From Candidatus Latescibacterota bacterium (GTDB taxonomy: Bacteria; Latescibacterota; UBA2968; GCA-2709665), in contig CBDDDZ010000005.1 in the NCBI GenBank assembly GCA_965226795.1, positions 160,001-224,000 of the forward strand: a stretch of DNA of 64,000 nt, given 5' to 3'. The notes under the pieces are model-generated. The model had not been told where the DNA came from, made no database searches, and saw only the letters and a list, made by a program, of their open reading frames with translations. A program made the translations under genes and the position numbers. Below, in pieces: positions 1-64,000 of the stretch (position 1 is the stretch's first letter; every line of letters starts with the position of its first letter).

Positions 1-1
1 A

Positions 2-1084
2 CGGCTCAGGCCGGAGAACTACTGGTACGGGCAGCCGTACAGTTATCTGACGCGGGATATGTTCGACCTGAGCGCCCGGATTGTGGATGGCGTGAATTCG
101 GAGGTACGGGTCCGGAACGGGTTGGCAGAAATGGCGCTTCCCCCTCTGCTGGCCGGTTCCCAGACGGGTCGGTTTCTGGACTACGCTCATGTGGGAAAAA
201 CGGAGGAACTGACGTCCTTCCAGCGCAAACTCCGGATGTTGCGGTGGGCGAGGCACTGCTGGCGGGTGGGGAAACGTCGGCGGCGTATCGCGGAGGCGGA
301 TCTTGCGCCGTCACTCAGGCACGAGCGCGCGTGGGAGGTCTGGCTGGATTGGTCCCGGGACACGATGAATGCGTTCGGCATCCGGCTGGAAGTGACGATA
401 GCCCCGATGTTTCGCACACTTGTCCGGGAAATGGACCTTTCCGGTGGGGGTCAGAAGATTCTGTTCCTGCCCTCGCACCAGAGCATGCTGGAGCATTTCG
501 TTGTGTTTTCGGTGTTCAACGATCCGGTGTTTCTGGATGCCATGGGATGGGATCGTTCCCGCCCTGTGGTGCAGCTGGCCCGCACGGGTCTGGCGAAGTC
601 GACGTCGGTGAAGATCGGATCCCTCGAGATCAGTATCTTCGGTATGTCTCCGGACAAATTCGACAGGATGTTCGAGTCCGTCGACGGCTTCATCACCCGA
701 GACAGTGTGGATATCTCATCCCATACGATACCGCGCATCCTGAAGGAAATGGAACACCGCCCGGGTCTGATTTATCCGATGGGCACAACGGCTTCGTTCG
801 ACGTGCAGTTGTTTCCGCTGCAACACGCTCTGTTTGCGAAACTGCCCCAGGACGTCGTGATGATTCCCATCGCCTTTCGAGGCAGCCATGCGCTCTGGCC
901 AAAGTGTCCTGCACGCAATCTGAATATCAATCCGGGTGTGGTCGAGGCGGTGATTTTACCACCCATGCCGGGCGAGACCACGTTGCTGCCGCGCCGCCGG
1001 TCCCTGCGGATCCAGCTTGAGGCCGCCAATCTGCTTCAGGCGGTACATATTTCGAATCTGCTGAATCCGGAACCCTCTCAATAA
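2..1084 (+). CDS. PlsC/LPLAT-superfamily acyltransferase, 5'-truncated by the window edge
   Basis: Frame is open from base 2 (RLRPENYWYGQPYSYLTRDMF...). Block I-like LPSHQSMLEH, block III-like IYPMGT, block IV-like VVMIPIAFRGSHALWPK. Confidence 0.7.
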   Translation, partial: RLRPENYWYGQPYSYLTRDMFDLSARIVDGVNSEVRVRNGLAEMALPPLLAGSQTGRFLDYAHVGKTEELTSFQRKLRMLRWARHCWRVGKRRRRIAEADLAPSLRHERAWEVWLDWSRDTMNAFGIRLEVTIAPMFRTLVREMDLSGGGQKILFLPSHQSMLEHFVVFSVFNDPVFLDAMGWDRSRPVVQLARTGLAKSTSVKIGSLEISIFGMSPDKFDRMFESVDGFITRDSVDISSHTIPRILKEMEHRPGLIYPMGTTASFDVQLFPLQHALFAKLPQDVVMIPIAFRGSHALWPKCPARNLNINPGVVEAVILPPMPGETTLLPRRRSLRIQLEAANLLQAVHISNLLNPEPSQ

Positions 1085-1174
1085 GGATCCGGGCAGGTAC
1101 GTCCGGTGTCATCTTACGGGATTGTCCGGTCGCATTGGCCGGGCCCGGACGGTTGTGGTTATGGGGAGCACGTT

Positions 1175-3034
1175 ATGACTGAGTGGGAAATAACAGCGGT
1201 TGCCGTAGCGGTTGCCGTAGCGGTTATTCTGGCGGTTGCGCTTCTGTCGAAACGGAGGCGTTCAGGAAGCGAACCGGACGCTTTTTTCGATCATTCGGAA
1301 GGGGAACGATTCCCCCACAAGTGGGGATATACGGATACGCGGTTCGAGTTCGTAGACGACCGGACGGTGAGGGTAAGCGGGAGCCGGTACCCGATTTCGG
1401 GGTACGAGATGCCGTTTCTGGTCGCCTTTGTGGAGGACGTGCTGGGCATTGCGATCCGGAGGGAAGACTCGTACGCAGAACGTGAGGATATCGGAGCGCC
1501 CGAGCCGAATGTGGAAGCAGCTTTCGGGAACGCGGTGAAAGAACGGTTCAGAGACGCGCAGGTTTCGTTCGATCCAAAAGTCAGGCTGGTACACAGCCAC
1601 GGACAGCTGAGTGTTGAAGAAGTGTATCGGGTGATGTATGGAGATTCAGTTCCGCGGCTGGTCGATCTGGTGTTCTACCCGGAGGAAGAAGCCGACGTCA
1701 AGGCCATGATCGAACTGGCCAACGAGCACAACGTCTGCCTGGTGCCCTATGGCGGGGGGACCAATGTGAGCGGGGCGCTGGCGTGTCCGACAGAAGAACG
1801 GCGAACGATCGTGTCCGTGGATATGCGACGGATGAAACGGGTGCAGTGGATTGACGAGGCCAATCTGCAGGCTTGCGTCGAGGCGGGTATTTCGGGAAAA
1901 GGCCTGGAGCAGGTGCTGGGAGAGAGGGGTTATACGTCGGGCCACGACCCGGATAGCGTGGAACTGTCCACGATGGGCGGGTGGATTTCGACAAACGCGA
2001 GCGGGATGAAGAAGAACCGATACGGCAATATCGAAGACATCGTGCTCGAGGCAACGCTGGTGACGCCTACAGGGGAAATCGCGACCCGCCGGGTGACGCC
2101 CAGAAACTCGACGGGCGTTCAGCCGAGGGGATTGTTGTTCGGCAGCGAGGGCAATTTCGGCATAATCACGACGGCCGTGATCAAGATTCATCCGATCCCC
2201 GAGGCGCGCAAGTACGGCGCCCTTGTCTTTCCGGCCTTCGAGAAGGGCGTTGCATATCTGAAGGCGCTTCGGCAGACAGGCATGTTGCCCGCGAGCATCC
2301 GCCTGGTCAACAACAACGAATTCCGTTTCGGTCAGGCCCTGAAACCGGAGCCGACGTCCTTGAAAGGGGTCAAGGAACGGATTCAGAAGTTCGTTCTGTT
2401 GAAGGTCCTGGGTTTCGATCCGATGAAGATGGCGGCGTGTACCATCGTGATGGAGGGCACGCACGCCGAAGTGCGCCAGCAGGAACGCACGATCTTCAGC
2501 CTGGCAAAAGAATACGGCGCCAGGAGCGCGGGCGCGAGCAACGGCAGGAGAGGATACTCACTGACCTTCGGCATCGCCTATATTCGGGACTTCCTGAATC
2601 AGTACGGCATTCTGGGCGAAACCTTCGAGACGTCGGTTCCCTGGGATCGGATCCACCAGGTATGCGATGCGGTATCGGAGGAACTGGTGACGCAGGCGGC
2701 CAGACACGAGGTGCCGGGTAAACCCTACCTCTCTTACAGGGTGACGCAGACCTATCATACCGGCGTCTGCATCTATTTTACGATGGGTATTTGCGGCAAG
2801 GGCATGGAACAGCCCGGCCGGACGTTTCACGCGATCGAACACCATCTGCGCCAGGTGATTCTGGACAACGGCGGGTCGTTGTCGCACCACCACGGCGTCG
2901 GCAAGGTCAGGCGGGAATTTCTGACCCAGATCCAGACCGATACCAGCATCCAGGTCATGCGCCAGGCGAAGAACGCGATGGATCCGAAAAACATCTTCGG
3001 GATCGGGAATGGCGTTTTTGGGGGAACGGACTGA
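1175..3034 (+). CDS. agpS: Alkyl-dihydroxyacetonephosphate synthase (FAD-linked, VAO/PCMH family) with N-terminal TM anchor
   Basis: PYGGGTNVS, GHDPDSVELSTMGGWISTNASGMKKNRYGNIED, PASIRL, ETSVPWDR, RVTQTYHTGVCIYF and SLSHHHGVGK all match AGPS signatures. GGGGAG RBS precedes ATG 1175. Confidence 0.88.
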   Translation: MTEWEITAVAVAVAVAVILAVALLSKRRRSGSEPDAFFDHSEGERFPHKWGYTDTRFEFVDDRTVRVSGSRYPISGYEMPFLVAFVEDVLGIAIRREDSYAEREDIGAPEPNVEAAFGNAVKERFRDAQVSFDPKVRLVHSHGQLSVEEVYRVMYGDSVPRLVDLVFYPEEEADVKAMIELANEHNVCLVPYGGGTNVSGALACPTEERRTIVSVDMRRMKRVQWIDEANLQACVEAGISGKGLEQVLGERGYTSGHDPDSVELSTMGGWISTNASGMKKNRYGNIEDIVLEATLVTPTGEIATRRVTPRNSTGVQPRGLLFGSEGNFGIITTAVIKIHPIPEARKYGALVFPAFEKGVAYLKALRQTGMLPASIRLVNNNEFRFGQALKPEPTSLKGVKERIQKFVLLKVLGFDPMKMAACTIVMEGTHAEVRQQERTIFSLAKEYGARSAGASNGRRGYSLTFGIAYIRDFLNQYGILGETFETSVPWDRIHQVCDAVSEELVTQAARHEVPGKPYLSYRVTQTYHTGVCIYFTMGICGKGMEQPGRTFHAIEHHLRQVILDNGGSLSHHHGVGKVRREFLTQIQTDTSIQVMRQAKNAMDPKNIFGIGNGVFGGTD

Positions 3035-3061
3035 GACATAAAGAATGAATGGTCTCGCTAT

Positions 3062-3390
3062 GGGGCCGCGTGATGTTTCTCCTAAATATCTTATTATTAA
3101 TTTTTTACGCCCTTTTTCTTTCTCGCCAAAGAAAAAGGGCCAAAAAGAACGGCGCCGCTCGGCACGGAGCCGGTTTTTCCACGAATCTCGTCATCGGCGA
3201 ATACTCACGGTTGTTCCCTGCGTACGCACCCGGACCCATGGCGCTTCGGCGCTGAACGGAATAGCGTGGAAAAACCCACCTCTCCACCTCCGGGCGCGTG
3301 ACGGACATATTCGGTGAGTGGGCGCCAGAAATGCGCCTGTCGCCAAATGTGCAGTTCAACGGCTCATGCGATGGCCCGCATGACGTCCTT
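3062..3390 (+). repeat. Dispersed ~300-bp structured repeat family A, copy 1 (no palindrome insert)
   Basis: TTTTTACGCCCTTTTTCTTTCTCGCCAAAGAAAAAGGGCCAAAAAGAACGGCGCC is shared with the reverse complement near 14640-14700 and, with a few substitutions, with 63860-63910. Boundaries approximate. Confidence 0.8.
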
Positions 3391-3501
3391 TTACGCCGCG
3401 TTTTAGTTCGTAGGGGCAACCCTTTTGGTCGCGTCAAAAGGAACCCGCCGGAGGCAGGGAATTTAGGGGGAAGAGTTTTTTGATTTTGGTTTGCGCCTTT
3501 G

Positions 3502-3584
3502 GCTGACCACTGCCTGCTGTTCGCTGCACGCTATTTGCTAACTACTGATTTTTCCTTTTGTGTCTTCGTGCCTTTGTGTGAGAG
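3502..3584. repeat. Degenerate heptamer tandem repeats followed by octamer repeats
   Basis: gctgacc|actgcct|gctgttc|gctgcac|gctattt|gctaact|actgatt, then ttttgtgt|cttcgtgc|ctttgtgt. Confidence 0.55.
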
Positions 3585-3658
3585 ATGAGTGCGAGGGCGC
3601 CAGAAGGGCTGGCTGATTGCTGTTTTTACTGACTGCTGTTTGAAGGATGGTTTTTTTT

Positions 3659-4465
3659 ATGTTCAACGGAAAGATCGTCGCGATAACCGGGGCGTCATCC
3701 GGCCTGGGCGCCACGCTGGCGCTGGCATTCGCGGAGGAGGGAGCGGACCTTGCGCTGTTCGCCCTAGACGAGGGTGTGCGGGAGACGGCGGAAGCGTGCC
3801 GTGAGCGGGGCAGCCGCGTGATTACGGCCACCGGCGACGTTGGAAAACCCGGTGACTGCCAGGGTTGGATCGACGCGGCGGTTTCCGAGTTCGGGGCCGT
3901 AGACTACCTGGTAGCCTGCGCCGGGATCAGCATGTGGGCGCGGTTTGAAGAGGTGGAGGATCTGGAAATTTTTCGCAAGTTGATGGAAACGAACTATCTG
4001 GGTGTCGTGCATTGCGTGTATTACGCGCTGCCCCACCTGAAAGCCCGCGACGGGATGGTTGTGGCGATTTCATCTATCCAGGGCAAGATCGGTGTGCCCA
4101 TGCACACCGGATACGTGGCGTCCAAGCACGCCGTCCAGGGATTCTTCGAGTCGTTGCGAACGGAGTTGCTCGACACCGGCGTGGACGTGCTGACGGTGTT
4201 GCCCCACTGGCTGCGCGGGACTAACTTACGCAAGGCGGCCTTCGGGAAGGATGGCGGCTCCCTGGGCGGGTCAAGCCGAAAGCACAGCAAGGAGTCGATA
4301 TCGCTGGACGACGCATGCACGGCCATCATCGAAGCCATGAGAAAGAGGAAGCGGGAACTGATTATTCCGTTCAAGCTCAGATTTCTGCCCTGGCTGCATC
4401 TGATCAATCCGAAGATTGTCGAATACCTGGTAACGCGTGGCGTGGCGAAGCAGGATAAGGGTTGA
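3659..4465 (+). CDS. Classical SDR oxidoreductase, DHRS7/DHRS7B-like
   Basis: TGASSGLG, NYLG, SSIQGKIGVP, YVASK (YxxxK), QGFFESLR. Confidence 0.88.
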   Translation: MFNGKIVAITGASSGLGATLALAFAEEGADLALFALDEGVRETAEACRERGSRVITATGDVGKPGDCQGWIDAAVSEFGAVDYLVACAGISMWARFEEVEDLEIFRKLMETNYLGVVHCVYYALPHLKARDGMVVAISSIQGKIGVPMHTGYVASKHAVQGFFESLRTELLDTGVDVLTVLPHWLRGTNLRKAAFGKDGGSLGGSSRKHSKESISLDDACTAIIEAMRKRKRELIIPFKLRFLPWLHLINPKIVEYLVTRGVAKQDKG

Positions 4466-4513
4466 TGGCGGTTCGGGCCGGCGCGGGTTACGGGCGGAAG
4501 CACGGGACGGGGT

Positions 4514-5203
4514 TCAGGAAAATAGCCCGTCCACGTCCAGGTGCCGTTCAACCAGTTCGGGCATGTGTCCGATACTTCCTGCATCCACGTTCACGCCTGA
4601 ATCATACGGCAGGATGCCCAGGGAGCGGACCCCGGTGAGGCGGGCGATTACGTCCGGGCTGGTGCGGGCGGCCCTCGGGTCGCCGGGTCCGGTCGTGTTG
4701 TACACGACACCCTTGATTTCCAGGTTTCGCCTTGTTGCGGCCTCGAGCGTCAGCATTGTGTGATTGATCGTGCCCAGTGCGGCACGGGCGACCACCATCA
4801 GTGGCAGGTTCAGACGGGCGGCGAGGTCCGAGACCAGGAAGTCGTCCCGGATCGGAACCAGCAGGCCGCCCACGCCCTCCACGAGTACGATATCGTGAAG
4901 GCTTGCCAGGCGGCTATAGGAATCCAGGATGGGTTCCAGTGGGACCTGGCGGCCTTCCAGTTCAGCGGCCACGTTGGGCGAGAGCGGCGCGGCAAGGCGG
5001 ACGGGATTGACAAGTTCGAGAGCATCGGTAACTCCCGCGGCTTTTGCCAGGAATCGCGCGTCGGCCGTGCCGCCCGCAGAAACGGGTTTGAATACACCGA
5101 CGTCAACGCCGCGTTTGAGTAAAACGGCCGCGAGGCCGGCGGTCACGGCGGTTTTGCCCGCGCCGGTGTCGGTGGCGGTAACGAAGACTCCCCTGGGGCG
5201 CAT
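4514..5203 (-). CDS. bioD: Dethiobiotin synthase
   Basis: VTATDTGAGKT, FKPV, VEGVGGLLVP, LGTINHT; follows bioA. Confidence 0.95.
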   Translation of the reverse strand: MRPRGVFVTATDTGAGKTAVTAGLAAVLLKRGVDVGVFKPVSAGGTADARFLAKAAGVTDALELVNPVRLAAPLSPNVAAELEGRQVPLEPILDSYSRLASLHDIVLVEGVGGLLVPIRDDFLVSDLAARLNLPLMVVARAALGTINHTMLTLEAATRRNLEIKGVVYNTTGPGDPRAARTSPDVIARLTGVRSLGILPYDSGVNVDAGSIGHMPELVERHLDVDGLFS

Positions 5204-5339
5204 GTTCAAGTCGTCGCGGAATCGGGGCCGAATTCACACATGAGTGTCGCGATTCTCCAGTCAGGCCGCCGTCAGGCGGCTTTTCATCAGGCGTTTCCAC
5301 GCGGGCGCCCGGCTGTGCCGACAGCGGCGCGGGCCGGGG

Positions 5340-6713
5340 TCAGGCCGGGCACGTGACGGCGCGGATGGATTCGTAGACGATATTCAGCAACGCTTCGAGA
5401 TCGCGGTCGGAAATGGCCAGGGGCGGCATGAGGACGATGGTGTCGCCCAGCGGGCGGATGAGAAGACCCCGTTTTCGGGCCTCGCGGCAGACGCGGACGC
5501 CGATCCTGTCCGTGGCGGGATACGGTTTGCCGCAGGATCTGTCGGCAACCAGTTCGATGCCGGCGATGAAGCCGCACTGGCGCACGTCGCCCGTGTGGGC
5601 GAGTTTCCCGAACCGGTCGAGTCCGCGCTCGAGGAGTGCGATTCTGGTGCGCAGAGACGCCAGTACCCTGTGGCTTTCGAAGCGCTCGATGGCGGCCAGT
5701 GCCGCCGCGCAGCCGAGCGGGTTTCCTGTATACGTGTGGCCGTGGAAAAACGTCCGGCCTTCGCTGTCTTCGCCCAGAAAGGCATCAAAGATCTCACTGG
5801 TTGTCAGGGTGGCGGCCACGGGCAGGTATCCGCCCGTGATGCCCTTGCCCAGGCAGAGTATGTCCGGCGCGACGTCTTCTATCTCGCAGGCGAACATGGC
5901 GCCCGTGCGGCCGAAGCCGGTGGCGATTTCATCGGCAATGAGTAGGACGTCGTGCGCCCTGCAGAGGTCGGCGATCCCCTTGAGATAGCCATCCGGATGA
6001 ACCAGCATCCCGCCCGCGCCCTGGATGAGCGGTTCGACAATGAAGGCGGCGATGCGGTGGGCATCCCGTTTCAGGATATCTTCGACCGCCCGCAAACAAT
6101 CCTGGTTGCACGCGTTTTCGCGGGCGCAGAACGTACAGCGATACGGGTGCGGCGCCGGCGCGTTAAGCGAGGGGAAGAGGAGCGGCCCGTAGGTTTTGTG
6201 AAAGAGATCGATGTTGCCGACGCTCATGGCGCCGATGGTGTCGCCGTGGTAGCTCTGCGAGAGGCTGAGAAAGGTCGTTTTCCCGGGTTTCGGACCCGGT
6301 CGCTGTCGCCAGTATTGGAAGGCGATTTTAAGGGCGATTTCGACGGCGCAGGCGCCGGTGTCGGAGTAGAACACATGGTTCAGACCCGGGGGCGTGATTT
6401 CCACGAGTTTTTCAGCCAGACGGATTGCGGGTACGTTGGACAGACCCAGTAGCGTGCTGTGTGCGACCTGGTCCAGTTGTCCGCGTATGGCGTCGTCGAT
6501 GTCCCCCACGCGGTGACCGTGCACGTTGCACCACATGGAGGAGTAGCCGTCGAGGTACCGGTTACCGTCGATGTCCTCCAGGTAGACGCCGTCCGCGCGC
6601 GCGATGACAATGGGGTCCTCGCGCGCGTATGTGCGCATCTGGGTGAACGGGTGCCACACCAGGCGACGGTCCAGGTCTTTGAGGCGGGCCTTGTCGTCCG
6701 GGGACATATTCAC
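5340..6713 (-). CDS. bioA: Adenosylmethionine-8-amino-7-oxononanoate aminotransferase
   Basis: WHPFTQM, YHGDT, DEIATGFGRTG, GKGITGGYLP, FFHGHTYTGNPL. Confidence 0.95.
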   Translation of the reverse strand: MNMSPDDKARLKDLDRRLVWHPFTQMRTYAREDPIVIARADGVYLEDIDGNRYLDGYSSMWCNVHGHRVGDIDDAIRGQLDQVAHSTLLGLSNVPAIRLAEKLVEITPPGLNHVFYSDTGACAVEIALKIAFQYWRQRPGPKPGKTTFLSLSQSYHGDTIGAMSVGNIDLFHKTYGPLLFPSLNAPAPHPYRCTFCARENACNQDCLRAVEDILKRDAHRIAAFIVEPLIQGAGGMLVHPDGYLKGIADLCRAHDVLLIADEIATGFGRTGAMFACEIEDVAPDILCLGKGITGGYLPVAATLTTSEIFDAFLGEDSEGRTFFHGHTYTGNPLGCAAALAAIERFESHRVLASLRTRIALLERGLDRFGKLAHTGDVRQCGFIAGIELVADRSCGKPYPATDRIGVRVCREARKRGLLIRPLGDTIVLMPPLAISDRDLEALLNIVYESIRAVTCPA

Positions 6714-6763
6714 TGTGAACCGGGCATGGGAGACAGGTGACAGAGATTTAACGCGGATACTCC

Positions 6764-6900
6764 TGGTGTTCTGTCCCGGAAATAGACCGCCTCAATTCGG
6801 CCGACGAGCGAAGGCACTTCGACAGGCTCAGTGTAAACAACGCAAAGAGACGGGATGAATCGTTGGAAGAATGGTGACATATTTCCGGGTCGGGACACTA
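6764..6900. mobile_element. IS630-type MITE family B, copy 1
   Basis: Imperfect ~22-bp TIRs TGGTGTTCTGTCCCGGAAATAG / ATATTTCCGGGTCGGGACACTA; internal similarity to 23958-24071 and 37643-37700. Confidence 0.7.
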
Positions 6901-7036
6901 CGGTCGTCCGGGACTGCCGGCGTCGGTTTACCACCACGCCCATCTCGATGGCGGCAGGCGCCGCGGACCTGCACCGATGGGTCCCGTGGCACGGCGCCGG
7001 TGTCTTCCGCCGGGCCGGATTCCACCGGGTCCTGGG

Positions 7037-7969
7037 TTATTGTCTGCGTGCGCCGATGCTCTCCAGGATTTTTATGGGCATTTTGCAGACCATCGTGTAC
7101 GCGGGGTCGTAGATGTTGCCCACGTCGTATTCCACGGCCTGCCCCATGAGGATGTGAATGGATCGGGCATCCAGTCCGTAGTCCTCCTGGAGGAATCGGA
7201 TCAACTCTGTGGTGGCGTGTTGCGTTGCCTGATCCAGCGGGCGGGCGTTGCCCACGGCCATCACGTGGGTTTGGTTGATTGACCGGGGCCAGTGGATGGT
7301 TTTGCCCTTCAGGAGCCGAAGCGTGAAGGTCACGTCGAAGGAGATTTCGATGCCCGTGCCCACGATTTCCCCGTCGCCCTGGACGGCATGGCCGTCGCCG
7401 ATGTGGAACAGCCCGCCTTCGACGAAAACGGGAAAGTACACGGTTACACCCTGGATAAACTCCCTGTAGTCCATGTTGCCGCCGTGCGTATCCGACGTGG
7501 CCGTGGAGATGGCCTGGCCCCGGGGCGGCGCCACGCCGAAGCAACCGACCATCGGTTTCAGCGGGATCCGGAGCCTGCCGATGGGAAGATCTTCGAAGCC
7601 GATGGGCGTGGCCGTGTTGTTTTCGAAGTCGATTTCCCAATCCAGGCGGTTGCGGTCGTCGTCGAATTCGGGCCTGTACCCGAAATCCAGCACGTTTGCG
7701 GCGACAACGCCCGATGTGTAGCCGATTCTTCGGTTGGGCGCCAGTTTGTCGAAGGTAACTGCCAGCGTGTCGCCCGGTTCCGCGCCCTCGAGGTAGAAGG
7801 GCCCCGTCTGGGGATTGCCGCCTGGAGTGATCGGTTCGCCCGTGGCGTCATTTCCGCCCGCGTCCACGGTCGTGGTTGTGATTGTGTCGCCGCTGGCGAC
7901 GTGCAGCACCGGGTCGTGCGAGCCAATGGCCGTATGGTAGGTTTCCGGGAGGAAGTGGTGGTGAGCCAT
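7037..7969 (-). CDS. Acetamidase/formamidase family protein
   Basis: NPQTGPFYLEGAEPGDTL, HGGNMD, GDGHAVQGDGE. GAGGAG RBS before ATG 7969; the longer ORF-track start is spurious. Confidence 0.9.
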   Translation of the reverse strand: MAHHHFLPETYHTAIGSHDPVLHVASGDTITTTTVDAGGNDATGEPITPGGNPQTGPFYLEGAEPGDTLAVTFDKLAPNRRIGYTSGVVAANVLDFGYRPEFDDDRNRLDWEIDFENNTATPIGFEDLPIGRLRIPLKPMVGCFGVAPPRGQAISTATSDTHGGNMDYREFIQGVTVYFPVFVEGGLFHIGDGHAVQGDGEIVGTGIEISFDVTFTLRLLKGKTIHWPRSINQTHVMAVGNARPLDQATQHATTELIRFLQEDYGLDARSIHILMGQAVEYDVGNIYDPAYTMVCKMPIKILESIGARRQ

Positions 7970-8064
7970 GGAAACTCCTCTAAAGAAAGTACAAGTGGGG
8001 TGACGGGGCGATCGATGGAAGCAGTCGGTGCCTTCCGCCGGGACGTCCGGTTTGAGCGGATTCG

Positions 8065-8988
8065 CTACTGCTGCACTGCAATCATCCGGATATCTGCGGG
8101 CGCGTTCCACGCGGACGTCCAGGTAAGGCCTCGATCCTGGCTGCCATAAAGGGTGGCACCCACGACCGACCAGGCGTGGCCGTCGGGCGTGAAAACAACC
8201 TGGAAGGTGTCGATGTTGCCCGTTGTGGTTTCGGGGAATCCGTCCGTGACGTGCGCCCAGTTGCGGCCCGCGTTTTCGGTTCTGTAGAGTTGCCCCTGGG
8301 CATCTCCGTGGGGCCCCGTGCTGACCGTGGCCAGCAGGCAGTCCGGATCTTCCGGGTGCACGGCAATGGCCCTGCCGTAATAATAGGGAAAGCCCTCGGG
8401 GCGGTGTTGCCAGGATGTCCCGCGGTCGTGGCTGAGGTACACGGCCTGGGCCGTGTTCGCGTAAACCCGGTCGTTTTCCCGGGGCGAGGTGGCCACCTGA
8501 TGCACGTCCTGGTGCAGTTCGGGTGTGACGGGTTCCCACGTGCGACCCTGGTCCGGAGACCGCATGATACTGCCCACGTGAATGTCGGCATAGACCCAGC
8601 CGTCCCGCGTGCGGGCCATGCTCCGCACGGCCGCCGGACCGCCCCACGGGGTATACCAGTCCCGGCGGCACTCGAGCCCGTCGAAGGAGGCCAGCCGTTC
8701 GGTTCCGTCCTCCGTCACGGCGTAAACGTGTGGGGCCTCCACGCCTACGAGGAAGCGCACCGGCTCTTCTTCAAGGATAAGGAGGCACTCTATGGGATAT
8801 TCAATGCCGGTGGAGAGGGTCCGCGATCCGTTTTGCGACAGGACGGCGATCTCCCCGTCCTGCAGTGCCGCAAGCCCAACGGACCGTCCTTCCGCAATCC
8901 CCTGTACTTCGCCGCGTTCAATTACGGGTTGCGGCGCAGTCCCGTCTCCATTCATCTCAAAGACTGTTTCCCGGGTGGCGATCAACAT
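8065..8988 (-). CDS. BNR/Asp-box beta-propeller protein (Ycf48/sialidase-like)
   Basis: Repeated Asp-box motifs RSPDQGRTW, LSHDRGTSW, RTENAGRNW, GSQDRGLTW. AAGGAG RBS. Confidence 0.8.
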   Translation of the reverse strand: MLIATRETVFEMNGDGTAPQPVIERGEVQGIAEGRSVGLAALQDGEIAVLSQNGSRTLSTGIEYPIECLLILEEEPVRFLVGVEAPHVYAVTEDGTERLASFDGLECRRDWYTPWGGPAAVRSMARTRDGWVYADIHVGSIMRSPDQGRTWEPVTPELHQDVHQVATSPRENDRVYANTAQAVYLSHDRGTSWQHRPEGFPYYYGRAIAVHPEDPDCLLATVSTGPHGDAQGQLYRTENAGRNWAHVTDGFPETTTGNIDTFQVVFTPDGHAWSVVGATLYGSQDRGLTWTSAWNAPADIRMIAVQQ

Positions 8989-9071
8989 ACCGACTCCTTT
9001 CGCCCAACGTCGAGCGGGCCGAATACGGTTCCGACCGGAATCCTCCGGATCGAAACGGTGGCAGGTGATTC

Positions 9072-10136
9072 TCAGAAATAGCGGACATCGCGGCCGCCGG
9101 CGGGTAACGGCAGATCGACCGCCCGGTGTTCCGCGGCGGCGCGATTCCACGCCAGACAGAGTTCCAGCACGTTTCGCGCGTGTTCGGGCGTCACGTCCAA
9201 TGAATGGCCGTCGATGACCGCACGGGCAAAGCGGTCTAGGGCTGCGTCGATGGTATCGTTCTGCGCCCGGTAAAAGACACGGGGATCGCCGCCGTCGTCT
9301 TTGTGCCAGATAATGCCTTCCATGGCATCCAGGTGCGCGCGGGCAATTCCGTCGGCGCCCACCACTTCCATCTCCCAGGATGGGGCGCCGCAGCTGACGT
9401 TGAAGATGATGTCCATGGAACCCATACGGCCGTCTTCGAATCGGACGGTGCCCTTACCGGTGTCCATCCAGATGCTGTGCGGCGTGGCCAGGTTGTCGTA
9501 TTCGGCATAGGCGCGGACAGCCGGTGAATCGATGAGCCAGAGCAGCAGGTCCGCGGCGTAGAAGCCCAGTGAAAGCCCGATACCGCCCTGTCCGGGGCCG
9601 AATTCACCGCTGCCGTCGAAGACCATACCGGGACCGAAACAACCGTGTTGAATCCATGCCCTCGCGGTAATGACGCGTCCAACGGCCCCGCCCCGTACCC
9701 GTGTTCCCATCGCGCGGATGGCGCCGTCTTCCCGTCCGGGCAGCAGGGCGGTCAGCTGCACGTTGTTGCGCCTGGCCGCCGCGATCATGGCGTCGGCTCC
9801 CGCCAGGGTCATACACATGGGTTTGCTGATAAAGGCGTGGGCACCCGCATCCATCGCGCTGACTGCCTGCTGCGGTTTCAGGCTGTCCTGGCATGTGACG
9901 AAGACAATGTCGAGTGACTCGGCGTGAACCATCTCGGGCACTGTGGAATACGCCCGGATGCCGTATTGGGCGCCGAACGCCTCTTTGGACTTCATACCGA
10001 GACTGCCGAGCGTTCCGTCGCTCTGATCCAGATGCGCGTAAGCGGTCAGTTCGATATCGGGGTTCCGTTTCGCGGATCGGGCAAACGCGTTCGAGTAGAA
10101 CGATCCGATGCCGCACACGCCCGCTTTTAGTGACAT
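9072..10136 (-). CDS. Gfo/Idh/MocA family oxidoreductase
   Basis: GVCGIG Rossmann start, GAHAFISKPM, typical C-terminal helix. Start moved to MSLKAGV. Confidence 0.85.
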   Translation of the reverse strand: MSLKAGVCGIGSFYSNAFARSAKRNPDIELTAYAHLDQSDGTLGSLGMKSKEAFGAQYGIRAYSTVPEMVHAESLDIVFVTCQDSLKPQQAVSAMDAGAHAFISKPMCMTLAGADAMIAAARRNNVQLTALLPGREDGAIRAMGTRVRGGAVGRVITARAWIQHGCFGPGMVFDGSGEFGPGQGGIGLSLGFYAADLLLWLIDSPAVRAYAEYDNLATPHSIWMDTGKGTVRFEDGRMGSMDIIFNVSCGAPSWEMEVVGADGIARAHLDAMEGIIWHKDDGGDPRVFYRAQNDTIDAALDRFARAVIDGHSLDVTPEHARNVLELCLAWNRAAAEHRAVDLPLPAGGRDVRYF

Positions 10137-10464
10137 GGTTTCGAGTTCCCCGTTAATTGTTGATGAATGGCGCGGATTTCCGGGACCGAGGTTCTGCGAA
10201 TCCGGGCCGGAACGATGCGCCGGTGCCGGGATTCGCGAATGGGTATTCATGCCAAAATCAGGGGCATTGTCAAGCGCAATCGTTCGCGGATGCGGTTTGG
10301 CGCCTGCGCCCGTTGTCCCGTGCGGGCAGGCCCGGGTGCGGTCTTTGTCGCCGAGCGAAGCGACGCATGTCGAACGGACTTCATGCCTTGCGCCCGCATG
10401 GTTTTCGCCGGTGTGACGGGAATTGACGGGCAATTGTGAGATACGAAGGTGAACGGGAGGCTGA

Positions 10465-11907
10465 ATGAACGATGGTGAAACCGGTATTCGGTTGGAGGTG
10501 GCGGATGAGGCGAGGTCGCTGACTGACCATTCGTCAGCCTTTCGGGATATGGACAAAAGCCTGTGCGAAATTCAGAAACAGTTTTCGAGGGAGGGGCCGC
10601 TCCCGACGGATATCCTGTCGCGTTACGGACGCGCATGGACGCGGAGCCATCTGCAGGATGGGGATCTCAGGACGGTGATCGGCGTCGCGAACCGCGCGCG
10701 GAAGGACTTCACCGCGCTGGTCACGGTCGGCATCGGGGGGTCCGACATGAGCGCACGGGTCTTTCACGACGTGCTCAACCCTGCCTATTACGATCTCCTG
10801 TCCGCGGATGAACGCGGAGGGGCGCCGGAAGTCTACTTCACGGGGGATACGTTCGATCCCCGACGGCTGCGGGCACTGCTGGATATGCTGACCCGGCGGG
10901 GGTTAATGGACCGGACCCTGTTCAACGTGATCAGCAAATCCGGGCGCACTGGCGAGACCATCAGTGCGTTGATGGTCGTACGGGACTGGTTGTCGCGGTA
11001 CACGCCTCTCAGCACGAAAGACTGGCGTAGCTACATTGTAGCTACAACCGGACCGGACGCCCGAAGCGCGCTCTATGAATTGCACAGGCAGAGGGCCTTC
11101 TACGGCGATGCGCTGTTGCCCGTGCCGGAGGGTGTGGGAGGCAGGTTTTCGGCGTTTTCACCCGTGGGGATGTTTTTTCTGGCGATGACAGCCGGCACGG
11201 GGACGTCCCCCGGAACGCGCGTACGAGAAATGCTGGATGGGGCGCGCAGGGCGGACGCGCGCTGGGCCATGGCCTGGCAGGATGAGCGAAATATCGCCTA
11301 TCGCCTCGCCCGGTGGCTGCATGTGCAGGAGCGGTGCGGCGGGAAACGGGCACTGGTATTTTACAACTACGCGGACAATCGGCGCCTCGGAGACTGGTTC
11401 CAGCAGCTTTACGACGAGTCGCTGCAGGAACGCGGAGACGGCCTCCACGTCGTTCCGGCAATCGGACCCGCGGGCAACCATTCCGTTCTGAACGGGATTG
11501 TCGGCGGTCGTTCGGACCGGGCCGTTCTGTTCGTGCATTGGGAGGACCTTGGGCGCGATCTGCGAATTCCGGAAGGAACAGAGATAGGAGGCGAGGTTGA
11601 CGCGTTCGGGGGGCTCCGGATGAGCCAGGCGCAGTCGGCGTCGTACCTCGGCACGGCACGGGACTTTTCCGTACGCGGGATTCCGAACGCGACGCTTCAC
11701 GTGGCCCGGCGGGACGAGAGACGCCTGGGCGCGTTGATGCGCGTGCTGATGGATGCGGTTGCGGTGAAGGGACGGCTGCAAGGCCTGCACGTCAACGATG
11801 AAGGAGAGGTCGATCCCGCCGGCGATCTCACGTATTCGCAGGAAGGCGTCGACGGATACAAGCTGCGAACGCGCGAACGGGCGCTTCAGATTAAATCCCG
11901 ACGTTGA
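10465..11907 (+). CDS. pgi: Glucose-6-phosphate isomerase family protein (divergent)
   Basis: GIGGS, ISKSGRTGET, VGGRFS, QLYDES, NHS, QEGVDGYK. Confidence 0.75.
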   Translation: MNDGETGIRLEVADEARSLTDHSSAFRDMDKSLCEIQKQFSREGPLPTDILSRYGRAWTRSHLQDGDLRTVIGVANRARKDFTALVTVGIGGSDMSARVFHDVLNPAYYDLLSADERGGAPEVYFTGDTFDPRRLRALLDMLTRRGLMDRTLFNVISKSGRTGETISALMVVRDWLSRYTPLSTKDWRSYIVATTGPDARSALYELHRQRAFYGDALLPVPEGVGGRFSAFSPVGMFFLAMTAGTGTSPGTRVREMLDGARRADARWAMAWQDERNIAYRLARWLHVQERCGGKRALVFYNYADNRRLGDWFQQLYDESLQERGDGLHVVPAIGPAGNHSVLNGIVGGRSDRAVLFVHWEDLGRDLRIPEGTEIGGEVDAFGGLRMSQAQSASYLGTARDFSVRGIPNATLHVARRDERRLGALMRVLMDAVAVKGRLQGLHVNDEGEVDPAGDLTYSQEGVDGYKLRTRERALQIKSRR

Positions 11908-12035
11908 CCCGGCGGCGCAGAACGCGGCGGGCTTAACGGACAGCCCGGGCCGGGCTTCCGGTTGTGCCGCCTTTTCGTTGTGAGTATCTTGACGGCTGAC
12001 TCGGTTTTTTAAATAGAGAGAAAAGGAGCGGAACG

Positions 12036-14207
12036 ATGGCGGTTGAGATTGGCAGCTTAAGGGTCGACGAGATCATGTACAATCTGGTCAGAGATAAGAT
12101 CGCCGCGGGTACGGACGTGGATCCCGATGCGTTCTGGACAGCGCTGGGAGAGATCGTCCGGGATCTGGGTCCCGGGAATCGGGAATTGCTGGAAAAGCGG
12201 GACGTTATGCAGGAGAAGATGGACCGGTGGTACCGGGCGCGGAAGGGCCGGTCCATAGACCGGGAAGAGTACCGTGCGTTCCTGACGGAAATCGGGTACC
12301 TGGTGCCTGAAGGTGACCACTTTGAAGTGACCACGGCCCACGTGGATCCGGAAATCGCGGCGGTGGCCGGGCCCCAACTGGTGGTTCCGGTGGACAATGC
12401 ACGGTACGCGCTGAACGCGGCGAACGCGCGTTGGGGTAGCCTGTACGACGCCCTTTACGGTACGGACGTCATACCCGAGGAACCTGGCGCCGAGAAGAGT
12501 AAAGCCTACAATCCGGCACGGGGGGCGAGGGTAGTTGCCGTGGCCGAGGCGTTTCTTGACGACGTGGCGGGTCTGGCATCCGGCCGATATTCGGAGGTGA
12601 CGGGCTTCGCCCTGGAGGACGTGGACGGGATCCAGCGACTCGTTTCGACGTTGCAGGATGGCCGGGCGGTTGGCCTGGCGAATCCCGGGCAGTTCCGCGG
12701 ATATCGCGTGGACGACGGCGAACTCACGGCTGTGTTGCTGGAGAACAACGGTCTTCATATCGAGATCCGGATCGACTGGAACCATCCGGTGGGCGCCGCG
12801 CACCCGGCGGGCGTCAGAGACGTGCTGCTGGAAGCAGCGGTGACAACCATCCAGGATTGCGAGGATTCGGTGTCGGCCGTGGACGCGGAGGATAAGGCGA
12901 GTGTATACGGAAATTGGAACGGCATCATGCAGGGCACGCTGGAGACGACCTTTGAGAAGGGCGGGGAGGAGGTGACGCGGCGGCTGAATCCGGACCGTGA
13001 GTTTACGGCGCCGGACGGAGGGGCCCTGAACCTGCCGGGACGCAGCCTCCTGTTGGTGCGAAACGTGGGTATCCACATGTACACGGATTGTGTGACCACC
13101 AGCGACGGGGGAGAGATACCCGAGGGGTTTCTGGACGCGATGGTTACCGCGCTCGCGGCCAAACATGATCTGAAGCGACCGGGCAGATTCGTCAACAGCC
13201 GCACGGGCAGCATCTACATAGTGAAACCCAAACTGCACGGGCCCGAGGAGGTCGCTGCGACGATCGACCTGTTCGAGCGCGTGGAGGCGGCCCTCGGACT
13301 GGAGCGAAATACCATCAAGATCGGCATAATGGATGAAGAACGAAGGACCACGGTGAATCTGAAAGCGGCGATCCGTGAGGCGCGGGATCGGGTGGTGTTC
13401 ATCAATACCGGCTTCCTGGACAGGACAGGCGATGAGATCCATACGAGCATGGAAGCCGGCCCAATGCATCCGAAGATGGACATCAGGGCTCAGCCCTGGC
13501 TTGCGGCGTACGAGGACTGGAACGTGGACGTGGGGTTGGAAACCGGTTTCAGCGGCCGGGGGCAGATCGGGAAAGGGATGTGGACGATGCCGGACGAAAT
13601 GCGGGAGATGGTGGAGACCAAGATTGGTCATCCCCTGTCGGGGGCGAGCACGGCGTGGGTGCCGTCTCCCACCGCGGCGGTTCTGCACGCCATGCACTAT
13701 CATCGGGTGGACGTAGCGGCCAGGCAGGCCGAACTCGCCCGGCGGGAGCGAGCGAGTCTGGACGAGATACTGACGCCGCCGCTGCTGGACCGGGAGTTGT
13801 CGGCGGACGAGATACAGAGTGAACTGGACAACAATGCCCAGGGGATTCTGGGCTACGTGGTGCGATGGGTGGACCAGGGCGTGGGCTGCTCGAAGGTGCT
13901 TGGCATCAACGACGTGGGACTGATGGAAGACCGGGCGACGTTACGCATTTCCAGCCAGCATATCGCCAACTGGCTGCATCACGGGATCGTGAGCGAAGCG
14001 CAGGTTCGGGCGGCGTTCGAGAAGATGGCAGGTATGGTTGACGAGCAGAACAGTGAGGTTCCGGACTATCGGAACATGGCGCCCGACTTCGAACAAAGCG
14101 TCGCGTTTCAGGCCGCACTTGACCTGGTTTTCGAGGGTACTGCGGAGCCGAACGGCTATACCGAACGCGTGCTGCACAAGCGCCGCAGGGAGGTAAAAAA
14201 ACAGTAA
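12036..14207 (+). CDS. glcB: Malate synthase G
   Basis: [77 protein letters not shown]. Confidence 0.97.
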
Positions 14208-14213
14208 GAGGAA

Positions 14214-14320
14214 AGACGGGAGAAGTAAGAGGTCCACCCCGCCACACACAGCAGACTGCAGTCGGCCAAGAGCGGTCATCGACAACAGCTATAAGCGGTC
14301 GGCTATCGGCGATCAGCTAA
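14214..14320. repeat. 31-bp dispersed motif (also at 39457-39487) followed by heptamer repeats
   Basis: AGACGGGAGAAGTAAGAGGTCCACCCCGCCAC vs AGACGTAAGAGGTAAGAGGACCGCCCCCCAC; then cagctat|aagcggt|cggctat|cggcgat|cagctaa. Confidence 0.5.
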
Positions 14321-14369
14321 GACCGGTTCGCGTTGCGGTTTGGGGATAGGATTTGCCGCTGCCGGCGCC

Positions 14370-14730
14370 AATATGCGGGCAACTATGAAAGTTTCCGCTA
14401 CAAATGCAACGGCGGCGCCACGTGGGCGGTTCGCCCGCTCCTGCGTCTAATCCATCGTGCAGCCGGTGGCGGAGATGGGGGCTTTTCCGCGCAATTCCGT
14501 CCACGCACGTCGCCTGGGAAGTGCTGGAGACTTCGCAGGGCACAACCGCTGGTGCCTATGGCAGGAGTAGTTCGTGGAAAAGCAGCCCCGCGGCGTCTGA
14601 GCGGCCTGCCTGCGCCGAGCCGTGCTCGGCAGGCAGGCGCCGTTCTTTTTGGCCCTTTTTCTTTGGCGAGAAAGAAAAAGGGCGTAAAAAAAAACAATAA
14701 GATGGAAGGAAAATGACCTCATGGGCCCGG
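14370..14730 (-). repeat. Structured repeat family A, copy 2 (inverted, with palindrome insert)
   Basis: Reverse complement aligns with copy 1 over ~300 nt (TTTTCCACGAA, CGGTTGTnCCCTGCG, ACGGAATnGCGnGGAAAA blocks). Confidence 0.8.
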
Positions 14731-14880
14731 ACCGGGACCGATCAATCTCATTGTTCCCTTGTTCCGTTGCCCGCAGCTTGATGTTAGTGCATTGACTTTT
14801 CCTCAACTAATATTAACTTTGGAACGGGTCGTTTTAACACAGTGTCGCAGTGCGACAATCGAAAATGAGGAGGGCATGAC

Positions 14881-17067
14881 ATGCAAGCCCCAGGCGAGTT
14901 GAAATCCGTCGGGCAAAGGGTGGCCAGGCTGAACGGGCCGGATATCGTGACAGGACGGATTCAGTATGCCGACGATATCCAGCTTCCTGGCATGTTATAC
15001 GGCCGCATCCTGCGCAGCCCGCACGGTCACGCGCACATTCGGAAGATCGATACCTCACGAGCCAAAAAGCTGCCCGGGGTCGTGGACGTGGTGTGCGGCC
15101 GGGACGTACCGGACCTGTCGATTTTCGAATCCGAGGAGGTTTGCTACCAGGGTCAGAAGGTGGCGGCCGTAGCGGCTGTGGATCCGGATATCGCAGAGGA
15201 CGCCCTTGCGTTGATCGACGTGGACTACGAGGTATTGCCCGCCGTTGTGGATCCCGTGGACGCCATGGATCCTGACGCTCCGGAGGCCGTTCTGGGGGCG
15301 CCCACAAAGGATGTGAGGGGTTCGGACGGGCGCAGATTGCGGAATGTGACGGCCTGCAATGTATTGGAGGAGGGCGACGTCGAGAAAGGTTTCGCGGACG
15401 CGGACGCGATTGTCGAGGCGGAATATCAGGTTCCCTTTTTCAATCAGACCTACATGGAGCCGAATGCGGCCACGGCGCGCGTGGAGGCGGACGGAAGGCT
15501 GACTGTCTGGGCGGCGGGGCAGGGCAGTTTCACCAAAAGGGAGGGGCTCGCGGAGGCGCTGAACATACCCGAGGGGCGTGTGCGCGTGATAATGACCGAA
15601 ACCGGCGGCAGTTTCGGCGGGAAGAATCGGTTGAACATCGAAGCCCACACGGCATTGCTGGCCATGCGCACGGGCCGCCCGGTAAAGGTGACGATCAACC
15701 GCGGGGAGGATTTTCGCGACAGCCGCCCGGGGCCGGGGTGCTGGGTGCGGTTGAAGACGGGTGCACGAAAAGACGGGACCCTGACGGCCGTTGAAGGGCG
15801 AATCGTGTGGGACGGCGGTTTTCTGGGCAGCGGCGGGGCGGCGAACCGGTTGGTGGGACCCTACAAGATTCCGAATATCAGGCTGGAAGGCATGGCCGTT
15901 CGCACAAACAAACCGGGGCCGGGTGCGTACCGGGCCCCCGGAGGGCCACAGACGGCGCTTGCCAGGGAGTCCAACCTGGATATGCTGGCCCACAAGCTGG
16001 GAATCGACCCGGTGGAGATCCGTTTGAAAAACGGGTTGGGCAAGGGCGATCAGCCGCTGATACAACACGACTGGCTGAAAGACACCATCCGAAAGGCCGC
16101 CGAGGCCGCGGGATGGGGCCGCCGCGAGCTTAAACCCAACCAGGGTATGGGAATCGCGGTTGGGGATTGGCACAACGCGTCCGGTCCGACCAACGCGTTC
16201 GTGACAATGTCCGCGGACGGATCGGTGGCCGTGGTGACCGGCCAGGTGGACATTACGGGGTTGCATACGGTGATGGCGCAGGTCGTGGCCGAGGAACTGG
16301 GTGTACCGGTCGAGAAGGTGACGGTTCGGCTCGGGGATACGGACACGGTGCCCTACGCGTCGTTGAGCGCGGGTAGCAAGGCGGCTTATTCGGCTGGAAC
16401 GGCCGCGCGCGAGGCGGCCCGCGAGGCAAGGGAGCAGTTGTTGCGTATGGCCGCGGAAAAATTGGAAGCCGCAGTGGACGACCTGGTCATCGAGGATGAA
16501 CGGGTGCAGATCGTCGGTTCGCCGGACCGTTCCATCGGCCTCGGCGAGTTGGCGGGCGTGGCGATCGAGTCCAGTGGCGCCGTAAACGGTCGGTGTGTGC
16601 TGAGCAGCGTACCCACCTACCCCTCGTATTCGGTAAACGTCGCTACGGTGGAAGTCGATCGGGGTACGGGGAAGGTGCGGCTGATCGATCTGGTGGCCGC
16701 ACAGGATGTGGGCCGTGCGCTCAACCCCATGCTGGTGGAGGGCCAGATGCAGGGCGGCGCCATCCAGTCGATCGGTTTCGGCCTGATGGAGGGCTACCGG
16801 TACGACGAGAAGGGCCGGATGCTGAATCCCAACCTGCTGGACTACGCAATCCCGACGGCGCTGGACGTACCCAATATCAAGACCGTTATGGTCGAGGATC
16901 CCTGCGAGCACGGGCCCTACGGGGGCAAGGGCGTGGGAGAGCCGCCCATCATTCCCGGGGGCGCGGCGGTCGCCAACGCAATCTACGACGCGGTGGGCGC
17001 CAGGGTAAGGAAACTGCCAATGACACCGGAGCGGGTGGCGGAGGCATTACCGAAAGCCGACAATTGA
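14881..17067 (+). CDS. Xanthine dehydrogenase family molybdopterin-binding (large) subunit
   Basis: LPGMLYGRILRSPHGHA, YMEP, GGSFGGK, AYRAPG, EGQMQGG, KGVGEP. Confidence 0.92.
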   Translation: MQAPGELKSVGQRVARLNGPDIVTGRIQYADDIQLPGMLYGRILRSPHGHAHIRKIDTSRAKKLPGVVDVVCGRDVPDLSIFESEEVCYQGQKVAAVAAVDPDIAEDALALIDVDYEVLPAVVDPVDAMDPDAPEAVLGAPTKDVRGSDGRRLRNVTACNVLEEGDVEKGFADADAIVEAEYQVPFFNQTYMEPNAATARVEADGRLTVWAAGQGSFTKREGLAEALNIPEGRVRVIMTETGGSFGGKNRLNIEAHTALLAMRTGRPVKVTINRGEDFRDSRPGPGCWVRLKTGARKDGTLTAVEGRIVWDGGFLGSGGAANRLVGPYKIPNIRLEGMAVRTNKPGPGAYRAPGGPQTALARESNLDMLAHKLGIDPVEIRLKNGLGKGDQPLIQHDWLKDTIRKAAEAAGWGRRELKPNQGMGIAVGDWHNASGPTNAFVTMSADGSVAVVTGQVDITGLHTVMAQVVAEELGVPVEKVTVRLGDTDTVPYASLSAGSKAAYSAGTAAREAAREAREQLLRMAAEKLEAAVDDLVIEDERVQIVGSPDRSIGLGELAGVAIESSGAVNGRCVLSSVPTYPSYSVNVATVEVDRGTGKVRLIDLVAAQDVGRALNPMLVEGQMQGGAIQSIGFGLMEGYRYDEKGRMLNPNLLDYAIPTALDVPNIKTVMVEDPCEHGPYGGKGVGEPPIIPGGAAVANAIYDAVGARVRKLPMTPERVAEALPKADN

Positions 17068-17088
17068 CGGGAAAAGGAGGTAGAGGCT

Positions 17089-17985
17089 GTGAATCGATTC
17101 GAATATTTCGCGCCTGGAACCGTTCGGGAGGCGGCGGAGGTGCTGCAGGCCCATCCTCGGGCTAAGATGCTGGCTGGAGGCACCGACCTGCTTGTCCAGA
17201 TGAAAGAGCGGGCTCGAACCCCAGACACACTGGTGGATATCCGTCGGATTCCCGGTGCGAATGAACTGCGCTTCGACAGCAAAACCGGACTCACGATCGG
17301 GGCGGCCGTGACCATGCGCCAGGTGGAACTCATGCCGGCTGCGCAAATGCATTACGCGGGTCTCGCCGGGGGGGCTCGTGTGGTGGGTTCCTTCCAGATC
17401 CGAAACCTCGCTACAATCGTGGGCAACGTCTGCAATGCTGCGCCATCCGCGGATACCGCGCCGGGATTGATCGTCCACGGCGCCAGGGTAAAGATCGCTG
17501 GTCCGAACGGACAGCGGTCAATGCTGGTGGAGAATTTTATGACCGGCCCCGGTCGGACCACGCTCAAACCCGGCGAGTTCGTCATCGCCATTCAAGCGCC
17601 CGTGCCGTCCCCCCGAACCGGGTCGGCCTATGTCAGGCATACGCCCAGAGGTGCGATGGATATCGCGATGGTGGGTGTCGGCGCGGCGGTTACGCTGGCG
17701 CCGCGCACTCGCGTTTGCCAGGATGCGCACATCGTAATGGGCGCCGTGGCGCCCACGCCCCTGCGGGCAAGGGCCGCCGAGCGAATGCTGAAAGGACAAA
17801 GTCTGACCGACGGGTTGATCGCGGAGGCGGCGGAAATGGCGGCAGAAGAAGCCCGACCGATCAGCGACGTTCGAGGCTCGGCGGCATTCAGACGCGACAT
17901 GGTGCGGGTATTGACAGGGCGGATGGTGGCGGCGGCATTTGAGAATGCGCAGCACCGGTCGGGATCGAAAAGGAGGGCGGCATGA
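17089..17985 (+). CDS. Molybdenum hydroxylase FAD-binding (medium) subunit
   Basis: LAGGTDL, QIRNLATIVGNVCNAAPSAD, PISDVRGSAAFR. Confidence 0.92.
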   Translation: MNRFEYFAPGTVREAAEVLQAHPRAKMLAGGTDLLVQMKERARTPDTLVDIRRIPGANELRFDSKTGLTIGAAVTMRQVELMPAAQMHYAGLAGGARVVGSFQIRNLATIVGNVCNAAPSADTAPGLIVHGARVKIAGPNGQRSMLVENFMTGPGRTTLKPGEFVIAIQAPVPSPRTGSAYVRHTPRGAMDIAMVGVGAAVTLAPRTRVCQDAHIVMGAVAPTPLRARAAERMLKGQSLTDGLIAEAAEMAAEEARPISDVRGSAAFRRDMVRVLTGRMVAAAFENAQHRSGSKRRAA

Positions 17986-18479
17986 ACCATGAGATCAAAT
18001 TGAACGTCAACGGCACGGTTTATCCCACGTCCCTGGAGCCGCGCAAGACGCTGCTGGCCGTGTTAAGGGATCGCCTCGGGTTGACCGGCACTAAAGAGGG
18101 ATGTTCGACAGGTGACTGCGGCGCCTGTACGGTACTGCTCGACGGTGAGCCCGTAACGTCCTGCCTTGTGCTGGCGGTTACCGCCGGCGGCCGGGAAATT
18201 ACAACGGTGGAAGGCATCGCGGACGTTGACGCTCTGCATCCGGTTCAGGAGGCGATGGTGAGTTTGGGAGGGCTGCAGTGTGGTTTTTGCACGCCAGGGT
18301 TCATTGTCTCGTCCTATGGGCTTCTGAAGAAGACCGCGGCGCCGTCTGAGGAGGAGATCCGGCGGGCGCTGGCCGGCAATCTCTGCCGGTGCACGGGGTA
18401 TACGAAAATCGTGGAGGCCGTGCAGGAGGCCGCGAAGCGAATGGCTGGAAAGAAGGGCCGGAAACGGGCTGCCGCATAA
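17982..18479 (+). CDS. Molybdenum hydroxylase 2Fe-2S (small) subunit
   Basis: GTKEGCSTGDCGACTV, QCGFCTPG, GNLCRCTGY; ATGA overlap with the preceding gene. Confidence 0.95.
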   Translation: MNHEIKLNVNGTVYPTSLEPRKTLLAVLRDRLGLTGTKEGCSTGDCGACTVLLDGEPVTSCLVLAVTAGGREITTVEGIADVDALHPVQEAMVSLGGLQCGFCTPGFIVSSYGLLKKTAAPSEEEIRRALAGNLCRCTGYTKIVEAVQEAAKRMAGKKGRKRAAA

Positions 18480-18663
18480 GTGGACGGATTGTCCCAGATG
18501 AGTTCAGTATCGCCGAGCACGCCGTGTCGAATGACGCGGCGTCGTTCGATATCGGGGGGAACTGAGAGCGAAACGTCGCGGGGATAACAACCGGTTCCCG
18601 GTTTGTTGAAGATTCCGGAACGGATATCGCAGGCTGAATCGGAACAGGAGAGCCGAAGGGTCT

Positions 18664-19683
18664 ATGGCGAGGTTTAAGGCGGGCATCATCGGATGTGGAG
18701 GCCGTGGGCGTGCACATGCGCAGGGGTATGCCGCATCGTCTGAAGTCAAAATTGTGGCGTGCGCGGATCCCGTTGAGGGGGCCAGGCAGAACATGGCCGA
18801 CCAGTTCGACGTTTCGCGGACCTACGAGGACTATCGGGAAATGCTGGCGAGCGAGGATCTCGAATTCGTCAGCGTCTGTACCTGGATCGGAATGCATCGG
18901 GAAATGGTCGTGGCGGCAGCCGAAAGCGGCGCGCGCGCCGTCCACGCGGAGAAACCAATGGCCCCCACGTGGGGCGATGCGAAAGCGATGTGCCAGGCAT
19001 GCGTCGACCGTGACGTCACCATTACGTTCTGCCACCAGCGGCGTTTCGAGGCGCCTTTCACGAAGGCGAAATTCCTGGCGCACGAAGGTGCGATCGGGCA
19101 GCTGATGCGGGTGGAGGGCGCGTGTCCCAATCTGCTTGACTGGGGCACGCACTGGTTTGACATGTTTTTCTTTTACAATAACGACGAACCCGCGGAGTGG
19201 GTGCTCGGGCAGATCGACGCGTCGGAAAAACGGGAGATATTCGGCGTGGAAGTGGAGGCAGGCGGGGTGTCCTGGATTCGCTGGCGGAACGGATTGGAGG
19301 GGTTGCTGACAACCGGTGACGCCGAACTGCACGGCGTGTCGAACCGGCTGATCGGGACGGAGGGAATTATCGAAGTGGGGGGCGGGCGCGACAGGCCCCC
19401 TATCCGGATCATGCGCTCCGGCTCGGGCTGGGAGGTACCGGACCTGCCGGGGCCCCAGGTGAATCCAACCGTGCTCTCGGTGCTGGATCTCGTAGATTGC
19501 GTCAAGACGGGGTGCGAACCGGTGTTGAGCGGCCGGAAAGCATTGCAGGCGACGGAATTGATATTCGCAACCTATGAATCCAGCCGCCGCCGGGGTAGGG
19601 TGGATCTGCCCCTGGACGTGGACGATTCGGCGCTGTTGACAATGCTGAAAGACGGGATGATCGGGACGGAGAGACTTGAGTGA
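18664..19683 (+). CDS. Gfo/Idh/MocA family oxidoreductase
   Basis: GIIGCGGRG, EKPMA, HQRRF, DWGTHWFD. Confidence 0.92.
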   Translation: MARFKAGIIGCGGRGRAHAQGYAASSEVKIVACADPVEGARQNMADQFDVSRTYEDYREMLASEDLEFVSVCTWIGMHREMVVAAAESGARAVHAEKPMAPTWGDAKAMCQACVDRDVTITFCHQRRFEAPFTKAKFLAHEGAIGQLMRVEGACPNLLDWGTHWFDMFFFYNNDEPAEWVLGQIDASEKREIFGVEVEAGGVSWIRWRNGLEGLLTTGDAELHGVSNRLIGTEGIIEVGGGRDRPPIRIMRSGSGWEVPDLPGPQVNPTVLSVLDLVDCVKTGCEPVLSGRKALQATELIFATYESSRRRGRVDLPLDVDDSALLTMLKDGMIGTERLE

Positions 19684-19780
19684 GGTTACGGGAAGCGGGC
19701 CCTTGGCCAGGAGCCGACCAGACAAGAATATCCGGAAACTTCGAGTGGCGGGATAAACCCGGGTCGACAAGGAGGATCCT

Positions 19781-20416
19781 TTGAGTTTTGAGGTGTATGA
19801 TTATCGGACGGATGTGGGCAACATGCTCGTCACGCCCCAGATCCGATCGCGTTTCGTGCGGATGGAACCGGGCGAAGCCGCGGCGTTGCACAGCCACGAC
19901 CTGGGCCATGAGATTTTTCTCGTGTTGGCCGGGCGGGCTGAGTTCAGGATCGACGGCGGAACTCGAGAGGTGGGCCCCGGGCAGTTGTGCGTGGCCCTGG
20001 CGGATGAGATCCACTCGGTGCGGACCGTGGGGGATGAGCCGATGACAATGTACCTTTCCGTCACCCCGCACATCCAGCCCACGCATACCGGGAGGACGGC
20101 CGACGGCGAGCGGATGCCCACCCGCTTTGCGCCTTCACAATCGTACGACGTGGAGCCGGACGACAAGCCTTCGATGGGGGAGGTGGTCGATCTCAATCTG
20201 GAGGCGGCTCGCGCCCTGGCGCAAGATGCAGAGGCCCTTGTGCGGGTGCAGGAGGACGCGGCGGATCGCCTTAAGGGAGACACCAGGAAGGATGCCGCCG
20301 TCGAGGCGAGGGAGGCGGTGTGGCGGTCCCTATACAAGGTGTTCAGACAGGCGTACGATCTTGCGGACGGATGGAACGCTCTGGCGGATCGTATCGAACG
20401 GTTGCCGGACGCTTAG
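19781..20416 (+). CDS. Cupin domain protein with helical C-terminus
   Basis: HSHDLGHEIF...ADEIHS metal-binding cupin motifs; AGGAGG RBS, TTG start. Confidence 0.85.
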   Translation: MSFEVYDYRTDVGNMLVTPQIRSRFVRMEPGEAAALHSHDLGHEIFLVLAGRAEFRIDGGTREVGPGQLCVALADEIHSVRTVGDEPMTMYLSVTPHIQPTHTGRTADGERMPTRFAPSQSYDVEPDDKPSMGEVVDLNLEAARALAQDAEALVRVQEDAADRLKGDTRKDAAVEAREAVWRSLYKVFRQAYDLADGWNALADRIERLPDA

Positions 20417-20488
20417 GAACCGGTGGGTTGGATTCGCCTTGATCTTTTTCGGGCTCCCGATCCGGAACACAAAGGCAGGGGAAATTCG

Positions 20489-21580
20489 ATGGCTCCCGTC
20501 AAGCTGGGTGTTGTGGGATGCGGCGCAATCGCGCAGGTGCAGCACTTGCCGAATCTGGCGGGGCTGAGGAACGAGTTCGAGGTCACGACCGTATGCGATC
20601 TGTCGCCCGGATTGGCTGACTGGACCGCGAAAACATTCCATGTGCCCGCGTCGGTGACGGATTTTCGCAGGCTTGTCACGTCGGACGACGTGGAGGCGGT
20701 GCTCCTGTGCCATTCAGACCCGAAGACCGAAGCGGCCGTGGCCGCGCTGGACGCGGGCAAACATGTGTTCATTGAAAAGCCGGTCTGCTTTTCGCTCAGG
20801 GAGGCGGATGCGATCGCTCGGGCGGCCGAAGGGACCGGCGTTGTGGCGCAGGCGGGTTACATGAAGGTGTACGATCCGGCGTTCGAGACCGCGAAAGCCG
20901 ATGTGGACGGGATGTCGGATATCCGCTTTGTTCAGGTGAACCATCTGCACCCGGACAACCGGCTACACCTGCAACAATACAGGCTGAAGCGGTTTGACGA
21001 TCTGCCGGCCGGCCCCGTGGCGGAGACGCGTGCAGCCAGGGAGGCGGCGGTACTTGAGGCGATAGGTGAGGCCCCCGAAGACGCGGTTCGTGCTTTTTTT
21101 ACGCTTTCAGGAAGCATGATCCATGATTTGTACTGTCTCCGGGCGATGCTGGGGATGCCGGAGTCGGTGATCAGCACGGAGGTGTGGAACGAGGGGCGGG
21201 CGATTTCGACAGTACTGTCTTACTGCAACGGCGCGCGCTGCGTCGCATCCTGGGTCGACCTGCCTGAGCTCTGGGATTTCAAGGAGACGCTGGAAGTGTA
21301 CGGCGGCAACCGACGCGTGCTGGTTTCCTATCCGACGGGTTTCGCCAGGGGGATTCTGTCCACGGTCGTCGTGTACGAGATAAACGCCGGGGGCGAGACG
21401 TCCATCCGGCGGCCGGCGGTTGCATGGGAAAGCCCCTTTGTGCGGGAACTGCGCCACTTCCATTCATGTATTATCGGGCAGGGCTCCTGCCGGACACCCG
21501 TGGTTGAGGCGCGGGAGGATATCAGGTTGATCATCGACATCACACGGTCGTTTATGGAACGCCGCCCGATAACAACGTAG
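20489..21580 (+). CDS. Gfo/Idh/MocA family oxidoreductase
   Basis: GVVGCGAIA, GKHVFIEKP, GYMKVYDP, MIHD. Confidence 0.92.
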   Translation: MAPVKLGVVGCGAIAQVQHLPNLAGLRNEFEVTTVCDLSPGLADWTAKTFHVPASVTDFRRLVTSDDVEAVLLCHSDPKTEAAVAALDAGKHVFIEKPVCFSLREADAIARAAEGTGVVAQAGYMKVYDPAFETAKADVDGMSDIRFVQVNHLHPDNRLHLQQYRLKRFDDLPAGPVAETRAAREAAVLEAIGEAPEDAVRAFFTLSGSMIHDLYCLRAMLGMPESVISTEVWNEGRAISTVLSYCNGARCVASWVDLPELWDFKETLEVYGGNRRVLVSYPTGFARGILSTVVVYEINAGGETSIRRPAVAWESPFVRELRHFHSCIIGQGSCRTPVVEAREDIRLIIDITRSFMERRPITT

Positions 21581-21604
21581 TGGCGAGACACACAATAACG
21601 AGAC

Positions 21605-21641
21605 AAGGGCCCGGGAAGATCGAAGCGGGCCCTTTCGTTTT
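21605..21641 (+). terminator. Intrinsic terminator between convergent genes
   Basis: AAGGGCCCG-loop-CGGGCCCTT followed by TCGTTTT. Confidence 0.6.
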
Positions 21642-21708
21642 GTCCACTTACGGAAGCAGTCGAAACCGATTCTTTAGATGACCCGGATGCCTGCGCATCA
21701 AGGTGTTG

Positions 21709-22668
21709 CTATTGCCGACCATCCGAAACCGGGTAGAGCGTCAGCCTGGCTTTCCTCCCCCCGCCTTCATCGGCGACAATCAACGTGCCGTCCGCAGCGA
21801 AGGTAATTCCTTCAACCTGACGATGCCACTGCGCCGGAAACTTCCTGACGGCAACGACGCGCCCGGCCGGCGTAATTTCCGCAATGGCCCCCTGCCGGGC
21901 AGCTATTACGTAATAGTTCCCCGACACCGGATGCCGTTCGATTCCCGACGGATGAAATTTTCGTCCGCTGATGTGTCGAGAGAATTCAGCGACAGGGATT
22001 ACGAGACGTACATCACCATTCAGCTGTTTTTTGTCAATTGACCACTGGTATATTGCCAGCTGTCCTTCCATTTCCAGACTGCGAGAGTCCTTGCACATCA
22101 GTAAGAGTCCCCGCTGGCTCCGGTCATACGTCAAGCCCTCTATTTCGCAATCTCTGCCCACCCCGGTCGTGTAGACATTAAAGAGAACGGACTCGCCGGA
22201 AGTTCCCTCACGAAACTCGTATAGCCGTCCTGAACTTGTGACCATGAAGATCTTGTCGTCAGTTGCGGCAATGCCCTCGAAATCACCGGCAACCGGGTAA
22301 TTCAAGTCCGCCAGTTGGAATGCTTTTTGGATTGACCCGTTCTGATAATCGATCTCGAAAACGATCGCTCTTTCGTCGTTGTGCGCCAGGAGCCGGTTGT
22401 CTCCGGTCATTGCCAGACCGGAGATCTCCTCGAGAGGCCCGGGGAGCTTCCAGTGCGTCGCGGTTTCGGGGTTCAGACTATAGCTTTCGAGAGATATTCT
22501 CGTTTTCGGTGCCGCCACAGAGAGGACGATCGAAGTGTCCTGATCTGAATTTGGCGGATCTCCAATGAAATCTGCGGATGCATCCCTTCCGAATCCCATC
22601 GAGATCAGGTAAAGAAGAATGCCGAAAATGAGGAAGTCCAGCGGGGATCTGTCTTTGTGATTGTTCAT
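21709..22668 (-). CDS. SdiA-regulated (YjiK-like) beta-propeller protein, exported
   Basis: N-terminal hydrophobic segment; repeated EISGL, DFEGI, EIEGL, PSGI, QVEGITF...ADEG blades. Confidence 0.75.
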   Translation of the reverse strand: MNNHKDRSPLDFLIFGILLYLISMGFGRDASADFIGDPPNSDQDTSIVLSVAAPKTRISLESYSLNPETATHWKLPGPLEEISGLAMTGDNRLLAHNDERAIVFEIDYQNGSIQKAFQLADLNYPVAGDFEGIAATDDKIFMVTSSGRLYEFREGTSGESVLFNVYTTGVGRDCEIEGLTYDRSQRGLLLMCKDSRSLEMEGQLAIYQWSIDKKQLNGDVRLVIPVAEFSRHISGRKFHPSGIERHPVSGNYYVIAARQGAIAEITPAGRVVAVRKFPAQWHRQVEGITFAADGTLIVADEGGGRKARLTLYPVSDGRQ

Positions 22669-22751
22669 CTTCGATAAGACCGTAATGGGTTCTTTTTCAG
22701 TTCGTGCCCGCCTTAACTTCCCTGGTATGCGGAAGGTCTTGAGATTACGGG

Positions 22752-23690
22752 TTACAAACTCTGATCTGTATTAACTCCTGTCAGTTCGACGTCTATTATA
22801 CGCTTTTTCCCTCTCTTCTCTATATCCCGGACAAGAGAGGGCAGATCGACGGATCGTTTCGAAGAAACATCATACACAACCACGACCGAACCATCGTCTT
22901 TTTCGATTACTTCCGCTACCTTCCACTTTATGCTACCGGAGTTACGGGTCGGGTCTGCTGCTTTTTGCGCTGCATTGACGTTCGTTGCATGCACGGCTAT
23001 CCGGCAATCACAGGAATTCCCGTTGGCATTATCCTCTAATTCGGAGGTTCCGACCGATTTCCTCGGCGAGACGATTCTCCAGCCGGAAACTACAGGAGGT
23101 CGTGCTCCATAGTTGGTTTTCCACACGCCCAGTGTTATGGTTACGAAAGCCAACGATGCGAGGTAGGCCACCGTCGTAAGCTGGGTGCCGGCGGCCAGCC
23201 CGATGCCGATGACCATAAACATGTACACGGCATCCATCGTTGCTTTGAGGGAGATCCGAAAACTGACGGCGGCCACGATGCCCGCCAGGCTGAACGCAAG
23301 GGCAAGACTGCCTTTAACCAGGAAAACAACCAGCGAAATGGCGACGGGCATCATGAGCAGCGTGTGTAAAAAGGACTGACTGTAATTTTTGGGCGAATTC
23401 GTCCACGCATATACCCAGGTAATCGGTAGCGTAACCGCGAAGGCCAGTACCAGAGCGACCACAACCGGAATCGTGTGAGCCGGATCCGCAAGTCGATTTA
23501 TTCCTTCTTTGATGTTTCCGAGAGGAATGCCAGCGTCAATTCCGGAGTCGAGGGATTTTCCTATGAATATGCGCTCCCTCTCCTGGGCGACGTAATGGAG
23601 AATTTGGGGATAGAAGTGAAAAATCGAATTGAGAATCACAAGCCAGGTGATATAGTAAAAGAGCAGACGTACGATGATGTTGTTGAACAT
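22752..23690 (-). CDS. DUF4956-family membrane protein
   Basis: SLALAFSLAGIVAAVSFR...DAVYMFMVIGIGLAAG signature, several TMs, GGAGG RBS. Confidence 0.75.
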   Translation of the reverse strand: MFNNIIVRLLFYYITWLVILNSIFHFYPQILHYVAQERERIFIGKSLDSGIDAGIPLGNIKEGINRLADPAHTIPVVVALVLAFAVTLPITWVYAWTNSPKNYSQSFLHTLLMMPVAISLVVFLVKGSLALAFSLAGIVAAVSFRISLKATMDAVYMFMVIGIGLAAGTQLTTVAYLASLAFVTITLGVWKTNYGARPPVVSGWRIVSPRKSVGTSELEDNANGNSCDCRIAVHATNVNAAQKAADPTRNSGSIKWKVAEVIEKDDGSVVVVYDVSSKRSVDLPSLVRDIEKRGKKRIIDVELTGVNTDQSL

Positions 23691-23708
23691 AGCATCCTCC
23701 TTCACTGG

Positions 23709-23870
23709 CTAGTCCTGTATCCCACATAGAGATTTACGTATTCGTTCGAAATTCCAGAGGATCGATCTTGCGGTTGCAGTCAAGTCGAATGGCCCGATCT
23801 TCTCGTAGTAGCTATCGGCAAAGGTTCGGATTCCGTTCGCGAGTTCCTGGACGGATCCGGAGGAGCCGCT
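23709..23870 (-). mobile_element. IS630-family transposase 3'-end remnant
   Basis: Minus-strand translation SVQELANGIRTFADSYYEKIGPFDLTATARSILWNFERIRKSLCGIQD* resembles IS630 transposase C-termini and ends at a CTAG. Confidence 0.6.
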
Positions 23871-23957
23871 TGAAAACAACATACAATGTTGCCAGGCAAT
23901 ATAAGCTTGTTGAATTGTATGGCATTCGAGCAGAATTCGGGTTCTCCGGCAGGCTCC

Positions 23958-24071
23958 TCGTGTTCTGTACCGGAAATAGATTGCCGAAATTCGGCCGCCG
24001 AGCGAGGGCAACGCAGCGAGACGAGATGAACCGGCGGATGAATGGTGACATATTTCTGGGACGGGACACTA
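23958..24071. mobile_element. IS630-type MITE family B, copy 2
   Basis: TIRs TCGTGTTCTGTACCGGAAATAG / ATATTTCTGGGACGGGACACTA. The terminal CTA is the TAG stop of the Omp85 gene. Confidence 0.7.
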
Positions 24072-26789
24072 AAACATGAAGCCACCACGAAGGTATACGC
24101 CCATCAGATCTTCGCCCTTTGCGACTGCCAGACTCAAGGTCTGACGTCGCTTGAGGTTGGACAACCAGATTCCACCTCCGAAACTGGTGTGCCATTTTGG
24201 TGTATCGACTGAATCTCCATCATAAAACACCCGGCCGGCATCAGCTGTACCGAACAAGCCGAACTCTCCCAGCGTTAATGTCTTGACTCTGGCCAGAACC
24301 AGCCGCAATTCGGAATTCACATACAGGGAGGTATCTCCGGCGAACCGGTTTTTCCTGAAGCCGCGTAAATTGCCGCTGGATATGCCAGTCCCTACAACAC
24401 CGGTCCCGCCCAGAAACGCGCTCTCGTAGAAAGGAAAGGCCCCCCACACCTTCTTGCCACCCGCTCTTACGGCAAGGGTCGGGTTCGTTGGAATCGGAGC
24501 AGTCAGGTAAGTGCTGGCTTCCAAATCTACATTTCCAAAGGTCGATTCCATAGTCCGGATTCCCGGGTAGATGGCTCCGGCAGCCCTGACCCGAATCCCT
24601 CGGGTAGTGTACCCCGGGTTGTTACGCGTATCGTAGCTCATTTCTCCCCGTGCGCCTACCTGACCGAAGGAACCCGTACCGTACAACCGGTGATCGAGAG
24701 AACCGATAAATTTCCCCTTATTGGACATGAGCGGTATATCTGAATACTTTATGATCGGCCCGAAGTCAATGTTTAATTTCGAGCGAAGCGATTCCATGCC
24801 AGCATCGGGCACATCTCCCTTATGCTCTTTCGCTCGAAACTCCAGGGCCGGCGCGAAAACGAAGAGCCTTTGCTCCAGCTTATAGAAGGAAGTCGCCTGC
24901 GAAATCTCCGTATTGTTTCCGAATCCGTTGAACCGCAGCAACTGGATTCCGGAGTACTCGAAGTGGATCCTCACGTCGAAGGCGTGCACCGGCTGGCGAT
25001 AGTTTCCGGTATAGGAAACAAACGGCTTGAGACTCTTGAACCCATTCAGTGCCGCCAGCCCGACGGTAAATTTGTGTTGAGAAGAGAACGGGTTTTTCCG
25101 ATAACCGTAGTAGTGCCGGATATGATGTACTCCCGCATACACGTGCAGATCCGGATTGGTCATTAAAATAGGTAGATTCAAAACCCGCTTGCCCCAATCC
25201 AGTGCATACCTGGCATTCGGCGTATGCGATCCGGCAGGCCGCTTGTAAGAACGCTCGACGATCCCCGCTCCATTGCCCGTGACGAACCGATTCATTCCAC
25301 GTGAATCATAAAACCTGGTTTTTGAGGCACCGGCCAGGGATAAGTTCGTGAGCGTGTCATCCCCACCTCCACCATCGATGCGTACGACAATCCGCCCCCT
25401 GGTTCCGGAAATTTCCGCACGGTCATCTCCCCTCCCGAGGTGTATCCGGATTTCCCGGGTTTCTTTGTGATGAAACGTCCGTTGGAACCAGGGCGCCTTC
25501 CTTTTTCCGCCAGTGCCTTCCATCAGGCCGATACGGACTACGAGATCACCGCTCGGCAGGTGCTCGCACTGGACGTACTCGTCCTGATCTGTTGCCTGGA
25601 TTTCGGCTTCGCGGGTAATTAATTCATAGTATCTGGCTGTAAATTCAGACAAAGTATTCCGCCTCGATTTGAGGGCTTCGGCAAGGGTCTTCCCGACCAT
25701 CTTGTAATACGGAGGCGGCAGCTTCCTCACGGCGTTCTCGATGACCGGGTCGGGTAGACTCGCGCGAAAAGCCGTTACTACCGAATCCCACGCTGCCTTG
25801 TTGAGTTCGACCAGAAATTCGCGGTCTATTTCCCAACCAGTCGTCGTGAGGCCGATTAAACTGGGATACGTCTCCTGAAACTGGATTTGTATGGGAAATA
25901 GTTGCCGCGCTATCGCCATGGCAAGCCCTTCGAAGTGGATAAAGGCCTGGTCGCGATCCTCGGGTATCGGGAGCCAGCTATGACAATTGCCGTCAGGAAA
26001 CCGCGCCCATCTCCACTGACCGTAATGACGGTCCTTGTCGTTGATGAGAAAATCCATCAGTCTCGCTTTTAGAAAGGCACGGGCATTCACGCGGTTGCGG
26101 GGGCTTTTTTCCAGGTGTTTCCTCAGCTTGTCCGTTCCACTGACCTTCCGGGAACCGGCAAAGCCGGGGGAATCGTCCACCCCTTCGGACGGGTGTTCCT
26201 GCAGCGTTCCTATCAGGCCGGCAAACTCCCGTCGGTACACTTTAAGCCTGGGATCGTCCGGTATCACTACGAGCGTATGCCTGGAATGGAGGATACCGGC
26301 GGCCTTCATCAGCGGATCGACCACGAGCGCTCCTGTTGGCAGCATCGCACAGATCAGATCCTGAAGGACTTCGCCCACGAACGTATTCGCGATTTCGTCC
26401 GGGACCCTTCTGGTCGCATCCTTATCCAGCGAACGCACTGTATACCTGCGGCCGTCTTTCCCTGTAAAGTGAAGAGAGATGGATTGTCCGAAGCCGCCGG
26501 TGCGCAGCGGCGTCAGGCCGCCACCTACGGCGTCGAGATCCAGGACTGCAACCTCGATAGGGGTGTTCCAGAGGTCCCGGTAATTGCTGCCGTAGAGCCA
26601 GCGTTTGAATCCGCCGGCTCTGAATCTTTCCCCGGGAATCACCAGATGAGTCCGGGCGCCCTTCGGAGGAATGGATCGCTGAATCATGGACCCCGGAGCC
26701 GGTGAACTCTTTTGAGGTGTGGATTCTGCGGGAACGGAAAAAGCGAGCACTATCAGGAGCAGAACCGGGTTCCGTCTGGAAAACATCAT
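24069..26789 (-). CDS. Omp85/BamA-family outer membrane protein with N-terminal atypical-kinase-like domain
   Basis: Signal peptide; GGFGQS, DKDRHYGQW and PEDRDQAF motifs; Omp85 lid motif LRGF.KNRFAGD, YDTRN, terminal Phe (GFMF). Confidence 0.75.
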   Translation of the reverse strand: MMFSRRNPVLLLIVLAFSVPAESTPQKSSPAPGSMIQRSIPPKGARTHLVIPGERFRAGGFKRWLYGSNYRDLWNTPIEVAVLDLDAVGGGLTPLRTGGFGQSISLHFTGKDGRRYTVRSLDKDATRRVPDEIANTFVGEVLQDLICAMLPTGALVVDPLMKAAGILHSRHTLVVIPDDPRLKVYRREFAGLIGTLQEHPSEGVDDSPGFAGSRKVSGTDKLRKHLEKSPRNRVNARAFLKARLMDFLINDKDRHYGQWRWARFPDGNCHSWLPIPEDRDQAFIHFEGLAMAIARQLFPIQIQFQETYPSLIGLTTTGWEIDREFLVELNKAAWDSVVTAFRASLPDPVIENAVRKLPPPYYKMVGKTLAEALKSRRNTLSEFTARYYELITREAEIQATDQDEYVQCEHLPSGDLVVRIGLMEGTGGKRKAPWFQRTFHHKETREIRIHLGRGDDRAEISGTRGRIVVRIDGGGGDDTLTNLSLAGASKTRFYDSRGMNRFVTGNGAGIVERSYKRPAGSHTPNARYALDWGKRVLNLPILMTNPDLHVYAGVHHIRHYYGYRKNPFSSQHKFTVGLAALNGFKSLKPFVSYTGNYRQPVHAFDVRIHFEYSGIQLLRFNGFGNNTEISQATSFYKLEQRLFVFAPALEFRAKEHKGDVPDAGMESLRSKLNIDFGPIIKYSDIPLMSNKGKFIGSLDHRLYGTGSFGQVGARGEMSYDTRNNPGYTTRGIRVRAAGAIYPGIRTMESTFGNVDLEASTYLTAPIPTNPTLAVRAGGKKVWGAFPFYESAFLGGTGVVGTGISSGNLRGFRKNRFAGDTSLYVNSELRLVLARVKTLTLGEFGLFGTADAGRVFYDGDSVDTPKWHTSFGGGIWLSNLKRRQTLSLAVAKGEDLMGVYLRGGFMF

Positions 26790-26892
26790 TGTTGTCCTTA
26801 TCGCTTCCGGAGATCTTGAGAACCTGAAATCGGACAGACGAATTCGCTTCTGCAACACTTCAACATGCAACTATCAGTAGTTATCCTGCACA

Positions 26893-29142
26893 TCAAAACC
26901 CGAATCCGATTGCTGCATTAATCTTGATATCCTTTTTTTGATTGCTCACGATGTCGACGCGAATAGGGCCCAAAAGCGATGTGTAGACATAACCCCCGAT
27001 TCCAAAACCGTGGATAGGGGTATATGCCCGCTCGGGATTCGAGTTCATGTCGTATAGACCGCCCTGATAGAAAATCCTGATACCACTGCGTGGCAGGGAT
27101 TCCCAGAATTTAACGTGCTTCGATATAGATATGCCGACCGATGCGAACCTGGAAACCCTCAATTCATCGCGTTTGAGACCGACCACCGGCAGTGCCGCGC
27201 TACTGAAGTGTCCTGCACCACCCAATGTAAAGTATTCAAAAACCGGTGCAGGCAGTGTCACATAGCCTCCGTAGGACCAGAGGCCAACACTCAATCGCGA
27301 ATGGGGACTGGCGAAGTACGCGAGTTGCGTTTGAATTTGCTTATGTGAAAACGTCCGATGAATCCATTTTGCCCGTGTTTGAAAATAGATGCCCCGCTTT
27401 GGCAATAGCGCATCGTCTCGTGTGTCAACACCTGCAGACAACCAGAAGCCGGGCAGATATTCGGACGCATCGCCTATCGAACGGGCCGCATAGCGGATAC
27501 GGGCATGCTCCACCTGGTACCCAACCTCGAAACCACCCCAACTGTGGAACAATGCCTGCATTCCAAGTCGTGCGCGAAAACGTCTTTCCTCGTACCCGCC
27601 CTCGCGTTGCCGATCTCGAAAATACAACCGCTCCTGATCCCAACCCTGAACATCCCCCAGCAGACCAAGGCGCCTGGAAGACCGGAAAATCAGGACCATT
27701 TCGCCGAAATTCAAATTGCCCACCAGGCCGCGTAAATAGAGCTCTGATATGCGGCCAAGTGTATTCTGATGCGCAATCTCGCCCAGTACCGAAACCCGGT
27801 AATCGTTGTTGTAATGAAGCCCCACTTTCAACTCGCTGGGGGGGTTTTCGAGCACGTGAAAGACCAATTCGGTCTGGCCTTCATTATAGTTCACATGGTA
27901 ATCCACGGTCTGAAACAGTCCAGTCGAATACAACCGGCCGGATTCGCGTTCCAGTTCCTGAAACGATATAGGCTTATTGACGAACTTTTCCAGCCGCAGC
28001 CTGAATAACGCTTTTGAATAACGTTTTAGACCGTCTATCCGAACCCGGGAAATTACAATATCCGGCGGTATATCCGCCCAGGTCGTGACATCGAACTCAT
28101 CTGGTAATTTGGATGTTCTCGGCTTTCCGACGCGTTTTTGAAGCCCAAGCGTCCGCAATGCGCTCCAGATCGCATCCATATGTTTTTCGGTTTCACGCTC
28201 GCCGATCGGAATCAGGGTGTAAGACCGATTGAAATCGCTTGCATCGAATTTTTCCAAGTCGGGCAATATCAACATGTTGGAGCGTTTTCGGTTGGCGATT
28301 TTTCTTTCTTCGATTCGAAAACTGATAGCTTGATCGATGACGTCGATAATATCCTCAACTTCGTGTTTTTGAGTACGCAGGGGCGTGGCGCAATCCACGG
28401 CAATAACAAAATCAGCGCCGGCGTCCAATGCGACATCCACAGGCAGATTATTTACAATGCCGCCGTCTACAAGATGGGTATGTTCCGTACTCATTGGCGC
28501 GAACACCCCCGGAACAGAAATACTGGCCCTGATCGCAGCACCGAGAGAGCCATTATCGAGTACGACCTGTTCTCCCGAAAGAATATCTGTTGCAATTGCG
28601 CGGAAAGGCGTTGGAAGTCGATCAAAATCGTTTTGCGCCCTATAGGTCGCGCCGAGGGTCAATTGATTGAGAAAATGATGAATCTTCTGTCCGGCAAAAA
28701 TCCCATACGGCAACTTAAGTTTCAGTTCTTCGAGGTGCAATGCAAGCATCTGTCGATCTGCCATCGGTTTTCTATTCATATTCGACAGACGACGGTCGGG
28801 GCTATTTGTGGTTATTTCCCACCAGTCTGTATCTACGATTATGCGTTCAAGGTTATCAACAGAATAGCCGGCAGCGTACAATCCTCCAACCAGAGCGCCA
28901 TAGCTCACCCCCACAACCAGATCGATGGGTACCCCCTCGCGCTCGAGTACGCGCAACACGCCGATATGTGCGCCTCCACGCGCGCCGCCTCCGCTGAGCA
29001 CGAGCGCGACACGGGGTTTCTGTTTTGCAAGAGCAGGAAGCGTGCTTAACATGGCAAAAACGAAACACGATATCAACACGCTCAGGACGAATGGGCGCTG
29101 AACTATCCCGCACTTTGTCGCGTGTATATTTCCGCCCGTCAT
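26893..29142 (-). CDS. Patatin-POTRA-Omp85 protein (PlpD/type Vd-like phospholipase)
   Basis: GGGARG, GVSYG (GxSxG), DGG; POTRA-like RLYSTGLFQTV...VFHVLEN; VDTRD; terminal GFGF. Confidence 0.88.
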   Translation of the reverse strand: MTGGNIHATKCGIVQRPFVLSVLISCFVFAMLSTLPALAKQKPRVALVLSGGGARGGAHIGVLRVLEREGVPIDLVVGVSYGALVGGLYAAGYSVDNLERIIVDTDWWEITTNSPDRRLSNMNRKPMADRQMLALHLEELKLKLPYGIFAGQKIHHFLNQLTLGATYRAQNDFDRLPTPFRAIATDILSGEQVVLDNGSLGAAIRASISVPGVFAPMSTEHTHLVDGGIVNNLPVDVALDAGADFVIAVDCATPLRTQKHEVEDIIDVIDQAISFRIEERKIANRKRSNMLILPDLEKFDASDFNRSYTLIPIGERETEKHMDAIWSALRTLGLQKRVGKPRTSKLPDEFDVTTWADIPPDIVISRVRIDGLKRYSKALFRLRLEKFVNKPISFQELERESGRLYSTGLFQTVDYHVNYNEGQTELVFHVLENPPSELKVGLHYNNDYRVSVLGEIAHQNTLGRISELYLRGLVGNLNFGEMVLIFRSSRRLGLLGDVQGWDQERLYFRDRQREGGYEERRFRARLGMQALFHSWGGFEVGYQVEHARIRYAARSIGDASEYLPGFWLSAGVDTRDDALLPKRGIYFQTRAKWIHRTFSHKQIQTQLAYFASPHSRLSVGLWSYGGYVTLPAPVFEYFTLGGAGHFSSAALPVVGLKRDELRVSRFASVGISISKHVKFWESLPRSGIRIFYQGGLYDMNSNPERAYTPIHGFGIGGYVYTSLLGPIRVDIVSNQKKDIKINAAIGFGF

Positions 29143-30093
29143 CCGGTTTCCTGCATTGGATGGATTCGACCGCTTTTTGGGTCACACATCGCAACAACCG
29201 ATCTGAATGATTCAGCGCGCAATTATGTGGCGTGGGCCTTCAGTGTGTGGGCGTGCCACCGGACAACGGCCGCTCCAGCCAACCTGCCGGGCATCGGACG
29301 CAGAAAGGCAGGAAACGACCGGGTTGGGGACGTTGGCAACGAGACCTTCAAAGCCTTTGATTCAGACCGTCGTAAGGAGGACTTGGCTGGCAAGGAGAAC
29401 GAAACGTGATAGATCGCTGAGCGGGCCTCCGGAAAAGGCAAAGTGAGAGCCGGGCGACCGGCATGCACCTGATACCTCCGGAGAAGATTCGGAAACTGCC
29501 CAGGATGTCGGGGATTGCCTCTGTCTTCGTTGAAACGGACGAGGCTCCAATGTTTACTGGATACATCAATCCATTGAAGGAAACTGTATCCGCAACCATG
29601 GGAGCCTATGACGAAGAAGGTACCATCGAATTTCCGTGAAGTCAAGTTGAACAGGAACGCCGGTTCAACCACTGGTAAGGTCCCTGAGGAATAGGCAAGA
29701 GACGTTGTCGCTCGCGTGCTCAGAGGTATTGCCACGCGCCCCTACGCGCGCTACATTACTCTCCAATTCCAAGAATGGAGTTGACTTATCAATATAGGCA
29801 CAGGGGTTGGCGGAATTCGGGTGGCTGCCACCCATTCCCCTTGCTTGGAAAGCCGCCCGACTGATAACGTACCTTGTCGAACGCAAGCGCCAGGCAAATA
29901 TCATGCGGGGTGAACCGGGTGCCTTTATCTGCCACTCCGCCACGGTTCAGGCGCACAAAAGCTGTCGCGTAAACGATAAACGAAGTCCGACATAATTAGC
30001 AGCAGATAGAATCACGTAAAAACGTCTATGATGTCAAGGCTGAAAGCTTGTCCTATTGTGCAAGATTTGCCCTGGATTCCACTTTCTTGCGAT

Positions 30094-30360
30094 TTATGTT
30101 CGAATCGTCTCGATCTCTCGTTTGGTAGACCGTACCAACGGTCGACAGATTCGCAAAACCGCTTCAAATTGTGCATCGTCGCCAAATTCACGGGTAGACA
30201 CAAACAGCCCACTGTTACCCGACCTGGGTCCACCGGTAGGATTTCGGATATCGGGGGCTCCCATCTTGCCTCACCTATCCTTCACTTCTACTCCGATGCG
30301 GGTTTCTGAATGTTCGTGCACGTCAGGTCCCACCTCTTGTCCATCCTCCTCTATTTCTTC
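30094..30360 (-). pseudogene. Mrr-family restriction endonuclease C-terminal remnant
   Basis: Minus frame reads TRIGVEVKDR*GKMGAPDIRNPTGGPRSGNSGLFVSTREFGDDAQFEA, resembling Mrr_cat (VEVKH..GxMGAPEIR..GG...GLYVST.GF...A.YEA). Internal TGA at 30271-30273. Confidence 0.6.
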
Positions 30361-30513
30361 CGGGGTAAAACGGATAGGATGGAGCGGCGCGGACTAACTC
30401 CCGGTTGGACCCGGTCTTCAGTCCTGGCGGCGGATTCGACGATCGCCTATCGACTTCATTCAATCGGGCCGGATTTATCGCAGGACCCCGGACCTATCTT
30501 CAGGAGGTAAGAT

Positions 30514-33500
30514 ATGTTAAATCTGGCGTTGTACAGAAATGGCAGCCGGCCGTACGTGAGCAGCATTTCGTACAACCACCACGCGTCCAGGATCAACGAT
30601 GGAACCAGGCCGGACGAGCAGGCCTCCACGAGCGATACGGCCTGGGCTTCGGCGTCGGAACGATTGCCGCAGTGGGCGGCGGTTGTGTTTCCGAGGTTCG
30701 CCCGGGTTGACCGGGTAGTGATATACTGGGGCAAAGGACGTTTGCCCGAGTCCTCCCGCAGGGTCGAAGTCCAGGGCAGGGTTGACGGCGCCTGGGTCGC
30801 CATCGCGGCGGTGAACATCCCGAAGCCCGAGCCGGAGACGGTATCGGTTTTTGATCCCGTACAGGTCGAGGCGGTACGGATATGGCAGAACGCGGACGGA
30901 GGCCCGGAATCAACACCGGGCCGGATACATGTCGCGCAATTAGAGGCATACGGCTCGTTTGTGGAAGGTCCAGCGGTGGATTTTCAGAGAATCCGGGATG
31001 CACTGCGAGAGGAATGGGAGCGCAATTACCGGGAGGCGCGGCGGGAGATCACCCGGGAGGTATTGCAACGGATCGATCGGTCTCCATTGGAACGCCAGCG
31101 GGTCGGGCCGGTGAGAGCGGAAGAAATCGCGCGGGCACGGCGGAACCGGGCTTCGACCGCGTGGGGCAGGACGCAGGCGGAGAAGATCCTGAAGGACGCG
31201 TCGTGGTGGCTGGACAAAGACGATGAGTTCATCTACGGGATGATACCCACACAGAATCCGCGAGCGATTTCACCGAGCTATGAGCGGGGTTGTCCGATCC
31301 ACGGCGGGGGGCGCAAATGCATGCGGACGAATACGGCGCTGAAGTACAGCTGGCAGTGCGCAATCGGAGGAGAGCGGTGGTACAACGGGGCGGTTGTACA
31401 CAATCCGGCAACGGGAGAGCGGGTGGAGGTGTGGGACGACGACGATGGTTGGATAGCGCCCGAGGGATTCGCCAACCCCGGTACGACCTACCACTTCAAT
31501 TCCGCGTGGCGATACTACGCACTCTCAAGGTTGTTTTTTCATCCCTACGAGCAGACGATCCCGTCTCCGGATGCCTATACGGGCGACACGGCCATCGTAC
31601 AGTTATCCCGCGCCTATGCAATAACAGGAGACGAGCGGTACGCGCACAGGGTCGGTGTCATGCTGAACCGGCTGGCGGAGGTCTACCGGTTCTTCAATGG
31701 AACGGTGGACGAGCAACGTCCGCTGACACGGGGGTATCTGGTGCAGGTGAGTTGGGAGGAGATGCCCATATACAACTGTATGGCGGCGTACGACCTGGTG
31801 ATGGACTCGATGTTGAAAGACGAAGCGCTTCTGGCATTCTTCAAGTCGAAGGGCAACTGCGACTACAACCGGGACGGGCGGGAGGATTTCGAAGGCATCC
31901 GGCACAATATCCGGCACAATCTGTTTGGCTATATGTATGAGTGGCTGCACCGGGCCATGGCGATCCAGAAGGGGGACTATATCATTCGGGAGGGGATGGT
32001 TCTCTGGGCGCTGGGCGCCGTGCTTGGCAATGAGGAACTGGTTGACGAGGCCATCGAAGGGCGGTATGGGCTGGCCGTGAATCTGACCAACAACACGTTC
32101 CGGGACGGGAAGTGGTGGTACGATGCACCCGGTTATGCCGTGAGTTCGGTTACACGGGTAATTCTGGATCGCCTGTTTGCAATGAAGGGCACTGATCGGA
32201 TCGGGGATTCCCGGCTGCGGATTCGGGAGTCGATCGAATTCGGTCGGAATATCGTTTGTGATGGACGGATTCCCGCAATCGGCGATACGGGCGGCGCCGA
32301 TTCGAGGATGAAAGTGCTGGATCCGTTCGCAAGCTGTGACATTGAAGAACTGGCATATATCCACACGGGGGACGACGAATATCGAACCCGTCTGCTTGCG
32401 CTTTCGGAAGGGAACGTGGATCGGGTCAGAGAGCGTTACGCCGACGCCAACTTTCTGTTTCACGCGGATCCGGTTCGAGGCACAACCCTGCCTTTTGTGC
32501 CACGGACGGCCCTCTTTCACGATTCCGGCATCGCGATTTTGAGGACGGGAGGCGATATTGCGTCGCGGAAGCACCTGGTTTTGAACTACGGAAAGGGCAG
32601 CGGCGGGCACGGTCACCGGGACAAGCTGGGGATCAACCTTATCACGTTCGGGTATGATCTGGCGTGCGATCTGGGGTATCCAACGACGTTTACACACAAG
32701 AAAGTGGACGGTTGGGAGAAGCACACCGCCAGCCATGCGACCGTTTGCATCGACGGGCGGGCTCAGGAACTCGCCACGGGCAGCTTGCGGTTCTACGGAC
32801 GTACGCCAGGAATGCAGGCCGTCTGCGCATCCGGAGAAGGGGCGTATCCGGGATGCGCGGAGGTGTACGAACGGACGCTGATGATGGTGGACGCGCCGGG
32901 CGCCGACGCGTATGTGGTTGACCTCTTCCGCGTGCGTGGCGGAGCGACGCACGACTATATGTTCCGGAGTTTGAGCGGGGACGACGGCGAGAATTTCAGG
33001 ATTGGAATTCCCTTCGGGGACTGAGACGGTGCGCCAGGCTCGAGGCACGGCCGCGGGTGAGGATGTCGCATTCGGGACATCGCCGGGATTGGGATACATC
33101 AAGGATGTCTCCCGGACGGTCTGTGATGGATTGTGGTCTGCCGCGTGGCGGGTGGGGGACGAGGAGAATACGGGCATTCGGCTGACGATGCTGGGGGGTT
33201 CCGACCGGGAAATTATCAACGGAAAGGGAGAAGGATACGGATTTTTTGGGCAGAGTCCCTGGGACGCATGCGTTGCTGTCAGACAATCGAGCGGTGGTGG
33301 TGAGTCCATTTTTGTGGGCGTACTGGAACCGTTCCAGGGCAGCCCCTTCGTCAGGTCGGTGGAAGCATTGACAGTCTCCGGCGGTATCGGCGCGAAGGTG
33401 TGCCTGGATGGAAGAACCGATTACGTGTTTCTCAGGTTGGAGAAGGGTTCGGTCTGCACAGCGGAAATCGACGGGGTTCCCGTGGCGTTCGACGCGGAGG

Positions 33501-34156
33501 TGGCGAGGATTACCGTGTATGTGTCGGGCGGGTGTGACCTGCAGATGGTACAGGGCGTCCGGTTGCGGTTTGGAGACGAGATCCTCGAAGGCGCCGCATT
33601 ACCGGCCGGCCGCGTGGATGCCGTTGACCCGGAAGGCCGGTCGGTCGACGTGACCCTGGATTCCGTTGACGGGATTGAGGACGGGGATGTGATGGTTTTC
33701 AGGAATCCAGCCTATATCTGCAATTCCAGCTACGAGGTCATCAACACTATAGCGATGGATGGAAACCGGTACCGGATCGGGTTGAATATGTCTCTGAATC
33801 TTTCGGAGGGGGTGGTGCGATCCGTGGACCGGGAGAGAGGGTTGTTCGCAACGGACACCTGCATGACCAAGCTGGAAGCCTGCTCCGGACTGTTCGACGG
33901 AAAGGCGATCCGCACGTCCGTCAAAGCCGTAGGGGCGATTGAGACGGCGGGGCCCGACATTCCGGGTCCGGAAGAACGGACGTTTGCGAGCGGGATGGGC
34001 GGCAGCGATCCGGCGACCGGCACGATCAACTATTTTCGGTTCCAGGATCCGCGCTCGGGTTCCGGGTTGAATGTGGGGGACCGGTTTCTGGTATGCGACC
34101 TGAATGCGGGCGATCGATTCGAGGTGATGCGATCGGCCCACCGGACCATCCCGTAA
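30514..34156 (+). pseudogene. Heparinase II/III-like polysaccharide lyase with N-terminal discoidin-like domain, split by a +1 frameshift near 33000
   Basis: Alpha-toroid region, PAIGD, GHGHRDKLG, DLGYP, TASHATV, YERT, DLFRVRGG.THDY. The second frame continues without an RBS/ATG (LEFPSGTETVRQARGTAAGEDVAFG). Confidence 0.75.
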
Positions 34157-34173
34157 GAACAGACTCGGAAGAG

Positions 34174-34290
34174 AAAAAAATGGCCATTACCAGAGGCCCC
34201 AAGGTAGTGGTATTTGCGGGCTGAAGATCGATTGAACGATTTTCAGGTGCCGCTAAAGGTTGGCTACCTCTGGTGCCTGGGCAATGGCTT
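34174..34290 (-). ncRNA. Candidate small RNA, rod-shaped with central bubble (6S/SsrS-like architecture, unusually short)
   Basis: Own promoter immediately upstream; nested pairing gccattgcc/ggtaatggc, aggc/gcct, cca/tgg, aggtag/ctacct, bubble, gcgg/ccgc, ctgaa/ttcag, atcg/cgat; ends in T7; no ORF. Confidence 0.6.
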
Positions 34291-34297
34291 GCGGGAC

Positions 34298-34326
34298 AAG
34301 ATAGACCTGCAATAGCGGGATGTCAA
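34298..34326 (-). promoter_or_regulatory. Sigma70-type promoter of the candidate sRNA
   Basis: TTGACA-17 nt-TATCTT on the minus strand. Confidence 0.7.
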
Positions 34327-34372
34327 TGAGAAAACGCCGATCGTCCGATGCCCCCGATGGTCCGGTTTAATC

Positions 34373-34696
34373 CTATGTCAACTTGCCGTGGACCGCAATC
34401 CAGATGCAGGGGGGATCTGCGCTTGTGTGTTCCACGCGGTGTCTCTTGCGGGCCGGAATGAGGAGATGGTCGCCCGCGCGCAGGTTCAGGGTCGGGCCGT
34501 CTTCGCAGGCGAGGATGGCCTCGCCCTGAAGGAGTACGACCCATTCGTCCCGTTCCTGGTCGTACCACTCGCCCGGGGGGGTGGCCTGTCCGGTGGAGAC
34601 GATACGTTCGATGAGCACACCCCGGTCCGGGATGAGGCGGGTGAACTGCTCTTCATCCTCCAGAGGGGTCGGAAGATCGTAGATATTGGCGGTCAT
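34373..34696 (-). CDS. Small cupin domain protein
   Basis: IERIVSTGQATPPGEWYDQERDEWV...IPARKRHRVEHT; overlaps the thiE 3' end. Confidence 0.85.
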   Translation of the reverse strand: MTANIYDLPTPLEDEEQFTRLIPDRGVLIERIVSTGQATPPGEWYDQERDEWVVLLQGEAILACEDGPTLNLRAGDHLLIPARKRHRVEHTSADPPCIWIAVHGKLT

Positions 34697-35333
34697 GAGC
34701 GAGCGGTTGAGCGGCCTTGATGAGGGTGTTGAGATTTTGGGTGGCGGCTTCGGGGTCGGCATGGCAGCAGACGGCTGATATGACGGCGATGCCGTGGGCC
34801 CCGGACGTCACCACGCCGGCCGCGTTTCCTGCGCCGATACCGCCGATGGCAATAACGGGCGCCTGGACGGTTCGGGCGAAATCGGCCAGCTTTTCCAGTC
34901 CCTGGGCGTCGCCGGCGTCGTTTTTCGAGCCGGTTGGAAAGATGGGCCCGAATCCCACGTAATCCGCGCCGTCCGCGATGCCGCGCCGGGCTTCGTCGAG
35001 ATTCCCTGCGGACACGCCGATGATCCGATCGGCGCCGAGGAGATTTCGGGCAAGCGCAACCGGGAAGTCGTCCTGGCCGAGGTGTACGCCGTCGGCTTCG
35101 GCGGCGAGGGCGACATCGACTCTGTCGTTTACAATGAGGGGAACGCTCCTCCGGGCACAGATGTCACGCATCGCTCGAGCGGTCTGGATCAAATCGCGCG
35201 TGTGGCCGGTTTTCTGTCGGTATTGCACGGTGTCGGCGCCGCCCGAGACTGCCAGCCTGGCCAGATCGGCGTGAGTGTATCGGGTCTGCAGAACGGTGTC
35301 CGTAAGAACGTGGAGGGCGCCGATTTTTTTCAT
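34653..35333 (-). CDS. thiE: Thiamine-phosphate synthase
   Basis: VQYRQK, LIVNDRVD, GVHLGQDD, GPIFPTGSK, AIGGI, AVISA. Confidence 0.93.
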   Translation of the reverse strand: MKKIGALHVLTDTVLQTRYTHADLARLAVSGGADTVQYRQKTGHTRDLIQTARAMRDICARRSVPLIVNDRVDVALAAEADGVHLGQDDFPVALARNLLGADRIIGVSAGNLDEARRGIADGADYVGFGPIFPTGSKNDAGDAQGLEKLADFARTVQAPVIAIGGIGAGNAAGVVTSGAHGIAVISAVCCHADPEAATQNLNTLIKAAQPLAHDRQYLRSSDPSGG

Positions 35334-36127
35334 CCATCGCCCTCCAGGAAGAAGAAATGATGGGTGGGCCCGTGGCCGCGGCCGATGGAGAGACCGTGGC
35401 GAATGGCTTCGGTGACGTACGTTTTCGCGTTTTCGACGGCCGATACGAGAGGCTGGCCTTTGGCGAGGTTTGCCGCGATGGCGGCCGAAAGGGTACAACC
35501 CGTGCCGTGCGTGTTCCGGTGGGGAATTCGTTCGCCGGAAAAAACGGTTTCTTCGGATCCGTCAAAGAGTACGTCCACCACGGCTTCGGGATCGAGCAGA
35601 TGGCCGCCTTTAACCAGCACGGCCCCGGGGCCCGCATCGTAGATGATACGCGCCGCCGCCTTCGCGTGGTCCAGGGTTTCGACGGGCATTCCTGCCAATA
35701 CCTGAGCCTCGCGCAGGTTGGGTGTGACTAGCGTGGCCAGGGGCAGGAGGTGCTGTTTAACGCTCGCGACGGCTTCCGGTTCGAGCAGGTCGAAGCCGCT
35801 AGAGGAGACCATGACCGGGTCCACCACCAGGTTGGAAACCTGGTGTTCGGCGAGTTTCTCGGCGACAAGGTTGACCGTTTGCCCGGATGAGAGCATGCCG
35901 GTCTTCACCGCGGAAACGTCGAAGTCATCGAAAATTGCGTCTATCTGGGCTTCGATAAGGTCCACGGGCAGGTCGAACGACCTCCTGACCTCCCTCGTGT
36001 TCTGGGCGGTAACCGCTGTGATGACCGACAGGCCGTAAACGCCGTTGGCGTGAAAGGATTTGAGGTCGGCCTGGATGCCGGCGCCCCCGCCGGAGTCGGA
36101 CCCGGCAATGGAGAGAACCTGTTTCAT
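35330..36127 (-). CDS. thiD: Hydroxymethylpyrimidine/phosphomethylpyrimidine kinase
   Basis: IAGSDSGGGAGIQADLK, VDPVM, TPNLREA, KGGH, THGTGCT. Confidence 0.96.
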   Translation of the reverse strand: MKQVLSIAGSDSGGGAGIQADLKSFHANGVYGLSVITAVTAQNTREVRRSFDLPVDLIEAQIDAIFDDFDVSAVKTGMLSSGQTVNLVAEKLAEHQVSNLVVDPVMVSSSGFDLLEPEAVASVKQHLLPLATLVTPNLREAQVLAGMPVETLDHAKAAARIIYDAGPGAVLVKGGHLLDPEAVVDVLFDGSEETVFSGERIPHRNTHGTGCTLSAAIAANLAKGQPLVSAVENAKTYVTEAIRHGLSIGRGHGPTHHFFFLEGDG

Positions 36128-36789
36128 GTGGGCTGCGGATGACGGGCACAGGGGGCTGAAGCCCAGGCCTCCAGGTAGCCGCTCACGGCGCACCGAATAT
36201 CCTCAGCGGCGAGGATACCCGACATGACGGCCACGCCCGCGGCGCCCTCACCCTTGCACGCGGCAACCCGTTCGGGCGTGATGCCACCCAGGGCATAGAC
36301 AGGAAGGGGTGAGCATCCCGTGGTCCGGCGAAGGGCCAGGGGTCCGGAGCCAGGACCGTATCCCGGTTTCGAGACCGGAGTGTGGATCGGGCTGAAGGTG
36401 AGAAAATCTGCGCCGTCAGCCTCCCTGCATTCCTTTCTGTTGTGCGTTGAACGACCGATCAGCAGGTGGTTTCCGTATTGTTGTCGAATTCCGGATGGGG
36501 TGGGGCCGATTGCGGGAAGATGGACGCCCGCCGCGCCGATATCGCACGCAAGCCCCGCATGCGTGTTGACGAGCAGGCGCGCGCCGTAATTCTCGACCCG
36601 GCGCTGGAGCCGGACGGCCAGGTGACGGAGCGCGCGGATTTCGAGGCGTTTTTCCCGCAACTGGACGAGGCGGACACCGGCGTCCAGCGCTTCCGCGAGA
36701 ACGTCCTCCAGCGCACGGGGCGCACACGTCTCGCGGTCTGCGATCAAATAGAGCGGCGGCAACCCTATCGCATGGGCTGTCTCATTCAT
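36124..36789 (-). CDS. tenI: ThiE-fold protein, probably thiazole tautomerase TenI
   Basis: QLREK present, but VNTH replaces VNDR and GVHLP replaces GVHLGQ; directly follows thiG. Confidence 0.6.
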
Positions 36790-37561
36790 GGCTGACCGCG
36801 CCCTCCATGGGCGTGGATGCCGTGGCGTAGAGTTTTTGAGGGATGCGTCCGGCCTCGTAAGCGAGGCGGCCCGCACGGACGGCGTGGCCCATGGCTTTCG
36901 CCATGAGCACGGGGTGGCGGGCCCCGGCCACCGCCGTATTCAGCATGACGCCGTCGCAGCCGAGTTCCATCGCGACGGCGGCATCGGAGGCGGTGCCCAC
37001 CCCGGCGTCGACGATAACGGGGAGGTCGACCGTGTCCAGGATAATGCGGAGATTGTAGGGGTTGCGAATGCCCATTCCGGAGCCGATGGGCGCGCCCAGC
37101 GGCATCACCGCGGCACAGCCGACGTCTTCCAGTTTCTTGCAGGTAACGGGGTCGTCGTTGCAGTAAGGCAGCACTGTAAAGCCGTCCTGAATCAGTTCGT
37201 CCGCCGCCTCCAGCAGCCCCGCGACGTCCGGGAAGAGGGTGTTCTCGTCGCCGATGACCTCCAGCTTGATCAGGTCGGTTTCCAGGGCTTCGCGTGCGAG
37301 TCTGGCCGTGAGCACGGCGTCCCGGGCGGTGAAACATCCCGCGGTATTCGGCAGCAGCGTATATTTCTCGCGGTTGATCAGATCGATCAGGCTCTCGCCG
37401 GAAGAATCCTCCAGGTTGATCCTCCGGATGCCAACGGTTACGATTTCCGCGCCGCTGGCGCGGATAGCGTCCAGCATGACCTGCATGTTGGGGTACCGCG
37501 CCGTCCCGATAATGAGACGGGAACCGTACGTCGTCCCTGCAATGGACAGACCATCAGACAT
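36782..37561 (-). CDS. thiG: Thiazole synthase
   Basis: [38 protein letters not shown]. Confidence 0.97.
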
Positions 37562-37642
37562 ATTTACCCTCTGTGAAAAACGGTTCGGACGTAGGGGCCG
37601 CCTGAACCGGATGCCCTTTCGACCTGGTCGACAATGGGGTCA

Positions 37643-37871
37643 TGGTGTCCTGCCCCGAAAATATGTCACCATTCTTCCGCCGGTTCATCCCGCCTCGCCG
37701 CGGTTGCTGAGCTTGTCGAAATGCCCACGTTTCGACAAGCTTCGACACCCTTCGACAAGCTCAGGGAACTGGATCAGGTTGCACCGTTCGGTGCCCTTCG
37801 CCGACCCTTCGACAAGCTCAGGGAGCGGCCAAGGGTCCTCGGTCTGCGGGTCCGGCCAGGACAAAACACTA
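37643..37871. mobile_element. Family B MITE copy 3 (inverted), carrying several CTTCGACAAGCTCAG units
   Basis: Left end TGGTGTCCTGCCCCGAAAATATGTCACCATTC is the reverse complement of the family B right end. Right end ...AAAACACTA overlaps the thiS TAG. Confidence 0.65.
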
Positions 37872-38075
37872 TCCACCCTGTACCGCGGCGATGATGTCCA
37901 CCCTGTCCCCGCTCCCCAGGCGCGTAGACGACCACTCCGCTCTGGATACGATTTCTGCGTTGACGGCTACCGCGATACCCCTGCGGCCGGGGTCGTGCGA
38001 TAGGTCGATCAGCAGATCACGTATGGAAATGCCGTTGTCGACGGTTCGGTTTTCTCCGTTCAAAGTGATCTGCAT
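37869..38075 (-). CDS. thiS: Sulfur carrier protein ThiS
   Basis: MQITLNGE...IAVAVNAEIV...GDRVDIIAAVQGG with C-terminal GG. Confidence 0.95.
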   Translation of the reverse strand: MQITLNGENRTVDNGISIRDLLIDLSHDPGRRGIAVAVNAEIVSRAEWSSTRLGSGDRVDIIAAVQGG

Positions 38076-38086
38076 GGCGTCTTGTT

Positions 38087-39223
38087 TCAGGCGAAGAAGC
38101 GGTCGATGCCGAAGGCTCGAATTTCTTCCGGCGTGTTGCCGGTGAGTACAAGCTCCGCAACGGCATCGGCGGTGATGGGCGCCAGAAGGATGCCCTTGCG
38201 GTAGTGGCCCGTTGCCATAATAAGGCCGTCGACGGGGGTTTTTCCGAGGATTGGTGCGTCGTCCCGGCTGCCCGGTCGAAGACCGGCGGCGGTTTCGATA
38301 ATCGGAAGGTCGTAGATTCCCGGAACGACCTCCCATGCGGCGCGCAGAAGTTCGAAAATGCCGCCCGCCGTCAGGCTTCCATCGTAACCCATTTCTTCGG
38401 AAGTGGCCCCCAGCACCAGACGCCCTCCGTCTTTCGGACACAGGTAGGCGACCGCCGATGAGGCGGTTCGGTTGTACCATACGATTGTTTTCAGCGTGCA
38501 GTCGTCGGTCATTTGCAGGCGGAGGATCTGGCCCCGCACGGGGCGCACCGGGGGTTTGGCGGCGTCGGGCAGGCCTGGAATGAGACGGGACCAGCACCCG
38601 GCGGCGAGGATGATAGTCGCCGCCGGGTGGTTTTTGTCTCCGGCCCTTACGCCGTGCACGCGGTTCCGGGCGATGTCGATGGTCTCGACCGGAGTGGCTT
38701 CCTTAAGGGATCCGCCCGCCTTGAGAAATGCCCGACGCAGGGCTTCGACCAGCAGACGATTGTCCACCTGATGGTCTCCCGGGCACCAGACCGCGGCGCC
38801 GATCTGAGGCGAAAGATGAGGTTCCCGCGCGCGCGCTTCGGCTCCGTTCAGCCATTCGACGGGCAGGCCCAGGTCCTGCTGATAGTTGTAACGGAAACGG
38901 AGGTATTCGATATCGTCGCGGGTGACGCCCACCAGAAGGACGCCGTCGGGGCGATAGGCGACGGACAAGCCGCTTTCGGATTCGAGTTCCGCGACAAATT
39001 TCGGGAAACGACGTAGACTCTTCAGGCCAAGCCGCAGGAGCGATTCTTCCTCGTGACGCACCTCGGCCAGCGGGGTGAGCATACCGGCGGAAGCCCGGCT
39101 CGCGGCCTGGCCCGCCCGGTCTCTTTCGAAGATCAGGACGTCCCGCCCCGCCCTGGCAAGCCGCCATCCGATTCCGAGCCCGATGATGCCCGCGCCGACA
39201 ATAATGATCCGGTCCGATGGCAT
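38087..39223 (-). CDS. thiO: Glycine oxidase ThiO
   Basis: GAGIIG, ASRASAGML, PVRGQ, GLRPGS.DDAPILG, TGHYRKGILLAP. Confidence 0.95.
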   Translation of the reverse strand: MPSDRIIIVGAGIIGLGIGWRLARAGRDVLIFERDRAGQAASRASAGMLTPLAEVRHEEESLLRLGLKSLRRFPKFVAELESESGLSVAYRPDGVLLVGVTRDDIEYLRFRYNYQQDLGLPVEWLNGAEARAREPHLSPQIGAAVWCPGDHQVDNRLLVEALRRAFLKAGGSLKEATPVETIDIARNRVHGVRAGDKNHPAATIILAAGCWSRLIPGLPDAAKPPVRPVRGQILRLQMTDDCTLKTIVWYNRTASSAVAYLCPKDGGRLVLGATSEEMGYDGSLTAGGIFELLRAAWEVVPGIYDLPIIETAAGLRPGSRDDAPILGKTPVDGLIMATGHYRKGILLAPITADAVAELVLTGNTPEEIRAFGIDRFFA

Positions 39224-39235
39224 CCGATGAAATCC

Positions 39236-39275
39236 CAAAAAAGCCGCCGCCTTCGATGTGGTCGAAAAGCGGCTG
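39236..39275 (-). terminator. Riboswitch expression-platform terminator
   Basis: Minus strand AGCCGCTTTTCGA...TCGAAGGCGGCGGCTTTTTT between aptamer and thiO start. Confidence 0.6.
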
Positions 39276-39287
39276 GGGTGCGGTTTT

Positions 39288-39366
39288 TCGACTCCCTGCG
39301 CCGGCATAATCCGGATCAGGTTCAAAGGGTATGTTCTCAGCTCGGCGGGCGAGCACCCCTGCGTTG
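39288..39366 (-). promoter_or_regulatory. TPP riboswitch (THI box)
   Basis: AGGGGTGC...CTGAGAACATACCCTTTGAACCTGATCCGGATTATGCCGGCGCAGGGA upstream of the thi operon. Confidence 0.95.
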
Positions 39367-39374
39367 TCAAGGTT

Positions 39375-39403
39375 AAGATAGCGGTTCGGCCGCCCTCAGT
39401 CAA
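39375..39403 (-). promoter_or_regulatory. Sigma70-type promoter of the thi operon
   Basis: TTGACT-17 nt-TATCTT just upstream of the aptamer. Confidence 0.65.
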
Positions 39404-39626
39404 GCGATTCCGCTTGACATCGACGGATGATTGATTATTAAGAATGGTAAGGCGCGAGACGTAAGAGGTAAGAGGACCGCCCCCCACGTCGTTGTTTTTT
39501 GCCTTGTCTCACGTCTTGCATCTTGCCGTGGCGTCGTGTGGATGGGCGGGCTGACTGCTGAAATCTCTTTTCGCAGCAGCCGAAAGCGTAAACTCATCAC
39601 GTCTAACGCTTTTCAGGGAGGACCAT

Positions 39627-40823
39627 GTGGCGGATTTCAAACTGAAGGTTCACGCCGGCCCGCACCGGCGCGTCGGATGTCCCGTATCCGCGTTCGTGGG
39701 ACGATCGGGGGAAATGCAGCATTTCTTCGATTCTCCGGATCGACTGAGGCACCGGGAACGGACGGGAACGCTGGTGAGCCAGGATGGCGAGACAACGTGC
39801 CAGGTGCAACGTGAGGAAGACGGGGCGCGGGTCAGCTGGATTGTGGACGATCTGCCGGTGGGCGAGACAGCGCACTACGACCTGGATTTCGGGAGACAGG
39901 CGGCGTCCGGGAGCGGGGTTGAGTTATCGGAAGCCGACAACAGGATCCTGGTGCGGATCGACGGCGCCTGCTTTACGAGCTATTGCTTCGGGAAAGACGT
40001 GGTGAGACCGCACCTCTACCCGGTAATCGGTCCGTACGGCGACGGAATCACGCGCAGGCTGATTAAACCCGGGGAGGGTGACCATCATCACCACCGCTCC
40101 ATCTGGATTTCGCATGGCCACGTGAACGGATGGAATAACTGGGGAGAGGGAGAGGGGCACGCGTGGACCCGGCACCAGCGATTCGAGGGCCTGGAAAGCG
40201 GTCCGGTCTACGGCCGGATCGTATCGATCAGTAACTGGGAAGGTGCTGATGCCTGGCGCGGAGAGCACGGGTCGAACGTGATCTGCGAGGAACGGGCGGA
40301 GTGGACGTTTTACCGTACCGCGACGGACGTTCGGATCTTCGACTTGCACCTTACGCTGACCGCGCCGAAGATCGACGTTCTCTTCGGCGACACGAAGGAA
40401 GGCGGCATGGCGTCGATTCGAGTGGCCGAATCCATGGAAGTGCGAGCCGGCGAAGGGGGAAAGATCGAGAACGCGATCGGGGGCGTCAACGAGGATGAGA
40501 CCTGGGGCAAACGAGCCGCATGGTGCCACTATTCCGGGCCGGTGAACGGCAACCGCGTGGGTGTCGCCATTATGGACCATCCCGACAGTTTTCGGCATCC
40601 CACCTACTGGCACGTGCGCAACTACGGCCTGATGACGGCCAATCCCTTCGGTCACTCACAGTTTCACGGCGACCCGAAACGGCGGGGGAACCACGTGCTT
40701 CCGCCCGGCGAGTCCCTTACGGGCCACTACAGGTTCTACGTGCACAAAGGAGACGCCGCCGAAGGTCAGATCACAGACCGCTATCACGACTTTGCGCATC
40801 CGCCGATCGTGGAGGTGGGGTAG
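39627..40823 (+). CDS. DUF6807 / PmoA-family-named beta-sandwich protein (not a methane monooxygenase)
   Basis: RPHLYP, DHHHHRSIW, GDTKEGG, YWHVRNYGLMTANPFG; GGAGG RBS, GTG start. Confidence 0.75.
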   Translation: MADFKLKVHAGPHRRVGCPVSAFVGRSGEMQHFFDSPDRLRHRERTGTLVSQDGETTCQVQREEDGARVSWIVDDLPVGETAHYDLDFGRQAASGSGVELSEADNRILVRIDGACFTSYCFGKDVVRPHLYPVIGPYGDGITRRLIKPGEGDHHHHRSIWISHGHVNGWNNWGEGEGHAWTRHQRFEGLESGPVYGRIVSISNWEGADAWRGEHGSNVICEERAEWTFYRTATDVRIFDLHLTLTAPKIDVLFGDTKEGGMASIRVAESMEVRAGEGGKIENAIGGVNEDETWGKRAAWCHYSGPVNGNRVGVAIMDHPDSFRHPTYWHVRNYGLMTANPFGHSQFHGDPKRRGNHVLPPGESLTGHYRFYVHKGDAAEGQITDRYHDFAHPPIVEVG

Positions 40824-40868
40824 ACAACATACGCAGGGCGCCGACTCACGGAAGGCAGGTATTGCCCG

Positions 40869-42308
40869 ATGGCCGATTCCTTCGAGCGACCGCATATTGT
40901 CTTCATCACCACGGACCAGCAGCGGGGCGACTGCACCGGGATCGACGGACACGCAATTCTCGAAACGCCCCATCTGGACCAGCTTGCGAACGAGGGCGTG
41001 TATTTTCCCAGAGCGTATTCGCCCTGTCCTGTGTGTGTGCCGGCGCGGATGGTGATGATGACGGGGCAGTCGCCCTACAAGACCGGATTCTTCACCAATT
41101 CGAGCAACGCGCTGGGCACGACCGATACTCTGCCCGGGATTCTGCGCGGCCTGGGTTATCAGACACAGCTGATCGGCAAGGCGCATTTCAGCCCCCAGCG
41201 GGCGCGGCTGGGGTTCGACAATACGATCATCAACGAGTCGGGCCGGTACCGCGAAGGCGACGATTATCACCGGTGGTTGAACAAAACGCCCTACGCGGGT
41301 CTGGAGCGGGCAACGAGCATCGGGAACAACGACGTGTTCTCCCGAAGGTCGGTCGTGCCCGAGACGCATCATGTGAATACGTGGACGGCAAACGAATGTA
41401 TCGAGTTTCTGGACAGGCGGGATCCCACCTGTCCGTTTTTTTTGTGGATGTCTTTCAGCCGGCCGCATTCGCAATACGATCCGCCCGCGCCGTACGACAC
41501 CTGGTACGATCCCGAAGACGTGCCGCCACCCATACGGACCCCCGACGAGGATTTTCTTCCCCCGGAACTCCGGGAGGCGCCCCCGCGCTACGATTGGGAT
41601 CGCATGTCGCCCGCGAGGATCGCCCGTGCGCGGCAGCATTACTTCGGGCAGATTACCCACATCGACCATCAGATCGGGCGGTTTTTAGCCGCCCTCCGCT
41701 GGAAGGGGTTGTGGGACAATACGCTGGTGATCTTTACCTCGGACCACGGAGATATGATGGGGGATTTCGGATTGTTCTTCAAATCCCATTTTTTCGAAGG
41801 TTCCGGTCGCGTGCCTCTGATTCTACGGCCGCCGAGAGGTTGGGAGGGGGTGATTCCCGCCCGGAGATACGAGAAGCCGGTGTCGCTCGTCGACGTGCTG
41901 CCCACTCTGATCTCGGCGGCGGGCGGCCGCGTCCCCGAGCAGGCGGACGGGGTGTCGCTGCTGCCGGCGCTGGAAGGAGACGATCCGGTTGAAGATCGGA
42001 TATTTCACGGAGAAATTGGTGCCGAGAAGCGGCGCCACCACTGCCTGGCGGACGGGCGATACAAGTATATGTGGTTCCGGCTGGGTGGCTGCGAGTATCT
42101 TTTCGACCTGAAGGAAGATCCGAACGAGGTGAATAACCTGGCGCGAGATGAAGACCGGGTGGTCGAATGGAGAAACCGCTTGATTAAACTCCTCGAAGTG
42201 CGCGGCGATCAAGCGGTACGCAATGGCGCGTTACTTCCCACCACGTATGAGCCGACGCCTGAGGCGGAATTACGGGCTAATGATCCCTTCGGCAGAAGAC
42301 CGTATTAG
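40869..42308 (+). CDS. Formylglycine-dependent sulfatase
   Basis: TDQQR, CVPAR (CxPxR), IGKAH, PHSQY, TSDHG, LFDLKEDPNE. Confidence 0.93.
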   Translation: MADSFERPHIVFITTDQQRGDCTGIDGHAILETPHLDQLANEGVYFPRAYSPCPVCVPARMVMMTGQSPYKTGFFTNSSNALGTTDTLPGILRGLGYQTQLIGKAHFSPQRARLGFDNTIINESGRYREGDDYHRWLNKTPYAGLERATSIGNNDVFSRRSVVPETHHVNTWTANECIEFLDRRDPTCPFFLWMSFSRPHSQYDPPAPYDTWYDPEDVPPPIRTPDEDFLPPELREAPPRYDWDRMSPARIARARQHYFGQITHIDHQIGRFLAALRWKGLWDNTLVIFTSDHGDMMGDFGLFFKSHFFEGSGRVPLILRPPRGWEGVIPARRYEKPVSLVDVLPTLISAAGGRVPEQADGVSLLPALEGDDPVEDRIFHGEIGAEKRRHHCLADGRYKYMWFRLGGCEYLFDLKEDPNEVNNLARDEDRVVEWRNRLIKLLEVRGDQAVRNGALLPTTYEPTPEAELRANDPFGRRPY

Positions 42309-42505
42309 CCCGGGGAACGACAGGATACGAAGGGTGTTGGATTTGCCGCCGTTAAGCGTGCGGAGGCCGATCGGCACGACCGTCCGTCGTTGAGAATGTC
42401 TCATCGGTGTCACGCAAGCATTGTGCATCTCATCGCAACCCGCGTTCCCGTAACGTGCATCCTCGTGCGGGTTTCATGAAGGCATGAAACGGGGGTCCGG
42501 TCTCT

Positions 42506-42988
42506 GTGGCTGAATCTCTCGAAGCGCGATTGGGTCGATTGCTGGTCGAGCGGGGTTGGACCCTTTCGGTGGCGGAGACCACGACGGGCGGGTTGATCTG
42601 CGCCCGGATCGTGAGCGTGTCCGGGAGTTCGGCCTATTTCGAGCGTGGTGTGGTGGCTTACAGTACGAAGGCCAAAATCCAGGCGCTGGGGATATCCGAA
42701 TCTCTGCTGGAGAGCTGTGGGACCGTGAGTGAGGAGGTGGCCGTCGCCATGGCCGAAGCTGTGGGCAGGGCGGGCCATTCAACGCTGGCGCTGGCCGAGA
42801 CGGGCATCGCCGGGCCGATTCGCGGACGGTCGGCCAAGCCGTTGGGGACCGCGTATGTCGCGCTGTGGACGCCGGAGGGTTCTCGATGCGAACGCTTTGC
42901 GTTCGTAGGCGACCGGAGCACGATTCGCGAACGGATTGCCGAGCAGGCGCTGGCAATGGCGGTTGACTGTGCGGAAGATGCCGCTTGA
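42506..42988 (+). CDS. CinA C-terminal / PncC NMN deamidase family protein
   Basis: SVAETTTGGLI, GSSAYF, YSTKAK, VSEEVAVAMA, TGIAGP. Confidence 0.88.
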   Translation: MAESLEARLGRLLVERGWTLSVAETTTGGLICARIVSVSGSSAYFERGVVAYSTKAKIQALGISESLLESCGTVSEEVAVAMAEAVGRAGHSTLALAETGIAGPIRGRSAKPLGTAYVALWTPEGSRCERFAFVGDRSTIRERIAEQALAMAVDCAEDAA

Positions 42989-43013
42989 CACCGGCTGCCC
43001 ATTGTCATACATT
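42985..43013 (+). promoter_or_regulatory. Sigma70-type promoter of infA
   Basis: TTGACA-17 nt-TACATT. Confidence 0.65.
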
Positions 43014-43060
43014 GAACCTTCGACCTGAAAATGGTCCCCTAATTCGATGTTGGAGGTGGC

Positions 43061-43345
43061 ATGGCAAAAGAGGAAAAGGTCTCACTTGAAGGAACCGTCG
43101 CGGATACGCTTCCCGACGGGCAGTATATGGTGGAAGTGGAGGGTGGGCATCAGATTCTGGGTTACACGTCGGGCAAGATGCGGCGGTTCAACATCCGGGT
43201 TCTGGTGGGCGACCGCGTGACGATCGAGACCTCGCCTTACGATTTGAATCGCGGGCGCATCGTGTGGCTGCACCGATTGCCCCCGCCCGTCGATGGGGTC
43301 AAAAAGCGCAGGACGGGCGGTAACCGACCCAGGCGCCGTCGTTAA
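43061..43345 (+). CDS. infA: Translation initiation factor IF-1 with basic C-terminal tail
   Basis: SGKMRRFNIRVLVGDRV.IETSPYDLNRGRI; GGAGGT RBS. Confidence 0.95.
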   Translation: MAKEEKVSLEGTVADTLPDGQYMVEVEGGHQILGYTSGKMRRFNIRVLVGDRVTIETSPYDLNRGRIVWLHRLPPPVDGVKKRRTGGNRPRRRR

Positions 43346-43463
43346 CCTGGTCGGCGTCTTCGCCCGCACTTCGGCGGAGTTCCGATCCATACGCGCCTCT
43401 GTCCCAATAGCGATGTAACAGCGGCGGCATAAGTTGTATAGTGTTGCAACCCTCAACTAGCTC

Positions 43464-43499
43464 GGGCCGATTCTAAATATCGATCGGCCCATGTTTTTT
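43464..43499 (+). terminator. Probable intrinsic terminator after infA
   Basis: GGGCCGAT-loop-ATCGGCCC followed by ATGTTTTTT. Confidence 0.45.
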
Positions 43500-43880
43500 G
43501 TTACCTGAGATCCCTTACTTTGCCCCCGTCCTTACGATGCGGCCGTACAACTTCGCGTCTTCACCGCCGGTATCGGCGAAGTCTCCGATATTCGGCCGCT
43601 GAATTTGTGCCGCATCGAGCCCGACACCCCCATTAACCCGGGTCGGCAGGTTTCCGAATGGAAGGGATTTACCCTGTCCCCCAGGTCCTACCAGACCATC
43701 AAACGCCACGTTCCGTTCGAGCAGGGCAAAATCGCGAAAGCCCTGACCCCCGAATTCACGCGGCTACAGCGTCTGGGCGAGGTTATCGACCGGGCTCTGA
43801 GCCTGTGACTGTGTCCAACCGCCGTGAGGTGGCGTCAGTTATGCAAGGCGCCCCCGCCACAATAAGAGAAGGAGCTACAG

Positions 43881-45476
43881 GTGCGGAATTTCCAAATGGT
43901 CGCCTTAACGATTTCCACCATGCTTGCACTCCTCACATTCCAGGTGCGCGGTTCCGTCAGTCTCCATGCCAGGGAGAACCGGGAGGCTGTGAGCGAGCGA
44001 TTCAACACGTCCGCCCCTGCGATGATGACGGGCCGCAACGGATGGCGCGTGACGCCGCTGTTTACGGTGGGGGAAGAGGTCGGCGGGTACCGTCCGCTCG
44101 GCATCTTGGACGGGATCGGCGCCATGGAAATCCGGCCGGGCGTAGTGCGCTTCTTCGTCAACCATGAGCTGGATGCGGAGGACGGGTACGCGTACAGGCT
44201 CGGTAACCGTACGGAAATGACGGGCGCGCGGGTGAGCTATTTCGATCTGGATGCCAACACCAGGAAACTCCTGGATGCGGGTGTGGCCTACGACAGGGCG
44301 GTGGACAAAGCCGGCCGCGAGGTCACGGACCCGTCGCAGATCCACGAGGGAAATATCGCGGGGAGCGATAGGGACGGTTTCGATCGCTTCTGCTCCAGCA
44401 ACCTTTTCACCGCTGGAGCGTATGGTCTTGCCGACGACGTTTACTTCTGCGGCGAAGAGGTCACGGACGGCCTGGCGCACGTGCTGGATATTCGCCGCCG
44501 CACCATTTACGCATTGCCGTGGCTGGGGCGCGGCACGTGGGAGAACGTGACCCTGCTGGACACGGGCGACAGCGACAAAGTGGCCGTTCTGCTGGGAGAC
44601 GACCGGCGGGGCGCGCCGCTGTACCTCTACGTGGGACGGAAAGGCACGGGCGGCTTCCTCGAGCGCAACGGCCTGACAGGCGGCGATATGTTCGTCTGGG
44701 TCGCGAACAACGGCGAAAGGTCACCTGAGGATTGGAACGGGACGGGAACGAGCCGCGCCGGCATGTTCGTCAAGATTGACATCCACGCTCCGGACGGGGC
44801 GGGCCGGTCCGGGTACGACGAACTGGGCTTTGCGACACAGGCGAAGCAGAACGAATGGGTCGATGCCGTGGGCGGGTTCCGCTTCTCGCGCCCGGAGGAC
44901 GTGGCCACGAATCCGAAGCGCGGCACGCAGGCGGTAATGGCCTCAACCGGGCACGGCGCGGCGTATCCCTCGGACGACTGGGGCGCGACCTATATCATCG
45001 ACGCGAACGTCGGCGCGATGACGGCCACGATCCGAATCCTCTACGATGGTGACGATGCCGGCGACGGACAATTTTCGCATCCGGACATGGGACTTCGCAA
45101 CCCGGACAACCTGGACTGGGCCGAAAACGGGATGATCTACGTTCAGGAGGACCGATCCACCCGGAAGGCGACTTTCGGCAAAAAAAGCGGTATCGAGGCG
45201 TCCGTGTGGGAACTGAACCCCGCCACGGGGAAGCTGATACGGATTGCCGTGATAGACCGCTCCGCGCTGCCTCCCGGGCAGACGGATTCAGACCCGACCG
45301 ACCTCGGAGACTGGGAATCGTCCGGGATCCTGGATGTAACCCGGCTCTTCACCACCGCACCCGGCGAGGTGCTCCTCGTCGGCAACGTACAGGCCCACAG
45401 CGTCCGGGATGGACCCATCAAGAAATACAACCTCGTCCAGGGCGGGCAGATCGTGTTCTTCTCAACCAAGCGGTGA
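43881..45476 (+). CDS. phoX: PhoX-family (DUF839) alkaline phosphatase, exported
   Basis: VNHE, RFCS, GRGTWEN, SRPED, NPDNL, VQED, WESSG, VQAH; N-terminal signal peptide. Confidence 0.8.
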   Translation: MRNFQMVALTISTMLALLTFQVRGSVSLHARENREAVSERFNTSAPAMMTGRNGWRVTPLFTVGEEVGGYRPLGILDGIGAMEIRPGVVRFFVNHELDAEDGYAYRLGNRTEMTGARVSYFDLDANTRKLLDAGVAYDRAVDKAGREVTDPSQIHEGNIAGSDRDGFDRFCSSNLFTAGAYGLADDVYFCGEEVTDGLAHVLDIRRRTIYALPWLGRGTWENVTLLDTGDSDKVAVLLGDDRRGAPLYLYVGRKGTGGFLERNGLTGGDMFVWVANNGERSPEDWNGTGTSRAGMFVKIDIHAPDGAGRSGYDELGFATQAKQNEWVDAVGGFRFSRPEDVATNPKRGTQAVMASTGHGAAYPSDDWGATYIIDANVGAMTATIRILYDGDDAGDGQFSHPDMGLRNPDNLDWAENGMIYVQEDRSTRKATFGKKSGIEASVWELNPATGKLIRIAVIDRSALPPGQTDSDPTDLGDWESSGILDVTRLFTTAPGEVLLVGNVQAHSVRDGPIKKYNLVQGGQIVFFSTKR

Positions 45477-45600
45477 GTCACAAGGACCGCAAAAAATCTT
45501 GATTTGAGATCATCTCGCCATATCTTAAAATGTGGTGCCGTGTGGGATCAAGCGCGAATCCGGGGTAAAGAAATCTTCATACCACGACGGCATTATTGGT

Positions 45601-45624
45601 TGGTGGGCCCGTAGGGATTCGAAC
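45601..45624 (-). other. tRNA 3'-end-like fragment (possible att site at the island boundary)
   Basis: Minus strand GTTCGAAT-CCCTA-CGGGCCC-A-CCA has exact T-loop/T-stem/acceptor/discriminator/CCA spacing; the 5' part of a tRNA is absent. Confidence 0.5.
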
Positions 45625-45660
45625 GCTCATCACACCACGTGCCCGCCAGAGGCGTTTTAA

Positions 45661-45706
45661 GGTCCTGGAGGATGCAGCAGCGTTCTCCAGGACCTTTTTT
45701 GTTTTT
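45661..45706 (+). terminator. Strong intrinsic terminator
   Basis: 15-bp stem GGTCCTGGAGGATGC/GCGTTCTCCAGGACC followed by TTTTTTGTTTTT. Confidence 0.8.
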
Positions 45707-45863
45707 AAATTGTGCCTCATCCAGGGGAATTTGTCAGTCGTTTTTCCGGAAAAACAGGCGTATATTAATGTGGGAGTTATACATATACGAAATTCGCCCC
45801 TTCCCAATGAAGGATTTTCAGGGGCGTCCGTATGATTGGCGCCGCGGCGCCAATGGTTTTCGA

Positions 45864-45890
45864 CCTGGGAACGCGGGCATCCTGCCCGCA
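45864..45890. repeat. REP-like palindrome
   Basis: CCTGGGAACGCGGGCA-TCC-TGCCCGC; single copy in the window. Confidence 0.4.
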
Positions 45891-45944
45891 CAGGCCGGCA
45901 TCAGATTATAGGGGAACAAATATCAGTCTTAGCGAGGGTACGCA

Positions 45945-46106
45945 ATGACAACAAAGAGGAACAAGGCGAAGCGCAGGCCAGGACGCCCGGTTGTCAAACC
46001 GATTGTGGAAGCAGTCGACGAAATGCCGGAAAACGTAAAGCGTGCGCCATTCATCTCCCGGCAAAGAGTACCGGGAGAGTGGAAATACCTCGATCGCAGC
46101 CGATGA
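45945..46106 (+). CDS. 53-aa basic hypothetical protein, possibly an IS1595-associated accessory ORF remnant
   Basis: MTTKRNKAKRRPGRPVVKP...EMPENVKRA...EWKYL; GAGGG upstream; below the ORF-track cutoff. Confidence 0.4.
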   Translation: MTTKRNKAKRRPGRPVVKPIVEAVDEMPENVKRAPFISRQRVPGEWKYLDRSR

Positions 46107-46164
46107 GGAGTCGCTGATCCTTGCGTTATTTAAACTCAACCGACTACCGTGAGCAGGTATAGAT

Positions 46165-49100
46165 ATGTCTGGCCGGTTATTTACGGACTATTTCCTCACA
46201 GATGGCATCAAGGACGCCGACGAATGGAGATCCTCAGTTGAGGATGCGGAGGAGTTTGCCACATTCAGGGAAGGCGTTAGCCAGCGTTACGAGGCCCTTT
46301 GCCGTTTCGAGAATCCAAACGAAGCGGTTACGGAGCAGGAACTCATCCGCCCGGTTCTACAGTTACTGGGATGGGTTGACTACCTGCCCCAGCAGGGCTC
46401 CGCAGGCAAAGAGGATATTCCCGACCATCTGCTTTTGGCCGATAGCGAATCCAAGGATCGCGCCACAGCTGAGCGTAATCCAAAACACCGATTCCGGCAC
46501 GCAACCGTGGTTCAGGAAAGCAAGCGCTTCGGTCTTCCACTTGACAAACGCCAGGAAGACGACGATGTCCGCGTAAGAACCCCGCACGGCCAAATCCTCA
46601 GATACCTATTAACAGCCGATATCGAGTCAGAGGCAAACATCCGGTGGGGTGTCCTGACCAATGGCAAGGTTTGGCGTCTCTACGATCATCGTGCACGGCC
46701 CCGAGCGACCGGCTACTTTGAAGCCGATTTGGAAGTCCTGCTTCAGTCTGAAAAAGAAAACGACCTCCGCATCTTTCATCTGTTGTTCCACCGCGAGTCC
46801 TACGTTAAACAAGCCGGCGCCGCGACGACGTTCCTCGAAACGGCCCTTGAAGAGGGGCGTCGTTATGAGGAAAGGGTCGCGCAGGATCTCTCCGGGGTTG
46901 TATTTGAACGCGTGTTTCCCGGTCTGGTTGAGGCGCTGGCGGAGAAATCGGGCGAACGTCTCCCAGATTGTCGGGATGCCGCGCTGGTCTTTCTCTATCG
47001 TGTGCTCTTCGTGCTCTACGCGGAGGACAGAGGCCTGCTACCTGTCCACGATTCGCGTTACGACGACTACGGTATTCGCAAGCGTGTGCGGTACGATATA
47101 GCGAACAGAATGAAGGACGACGACACTTTCTCCGGAATGGCCACCAACTATTACGACCGCCTTGTCAATCTTTTCAAAATTATCGACAGCGGCGATCCGT
47201 CCATCGGGCTCCCTGCCTACAACGGAGGGCTATTCGCATCAGAAGCCGCACCAATGTTGGAACGCGTGCGCCTTTCAGACGCGGAAATCGCACAAATCAT
47301 TTACGATTTGAGCCATGCGAAGGATCCACAGAATCAGCGCCGCTTTGTAAACTACCGTGACATGTCGGTGCAACAACTGGGCTCGATCTACGAGAGGCTG
47401 CTGGAGCGCGAGCCAGTCCGGGACGAAGCCGGCAAGATAATCGTTCGACCGAATCCTTATGCGCGAAAAGACAGCGGGAGTTTTTATACGCCGCAGGAAC
47501 TGGTGGATCTTATTGTGGACCGGACCCTGAAACCGCTGGTTGAAGAGCGTCTCAAAGCGTTCGAGGAGAAAGCCGACGCGCTAAAAAGCGACCGCAGGCC
47601 AAAGTCGGAACGACGGGCCGAGCTTGAGCGGGTCGATCCGGCGGTATCGGTGCTTGATCTTAAGGTGCTGGATCCGGCCATGGGAAGCGGTCATTTCCTG
47701 GTCACTGCGGTCGATTTCTTATCGGACTACGTCGCTGAGTTGATCGAATACGTCCCTGCGGTTCCATCTTGGCTGGATGGCGGCTACGTGTCGCCGCTGG
47801 AGGGACGCGTGGAGGCGATCCGCGGGGAAATCATCCGACGGTCCAGGGAATCGAACTGGGTACTCGATGAAGCCCAGCTTACCGACCAGGCAATTATCCG
47901 ACGCATGGTGCTCAAACGCTGCATTTATGGTGTAGACAAGAACCCATTGACCGTTGAGTTGGCCAAGGTGTCGCTGTGGCTGCACAGCTTCACGGTAGGG
48001 GCGCCGCTCTCCTTCCTAGACCATCACCTGCGCTGCGGCGACTCGCTGGTCGGCCTGCGCGTACGAGCGTCTATCAAAGACCTGGAAGAGATCGCTCACC
48101 TGTTCGTCGGCAGTGCCATACAGGGCGCGGAAACCGCCACCAACGGGATGCAGCTCATCGAGGAAATGTCGGACTCGGACGTGTCCGAGGTACGGGAGTC
48201 CGCCGTGCTGTTTCAGGGAGTGGAGGAGACGACAGCGGATCTCCGCGGTTTGCTCGACTTCCTTTGCGGTTGGCGCTGGTTGACGGCGGGAATGAAGAAG
48301 AAAGAGTACAAAACTTTCGAGACGCCGCTGGTTATGACGCTCAGCCAGCGGGCGGCGACCGCATTCAAACTTCTGGCTCACGGACCGCGGCAGGTGGATG
48401 ACGACCATCGCGATCCCGATGACGCCACGTTCGCGCGTTTTTCGGAGTTATGGCACGACGTGCGAGCCATCGCCGACCGGGAGCGTTTCCTGCACTGGGA
48501 GGTGGCCTTTCCAGGTGTGTGGCGCAATTGGCAAAATACCCGACCGCAAGGTGGTTTCGACGCGGTGATCGGCAATCCGCCGTGGGACCGCATCAAGCTG
48601 CAGGAGGTGGAGTGGTTTTCGACGCGCGACCCCGAACTCGCTCACGCGCCGACGGCGGCCGCACGGCGGACGGGCATCCAGCGATTGCGCGACCGCGGAT
48701 CGCCACTTACGGCCGAGTTCGACGCGGCCAGGACGCGGTCGGAAAGCCTTGCCCGGATGGTTCGATCCTATGGCGATTACCCGTTACTGGGCGGCGGCGA
48801 CGTCAATCTGTATTCGGCTTTCGTCGAACGGGCTATGAGCCTCATCAAGCCTGACGGCATAGTCGGCCTTCTGACGCCGTCGGGAATCTATAGCGACAAG
48901 ACCGCGGCCCGCTTTTTCAAGTCGGTGTCCACGAGCGGACGGGTAGGTGGCCTGTTTGATTTTGAGAACAAGAAAATTTTCTTCAAGGACGTTCACGGTT
49001 CGTTCAAATTTTGCGCCCTCATATTGGGCGGAGAGGAGCGACAGTTCAATCAGACCGAATGCGCCTTCTTCCTTCACGACACGGAAACGATCCAGGATGA

Positions 49101-50202
49101 GGACCGCTGCTTTCCATTGACGCCCGTGGACTTCGCCCGAGTGAACCCGAATACGGGCACTGCTCCGGTGTTCCGCCAGCGCAGTGACGCCGAAATTACC
49201 CTTCGAATTTACGAACGGCATCCAGTGTTAGTGGATCGATCGGGAGGTGAGGAAAAGAGTGCTTGGCCGTTGAAGTACACCACAATGTTTCATATGGCGA
49301 ACGACTCGCACCTCTTCCGCACCGCCGAGCAGCTCGATTCGGAAGGATTCTATCGCGCTGCGAACAACCAGTGGAAACGGGGCGAGCAGCTGTTCGCTCC
49401 GCTGTACGAGGGCAAAATGGTCCAGGCGTTCGACCACCGCGCCGCCGATATCACGGTAAATCAGCAGAATCTATTTCGACCCGGTCAGCAAGAGACAATC
49501 GCAGAGGCAGCGAAGAAGGAAGCGGATCGATTGCCAATACCCCGGTACTATGTACAACTCGATGAAACCCGATGGGTTTCAAGTAAAGATTGGACAATTT
49601 CATTCAAAAATATCACAGCTTCTACCAATGTGCGAACGATGATTGCCGCAGTCATACCGAGAGTGGGTGCTGGGCATTCTCTCAATCTGCTTCCGATATC
49701 CAGTTTTGTAGACAACTCGGCACAAATTGCGTGTTCTGTAGTCGCAAACCTGAATTCCATAGTCTTTGACTTCGTTTCTCGACAAAAGGTACCCGGAAAC
49801 AACTTCACGTTGTATTTACTTGAACAAATCCCCGTAATCGCATCTGACGACTACGACCGCAAATTCGGCGATACGTCCGCCCGGGACCTCGTGAGGGACC
49901 ACGTGCTTCGCCTCACCTACACAGCCCATGACATGGCACCTTTCGCCCGTGACCTCGACTATGTAGGTCCGCCTTTTGTCTGGAATGACGAGGAACGCCG
50001 GCACCTGCGCGCACGCCTCGATGCGCTCTACTTCCATCTCTACGGTCTTACGCGTGACGACGCTGGGTACATCCTTGACACGTTTCCGATTGTCCATCGA
50101 GAAGACGAAAAAGCCTTCGGTCGTTACCGCACCCGCGAGATGGTTTTGGCCTACATGAACGCGCTCGCAGCAGGGGATACGGAGACGGTGGTTGATGTGT
50201 AG
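46165..50202 (+). CDS. Type IIG (Eco57I-like) fused restriction endonuclease / N6-adenine methyltransferase
   Basis: N-terminal PD...ESK nuclease, LTNG..W.LY, YNGGLF, LGSIYERLL, GSFYTP, DPAMGSGHFL, GNPPW, C-terminal TRD. Confidence 0.9.
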   Translation: MSGRLFTDYFLTDGIKDADEWRSSVEDAEEFATFREGVSQRYEALCRFENPNEAVTEQELIRPVLQLLGWVDYLPQQGSAGKEDIPDHLLLADSESKDRATAERNPKHRFRHATVVQESKRFGLPLDKRQEDDDVRVRTPHGQILRYLLTADIESEANIRWGVLTNGKVWRLYDHRARPRATGYFEADLEVLLQSEKENDLRIFHLLFHRESYVKQAGAATTFLETALEEGRRYEERVAQDLSGVVFERVFPGLVEALAEKSGERLPDCRDAALVFLYRVLFVLYAEDRGLLPVHDSRYDDYGIRKRVRYDIANRMKDDDTFSGMATNYYDRLVNLFKIIDSGDPSIGLPAYNGGLFASEAAPMLERVRLSDAEIAQIIYDLSHAKDPQNQRRFVNYRDMSVQQLGSIYERLLEREPVRDEAGKIIVRPNPYARKDSGSFYTPQELVDLIVDRTLKPLVEERLKAFEEKADALKSDRRPKSERRAELERVDPAVSVLDLKVLDPAMGSGHFLVTAVDFLSDYVAELIEYVPAVPSWLDGGYVSPLEGRVEAIRGEIIRRSRESNWVLDEAQLTDQAIIRRMVLKRCIYGVDKNPLTVELAKVSLWLHSFTVGAPLSFLDHHLRCGDSLVGLRVRASIKDLEEIAHLFVGSAIQGAETATNGMQLIEEMSDSDVSEVRESAVLFQGVEETTADLRGLLDFLCGWRWLTAGMKKKEYKTFETPLVMTLSQRAATAFKLLAHGPRQVDDDHRDPDDATFARFSELWHDVRAIADRERFLHWEVAFPGVWRNWQNTRPQGGFDAVIGNPPWDRIKLQEVEWFSTRDPELAHAPTAAARRTGIQRLRDRGSPLTAEFDAARTRSESLARMVRSYGDYPLLGGGDVNLYSAFVERAMSLIKPDGIVGLLTPSGIYSDKTAARFFKSVSTSGRVGGLFDFENKKIFFKDVHGSFKFCALILGGEERQFNQTECAFFLHDTETIQDEDRCFPLTPVDFARVNPNTGTAPVFRQRSDAEITLRIYERHPVLVDRSGGEEKSAWPLKYTTMFHMANDSHLFRTAEQLDSEGFYRAANNQWKRGEQLFAPLYEGKMVQAFDHRAADITVNQQNLFRPGQQETIAEAAKKEADRLPIPRYYVQLDETRWVSSKDWTISFKNITASTNVRTMIAAVIPRVGAGHSLNLLPISSFVDNSAQIACSVVANLNSIVFDFVSRQKVPGNNFTLYLLEQIPVIASDDYDRKFGDTSARDLVRDHVLRLTYTAHDMAPFARDLDYVGPPFVWNDEERRHLRARLDALYFHLYGLTRDDAGYILDTFPIVHREDEKAFGRYRTREMVLAYMNALAAGDTETVVDV

Positions 50203-50239
50203 GCACTACACGCCGCCTGTGCCTACAGACAAGGATAAC

Positions 50240-50268
50240 TTGCAATTTACAAGGAATTTAGATATAAT
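50240..50268 (+). promoter_or_regulatory. Near-consensus sigma70 promoter
   Basis: TTGCAA-17 nt-TATAAT. Confidence 0.7.
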
Positions 50269-50323
50269 TTGAGCAACTCAGGAGTGGGTATTTTCTTACG
50301 TCTGGATGAAGGAAAAATCCGCA

Positions 50324-50524
50324 ATGGATGACTACTTGAGATTGCTATAAACGGCCAAGGACGAGTATCAGCAATACGTTGAAATCAGCGAACTGTATGA
50401 GTTACTGGTTAAAAACGATGAGGTTCAGGTGAAATGCCAGCCTCCCAGTCCAGAACGTCCTTTGACAACGAATGAGATTTCAATCAGCCAGATAGATCGC
50501 TTGTCACATGACTGTCAATTTTGA
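50324..50524 (+). pseudogene. Small (~66-codon) gene with early in-frame TAA
   Basis: GAAGGA RBS; MDDYLRLL*TAKDEYQQYVEISELYELLVKNDEVQVKCQPPSPERPLTTNEIS... Confidence 0.45.
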
Positions 50525-50839
50525 ATTGGTACCTCCCTTGAAGCCCACCACAAACGATAGAAGAACAATTCGGATTACGCATAAACAGCGAATCCCTATT
50601 CCAACATCCCCGCCCCTGAGTCAATAACTGCCTCCCGCGATTTGTATCGCATCTGAGTTAAATCCTCTTCCACATTCAGTGTTGTAAATCTCGTTTCAGA
50701 CAATTACTCCGCCTCGAAATATTCGAAATTTCCAGGTCTTCCGCTTTCGCAGTCACGACCTCGTGCGTTTCTACGAGACCACCATGGCATCAGGGAATCG
50801 TGGATAAAGTAATTGCCCGGATAATTTGATTTCTCATTC

Positions 50840-50868
50840 TTGACATATTGCAGGTATTAAGATACGTT
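50840..50868 (+). promoter_or_regulatory. Sigma70-type promoter of the HNH-TPR-PIN operon
   Basis: TTGACA-17 nt-TACGTT. Confidence 0.55.
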
Positions 50869-50950
50869 TGACAGGGCAGTTTCTCTGGATGAGGCAGCAC
50901 TGACAGAATAGGACGGATTCTCGGGCAGTTTTTCCAGGTGTTTTTTCGGT

Positions 50951-53900
50951 ATGAGCAAGGGCAAGCCAACGCGCAATTATTCAGAAAAGACAATTAAAGT
51001 CATTTTCGGTTTGAGCGGAAACCAATGCGCGCATCCTGATTGCGAGAGCGCTGTCATTGAGCCGCCGACGCCGCAGTCTGACGCTCATGTCGTGGCTCAA
51101 ATCTGCCACATATATGCCATTAGTGAAGACGGTCCGCGAGGAAAGGCCGGGCTAACGGTCCAAGAACTCAATTCTCCAAATAACCTGATCTTACTTTGTC
51201 CGAATCACCATACTGTGGTAGACGGCCAACATGAAACATATCCAGCCGAAATGCTCAAACAGTGGAAGAAGGAACATGAAGCTAAATTGATCAAGAATCG
51301 GTTGCATGCAGGCTCGGATGGCGTTGTGTGGGATGTGTCGTCTCAACCCGATTTTCCAACGCATCTGATCGATCAAGAAATCAAGAAGAAGACCGATCTG
51401 CTTCGCAAATCCCGATTTTTCGCGGAATTCGACAGGAATGGATTTTCATTGACATTTGCGAAAAAACTCGCAGGAGGCGAACTCTCGGGCGGTACCAGTG
51501 AGGTACGGAGCGAGGCGTTAGGATGGTGCGTCCGATTATTGTCAGATGAACATCTAGAAAAAGCAGAATCGTACCTCGAACAGGCGAGAGAAATAGGAAC
51601 CTGCCCGGAAGTTTACATAGCAGCCTCGTTTATTTCTTCGCGAAAGGGCGACAAGGCGGCTGCTCTGCAGAGTTTGGCCGCCATTGACTCGCCCATGTCC
51701 CGTTCCGCAGCACTGATGATTTCCGAATATCACGACGGCCCTCAAGGCGCAGTTGACTGGTTGGAAGCGGCCGACATTGACGCTACGAAGTTGGATGCTG
51801 ACGGTAAACGATTCTTATTGGCGTGTTATTTTGAACTCGCCGATTGGGAAGCAGCACGGAGATTAATTGATGTGCTAACTGATGACGATTTATGCAATTC
51901 TCCGACCCTTTTTCATATGACGGCGGTAACCCATCTTATAACGGCGGTACCAAACGAACTCCGCTCCAGCATCCTTTACCAACCACCTTTCGAAGTCAAA
52001 AGCTTTCCACTTGCTTCAGACTCTTCGTCGATAAAAGCCCTTCGAGTTGCCCGAGAATGCTTTGTAAGAGCCGTAGAGTTTGCGCATCAACTAAACTGTC
52101 CATTTGCAGCAAAACTGGACGATGAATACGCACTTTGGCTTGAACTCGTGGATCCCGATGAGTTCGCCCGTGGGAGAAAGCGACTAAAAACGGAACTTCG
52201 CAATGCAGAAAATTCCCTAAGTCTCGTTCGCTTCGGTTTTTAATTTGGAGTTAATCTCGACTTCGCAGCAATAGAACGGGAGATCGATCGTCAAACCGCC
52301 CTTTACGGAGGTCTAACTTACGACACTGCGATCGCTCGCCTTGCCCTTGTCTTCAGCCAGCAGACGCCGAAAGATGCCTCGACCTATATCGAGCGGCACC
52401 AGAATTCGCTTTCTGATTACGCAAACAAGGAATATCTGCATTTTGTGCGAATCGAACTGTTGGCGCGTGCCGGTCGCCTTGATGAAGCACGTGTTCGCCT
52501 AGAAACTCTCGAGAATGAGGAACTCTCAGAACCGAACAAGAGCCACCTTCGGAGAATCATCGCCGAAGCGGGCGGAGCCGATCCAATTGAACGTCGAAAG
52601 GTTCGGTTTAGAGAGACGAATTCAGTCCGAGATTTGTCGATACTTGTTGACCAACTCGAAGCTCAACACGAATGGGAGCAACTTTGCGAACATGGAGAAA
52701 TCTTGTTCAAGCGAACCAACCGGTTGTCTGATGCCGAACGGTTGGCAATCGCGTTACACAATACAAGGAAAAATGACCGCCTGGTCGAATTCCTCCAATC
52801 CAATGAGACGATCATACCACAATCCAAGCAACTCCAGCAACTCCGTTGTTGGTCCTTGTACCACGAGGGCGCGCTGCTACAAGCCCGTACCGAAATGGCG
52901 AAACTTGGTGATAACTCGGATGACGGGAACTATCGCAGCCTCAAGATCAATCTTGCAATCTCTATGGGTGACTGGAACTCGGTTTTGGCGTTTGTAACCA
53001 ACGAATGCCAAAAAAAAGAGCGGAGAAACGCACCGGAACTGTTAGGGACAGCACAACTGGCCCTTCGCTTGGATTCTGGTAACCAGGCAAAAGAGTTGTT
53101 ATTTGCAGCGGTAGAAAAGGGAAACGACGATCCCAAGGTTTTAGCGACAGCATACCATATTGCAACTACAGCCGGTTGGGAGGGCCAAGAGGTCTCTCGT
53201 TGGATTCAAAAAGCCGCTGCTCTCTCAGGGGACGATGGGCCAATTCAGAAAATCACGGTGAGAGAATTTCTGGATCGGAAACCGGAATGGGAACGAAGAG
53301 AATCTGAAATCTCCCGGGGGCTGATGTGTGGAGACCTTCCGTTGTTTCTTGCTGCTCAACTGCGAAACATATCTCTTGGCAATATGGTGCTTTATTCGGC
53401 TCTTGCGAATCTGGATGAAAGCGATCCGAGACGGAGAAACGTGATTCCTGCATATAGTGGACAACGGCCACCGACGACGCTTGAAACGGGTGGACGTATC
53501 GGAATAGATGCAACCGCATTGCTAACCTTAAGCTTGTTGAAGGTGCTCGAAGAAGCATTAGATGCTTTTGAATCGGTCCATATACCACATTCAACTCTTG
53601 GTTGGCTTTTTGAGGAAAAACAAAGACTTACATTTCATCAGCCAAGCAGGATCAGGGATGCGCATCAGGTCAGTGATCTTGTGTTTGCTCGTACGATGGA
53701 GGTCCTATCACCAAACGCCGTCCCGGATAGCGAACTATCGGAGCTAGTTGGACATGATCTGGCGCAGTTTATAGCGGAAGCGAAAACGATGAGAGACGCA
53801 GATGTTTCTCAACGTGTTGTTGTTAGGCCGGCTCCGGTTTATCGAATCGCTTCTTTGTTGGAAGAAGAAGCCGACCTGACGCCGCATGAAGGCGTATTGA

Positions 53901-55069
53901 GTAGCTGCCAATCAATTATAGATAAGTCGCAGAAGCAGGGCCAGATTACTAAGAATGAAGCCGAAAGGGCCTGTGCTTTTCTCGGGCTTCAGGAGAAACC
54001 CTGGCCCAATCAGCCACGGATCACTGACGGAGCGATTCTTTACTTGGATGATTTGGCCGTGAGATATTTCCTCCATCTTGGCATATTGAGAAAATTAAAT
54101 GCTGCTGGTTTCAGATTGATTATTTCCCAAAGCGTGGTATCCGAAGCGAAACAGTACATCTGCTACGAAAGGATCGCTGGCGAAGCCAAGAATGACATCG
54201 AACGTATACGTTCTGCACTTAATGCGCGGATAGAGTCAGGTAAGGTCAAGGTAAGTAGACGGACGAACTCCGCGAGAGATTCAGAAGACCAGGCAGCATT
54301 CGAACATCCTACCGCAGGAGCCTTGAACCTGGCAAACGAATGTGCTGCGATTATCGTGGACGACAGATACCTCCACCAACATGCCAATGTCGTTGATCAC
54401 GATGTAAAGACGCCGATAGTCTCAACACTGGATCTTGTTGATGCGTTGGTTGCCGGAGGTGTCATATCGACTAAAGATCGACTCGCATACAAAACTCAAC
54501 TTCGCCAGGCCGGATATTTCTTTGTGCAGGTAATCGAAGATGAACTGGCACATCATCTTGAGGCGTCCACGGTGGAGAACGGAGAAATCATTGAGACGGC
54601 CGAACTTAAGGCTATCCGGGAAAACATACTTCAGGTTCGGATGAGTAACTGGCTTCAGCTTCCGAAAGAAGAATACTGGCTTCAGACGATGTTAGGAGTG
54701 TCCCACCGAGTGCTGGCAGGAATGTGGAGAGCCAATGCTGACTTCGAACAGGTGCGAGCCCGCTCGGAATGGATCCTATGTGTGACAGACGTGCGTGGCT
54801 GGGCACACACAGTTGGCATAGAACGTGGTGAAAACATAGTCAAGTCGAAATTCGGCGAAAGTGTCCTGTCGTTGATTTCACTCGGGATCGAACTGCCCCC
54901 AAAGGTCAGAGATGAATTCCAAAAGTGGGTTGAAGAGAGGGTCTTGGCTCCGCTTAAAGAGAATAATCCCGACGTGTTTCGTTACCTGCTTGAATCGTAC
55001 AAAGGACATATTTCGCACGTGGTGGAAAAATGCATGAAGGAGATGAAGAACGATGACCATGGATCTTGA
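50951..55069 (+). pseudogene. ~1370-aa HNH endonuclease - TPR/helical repeat - PIN-like protein interrupted by one in-frame TAA (52241-52243)
   Basis: HNH: SGNQCAHPDC, ICHI, GPRG, NLILLCPNHH. ORFs 50951 and 52445 share a frame with an open linker (RFGF*FGVNLDFAAIERE...). PIN-like IGIDATALL, LYLDD, IIVDDRY. Confidence 0.75.
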
Positions 55070-56981
55070 TGCCAAGACAGTATTTGCAGCGCAATGTTTG
55101 AATTTCGTGCCGCCACTAATACGTGAGACTCTCCTTGAAGATGGGGACTTTCGGGAGGAGTATAATGTACCGACGGACAACCGGATAGCGTTTGGTAAAT
55201 CCGGTGTAGATTTCCAGCGTTACGATTTGTTCAATACGATTCGAGATGTTCTGGCAAACGCATCAATACAGCAAGTAGCGGATGTCAATGGCAAGTTGTG
55301 GACCCTTAAGGACATAAGTGGAGAAGGGGAACTCCCGAATCTTGAAATGAGTCGCAGCGAACAGTGTGTTCCCCTTCCGGCATTCGCTTCATTGTCCCCA
55401 GACAAAAGTGTACGCTTGCGTCTCCTCAAGGAGGCGACTTCTGAAACCAATTTACCGCGACACGTCTCGTCCTTTTGGCGTGACATTCTTGAGAATCGCG
55501 CTCTCGAAGACGACGAAGTCGATGCGTTCTATAGTGATTTGAGGGATACGCCGACCGCCAAGGCGCGAGACATACGCACGGATATACTGGCCGGACAGAG
55601 TACCGCATCTTCTCTTGTCCCGAGTTCACGCCAATATTACGAAAGGCTTGTGGGCGTATATGATGGTAGCGCTTCCATCCGCGATTATTCCGCGGGCAAT
55701 GGTAGCGCGTTCTTAATTCAACTGGCCGAATGGCGCCCCTATGACGGCTTCTTGTTTAGTCTCTTTCTGTCATCACATTCCTTGCTAACTGACGAAATCA
55801 ATGTCGACCGTATAAGCCGTGAAGACCTTGTGAGAGCCTACGGTTTCTTAGCGAAACACGGGGATCGGTTCTCGCAGTTGGGGGCCATCGAGGTCGGATT
55901 GCGGATTCTTCCATCAAATCCTGAGATCGAACCTGCGCTCAGTTGTCTCATTGAGCAGATTCGAGACGACGACATTGAAGGGCCGGCTAGCTGTTTCAAG
56001 CTCTTATCGGCGATGTTTCGTCTTGTCGATGGAGAGTTGTCCAGGATTCGGCTGTTTTACTCGGAACCTCCTTTCTATCGAAGATTGGCGGCCTTGTCAC
56101 ACGCCGCATTGATTCAACGCCAACTTGCGGATTTAGACATAAATGTTGATAAATTCGCGGAGTGGGCGTATAGCGATCGAGGAGAGCCGCATTATCTACA
56201 GTCCCTTGTAGATATGCGTGTGGAACCGCATTGGGATCCCGAACTTACGGGGGTCCATCAGGCGAAGGCCTATTTCTGCGGTCGTATCATGATCTCAGGT
56301 AGAAAATATGCGCAGAATATAAAGGGCAGCCCCATCTATGAGCTTGTATTTGGTGACGATGCGAGCAGTCTGCCGTCTATTGGTGATTTCCCCAATTCAT
56401 GGTTGCGAGGGCCGTTGGAAGGAACCCATGAACCGGATCGCATCTTGCCTTCGGAGGTGGCGGACGCGATTGAGAAACAGCTCAGCACGAGAGAAGTAAG
56501 GCCATCGTCGTTCTTCGCGCTTGTGAATTTCGTCTCGACTCATCGCATCAGTGCAAATCATGCGCAGTTGGCGTCAGATGCGTTAAAACGTGCCGGCTAT
56601 CGTCTTCAGGACGTCGAATGCAGATCCCAGCTTGTTACTATATTGAATAGGTTAGCAACAGTTGCTGCCGTCACGCGAAGCCTAGGGCTCGCGGACGCCG
56701 TGCGAATTCTTGCACGTAGATATAGGCGTGACCCCGAGTACAGGTTATCCATTCCAGAGGTCGTGAAGCTTTGTCTCACAGCTGCCGCAAGCCGTTCCGA
56801 TTTAGCCGAGTGGATAGAATTCGTCGGCGAATGGCTAACAGAACTTGCATTTGAAGATTTGAAAAGTGAGGAAGGTCAGGTGTTTTACTCATCCTTGGAT
56901 TGGCTTTGCCATGCCGTTCCTGAGCTATGGGTTTCCTGCGGTAGAGCCCACGCAGCCTTGATGGCGTTTAATGCAAAATGA
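55053..56981 (+). CDS. 642-aa hypothetical, mostly helical protein coupled to the HNH-TPR-PIN gene
   Basis: Long intact ORF overlapping the upstream stop, AGGAG upstream; no recognisable motif. Confidence 0.8.
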   Translation: MTMDLDAKTVFAAQCLNFVPPLIRETLLEDGDFREEYNVPTDNRIAFGKSGVDFQRYDLFNTIRDVLANASIQQVADVNGKLWTLKDISGEGELPNLEMSRSEQCVPLPAFASLSPDKSVRLRLLKEATSETNLPRHVSSFWRDILENRALEDDEVDAFYSDLRDTPTAKARDIRTDILAGQSTASSLVPSSRQYYERLVGVYDGSASIRDYSAGNGSAFLIQLAEWRPYDGFLFSLFLSSHSLLTDEINVDRISREDLVRAYGFLAKHGDRFSQLGAIEVGLRILPSNPEIEPALSCLIEQIRDDDIEGPASCFKLLSAMFRLVDGELSRIRLFYSEPPFYRRLAALSHAALIQRQLADLDINVDKFAEWAYSDRGEPHYLQSLVDMRVEPHWDPELTGVHQAKAYFCGRIMISGRKYAQNIKGSPIYELVFGDDASSLPSIGDFPNSWLRGPLEGTHEPDRILPSEVADAIEKQLSTREVRPSSFFALVNFVSTHRISANHAQLASDALKRAGYRLQDVECRSQLVTILNRLATVAAVTRSLGLADAVRILARRYRRDPEYRLSIPEVVKLCLTAAASRSDLAEWIEFVGEWLTELAFEDLKSEEGQVFYSSLDWLCHAVPELWVSCGRAHAALMAFNAK

Positions 56982-57183
56982 GGGTTTTCCAGATCGGTAA
57001 AGTTCAATACCAGATGCAGGATCCTTTGTAAGGTTTTCCCTTGCCATTGCCCTGCTAATCAATTGTCGAGGTCACTAAAAGACACTGTATTTCGCCGTGA
57101 TGTCGTTATTCTTGGAGTCCAGAAAATAGTCGTGGATGACCAGAGAGAACCTTAAATTAGGGACACGACAGGAGGCGTTGCGA

Positions 57184-57817
57184 GTGATCGGAGAATGGAG
57201 AGTTCGCCATTATCCGCGATGTACCCATCATGTTTTTCTATCGCATTGTGCTGAAAATAGACGTACTCGTGGTGCACCCTGTGTACACTGGCTTGCAGAA
57301 AGACCAATATGTACCGTGGCTTGACCGCCACCACTACCCGAGAGGCCAGGGTGCCTTTGCGGCGCTTAGAGAGGCAATTATACGGTGGCGGCACGTCGTG
57401 TATTTCGTTACTGAGGAGTTTCTATCGCAGGGGCGAGGATGGAATAGTGTGGAAACCGCCTATTCGGAGCTTCTTCAGGCAAATCTAATACATCCGTCCC
57501 TCGTATTGTGCAATGTCCAATTACCCCTATTCTTTCTACCTCGAAGTTATGAGACCCTCGAGAGATCGGCGTGGGGATCTTTCGTTCAATCCGGGCGGTT
57601 CTATCCCCCGGGAAAAGTGGACGGTGGCGCGGTGAATTGGGCTCACCAAGAAATCACGGCCTTCATTAAACAGGAAGAAAATCGAGGGCATTCCCTGGCG
57701 ATTCAAATCGAGAAGGATCCATCCTTCCAGCGGATTCTCGAGGAAGAAAAGAACCTGCTATCAAGGGTGATGTGTGCATACCCTGTCGCCGATAAGATTG
57801 CGAAAGTGACGAACTAA
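57184..57817 (+). pseudogene. TIR-domain protein, frameshifted near 57260-57266
   Basis: AGGAGG RBS. Frame A gives HHVFLSHCAENR; the +1 frame continues LVVHPVY..LQ...VPWLD...LREAI..WRHVVYFVT...GWNSVE (TIR strands and catalytic Glu position). Confidence 0.65.
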
Positions 57818-57829
57818 AGGAGGTTTTCG

Positions 57830-58153
57830 ATGCCCATAGACGACCAATACGTTAAGAACTTACCGGAAGTCTACCGCGATGTACTTTCAACTTTTCCGAG
57901 TTTCAATTCGACTCGCATTGCCGGCGACGGCCTGGCCTACCAATCGTTGTATTCGGCTTTGGCGGATGAAAAGAAGGGATACACCCTCGGTCAAATAAAG
58001 AAGGCATGCGAAAACATGGCTGAGGTGGGTCTTATGGTGATTAAACATAGGATATTTGCTTGCCCGACACCAAAAGGGGAAGAGTTGATTTCCGCAATAA
58101 CGGGCCGCACGACCCCTGTCTCGGACGTTCCCCCCATCGAAGCCCCGCCATAG
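57830..58153 (+). CDS. 107-aa hypothetical protein, possible winged-helix fold
   Basis: AGGAGG RBS 12 bp after the TIR stop; YTLGQIKKACENMAEVGLMVIK...PTPKGEELI resembles wHTH recognition helix and wing. Confidence 0.75.
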   Translation: MPIDDQYVKNLPEVYRDVLSTFPSFNSTRIAGDGLAYQSLYSALADEKKGYTLGQIKKACENMAEVGLMVIKHRIFACPTPKGEELISAITGRTTPVSDVPPIEAPP

Positions 58154-58222
58154 GTTTCAGATAGCCTTAGGCAAAGCAGTAACTTCAGTAGGCTTGATTC
58201 CTATCCTTTCTTTACCAATACG

Positions 58223-58261
58223 AAAAGCCGTCCATCACCTGAGTGGACGGCTCTTGATTTT
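58223..58261. terminator. Hairpin terminator at the right edge of the island, between convergent genes
   Basis: AAAAGCCGTCCA-loop-TGGACGGCT-CTTGATTTT. Confidence 0.6.
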
Positions 58262-58349
58262 GCCATGTGGCGCCGTGTTTGAACTTATCTCTTCCTCAAT
58301 TCCTCCGTGATTTCCCCCTCCTCTATCCCCTTGGACGATTTCCCTCGTT

Positions 58350-59291
58350 TCACGGCACCTGCGCCCCGGTTGTCTCGATGTAGACCGAGAACAGCGACTG
58401 GGAGCAGGTCATGAACAGCCTGTTCTTTTTTGCGCCGCCGAAGCAGAGGTTCGCGCAGGGCGCGGGGAGGTGGATCTTGCCGATGAGGGTGCCGTCGGGC
58501 GCGAAACAGTGCACGCCGTCGTAGCCTTCCCCGGCCCAGCATGCCCCCGCCCACAGGTTGCCGTCCGCGTCGGTGCGGATCCCGTCGGCCGAGGCGGGTT
58601 CCATGTTGACGAAGACGCGGCCATTTGAGACGCGGTCGCCATCCACGTCGAACACGCGGATGTGGGTGGGATATTCGGGGCCGTCGGAGCGCCCGGTGTC
58701 AACGATATAGAGCAGCGACTCGTCCGGGCTGAAGCAGAGGCCGTTGGGCCGCTGGAAGTCTGCCGCGACCACCGTTGCTTCTCCGGTGTCCGGATCCAGA
58801 CGGTACACATTGGCAACGTTTTCGAATTCGGCCCGGTGCCCCTCGTAGTTCATCAGAATGCCGTAACCTGGGTCTGTGAACCAGATCGATCCATCCGACT
58901 TCACCACGACGTCGTTCGGCGCATTCAGCGGCCTGCCCTCGAACCGGTCCATCAGTACCGTGATCGAACCGTCGTATTCCGTCCGGGTGACGCGTCGCGT
59001 GTCGTGTTCGCACGACACCAGCCGTCCCTGGCGGTCGCGCGTGTTGCCGTTGGTATTGTTCGATGGCTTGCGGAAAACCGAGACGTCTCCCGTTTCTTCT
59101 TCCCACTTGAGGATGCGGTTGTTGGGAATGTCGCTGAAGAGCAGATAGCGGCCGTCCCCAAACCATACCGGGCCTTCGAGCCACCGCCCGCCGGTCCAGA
59201 GCATTTCGATGGCGGCGTTCGCCAGTTTGTACTTTGCGAAGCGGTCGTCGAGCACCTCAATCCGGCTGTCGGGATATCTCACAAGTTCCAT
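58350..59291 (-). CDS. SMP-30/gluconolactonase/LRE family protein
   Basis: EGPVW, FSDIP, LNAPND, FTDP, PNGLCFSPDE, ADGIRTD, NLCFGG. Confidence 0.93.
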   Translation of the reverse strand: MELVRYPDSRIEVLDDRFAKYKLANAAIEMLWTGGRWLEGPVWFGDGRYLLFSDIPNNRILKWEEETGDVSVFRKPSNNTNGNTRDRQGRLVSCEHDTRRVTRTEYDGSITVLMDRFEGRPLNAPNDVVVKSDGSIWFTDPGYGILMNYEGHRAEFENVANVYRLDPDTGEATVVAADFQRPNGLCFSPDESLLYIVDTGRSDGPEYPTHIRVFDVDGDRVSNGRVFVNMEPASADGIRTDADGNLWAGACWAGEGYDGVHCFAPDGTLIGKIHLPAPCANLCFGGAKKNRLFMTCSQSLFSVYIETTGAQVP

Positions 59292-59321
59292 ATTTTCGTC
59301 CCTGTCACGACAATCTCTCCT

Positions 59322-60175
59322 CTAAGAAACTCGGTTTACCGCACACGCTCGATGTCCCCCGGAACGCAGGAAGCGTCTGTGACGTTGCCCGGACACGAAA
59401 TGCGATTCCTCACCGCGTTCAATTTCGTCGTGTCGCCGATGTAGCCCCTGGTATTCTTCATACGGGAAATATCCGTTGGTCAATGTGAACGGACCGGCCC
59501 CGGAACCGATGTACCTGCCGGAGTCGTCGATGCACGATCTGTCGCCGGGAACCAGACAGGGGTTGATGGATAGATCGGCCGGACTGTTGGGCCGGGCGGC
59601 ACGCCGCTGACGGTGAAGCGGCCCTCTCCAGCCAGGTGTCCGACACACCGTCACGTCGATGCAGGATCGCGATGGCGACGTCTCAGGTTGGATTCCCTTC
59701 CACCAGGCGGCCATAGTCTCCGCTTTCAGGCAGGCTTCCGGAGAGGCGAACCCCGCCGCCTCGTAGTTCGATGCGCAGAAAGTCGTCGCCCTGGGTGATC
59801 GGCGCCAACGACCTGATTGCCGTTGAACAGCGTGATTGGTGGAAACGAAGGCGTCGTCGAGTAATGGGGAATATAGGCGTCGGCCCACATGAATTCGAGG
59901 TGATATTTCGCGTTGTCTCCCAGAGGCCCGTTGAGTTCGCCGAATGTTCGTATATGTCGCTGTTTCTCAATCAGAATATCCCAGGGCTGGTAGCGGAACC
60001 GGCACGTCCAGGTCTCGGAATGACCGCCGAGATCCTCGCAATTGGGGTCCACAAAGCGTGGCGCGTCCACGAGCGCCTGGACGAAGTCATCCCTGGTTTC
60101 CTCGCCTGTAAGCGCCGGCACGAGAAACGCGCCCGGGTTGCCGGTGCCCGACAATACGTCGGCCGTCGTCTCCAC
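59322..60175 (-). pseudogene. Fragmented hypothetical gene (several frameshifts)
   Basis: Protein-like text switches between frames (...EFMWADAYIPHYS / ...FCASNYEAAGFASPEACLKAET / ...GYFPYEEY). Confidence 0.35.
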
Positions 60176-60331
60176 CGGGCTTTTCGGAAAACGACAATCG
60201 CCACGAGCATTCGATTACGATAAATAGCAGCGTCAGCGGCGGTTTGTCAATCGGTTTTGCCCGGTGACGTCCCCCGGATACCCATCCCGCGTGCCCGGCG
60301 CAGGGACGGTGTCCGGAAACCCCGCCGTGCC

Positions 60332-60360
60332 TTGACAAGCCCCGTGACGCCCCTTATATT
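60332..60360 (+). promoter_or_regulatory. Near-consensus sigma70 promoter
   Basis: TTGACA-17 nt-TATATT. Confidence 0.7.
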
Positions 60361-60403
60361 CCAAAAAGGAAGACCTGGATGGGCGAGAATGGAGGAACGG
60401 CCG

Positions 60404-60560
60404 ATGGAATGGATCGTTGCATTGATTGTCGGGCTTGTTGTGGGTGGCGGCGTTTGAGCGAACTGGAGGCAGACCATCGGGAGACCGTCGCCGGTCTGGA
60501 GGGACTCATCGCCGATGCCGGTGCGAGTCTCTTTACACATTGTCACGTAAAATATCAGTG
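60404..60560 (+). pseudogene. Remnant of an N-terminally membrane-anchored coiled-coil gene, or a 17-aa hydrophobic peptide
   Basis: GGAGG RBS, MEWIVALIVGLVVGGGV*, then LSELEADHRETVAGLEG in another frame. Confidence 0.35.
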
Positions 60561-60562
60561 AT

Positions 60563-61594
60563 ATGACAAACAGCCTGTACATTCGGGGATTGAGCTTGGC
60601 AACTGCCCTCGTCTGTCTATTTTCGCCGAATCAACCGAAGTGCCGGGAGGCAGACGCCGCAGGTCCGGCGTATCACGAGGTCACCCGGCAGGAAATACTG
60701 GAGGCGATGCGCCAGGTTGGCGATTATAACCTGACGGCGACGACGAACGGCGCCCGTTTCCAATGGGAAGCGTTGCTCTATCTTGCCCGGCGTGCAGAAC
60801 AGCGCGATCCCAAGGGGCCGCCACTGTTTATCATCGGCGCGGACTGGTTTCGGGCGTTTATGGAGGTGACGGGACGCCCGGAAAGTGAAATGCCCCTGTA
60901 CGCGCGGCTGTCACGCGAATACGAACAGCATATGGACGTGGAATACCGAATGGATCGGGTGATCCGGAAGGTAATCGACGGGCCGGCGCCTCAATTCGCA
61001 TTGAATGTGCGGATCTGGTGGGAGGACCGGCCGGGAAAGCCGGATCGGTACTCGTACCTGGATACGCTCTCAACACCCAATCTCAAGGTTACCAACGGGC
61101 GGGTGATGGCCTATCGGTTGCTCGATCTTGGAGATTGGTTCGCTTGCGACAAGATTACGGGGCTTACGGGGCGCCCGACGTCGGGCTTGCTGGGCCTTAT
61201 CTTTCAAATAATCGGCGATGGACGACTTATACACTCTCGAATGGCTATTTCAAACGACGGTCTCCAGATTGTTCGTGGGACGTCGAAGAAGGGGTTCATG
61301 AGAAAGACGACCACCGCAACGATTTATCCGGATGGTGAAATGATCAAGGATCTGCCGGAAGGCCGACCCGACCTATTGGAACTGAAGCAACGGATCAACC
61401 AGCCACTGGAAGTCGATTACGAAAAACTTCCTGACGACAGGATTCGGGTCCCAAAGAGCCCTGCTTTGGAGGAAACCGATGGACGAGCAGACAAGCGACG
61501 CGAGATACACGATGGGACGCAGCAAGGGGGAAGAGGAACGGCTGATTCATCAGTCGCAGCTGTACGACGCCATTACCCGCCGGTTTCTCAATGA
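60563..61594 (+). CDS. Hypothetical exported protein
   Basis: Signal-peptide-like N-terminus and protein-like composition. The 3' end overlaps the next gene by 116 bp, so the true end may be earlier. Confidence 0.7.
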   Translation: MTNSLYIRGLSLATALVCLFSPNQPKCREADAAGPAYHEVTRQEILEAMRQVGDYNLTATTNGARFQWEALLYLARRAEQRDPKGPPLFIIGADWFRAFMEVTGRPESEMPLYARLSREYEQHMDVEYRMDRVIRKVIDGPAPQFALNVRIWWEDRPGKPDRYSYLDTLSTPNLKVTNGRVMAYRLLDLGDWFACDKITGLTGRPTSGLLGLIFQIIGDGRLIHSRMAISNDGLQIVRGTSKKGFMRKTTTATIYPDGEMIKDLPEGRPDLLELKQRINQPLEVDYEKLPDDRIRVPKSPALEETDGRADKRREIHDGTQQGGRGTADSSVAAVRRHYPPVSQ

Positions 61595-62309
61595 AGCGGG
61601 CATTGGCAGCGGGATGAGGGTGCTGGATATCGGTTGCGGCCCTGGTGATGTTTCCCTGACGGCGGCCGAGTTGGTCGGGTCCGACGGTAGGGTCGTAGGT
61701 GTGGACGTCAAACCGGCGATAGTCGAAACAGCCCGAACGCGTGCTCGCGATGTGGGGTTCTCCAACGTCGAATTCATGGCGGGAGACGCCCGGACACTGG
61801 ATCTGGGGAGCGACCTCGACGCTCTGGTGGGCAGGCTGGTACTTATGTATATGGCTGAACCGGCGCCTGCCCTGAAGCAGCTCGCGACGCGCGTGCGCCC
61901 CGGTGGTATCGTGGCGTTTCAGGAGGTCGATTTCAGCTACTACCGGAAACGACCGGATACGCCCGTGGCGAACGATCTGATCGAATGAGTCATCGCGGTG
62001 TTCGAACGCTCCGGAGCCCATCTCGACATGGGTTTCAGCCTGTACGGCGCCTTTGTCGACGCGGGATTGCCCGAGCCGACGATAAATTTCTCGGCGCCGG
62101 TCGGTGGCGCGGAGGCCTGGCCCGGGTTTCCGTACATCGCGGAAGGTCTTCGCAGCCTGATCCCGCTGCTCGAAGAGTTCGGGATCGCAACTGCCGAAGA
62201 GGTCGATCCGGATACGCTGGCCGAACGGCTTCGGCGCGAAGTCATATCGTCGAAACGCGCACTCATGCTCCCGCCCCACGTGACCGCATGGGCGGTGCTA
62301 CCGGGTTGA
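61479..62309 (+). pseudogene. Class I SAM-dependent methyltransferase with in-frame TGA (61986-61988)
   Basis: VLDIGCGPG, VGVD, GDA, GRLVLMY, RPGG; reading continues in frame IE*VIAVFERSGAHLDMG. Confidence 0.85.
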
Positions 62310-62447
62310 ATCACGGCACGAAGACCGGCCATACGATTGATGACGTTATGTTCTCGTAGGGACAACGCATGCGTTGCCCCTACATTGGTGTCGTTAACAC
62401 GGAGATTCGATCCACACACTCTGAATTCTTCCTTACAGGCGTCCCAT

Positions 62448-63725
62448 TTAAACCTGCCGTCCGGCCGCGAGGACACCTTTTTCTTCGTCAACCCGTCGTA
62501 GAATCAGACTACCCACGACGAACAGCACCGCCACGATCGAGATGCCGACCCTTTGGGACTGAAAGGCGCGGGTGAGTTCGCCCAGGGCAAGCGGACCTAT
62601 AAAGGCCGTGGCTTTGCCTGAAAAGGCGAATAGCCCGAAAAATTCGTTCTCCTTTTCCGGCGGGACAAATCGACCCAGGAGCGACCGGCTGGCCGACTGG
62701 TTCGGCCCGGCAAAAAACCCTGCCATGATGCCGGAAATCCAGAAGACGGTATTGCTGTGGGTGAAGACGGCCATCAACGTCGCCACGAGGAGAAAGAGGA
62801 GGCTGATCTGAATGGTGCGTTTACCGCCCAAGCGGTCGTCGAGGAAGCCCAGCGCAAACGCTCCGGTTCCCGCGGAGACGTTCAGGACGATGCCGAAGAC
62901 CATGATTTCGTTGAACGTGAAACCGAACGTACCTGCCGCGTAAATGCCGCCGAAGGCGAATATGGTGATGAGTCCGTCATTGTAGACGAGACGGGCGATA
63001 AGCAACTTGATAATTTCCCGATATTGACCGGCCTCCCGAAACGTCCTGGCGAGTTGGCGATAGGACGACGACAGGATCCCGCGCGTTCGGGTCGCGCGGG
63101 ATTTTTTTTCTTGAACCCAGAGGAAGATGGGGACGCTGAAAACCGCGAACCAGACGGCGACGAGCAGATTGGTTGCCCGGATATTCGCGCCGGCGTCTCT
63201 TGTAATACCGAACCACGGCGTTTCCGGGCTGACAAATCCAATCATGGCGATGCCCATCGCCAGCAGACCGCCTATGTAGCCCAGACCCCACCCGTACCCG
63301 GAAATACGGCCAATGTATTTCCGCGGCGCGATGTCCGGCAGAAAGGCGTTGTAGAAGACGTTTCCCATTTCAAAGGCGAAGTTCGCCACGACAAACCAGA
63401 GCAGGGCCTTGACGACCTGGCCTGGTAAGGCCGTGTACAGGCCGGTGGTGGCAATGACCGCGATGATCGTAGAGAAAAGGAGGAAACCCTTCCGGAGCCC
63501 GCCGCGGTCCGCAATGGCGCCGGTAAGGGGTGAGAACAGCGCCACGGCGATGGCGGAAAACGTGATGCCTCTGGACCACAGGGTGGTGCCGATGATTTCG
63601 TCCGGCGCGAGGTATTTTACAAAGTACGTGGAATAGACAAAGGTGACCACGAGGGTGGTGAAGGCGGAGTTGGCAAAGTCGTACATTGCCCATGACGCGA
63701 CGGCTTTTTTGTCAATTTTATTCAA
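62448..63725 (-). CDS. MFS transporter (UMF1/Atg22-like)
   Basis: WAMYDFANSAF, FYNAFLPD, GRISGYGWGLGYIGG, YNDG, QSASRS, EFFGLFAFSGK; about 12 TMs. Confidence 0.92.
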   Translation of the reverse strand: MNKIDKKAVASWAMYDFANSAFTTLVVTFVYSTYFVKYLAPDEIIGTTLWSRGITFSAIAVALFSPLTGAIADRGGLRKGFLLFSTIIAVIATTGLYTALPGQVVKALLWFVVANFAFEMGNVFYNAFLPDIAPRKYIGRISGYGWGLGYIGGLLAMGIAMIGFVSPETPWFGITRDAGANIRATNLLVAVWFAVFSVPIFLWVQEKKSRATRTRGILSSSYRQLARTFREAGQYREIIKLLIARLVYNDGLITIFAFGGIYAAGTFGFTFNEIMVFGIVLNVSAGTGAFALGFLDDRLGGKRTIQISLLFLLVATLMAVFTHSNTVFWISGIMAGFFAGPNQSASRSLLGRFVPPEKENEFFGLFAFSGKATAFIGPLALGELTRAFQSQRVGISIVAVLFVVGSLILRRVDEEKGVLAAGRQV

Positions 63726-63819
63726 GTGCGGGTGAATCCTTCGGATTGGTCGTTTGGAAAGAAAACCTTCAGAGGCGCAAAGAAATGACGGGTAGAAGCG
63801 AATGATGGGTCGCGCTCCG

Positions 63820-64000
63820 CGCCCGTAAAGTTATCCCTATAACTTCATTATTATTAAATTTTTACGTCCTTTTTCTTTCTCGCCAAAGAAAAAGGATCAA
63901 AAAGAACCGGGCCTGCCTGCGCCGAGCACGGCTCGGCGCAGGCAGGCCGCGCGGCGCGGAGCCGGTTTTTCCGCGAATTGCCTGACTGGTGAATACAGGC
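63820..64000 (+). repeat. Structured repeat family A, copy 3 (truncated by the window end, with palindrome insert)
   Basis: TTTTTACGTCCTTTTTCTTTCTCGCCAAAGAAAAAGGATCAAAAAGAAC...GGAGCCGGTTTTTCCGCGAAT. Confidence 0.8.

Follow-up and report, generated by a model that had tools for sequence, protein, structure and literature searches.

A conserved FAR-acyltransferase-AGPS-SDR gene cluster in Candidatus Latescibacterota, probably for ether-lipid synthesis by the DHAP route

Genes at the locus and the repeat between them

The window analysed here is the whole stretch of 64,000 nucleotides from a Candidatus Latescibacterota bacterium (GCA_965226795.1 CBDDDZ010000005.1:160001-224000). Translation of positions 1-4465 gave three co-oriented open reading frames on the + strand, as an earlier sequence-only reading of this DNA had described: an acyltransferase (AT), an alkyl-DHAP synthase (AGPS) and a short-chain dehydrogenase/reductase (SDR). 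The same reading had guessed that a fatty acyl-CoA reductase (FAR) might lie upstream of the window. Such a gene is present directly before the AT gene, with NAD_binding_4 (3.8e-62) and Sterile (3.2e-16) domains. The features are as follows.

G000:C5:157212-159017, + strand: FAR gene with NAD_binding_4 and Sterile domains, outside the window, directly before the AT gene
1..1084, + strand: 3' part of the AT gene, residues 287-646 of 646 aa, 5' end open
1106..3034, + strand: AGPS gene with an N-terminal membrane helix, FAD_binding_4 and FAD-oxidase_C domains and a match to 4bby
3080..3585, no strand assigned: dispersed intergenic repeat between the AGPS and SDR genes, with matches across its own genome
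3647..4465, + strand: classical SDR gene (adh_short, NF004825), predicted acyl/alkyl-DHAP reductase from its linkage to AGPS

The AT reading frame extends 857 bases upstream of the window, to a start at G000:C5:159144. The close relatives of the host are Candidatus Latescibacterota, which bears out the suspicion that it is not a myxobacterium. Matches to agps in this phylum have been published previously (2026 preprint). No description of the operon or of the AT family was found in the literature searched; the supplements of the two key papers may list these genes.

The gap between the AGPS and SDR genes measures 612 bp in this genome and 67-110 bp in close relatives. Its repeat consists of two modules, at about 3080-3306 and 3421-3585, and positions 3040-3640 of the window gave 83 matches in the same genome. 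Six terminator-like hairpins were observed in the gap against 2.0 expected; Rfam returned nothing near the gathering score for it. Metatranscriptomic contigs from two studies span the AT and AGPS genes and continue upstream (X7, X8 and X11, with 4100, 5866 and 5759 letters), though they may derive from carried-over DNA. These contigs stop at the repeat, and parts of 3190-3700 are thin or bare. Such a break is expected from the assembly of a repeat and is uninformative on co-transcription.

The flavoprotein and the acyltransferase

The flavoprotein matched the Pfam domains FAD_binding_4 (1.7e-38) and FAD-oxidase_C (4.7e-37). Among solved structures it grouped with AGPS and not with the lactate/glycolate dehydrogenases, which scored at most 93 bits. 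The match to guinea-pig AGPS (4bby; E 1.3e-146, 493 bits) covered query residues 72-635, including the AGPS-specific N-terminal region, and that to Dictyostelium AGPS reached 1.1e-85 (2uuu, 292 bits), while no other flavoenzyme exceeded 93 bits (next family E 1.5e-25). With the GlcD model of NCBIfam the score was 162 bits (cut-off 568). The segments that had been quoted as AGPS-specific (PASIRLVNN, GVCIYFTMG and SLSHHHGVGK) were all recovered in the translation and aligned to their guinea-pig equivalents. The Arg of SIRL, the Tyr of CIYF and the HHH loop are identical to those of the guinea-pig enzyme and invariant in 18 relatives; we take their catalytic roles to be those given in the AGPS structure papers. 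The chain of entry 4bca departs from 4bby exactly at the residue matching the query Tyr. The membrane anchor proposed for the protein was also seen: the N-terminus, MTEWEITAVAVAVAVAVILAVALLSKRRR, has a marked hydrophobic character (Kyte-Doolittle 3.03 over 19 aa), and a comparable segment occurs in 105 of the 120 relatives listed. The probable start is the ATG at 1175, which gives 619 aa and corresponds to a recorded form of the same length (P0077, 100% identity). By orthology and catalytic residues, the flavoprotein is a true AGPS, with a predicted activity of acyl-DHAP/fatty alcohol exchange.

The first gene had been called an acyltransferase as well. This assignment stood in so far as relatives and the predicted structure place the protein in the PlsC fold; it is not recognisable as GNPAT. 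The Pfam scan of this AT gave 0 matches, and the scan of its own genome with PF01553 picked up two small ORFs (249 and 276 aa) and not the 646-aa protein, so the acyltransferase nature of the AT is deduced from its relatives and the predicted fold. A PF01553 match at E<=1 was obtained for 14 of 35 family members, the best at 8.9e-8. The AF2 model had a pLDDT of 89.7, and Foldseek matched it to PlsC, the 1-acyl-glycerol-3-phosphate acyltransferase of Thermotoga maritima (5kym), with E 1.7e-4. The catalytic PlsC-like unit comprises residues ~356-646, i.e., the C-terminal ~290 residues, and lies entirely inside the window. Superposed on 5kym (VIA), residues 356-646 gave Z 16.1 and rmsd 3.5 with 233/241 residues aligned; the superposition covers nearly the whole PlsC chain, including its N-terminal two-helix motif, and the His/acidic motif is shared. 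The two proteins are only 11% identical, however, and the AT has an extra N-terminal helical domain of 355 residues. GPAT1 and the plastid and squash GPATs gave Z 8.4-9.0.

In the HX4D motif of the AT family, His445 is kept in 35/35 members; at position 450, 28 carry D and 7 carry E. The protein studied here has Glu, a conservative departure. Motif III reads YP(M/A)GTT, which we take to depart from the canonical form. For residues 1-355 no structural match was convincing: Z did not exceed 6.6, a level that helical bundles commonly give, and an Atlas search with residues 1-352 gave no usable match. The family profile had no match among PDB sequences (best E 0.15). On its modelled structure, the AT represents a new, divergent family of the PlsC fold, invisible to domain libraries; this invisibility to Pfam and its domain layout make it unrecognisable as GNPAT. 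The fold is silent on DHAP versus G3P; that the acceptor would be DHAP is suggested by the operon with AGPS and by the failure to find GpsA (see below).

Conservation of the cluster and phospholipid-entry genes

The SDR segment quoted by the sequence-only reading, SSIQGKIGVP...YVASKHAVQGFFESLR, is present in the translation, as are ITGASSGLG (the TGxxxGxG cofactor motif), SSIQG and YVASK (Ser...YxxxK). By domain matches it is a classical SDR (adh_short 3.4e-44; NF004825 of NCBIfam at 285.7 bits, cut-off 215). The sequence-only reading had likened it to DHRS7B/PexRAP; its nearest solved homologs were clavaldehyde dehydrogenase (7.6e-24), 3-hydroxybutyrate dehydrogenase (6.7e-23) and 11beta-HSD1 (1.5e-21), with no clear winner, and an Atlas search returned generic bacterial SDR clusters only.

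Gene linkage was examined in two samples. In 80 loci carrying the AT family, the FAR gene was immediately upstream of AT in 50 and the AGPS gene downstream of it in 42. In 37 of these 42, AGPS was followed by an SDR with 50% identity or more, and four of the other five end at a contig edge. The order FAR-AT-AGPS-SDR was found repeatedly in genomes of the Latescibacterota type. In this phylum, which is uncultured and associated with sponges and sediments, the complete gene set forms a conserved operon. The second sample consisted of 80 unrelated metagenome AGPS loci, of which 63 extend 900 bp or more past AGPS. In 45/63, an SDR gene (36-78% identity) began within 300 bp after AGPS on the same strand, and no SDR adjoined AGPS in 17/63. 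The adjacency was kept down to 36% SDR and 48% AGPS identity, with gaps from -3 to 177 bp. The linkage of the two genes, which had been expected to hold in relatives, was thus retained in both samples. In loci of family f3, AGPS and SDR are still adjacent while AT is far away (e.g., G131, G121, G141 and G059). A GFO/IDH/MocA oxidoreductase adjoins AT in loci of this type and was considered as an alternative reductase; the idea was dropped since the genome has no close ortholog (identity <=30%). A second, non-orthologous trio of a small PF01553 acyltransferase, AGPS and SDR was present in two of 11 Pfam-scanned metagenome loci (L133, L171). Given this wide gene linkage, the SDR family is our candidate for the missing alkyl/acyl-DHAP reductase of bacteria, a predicted role.

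The AT gene is single-copy and was found in 113/115 genomes of the class. It also occurs in five genomes without AGPS (G003, G100, G108, G136 and G102), so it is not tied solely to AGPS; one of these (G003) has the FAR-AT pair. In the five checked genomes with AT and without AGPS, no ortholog of the SDR was found.

The genome yielded no PlsY, PlsX or GpsA. PlsY and GpsA were each found in 0/115 genomes of the class, and PlsX exceeded its cut-off in one, with a second, weak match below it. The three genes were detected in 29-33 of the 36 other genomes of the phylum. Five genomes labelled as other phyla (PlsY 1/5, GpsA 0/5) are of uncertain completeness or placement and were not counted as independent support. 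GlpK was above its curated cut-off in 7/7 genomes of the genus, and therefore G3P is still a possible intermediate. The DAO_C domain of the GlpD type was not found in the same seven genomes; with GpsA likewise not found in the class, de novo G3P would have no recognised source.

Proposed pathway, alternatives and known systems

Ether-lipid synthesis by the DHAP route is a textbook pathway of animals; among bacteria, Myxococcus is the best-known case, and the route plays a minor part there. The conserved FAR/acyltransferase/AGPS/SDR cluster probably makes 1-O-alkyl-glycerol-3-phosphate by this route, where all activities, substrates and products are predicted from sequence. FAR would supply the fatty alcohol by reducing an activated fatty acid, and the 646-aa AT would acylate DHAP to 1-acyl-DHAP. 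Acyl-DHAP is required by AGPS, and the acyltransferase genes found in the genome are just this AT and the two small PF01553 ORFs. The membrane-anchored AGPS would then replace the acyl group by the alcohol to give 1-O-alkyl-DHAP. Reduction of the keto group by the SDR would yield 1-O-alkyl-sn-glycerol-3-phosphate, the ether-lipid precursor, which one of the two small PlsC-type enzymes could acylate at sn-2. PEDS1/CarF (PF10520) was not found in the genome, an unvalidated negative since the control was recovered in 0/14 genomes, and vinyl-ether plasmalogens are therefore not predicted. A broader reading, which we put forward tentatively and hold to be somewhat less probable than its negation, is that the class dropped entry by PlsX/PlsY or PlsB on GpsA-derived G3P and makes all glycerolipids, ester and ether, through a eukaryote-like acyl-DHAP pathway that begins with the new AT family, with reduction to the level of glycerol phosphate after acylation. 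This raises the testable possibility of a bacterial lineage that starts all phospholipid synthesis at DHAP and not at G3P. No bacterium without PlsX, PlsY, PlsB and GpsA that uses acyl-DHAP was described in the literature searched, within the same scope as above.

The AT could instead be a new G3P acyltransferase that replaces PlsX/PlsY, fed with G3P by glycerol kinase or an unrecognised dehydrogenase, while acyl-DHAP came from a side activity or another enzyme. The presence of GlpK throughout the genus, the retention of AT where AGPS is absent and the closest solved folds, namely a lysophosphatidate acyltransferase (PlsC) and G3P acyltransferases, all agree with this. We nevertheless consider it rather unlikely, given that AGPS strictly requires acyl-DHAP, as established enzymology has it, that AT is operonic with AGPS in over half of its loci, and that neither GpsA in the class nor DAO_C in the genus was found. 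Still less probable is a role of the cluster in producing neutral or signalling lipids, such as wax esters or alkyl-diacylglycerols, in place of bulk membrane ether phospholipids. The FAR-AT pair without AGPS in G003 would fit such a role, and the FAR shares 51% identity with the FAR module found in ElbD-like proteins (FAR-ACS-ACP-AT) of Latescibacteria MAGs; according to PMC9131029, Myxococcus ElbD-type proteins yield ether lipids that include neutral alkyl-diacylglycerol. By contrast, a near-universal, single-copy AT in a class where PlsY and GpsA were not found fits a core membrane role, and the membrane anchor of AGPS points the same way.

It is also conceivable, at a slightly lower probability again, that the SDR is a neighbour of unrelated function and that another enzyme reduces alkyl-DHAP. 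SDRs are plentiful (46 first-look candidates in this genome), the hairpin-bearing repeat parts the gene from AGPS here, and some metagenome AGPS loci lack an adjoining SDR. Moreover, the Myxococcus operon has a different NAD-dependent family (MXAN_1674) in the corresponding place, according to PMC9131029. Against this stand the adjacency maintained at low identity with short gaps, a pairing that outlasts the separation of AGPS from AT, and the missing SDR ortholog where AT occurs without AGPS.

The preferred DHAP route has the same logic and the same four activities, predicted here, as the animal peroxisomal pathway (FAR1, GNPAT, AGPS and DHRS7B/PexRAP), but here a bacterium carries the genes as one cluster. 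Its AGPS is clearly orthologous to the guinea-pig enzyme, and the FAR has the two Pfam domains of animal FAR. Unlike GNPAT, the AT has its catalytic unit C-terminal to the helical domain. Animal AGPS carries a peroxisomal targeting signal; the AGPS studied here has a membrane helix instead. The cluster bears on where the alkyl-glycerol ether lipids of sponges and the environment come from, and on the debate over a bacterial origin of the eukaryotic ether-lipid pathway. According to PMC13012113, AGPS is without sufficient phylogenetic signal.

According to PMC9131029 and PMC13012113, the bacterial AGPS operon likewise combines AGPS, FAR, an acyltransferase and a NAD-dependent oxidoreductase. 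Compared with that description, FAR and AT are here separate genes, the gene order differs, the host belongs to Latescibacterota, the AT is of another family and the oxidoreductase belongs to the classical SDRs. The acyltransferase domain of ElbD aligned only weakly with the AT (71 residues, 35% identity, E 1e-5). No multidomain protein of the ElbD type was found in the genome, and by tblastn the FAR of the cluster is its only FAR gene. A FAR-AT fusion next to AGPS was observed at one metagenome locus (L138).

Cluster layout and identity of the encoded proteins

The genome (5.41 Mb in 5 contigs, 95.9% complete, 3.5% contamination) carries three plus-strand ORFs within window positions 1-4465, in agreement with the three co-oriented genes claimed in the sequence-only reading. 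Examination of 15 kb of upstream DNA revealed that the first is the 3' part of a gene coding for a 646-aa protein (AT), preceded by a 601-aa ORF. The latter was matched in Pfam by NAD_binding_4 (3.8e-62) and Sterile (3.2e-16); these domains make it a putative eukaryote-type fatty acyl reductase (FAR), as had been predicted for the DNA upstream of the window. The gene order is FAR, AT, alkyl-DHAP synthase (AGPS) and short-chain dehydrogenase/reductase (SDR), with convergent bioD and bioA on the downstream side. The features are given on contig C5 of genome G000, where the window spans 160001-224000, or in window numbering:

G000:C5:148825-156905 (3825-11905 of the fetched stretch L002), minus strand: divergent block upstream of FAR
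G000:C5:157212-159017, plus strand: FAR ORF, 601 aa, ending 127 bp before the AT gene
G000:C5:159144-161084, plus strand: AT gene
window 3080-3585: intergenic repeat of two modules, inserted between AGPS and SDR
window about 14636-14703, minus strand: further repeat copy
window 63848-64000, plus strand: further repeat copy

The divergent block resembles a restriction-modification or defence island, with genes for two methylases (N6_N4 DNA methylase and Eco57I-type) and for a 739-aa protein bearing two HATPase_c-type domains, alongside ORFs with no Pfam match.

The flavoprotein was aligned over its residues 72-635 with the solved guinea-pig AGPS (E 1.3e-146, 493 bits), while the best non-AGPS flavoenzyme reached 93 bits; Dictyostelium AGPS matched at 1.1e-85. 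With the GlcD model of NCBIfam the score was 162 bits, short of the cut-off of 568. The SIRL Arg, the CIYF Tyr and the HHH loop are identical in the alignment to the solved enzyme and invariant across 18 relatives, and the mutant entry 4bca departs from the wild type precisely at the aligned CIYF Tyr. Judged by sequence, the protein is an AGPS, as had been claimed. Its probable start is the ATG at 1175, giving 619 aa, and a recorded protein of that length is identical to it. The membrane anchor noticed earlier corresponds to a strongly hydrophobic N-terminal helix, found in 105 of the 120 listed relatives. A 1060-aa metagenome protein (P0090), which shares 67% identity with this AGPS across 96% of its length, also has the aminotransferase class I/II-type domains PF00155, PF01212 and PF01053 and is a fusion of AGPS with a PLP-enzyme module. 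The SDR is of the classical type (Pfam) and clears the threshold of NCBIfam NF004825, a family with no assigned function; its closest solved relatives point to no single function.

A gap of 612 bp separates AGPS from SDR, compared with 67-110 bp in the closest relatives. A dispersed repeat accounts for the additional sequence: window 3040-3640 had 83 matches in the same genome at 70-100% identity. Module 1 opens with a 30-base palindrome, six terminator-like hairpins were found in the repeat (2.0 expected), and an Rfam search of the gap returned nothing. Part of the cluster stretch was detected in 10 metatranscriptomic runs. Contigs from three runs of two studies join AT to AGPS, extend upstream and break at the repeat, and SDR lies on separate contigs. 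These contigs document presence in RNA libraries, which falls short of proving transcription or a single transcript.

The acyltransferase family and conservation of gene linkage

Pfam and NCBIfam searches with the 646-aa protein gave no match. The 75 relatives found by a search are about 650 aa each and nearly all unnamed; among 35 aligned members, 14 matched PF01553 at E<=1 (best 8.9e-8). The AlphaFold model built from the family alignment was confident, with a pLDDT of 89.7 and a pTM of 0.92. When residues 356-646 were compared with PlsC of T. maritima, Foldseek gave E 1.7e-4 and VIA superimposed 233/241 residues at Z 16.1 and rmsd 3.5; G3P acyltransferases followed at Z 8.4-9.0. His445 is invariant among the 35 members; at position 450, 28 have Asp and seven, this protein included, have Glu. 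Searches with the long-helix domain (residues 1-355) yielded no convincing match, and alignment to the ElbD-type acyltransferase domain was restricted to 71 residues. Its relatives and predicted fold place the protein in a new acyltransferase family.

We fetched 80 of the 139 genome loci found for this family, most labelled Candidatus Latescibacterota, some Gemmatimonadota and others. FAR lies just upstream of AT in 50; it is absent from 29 with at least 1800 bp upstream, and one locus is too short. AGPS follows AT in 42 and is absent from 29 with at least 2500 bp, nine being too short. In 37 of these 42, AGPS is followed by an SDR sharing 50% identity or more; of the five exceptions, four end at a contig edge, and in locus L058 the SDR is 28% identical. 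Where both FAR and AGPS are missing from the vicinity of AT (30 loci), AGPS is elsewhere in the genome with SDR still adjoining (e.g., G131, G121, G141, G059). In some loci of this kind, a GFO/IDH/MocA-family oxidoreductase, with no close ortholog in the present genome, adjoins AT:

L048 9984-11045
L059 6765-7814
L062 6759-7817
L096 8400-9449

Scanning metagenome contigs with the AGPS alignment gave 80 further loci (48-67% identity), 63 of which had at least 900 bp after AGPS. A same-strand SDR (36-78% identity) starts -3 to 177 bp after AGPS in 45 of the 63, lies 1800 bp away in one and is missing from 17. The linkage claimed for SDR is therefore conserved in both sets (37/42 and 45/63). The AT family is present in only 8 of the 80. 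Pfam was run on the neighbours of 11 metagenome loci: a small PF01553 acyltransferase stands immediately before AGPS-SDR in two (L133, L171), a FAR-acyltransferase fusion follows AGPS in one (L138), and FAR precedes AGPS in one (L119). Because of neighbourhoods such as L133 and L171, acyltransferase, AGPS and the SDR family can be said to recur together in non-orthologous forms, which is the main support for SDR as the pathway reductase. In L133 (3143-7601) and L171 (3224-7669), an HMG-CoA reductase gene also precedes AGPS-SDR, with all the genes on one strand; L129 (3065-7535) has the same layout, judged by ORFs.

Phospholipid entry genes and the proposed pathway

PlsY (PF02660), PlsX (PF02504) and the GpsA C-terminal domain (PF07479) were not found in the genome, and PF01553 matched only two small ORFs (249 and 276 aa), hence no PlsB-sized protein; control searches were positive in 8-10 of 14 known genomes. 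The analysis was extended to 151 genomes of the phylum.

Distribution of the genes in the class of the present genome (four families, this genome included) and in other families
Gene: own class; other families
AT family: 113/115; 2/36
AGPS (E<=1e-100): 107/115; 1/36
SDR ortholog (E<=1e-50): 104/115; 1/36
PlsY: 0/115; 29/36
GpsA: 0/115; 29/36
PlsX: 2/115 (one below cut-off); 33/36

This distribution, essentially one phylogenetic contrast and not many independent events, is consistent with a bolder reading in which AT, together with a reductase, would provide the sole route to phosphatidic acid in the class. G003, of another family (99% complete), has a FAR-AT pair, and searches found no PlsY, PlsX, GpsA or AGPS; G020 has both systems, and G015, likewise of another family (96% complete), gave no match to PlsY, PlsX, GpsA or AT. 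AT occurs without AGPS in five genomes. The sole own-class genome with a strong PlsX match (G126, 1.9e-108) could reflect contamination or reacquisition.

The analysis shows the content and order of the genes, the orthology of AGPS and the fold of the acyltransferase. The most likely role of the cluster is the DHAP route to 1-O-alkyl-glycerol-3-phosphate, for which we infer all substrates. Alternatively, AT could act on G3P supplied by glycerol kinase (GlpK), a gene present in all seven genomes of the genus, which also counts against a strict reading without G3P; a search of the same seven for the GlpD-type DAO_C domain was negative. A literature search of main article texts returned no account of a FAR-AT-AGPS-SDR operon, the AT family or an AGPS-SDR pair, and no bacterium described as lacking PlsX, PlsY, PlsB and GpsA.

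Two papers (PMC9131029, PMC13012113) describe a Myxococcus operon of AGPS, FAR-acyltransferase and NAD-epimerase, make a case for myxobacteria as the source of the eukaryotic ether-lipid pathway and report too little phylogenetic signal in AGPS. A 2026 preprint (10.64898/2026.06.23.733905) reports agps and elbD matches in sponge MAGs of Poribacteria, Acidobacteriota and Latescibacterota. Relatives of the present FAR (P0197-P0316) include two classes of long multidomain proteins, namely ElbD-like FAR-ACS-ACP-acyltransferases of about 1430-1460 aa and FAR-ACS-HAD proteins of about 1200 aa; the ElbD-like class includes proteins from Latescibacteria, Acidobacteriota and Planctomycetota MAGs.

Follow-up and report, generated by a model that had tools for sequence, protein, structure and literature searches.

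Genes and Features at the Locus

The window analyzed here is a 64,000-nucleotide stretch of contig CBDDDZ010000005.1 from a Candidatus Latescibacterota bacterium. It contains two overlapping genes, referred to as subunits A and B, with the following features.

46165..50202, + strand: type IIG restriction-modification (R-M) gene; upstream neighbor, outside the module; Pfam and PADLOC matches
50951..55069, + strand: subunit A, 1,372 codons; HNH, TPR solenoid, HTH, PIN1, PIN2, helical docking domain
50972..51295, + strand: Cap5-type Zn-binding HNH effector in a swappable N-terminal slot; C26, C31, H53, N78, C83, H86, H87
51353..53260, + strand: TPR-like helical solenoid, residues ~135-770; modeled from 499 onward, 135-498 inferred to be helical from sequence
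52241..52243, + strand: in-frame TAA at codon 431 of A; Gln in the intact record
53261..53467, + strand: HTH_upst_double_PIN (PF24407), residues 771-839; Pfam E 3.5e-19
53498..53950, + strand: PIN1, degenerate; D853, E889, and D975 kept; VVxxxPV in place of the DD of PIN2
54041..54388, + strand: PIN2, full acidic set; D1033, E1073, D1137, D1138
54608..55045, + strand: C-terminal helical domain of A, residues 1220-1365; predicted to dock subunit B
55053..56981, + strand: subunit B, 642 aa; helices at the N-terminus, then a small beta domain and an alpha-solenoid; equivalent to the C-terminal third of fused homologues
55182..55376, + strand: beta domain of B, residues 44-108; Pfam PF24388 "Permuted_GreAB-C"; a separate domain in the model
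57184..57817, + strand: TIR gene, frameshifted; downstream neighbor, not conserved as part of the module

The region from 50203 to 58153 has a GC content of 49%, as compared to 60% in the remaining window and 58% in the genome, in agreement with the AT-richer DNA noted around the pair in an earlier, sequence-only reading. That reading placed the pair between a type IIG R-M gene and a TIR gene. The former is corroborated by a PADLOC match. The latter is present but not intact; it carries a frameshift (one extra base near 57269) that is also seen in run X1. The B gene is an intact ORF that overlaps the A gene by 17 nt, as originally described, and the A frame is interrupted by a single in-frame TAA. 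A promoter proposed at 50840 (TTGACA-17-TACGTT) was rejected as unsupported, because a consensus scan made no call there; the sole + strand site in that scan is 50240-50268, and two sites were found versus 1.4 expected. Relic ORFs lie upstream of the A gene.

Two Genes Encode Two Halves of One Protein

The 642-residue protein had been regarded as an unknown, separate partner of the large one. Homologues show instead that the two belong to one protein, of which it makes up the C-terminal third. All 120 long homologues among the matches listed (1,152-2,475 aa) hold, in one chain, more than 500 aa of A and then B, and 50 of these include the HNH domain. The reading of the second gene as a dedicated companion of the large gene does hold: A immediately precedes B at 17 of 17 other loci that gave a substantial match, 15 of them split and 2 fused. 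On a tree of 230 stand-alone and 134 fused B sequences, the two forms are interleaved, with 37 changes as compared to 109 for shuffled labels and several well-supported fused clades. Judged from these sequences, the overlapping genes almost certainly represent the front and back halves of one ~2,000-residue protein. Separately, the A and B match lists have longest contigs of equal size in 32 cases versus 0.45 by chance, which serves as a linkage proxy only.

Domain Architecture of Subunits A and B

Pfam, PADLOC, and an AlphaFold model all agree with the domain order initially read from the sequence of A, in which an HNH nuclease is followed by a TPR-like middle and C-terminal PIN motifs. Pfam HNH_2 matches residues 48-88 above its cut-off, and PADLOC HNH-effector models match residues 8-115 with E values down to 4e-37. 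The HNH residues listed above are near-invariant across ~50 HNH-bearing fused homologues. The closest solved sequences include the SAVED-domain HNH proteins 7rwm, 8ysq, and 7rwk, which we take to be CBASS Cap5 and which belong to the same Zn-binding HNH subfamily. Unlike Cap5, A has no SAVED domain and no cyclase; activation of its HNH domain would have to come from the TPR/PIN scaffold. The Pfam TPR match is weak (E 7e-4, below cut-off), and in the AlphaFold model of residues 499-1372 the first ~270 residues match TPR superhelices (9qhb: Z 10.8, rmsd 7.8, 258 aligned).

The presence of PIN at the C-terminus is confirmed by PF20698 (E 2e-22, 80 bits versus a cut-off of 27.8), which matches in two stretches; there are, however, two PIN domains rather than the one first described. 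PIN1 is degenerate, although its acidic residues are retained across homologues (D853 in 223/235, E889 in 235/235, and D975 in 222/233), and its profile comparison with PIN2 is borderline (E 0.017). The PIN fold is assigned from Pfam and predicted secondary structure. The model is weak near the HTH and where PIN1 begins, and fold searches with residues 499-1372 were filled by TPR matches and hence left the PINs out of those comparisons. PIN1 can be likened to the SMG5-SMG6 composite nuclease of eukaryotic mRNA decay, in which, according to the accessible text of PMC12923823, an inactive PIN lends an aspartate that completes the active PIN's site. The likeness is an analogy, known here from the PIN fold and the near-invariant acidic residues that a degenerate domain has kept.

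Structure prediction of B gave a pLDDT of 90 and a pTM of 0.88. The protein is not motif-less, as had been stated, because PF24388 matches residues 49-95, with 25 bits in one search (cut-off 27) and 29.3 bits, over the cut-off, in another. Whole-model fold searches of B were filled by the solenoid and returned only generic helical-repeat matches (best Z 9.7, in a range common for helical proteins), and Foldseek gave no match at E ≤ 0.001. Searching the sequences of the PDB with a profile of B found nothing below E 0.1, and the ESM Atlas held no match at 0.9 for B and none usable for residues 30-118. NCBIfam gave no match over cut-off for A or B.

Relationship to the TPR-GreA/B-C-PIN Class

The TPR-GreA/B-C-PIN (TGP) class of conflict systems described by Kaur, Iyer, Burroughs, and Aravind in 2021 (PMC8195603) is the closest known kind, as the sequence-only reading had suggested, and the A-B clade is rearranged from it. 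As far as the accessible text of that paper goes, A shares with TGPs a variable N-terminal effector (HNH, TIR, SIR2, PNPase, or REase), TPR repeats, and the same PIN family, PF20698. In the same text, canonical TGPs carry GreA/B-C between TPR and PIN, whereas none is detected in A by a GreA-C profile. The TPR, HTH (771-839), and PIN1 (~850) of A are contiguous, with no strand predicted between them and low pLDDT there. A also differs in having two PINs behind the HTH, and the A-B clade in having an added ~640-aa module, usually as a separate gene. TGPs are mostly standalone genes according to the available sections of PMC8195603; in contrast, the A-B clade has two genes here and at 15 of 17 other loci, and fused forms exist. 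The A and B profiles match none of five canonical TGPs of the same phylum at E < 1e-3. What is new relative to TGP is the double PIN, the absence of a detectable GreA/B-C before the PIN, and the 640-aa module; the Pfam domains and the published parent class were already known. Indeed, PF24407 and PF24388 match A and B, respectively, throughout the clade, so the A-B architecture is already catalogued, with these domains covering ~125 of 2,000 residues. Our literature search found no paper describing either domain, and neither "PIN+GreAB" nor "permuted" appears as an entry in the Figure 2 table of PMC8195603, nor does any of six carrier names (supplement file 13 was outside this search).

The pair could function as a rearranged canonical TGP, in which the permuted GreA/B-C of B would dock RNA polymerase on phage DNA, PIN2 would cut the transcript, and the HNH domain would be a backup. 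The Pfam name, its matches to homologues as distant from B as 29% identity (E 4e-10), the separate beta domain in the model, and an alignment of the PIN1 N-terminus with a canonical TGP PIN (E 1.3e-3) are consistent with this proposal. It also draws on Agp, a canonical TGP protein of 1,094 aa and the only tested one that we found. In the accessible part of the preprint (bioRxiv 10.1101/2024.11.07.622273), Agp affords abortive infection against T5 and needs its canonical GreA/B-C, mutants of which lose defense. The same part reports that the Agp PIN mutant is also unstable and that no stand-alone Agp activity was seen; anti-phage activity and RNA polymerase binding among TGPs are shown there for Agp only. 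However, the GreA-C profile, drawn from 31 genomes, found the domain in three of the five canonical TGPs (E 1e-4 to 0.014) and not in A or B, although its template is shallow (Neff 2.2) and missed two of these five controls. Profile-profile tests of A and B were also negative. The Pfam label thus denotes a putative relation to GreA that is not confirmed, and because no GreA/B-C is detected in A or B, the RNA-polymerase-sensing model is not directly transferable. Moreover, conservation within B is lowest in the beta domain (0.49 versus 0.61). Such variability would be surprising if the domain bound a conserved host enzyme, though it would suit a variable phage sensor. We therefore consider the rearranged-TGP mechanism unlikely, and we likewise doubt that RNA polymerase is sensed through the beta domain of B. 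As described in the available preprint text, Bab/Agp resembles A-B in having two genes, and abortive infection there is triggered by the TGP protein. The second gene of Bab/Agp encodes an amyloid-activated effector, whereas in the A-B pair the effector is part of the A chain and the protein's own C-terminal third is what the second gene encodes.

Integrity of This Copy

The TAA stands in the assembly and could be real, making this copy a decaying pseudogene in an island that is being lost. Residue 1142 of A is H in this copy as compared to N in 227 of 235 homologues, the adjoining TIR gene is frameshifted with run X1 concordant, relic ORFs lie upstream, and broken copies occur at loci L005, L007, and L084. 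However, a database record (P0498, on a 7,065-base contig) holds an uninterrupted protein of 1,372 aa that differs from A solely at positions 364 and 431 and carries the family's majority residue at both (R in 196/218 and Q in 146/222, respectively). Position 52241 is not among the 40 best-supported differences shown for the mapped reads, and codon 431 was therefore judged from this protein record. Run X1 holds a 7,065-base contig spanning 50200-57224 with four other letters and no gaps. Because an otherwise near-identical intact protein is recorded, the TAA is probably an assembly error or a minor allele rather than a fixed lesion, and decay of this copy appears improbable.

Predicted A-B Complex

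The A-B complex was predicted with a score of 0.66, as compared to 0.00 for the best of three controls. At least 96% of contacts are shared between the runs, and the partner pLDDT is at least 75. Of 157 solved pairs, 116 attain the mark for this score, as do 2 of 215 mismatched pairs; for our own alignments, these counts apply only roughly. The two halves are thereby predicted to bind each other as a heterodimer. The first (7-37) and last (619-641) helices of B both pack on the last ~145 residues of A; therefore, the split form is predicted to rebuild the fused one, with B as a structural subunit. Interface residues are slightly above average in conservation (0.66 versus 0.59 in B, 0.66 versus 0.64 in A), lending weak support, and PDB searches returned no similar complex.

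Tight translational coupling, the predicted direct binding, and the presence of PIN (VapC-like) and HNH domains in A would also fit a type II toxin-antitoxin-like pair, with A a constitutive nuclease toxin and B an inhibitor released or degraded on infection. Nevertheless, the tree includes 364 B sequences, of which 134 occur in one chain with A, so the family as a whole cannot depend on B being released. In addition, B touches the C-terminal helices of A in the model, and the modeled interface, which lies in a pair that leaves HNH, TPR, and PIN1 outside, lists no PIN2 residue, although this does not prove that contact is absent. A toxin-antitoxin relationship is very unlikely.

Effector Slot and Defense Context

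Among homologues, the N-terminal slot holds HNH, TIR, SIR2, PNP, calcineurin-like, SMEK, or alpha/beta-hydrolase domains, and 13 of 235 have an REase-like motif there. Fewer than 70 residues precede the core in 34 of 235, leaving no obvious effector; some of these may be wrong start calls. These sequence comparisons document fusion and fission, a fixed gene order, a swappable N-terminal effector, and conserved HNH and PIN2 acidic residues.

The suggestion that the pair resides in defense islands is borne out by R-M, BREX, MksE, or SIR2 genes among the scanned neighbors at 11 of 17 loci, a raw count in which five of the positives are type I R-M loci from a single phylum. The other six loci have no clear defense neighbor among the ORFs scanned. 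The pair was also said to match no named system, and PADLOC 2.0 indeed has no family for B or for residues 499-1372 of A, with generic HNH matches only, at residues 3-121. Our literature search, which left subscription journals and bioRxiv supplements outside its scope, found no paper on this clade or functional test of a member.

TIR, SIR2, and PNP effectors are cell-killing types. That A-B, instead of being a suicide system triggered by phage, assists R-M or serves as a surveillance nuclease against plasmids is most improbable: the pair is repeatedly beside or inside type I R-M operons and adjoins MksE, but homologues bear these cell-killing effectors, no R-M neighbor was detected beside the pair at L003, L005, L043, L047, and L050, and the same hsdS-hsdR slot is occupied in L085 by an unrelated gene, as expected of a cassette hotspot.

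Proposed Mechanism

An anti-invader role for A-B is very probable, and effector-driven abortive infection is slightly favored as its form. In the mechanism that we consider likely, the A and B halves reassemble, and a phage sensor switches on the HNH DNase, which kills the infected cell. The helical solenoids of A and B would recognize either a protein of the phage or a host complex that the phage has altered, and ligand binding would gather several A-B copies. HNH, TIR, SIR2, PNP, and REase effectors generally need oligomerization, and copies brought together may thereby activate the effector. Once switched on, the HNH DNase would kill the infected cell, and PIN2, perhaps with help from PIN1, may cut RNA or form part of the switch. 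A more specific and rather doubtful version is a widespread class of bacterial immune receptor, a two-subunit or fused solenoid in which B is a sensor arm that closes on the tail of A and its fast-evolving beta domain reads the phage ligand. The degenerate PIN would complete its neighbor's site as a prokaryotic counterpart of SMG5-SMG6, and interchangeable death effectors would be licensed without an NTPase or second messenger.

If a clade that lacks the canonical GreA/B-C is nonetheless defensive, these receptors have triggers other than RNA polymerase docking. Sensor-effector coupling is directly testable on the natural forms, which are both split and fused and bear many effectors. B is matched by 1,044 50%-identity clusters at E ≤ 0.001, yet PADLOC models leave the core of these ~1,000 clusters uncovered; this large, mobile candidate defense clade is currently annotated as hypothetical proteins. 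The A-B pair is patchy, occurring in 12 of 168 genomes of the phylum and 0 of 14 of the same genus. No B match was found among 50,697 phage records, and plasmid records gave three matches to B, two being the same-length Agrobacterium plasmid.

Architecture and Integrity of the A–B Block

The sequence-only reading had described a frame of about 1370 codons with HNH and PIN motifs overlapping a 642-aa ORF, and both genes are borne out, as are the HNH and PIN domains.

Genes and domains of the A–B block and the genes behind it
50951–55069, + strand: gene A, 1,372 codons, one reading frame interrupted only by a TAA at codon 431
55053–56981: gene B, 642-aa ORF beginning 17 nt inside the end of A
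A, residues 48–88: HNH_2 (Pfam)
A, residues 771–839: HTH_upst_double_PIN (Pfam, E 3.5e-19)
A, two stretches: PIN-TPR-GreABC (Pfam, E 2e-22)
B, residues 49–95: Permuted_GreAB-C (Pfam, weak match, above cut-off in one of two scans)
57184–57817: TIR gene, with one extra base near 57269 parting the HVFLSH strand from the remainder
57830–58153: ORF of 107 aa, immediately following the TIR gene

The block lies downstream of a type IIG R-M gene and is AT-richer than its surroundings, as described (49% GC vs 58% for the genome). Two further descriptions were not borne out. B is not motif-less, given its weak Permuted_GreAB-C match, a domain that Pfam places in 118 of 120 listed B homologues, and a consensus scan gave no call at 50840, where a promoter had been proposed. 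The spacer at 50203–50950 contains ORF relics broken by stops, with its sole + strand consensus promoter at 50240–50268. In a contig from sequencing run X3, 50386 is followed directly by 50972, which means that the spacer upstream of A varies between related strains. A second lower-GC block (51–55%), with flattened GC skew, occupies 21000–30000 of the window.

The likeliest source of the TAA in A, judged from sequence comparison, is an error in the assembly or else a minor allele, because the protein record P0498 is intact and a contig of run X1 is gap-free. P0498 is 1,372 aa long, comes from a contig of 7,065 bases, and is the third member of the sequence cluster holding the window's own A fragments. 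Residues 364 and 431 alone set it apart from the window translation; P0498 has R and Q there, both the family majority (R364 in 196/218 and Q431 in 146/222 homologues). Run X1 contains 98% of the window's words, and its 7,065-base contig spans 50200–57224 with four differing letters and zero gaps. The window copy of A–B is real and linked, and probably intact.

B Is the Tail of A

On the sequence evidence, A and B are one split protein rather than a giant protein plus an unrelated partner. Among proteins of 1,125–3,210 aa, 141 match B, and all 120 of these that are listed place more than 500 aa of A ahead of B within one chain; in 50 of the 120, the A part begins with the HNH. Near the window copy the split form is commoner than the fused (856 matches of B-like length), and only 4 of the best 120 matches to A's C-terminal half are fused. 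Neighborhood conservation of the 642-aa family was also examined. A substantial match to B occurs in 17 other distinct loci (L001–L007 and L043–L052, a further duplicate of L007 being counted once), and in all 17 A lies directly upstream of it. The genes are fused in L004 and L006 and split in 15, and five split junctions (L001, L002, L003, L005, and L007) have a 4-nt ATGA/GTGA overlap. Two remnants were kept out of the 17: L084, which has B 277–631 alone, without A, and L085, which has a 27-residue end of B. The claim of a dedicated second component thus stands for linkage and falls for a separate, unrelated partner.

A tree of the B part was built from 364 sequences (230 stand-alone, 134 fused) after 15 of 379 proteins were removed as too short. 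It requires 37 fusion/fission changes, whereas shuffled labels require 109 on average; lone fused tips may be sequence errors, and the upstream gene was seen for only a minority of the stand-alone B proteins. Fused clades of 22, 19, 12, 9, and 8 members each have support >0.99. Because of these caveats and the midpoint root, we claim no direction of fusion versus fission.

Predicted Structure and Catalytic Residues

The model of B is confident (pLDDT 90, pTM 0.88): it opens with three short helices, continues with a beta domain at 44–108, and ends in an alpha-solenoid; PDB fold searches with it found no specific match. The model of A 499–1372 (pLDDT 73, pTM 0.49) has TPRs to ~770; beyond them come an HTH region that is modeled poorly, a pair of alpha/beta units, and a tail of helices. 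Co-folding, as had been suggested, predicts a complex of B with A 1018–1368, with a score of 0.66 where the highest of three controls reaches 0.00, a prediction whose passing is expected anyway for halves of a split gene. The mark used is passed by 116/157 solved and 2/215 mismatched pairs and is roughly applicable to A–B. Contact agreement between runs was at least 96%, with a partner pLDDT of 75 or more. In the predicted interface, the first and last helices of B would both lie against A 1220–1365.

The HNH of A, whose closest relatives are SAVED-HNH effectors, retains C26, C31, H53, N78, C83, H86, and H87. PIN2 has the acidic residues D1033 (222/233), E1073 (201/235), D1137 (235/235), and D1138 (232/235), with H at position 1142 in the window copy versus N in 227/235 homologues. 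PIN1 keeps D853, E889, and D975 and lacks the DD motif. This pattern is reminiscent, by analogy only, of the SMG5–SMG6 composite PIN site (PMC12923823). B has no recognizable catalytic motif.

Effector Slot and Genomic Context

In homologues, Pfam assigns the N-terminal slot to TIR, SIR2, PNP, calcineurin-like phosphoesterase, SMEK, or alpha/beta-hydrolase domains, and 13/235, close relatives among them, carry a REase-like motif there. Two fused homologues have extra C-terminal domains, Schlafen AlbA_2 in P0181 and AAA_14-DUF4143 in P0237, which are perhaps read-through into the next gene.

Among the neighbors scanned, a portion of the total, R-M, BREX, MksE, or SIR2 genes occur near A–B in 11 of the 17 loci (L001, L004, L006, L007, L044–L046, L048, L049, L051, and L052), a raw count in which five of the positives are type I R-M loci related to one another. 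L002 could be read either way, and the remaining five loci have no such genes among the scanned neighbors. Counting remnants and the genome of the window itself, B occurs in 12/168 genomes of the phylum; in the same genus it occurs in 0/14. The hsdS–hsdR slot of one type I R-M operon is a cassette hotspot: it holds the A–B pair in several genomes (L044, L045, L046, and L049) and, in L085, a different 243-aa gene beside the B remnant. A fused member without HNH (L006:828-21887) is flanked by terminase-small-subunit/primase-like genes on one side and a BREX locus on the other.

Relation to Known Systems and Proposed Mechanism

As defined by Kaur et al. 2021 (PMC8195603), TGPs are TPR-GreA/B-C-PIN proteins, mostly standalone, with 13 alternative effectors including HNH; they are proposed to bind RNA polymerase and cleave through PIN, the effector serving as backup. 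The tested member is Agp of the Bab/Agp pair (bioRxiv 10.1101/2024.11.07.622273). Effector, TPR, and PIN type are common to the A–B clade and TGPs. However, profiles of A and B gave no match to five canonical TGPs from within the phylum, and a GreA-C profile found its domain in 3/5 of those and in neither A nor B. Supplement file 1 of PMC8195603 has one TPR+PIN+PIN entry and lacks both a "PIN+GreAB" entry and all six names of carriers looked for. For these reasons, we do not class the A–B clade as canonical TGP; it is a sister variant that likely works in like manner. Five canonical-type TPR-PIN genes of the same phylum (L038–L042) have type III or type I R-M genes as neighbors, and three of the five are matched by the GreA-C profile. 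The claimed absence of a named system agrees with PADLOC, which has no model for the A–B core; two of the clade's domains already have Pfam names. PIN systems in the relevant part of the DefensePredictor paper (PMC13092281) are of other kinds.

We lean toward a mechanism in which phage infection would induce assembly of A–B, and assembly would activate the HNH and lead to cell death.

In the downstream TIR gene, the extra base is present in run X1 and absent from contigs of X3, X4, and X7. Members of its cluster have 194–263 aa, and the HVFLSH motif is in frame in the nine shown, bar the window's own. The 107-aa ORF has no credible match in Pfam, PADLOC, or NCBIfam and is a possible partner of the TIR protein.
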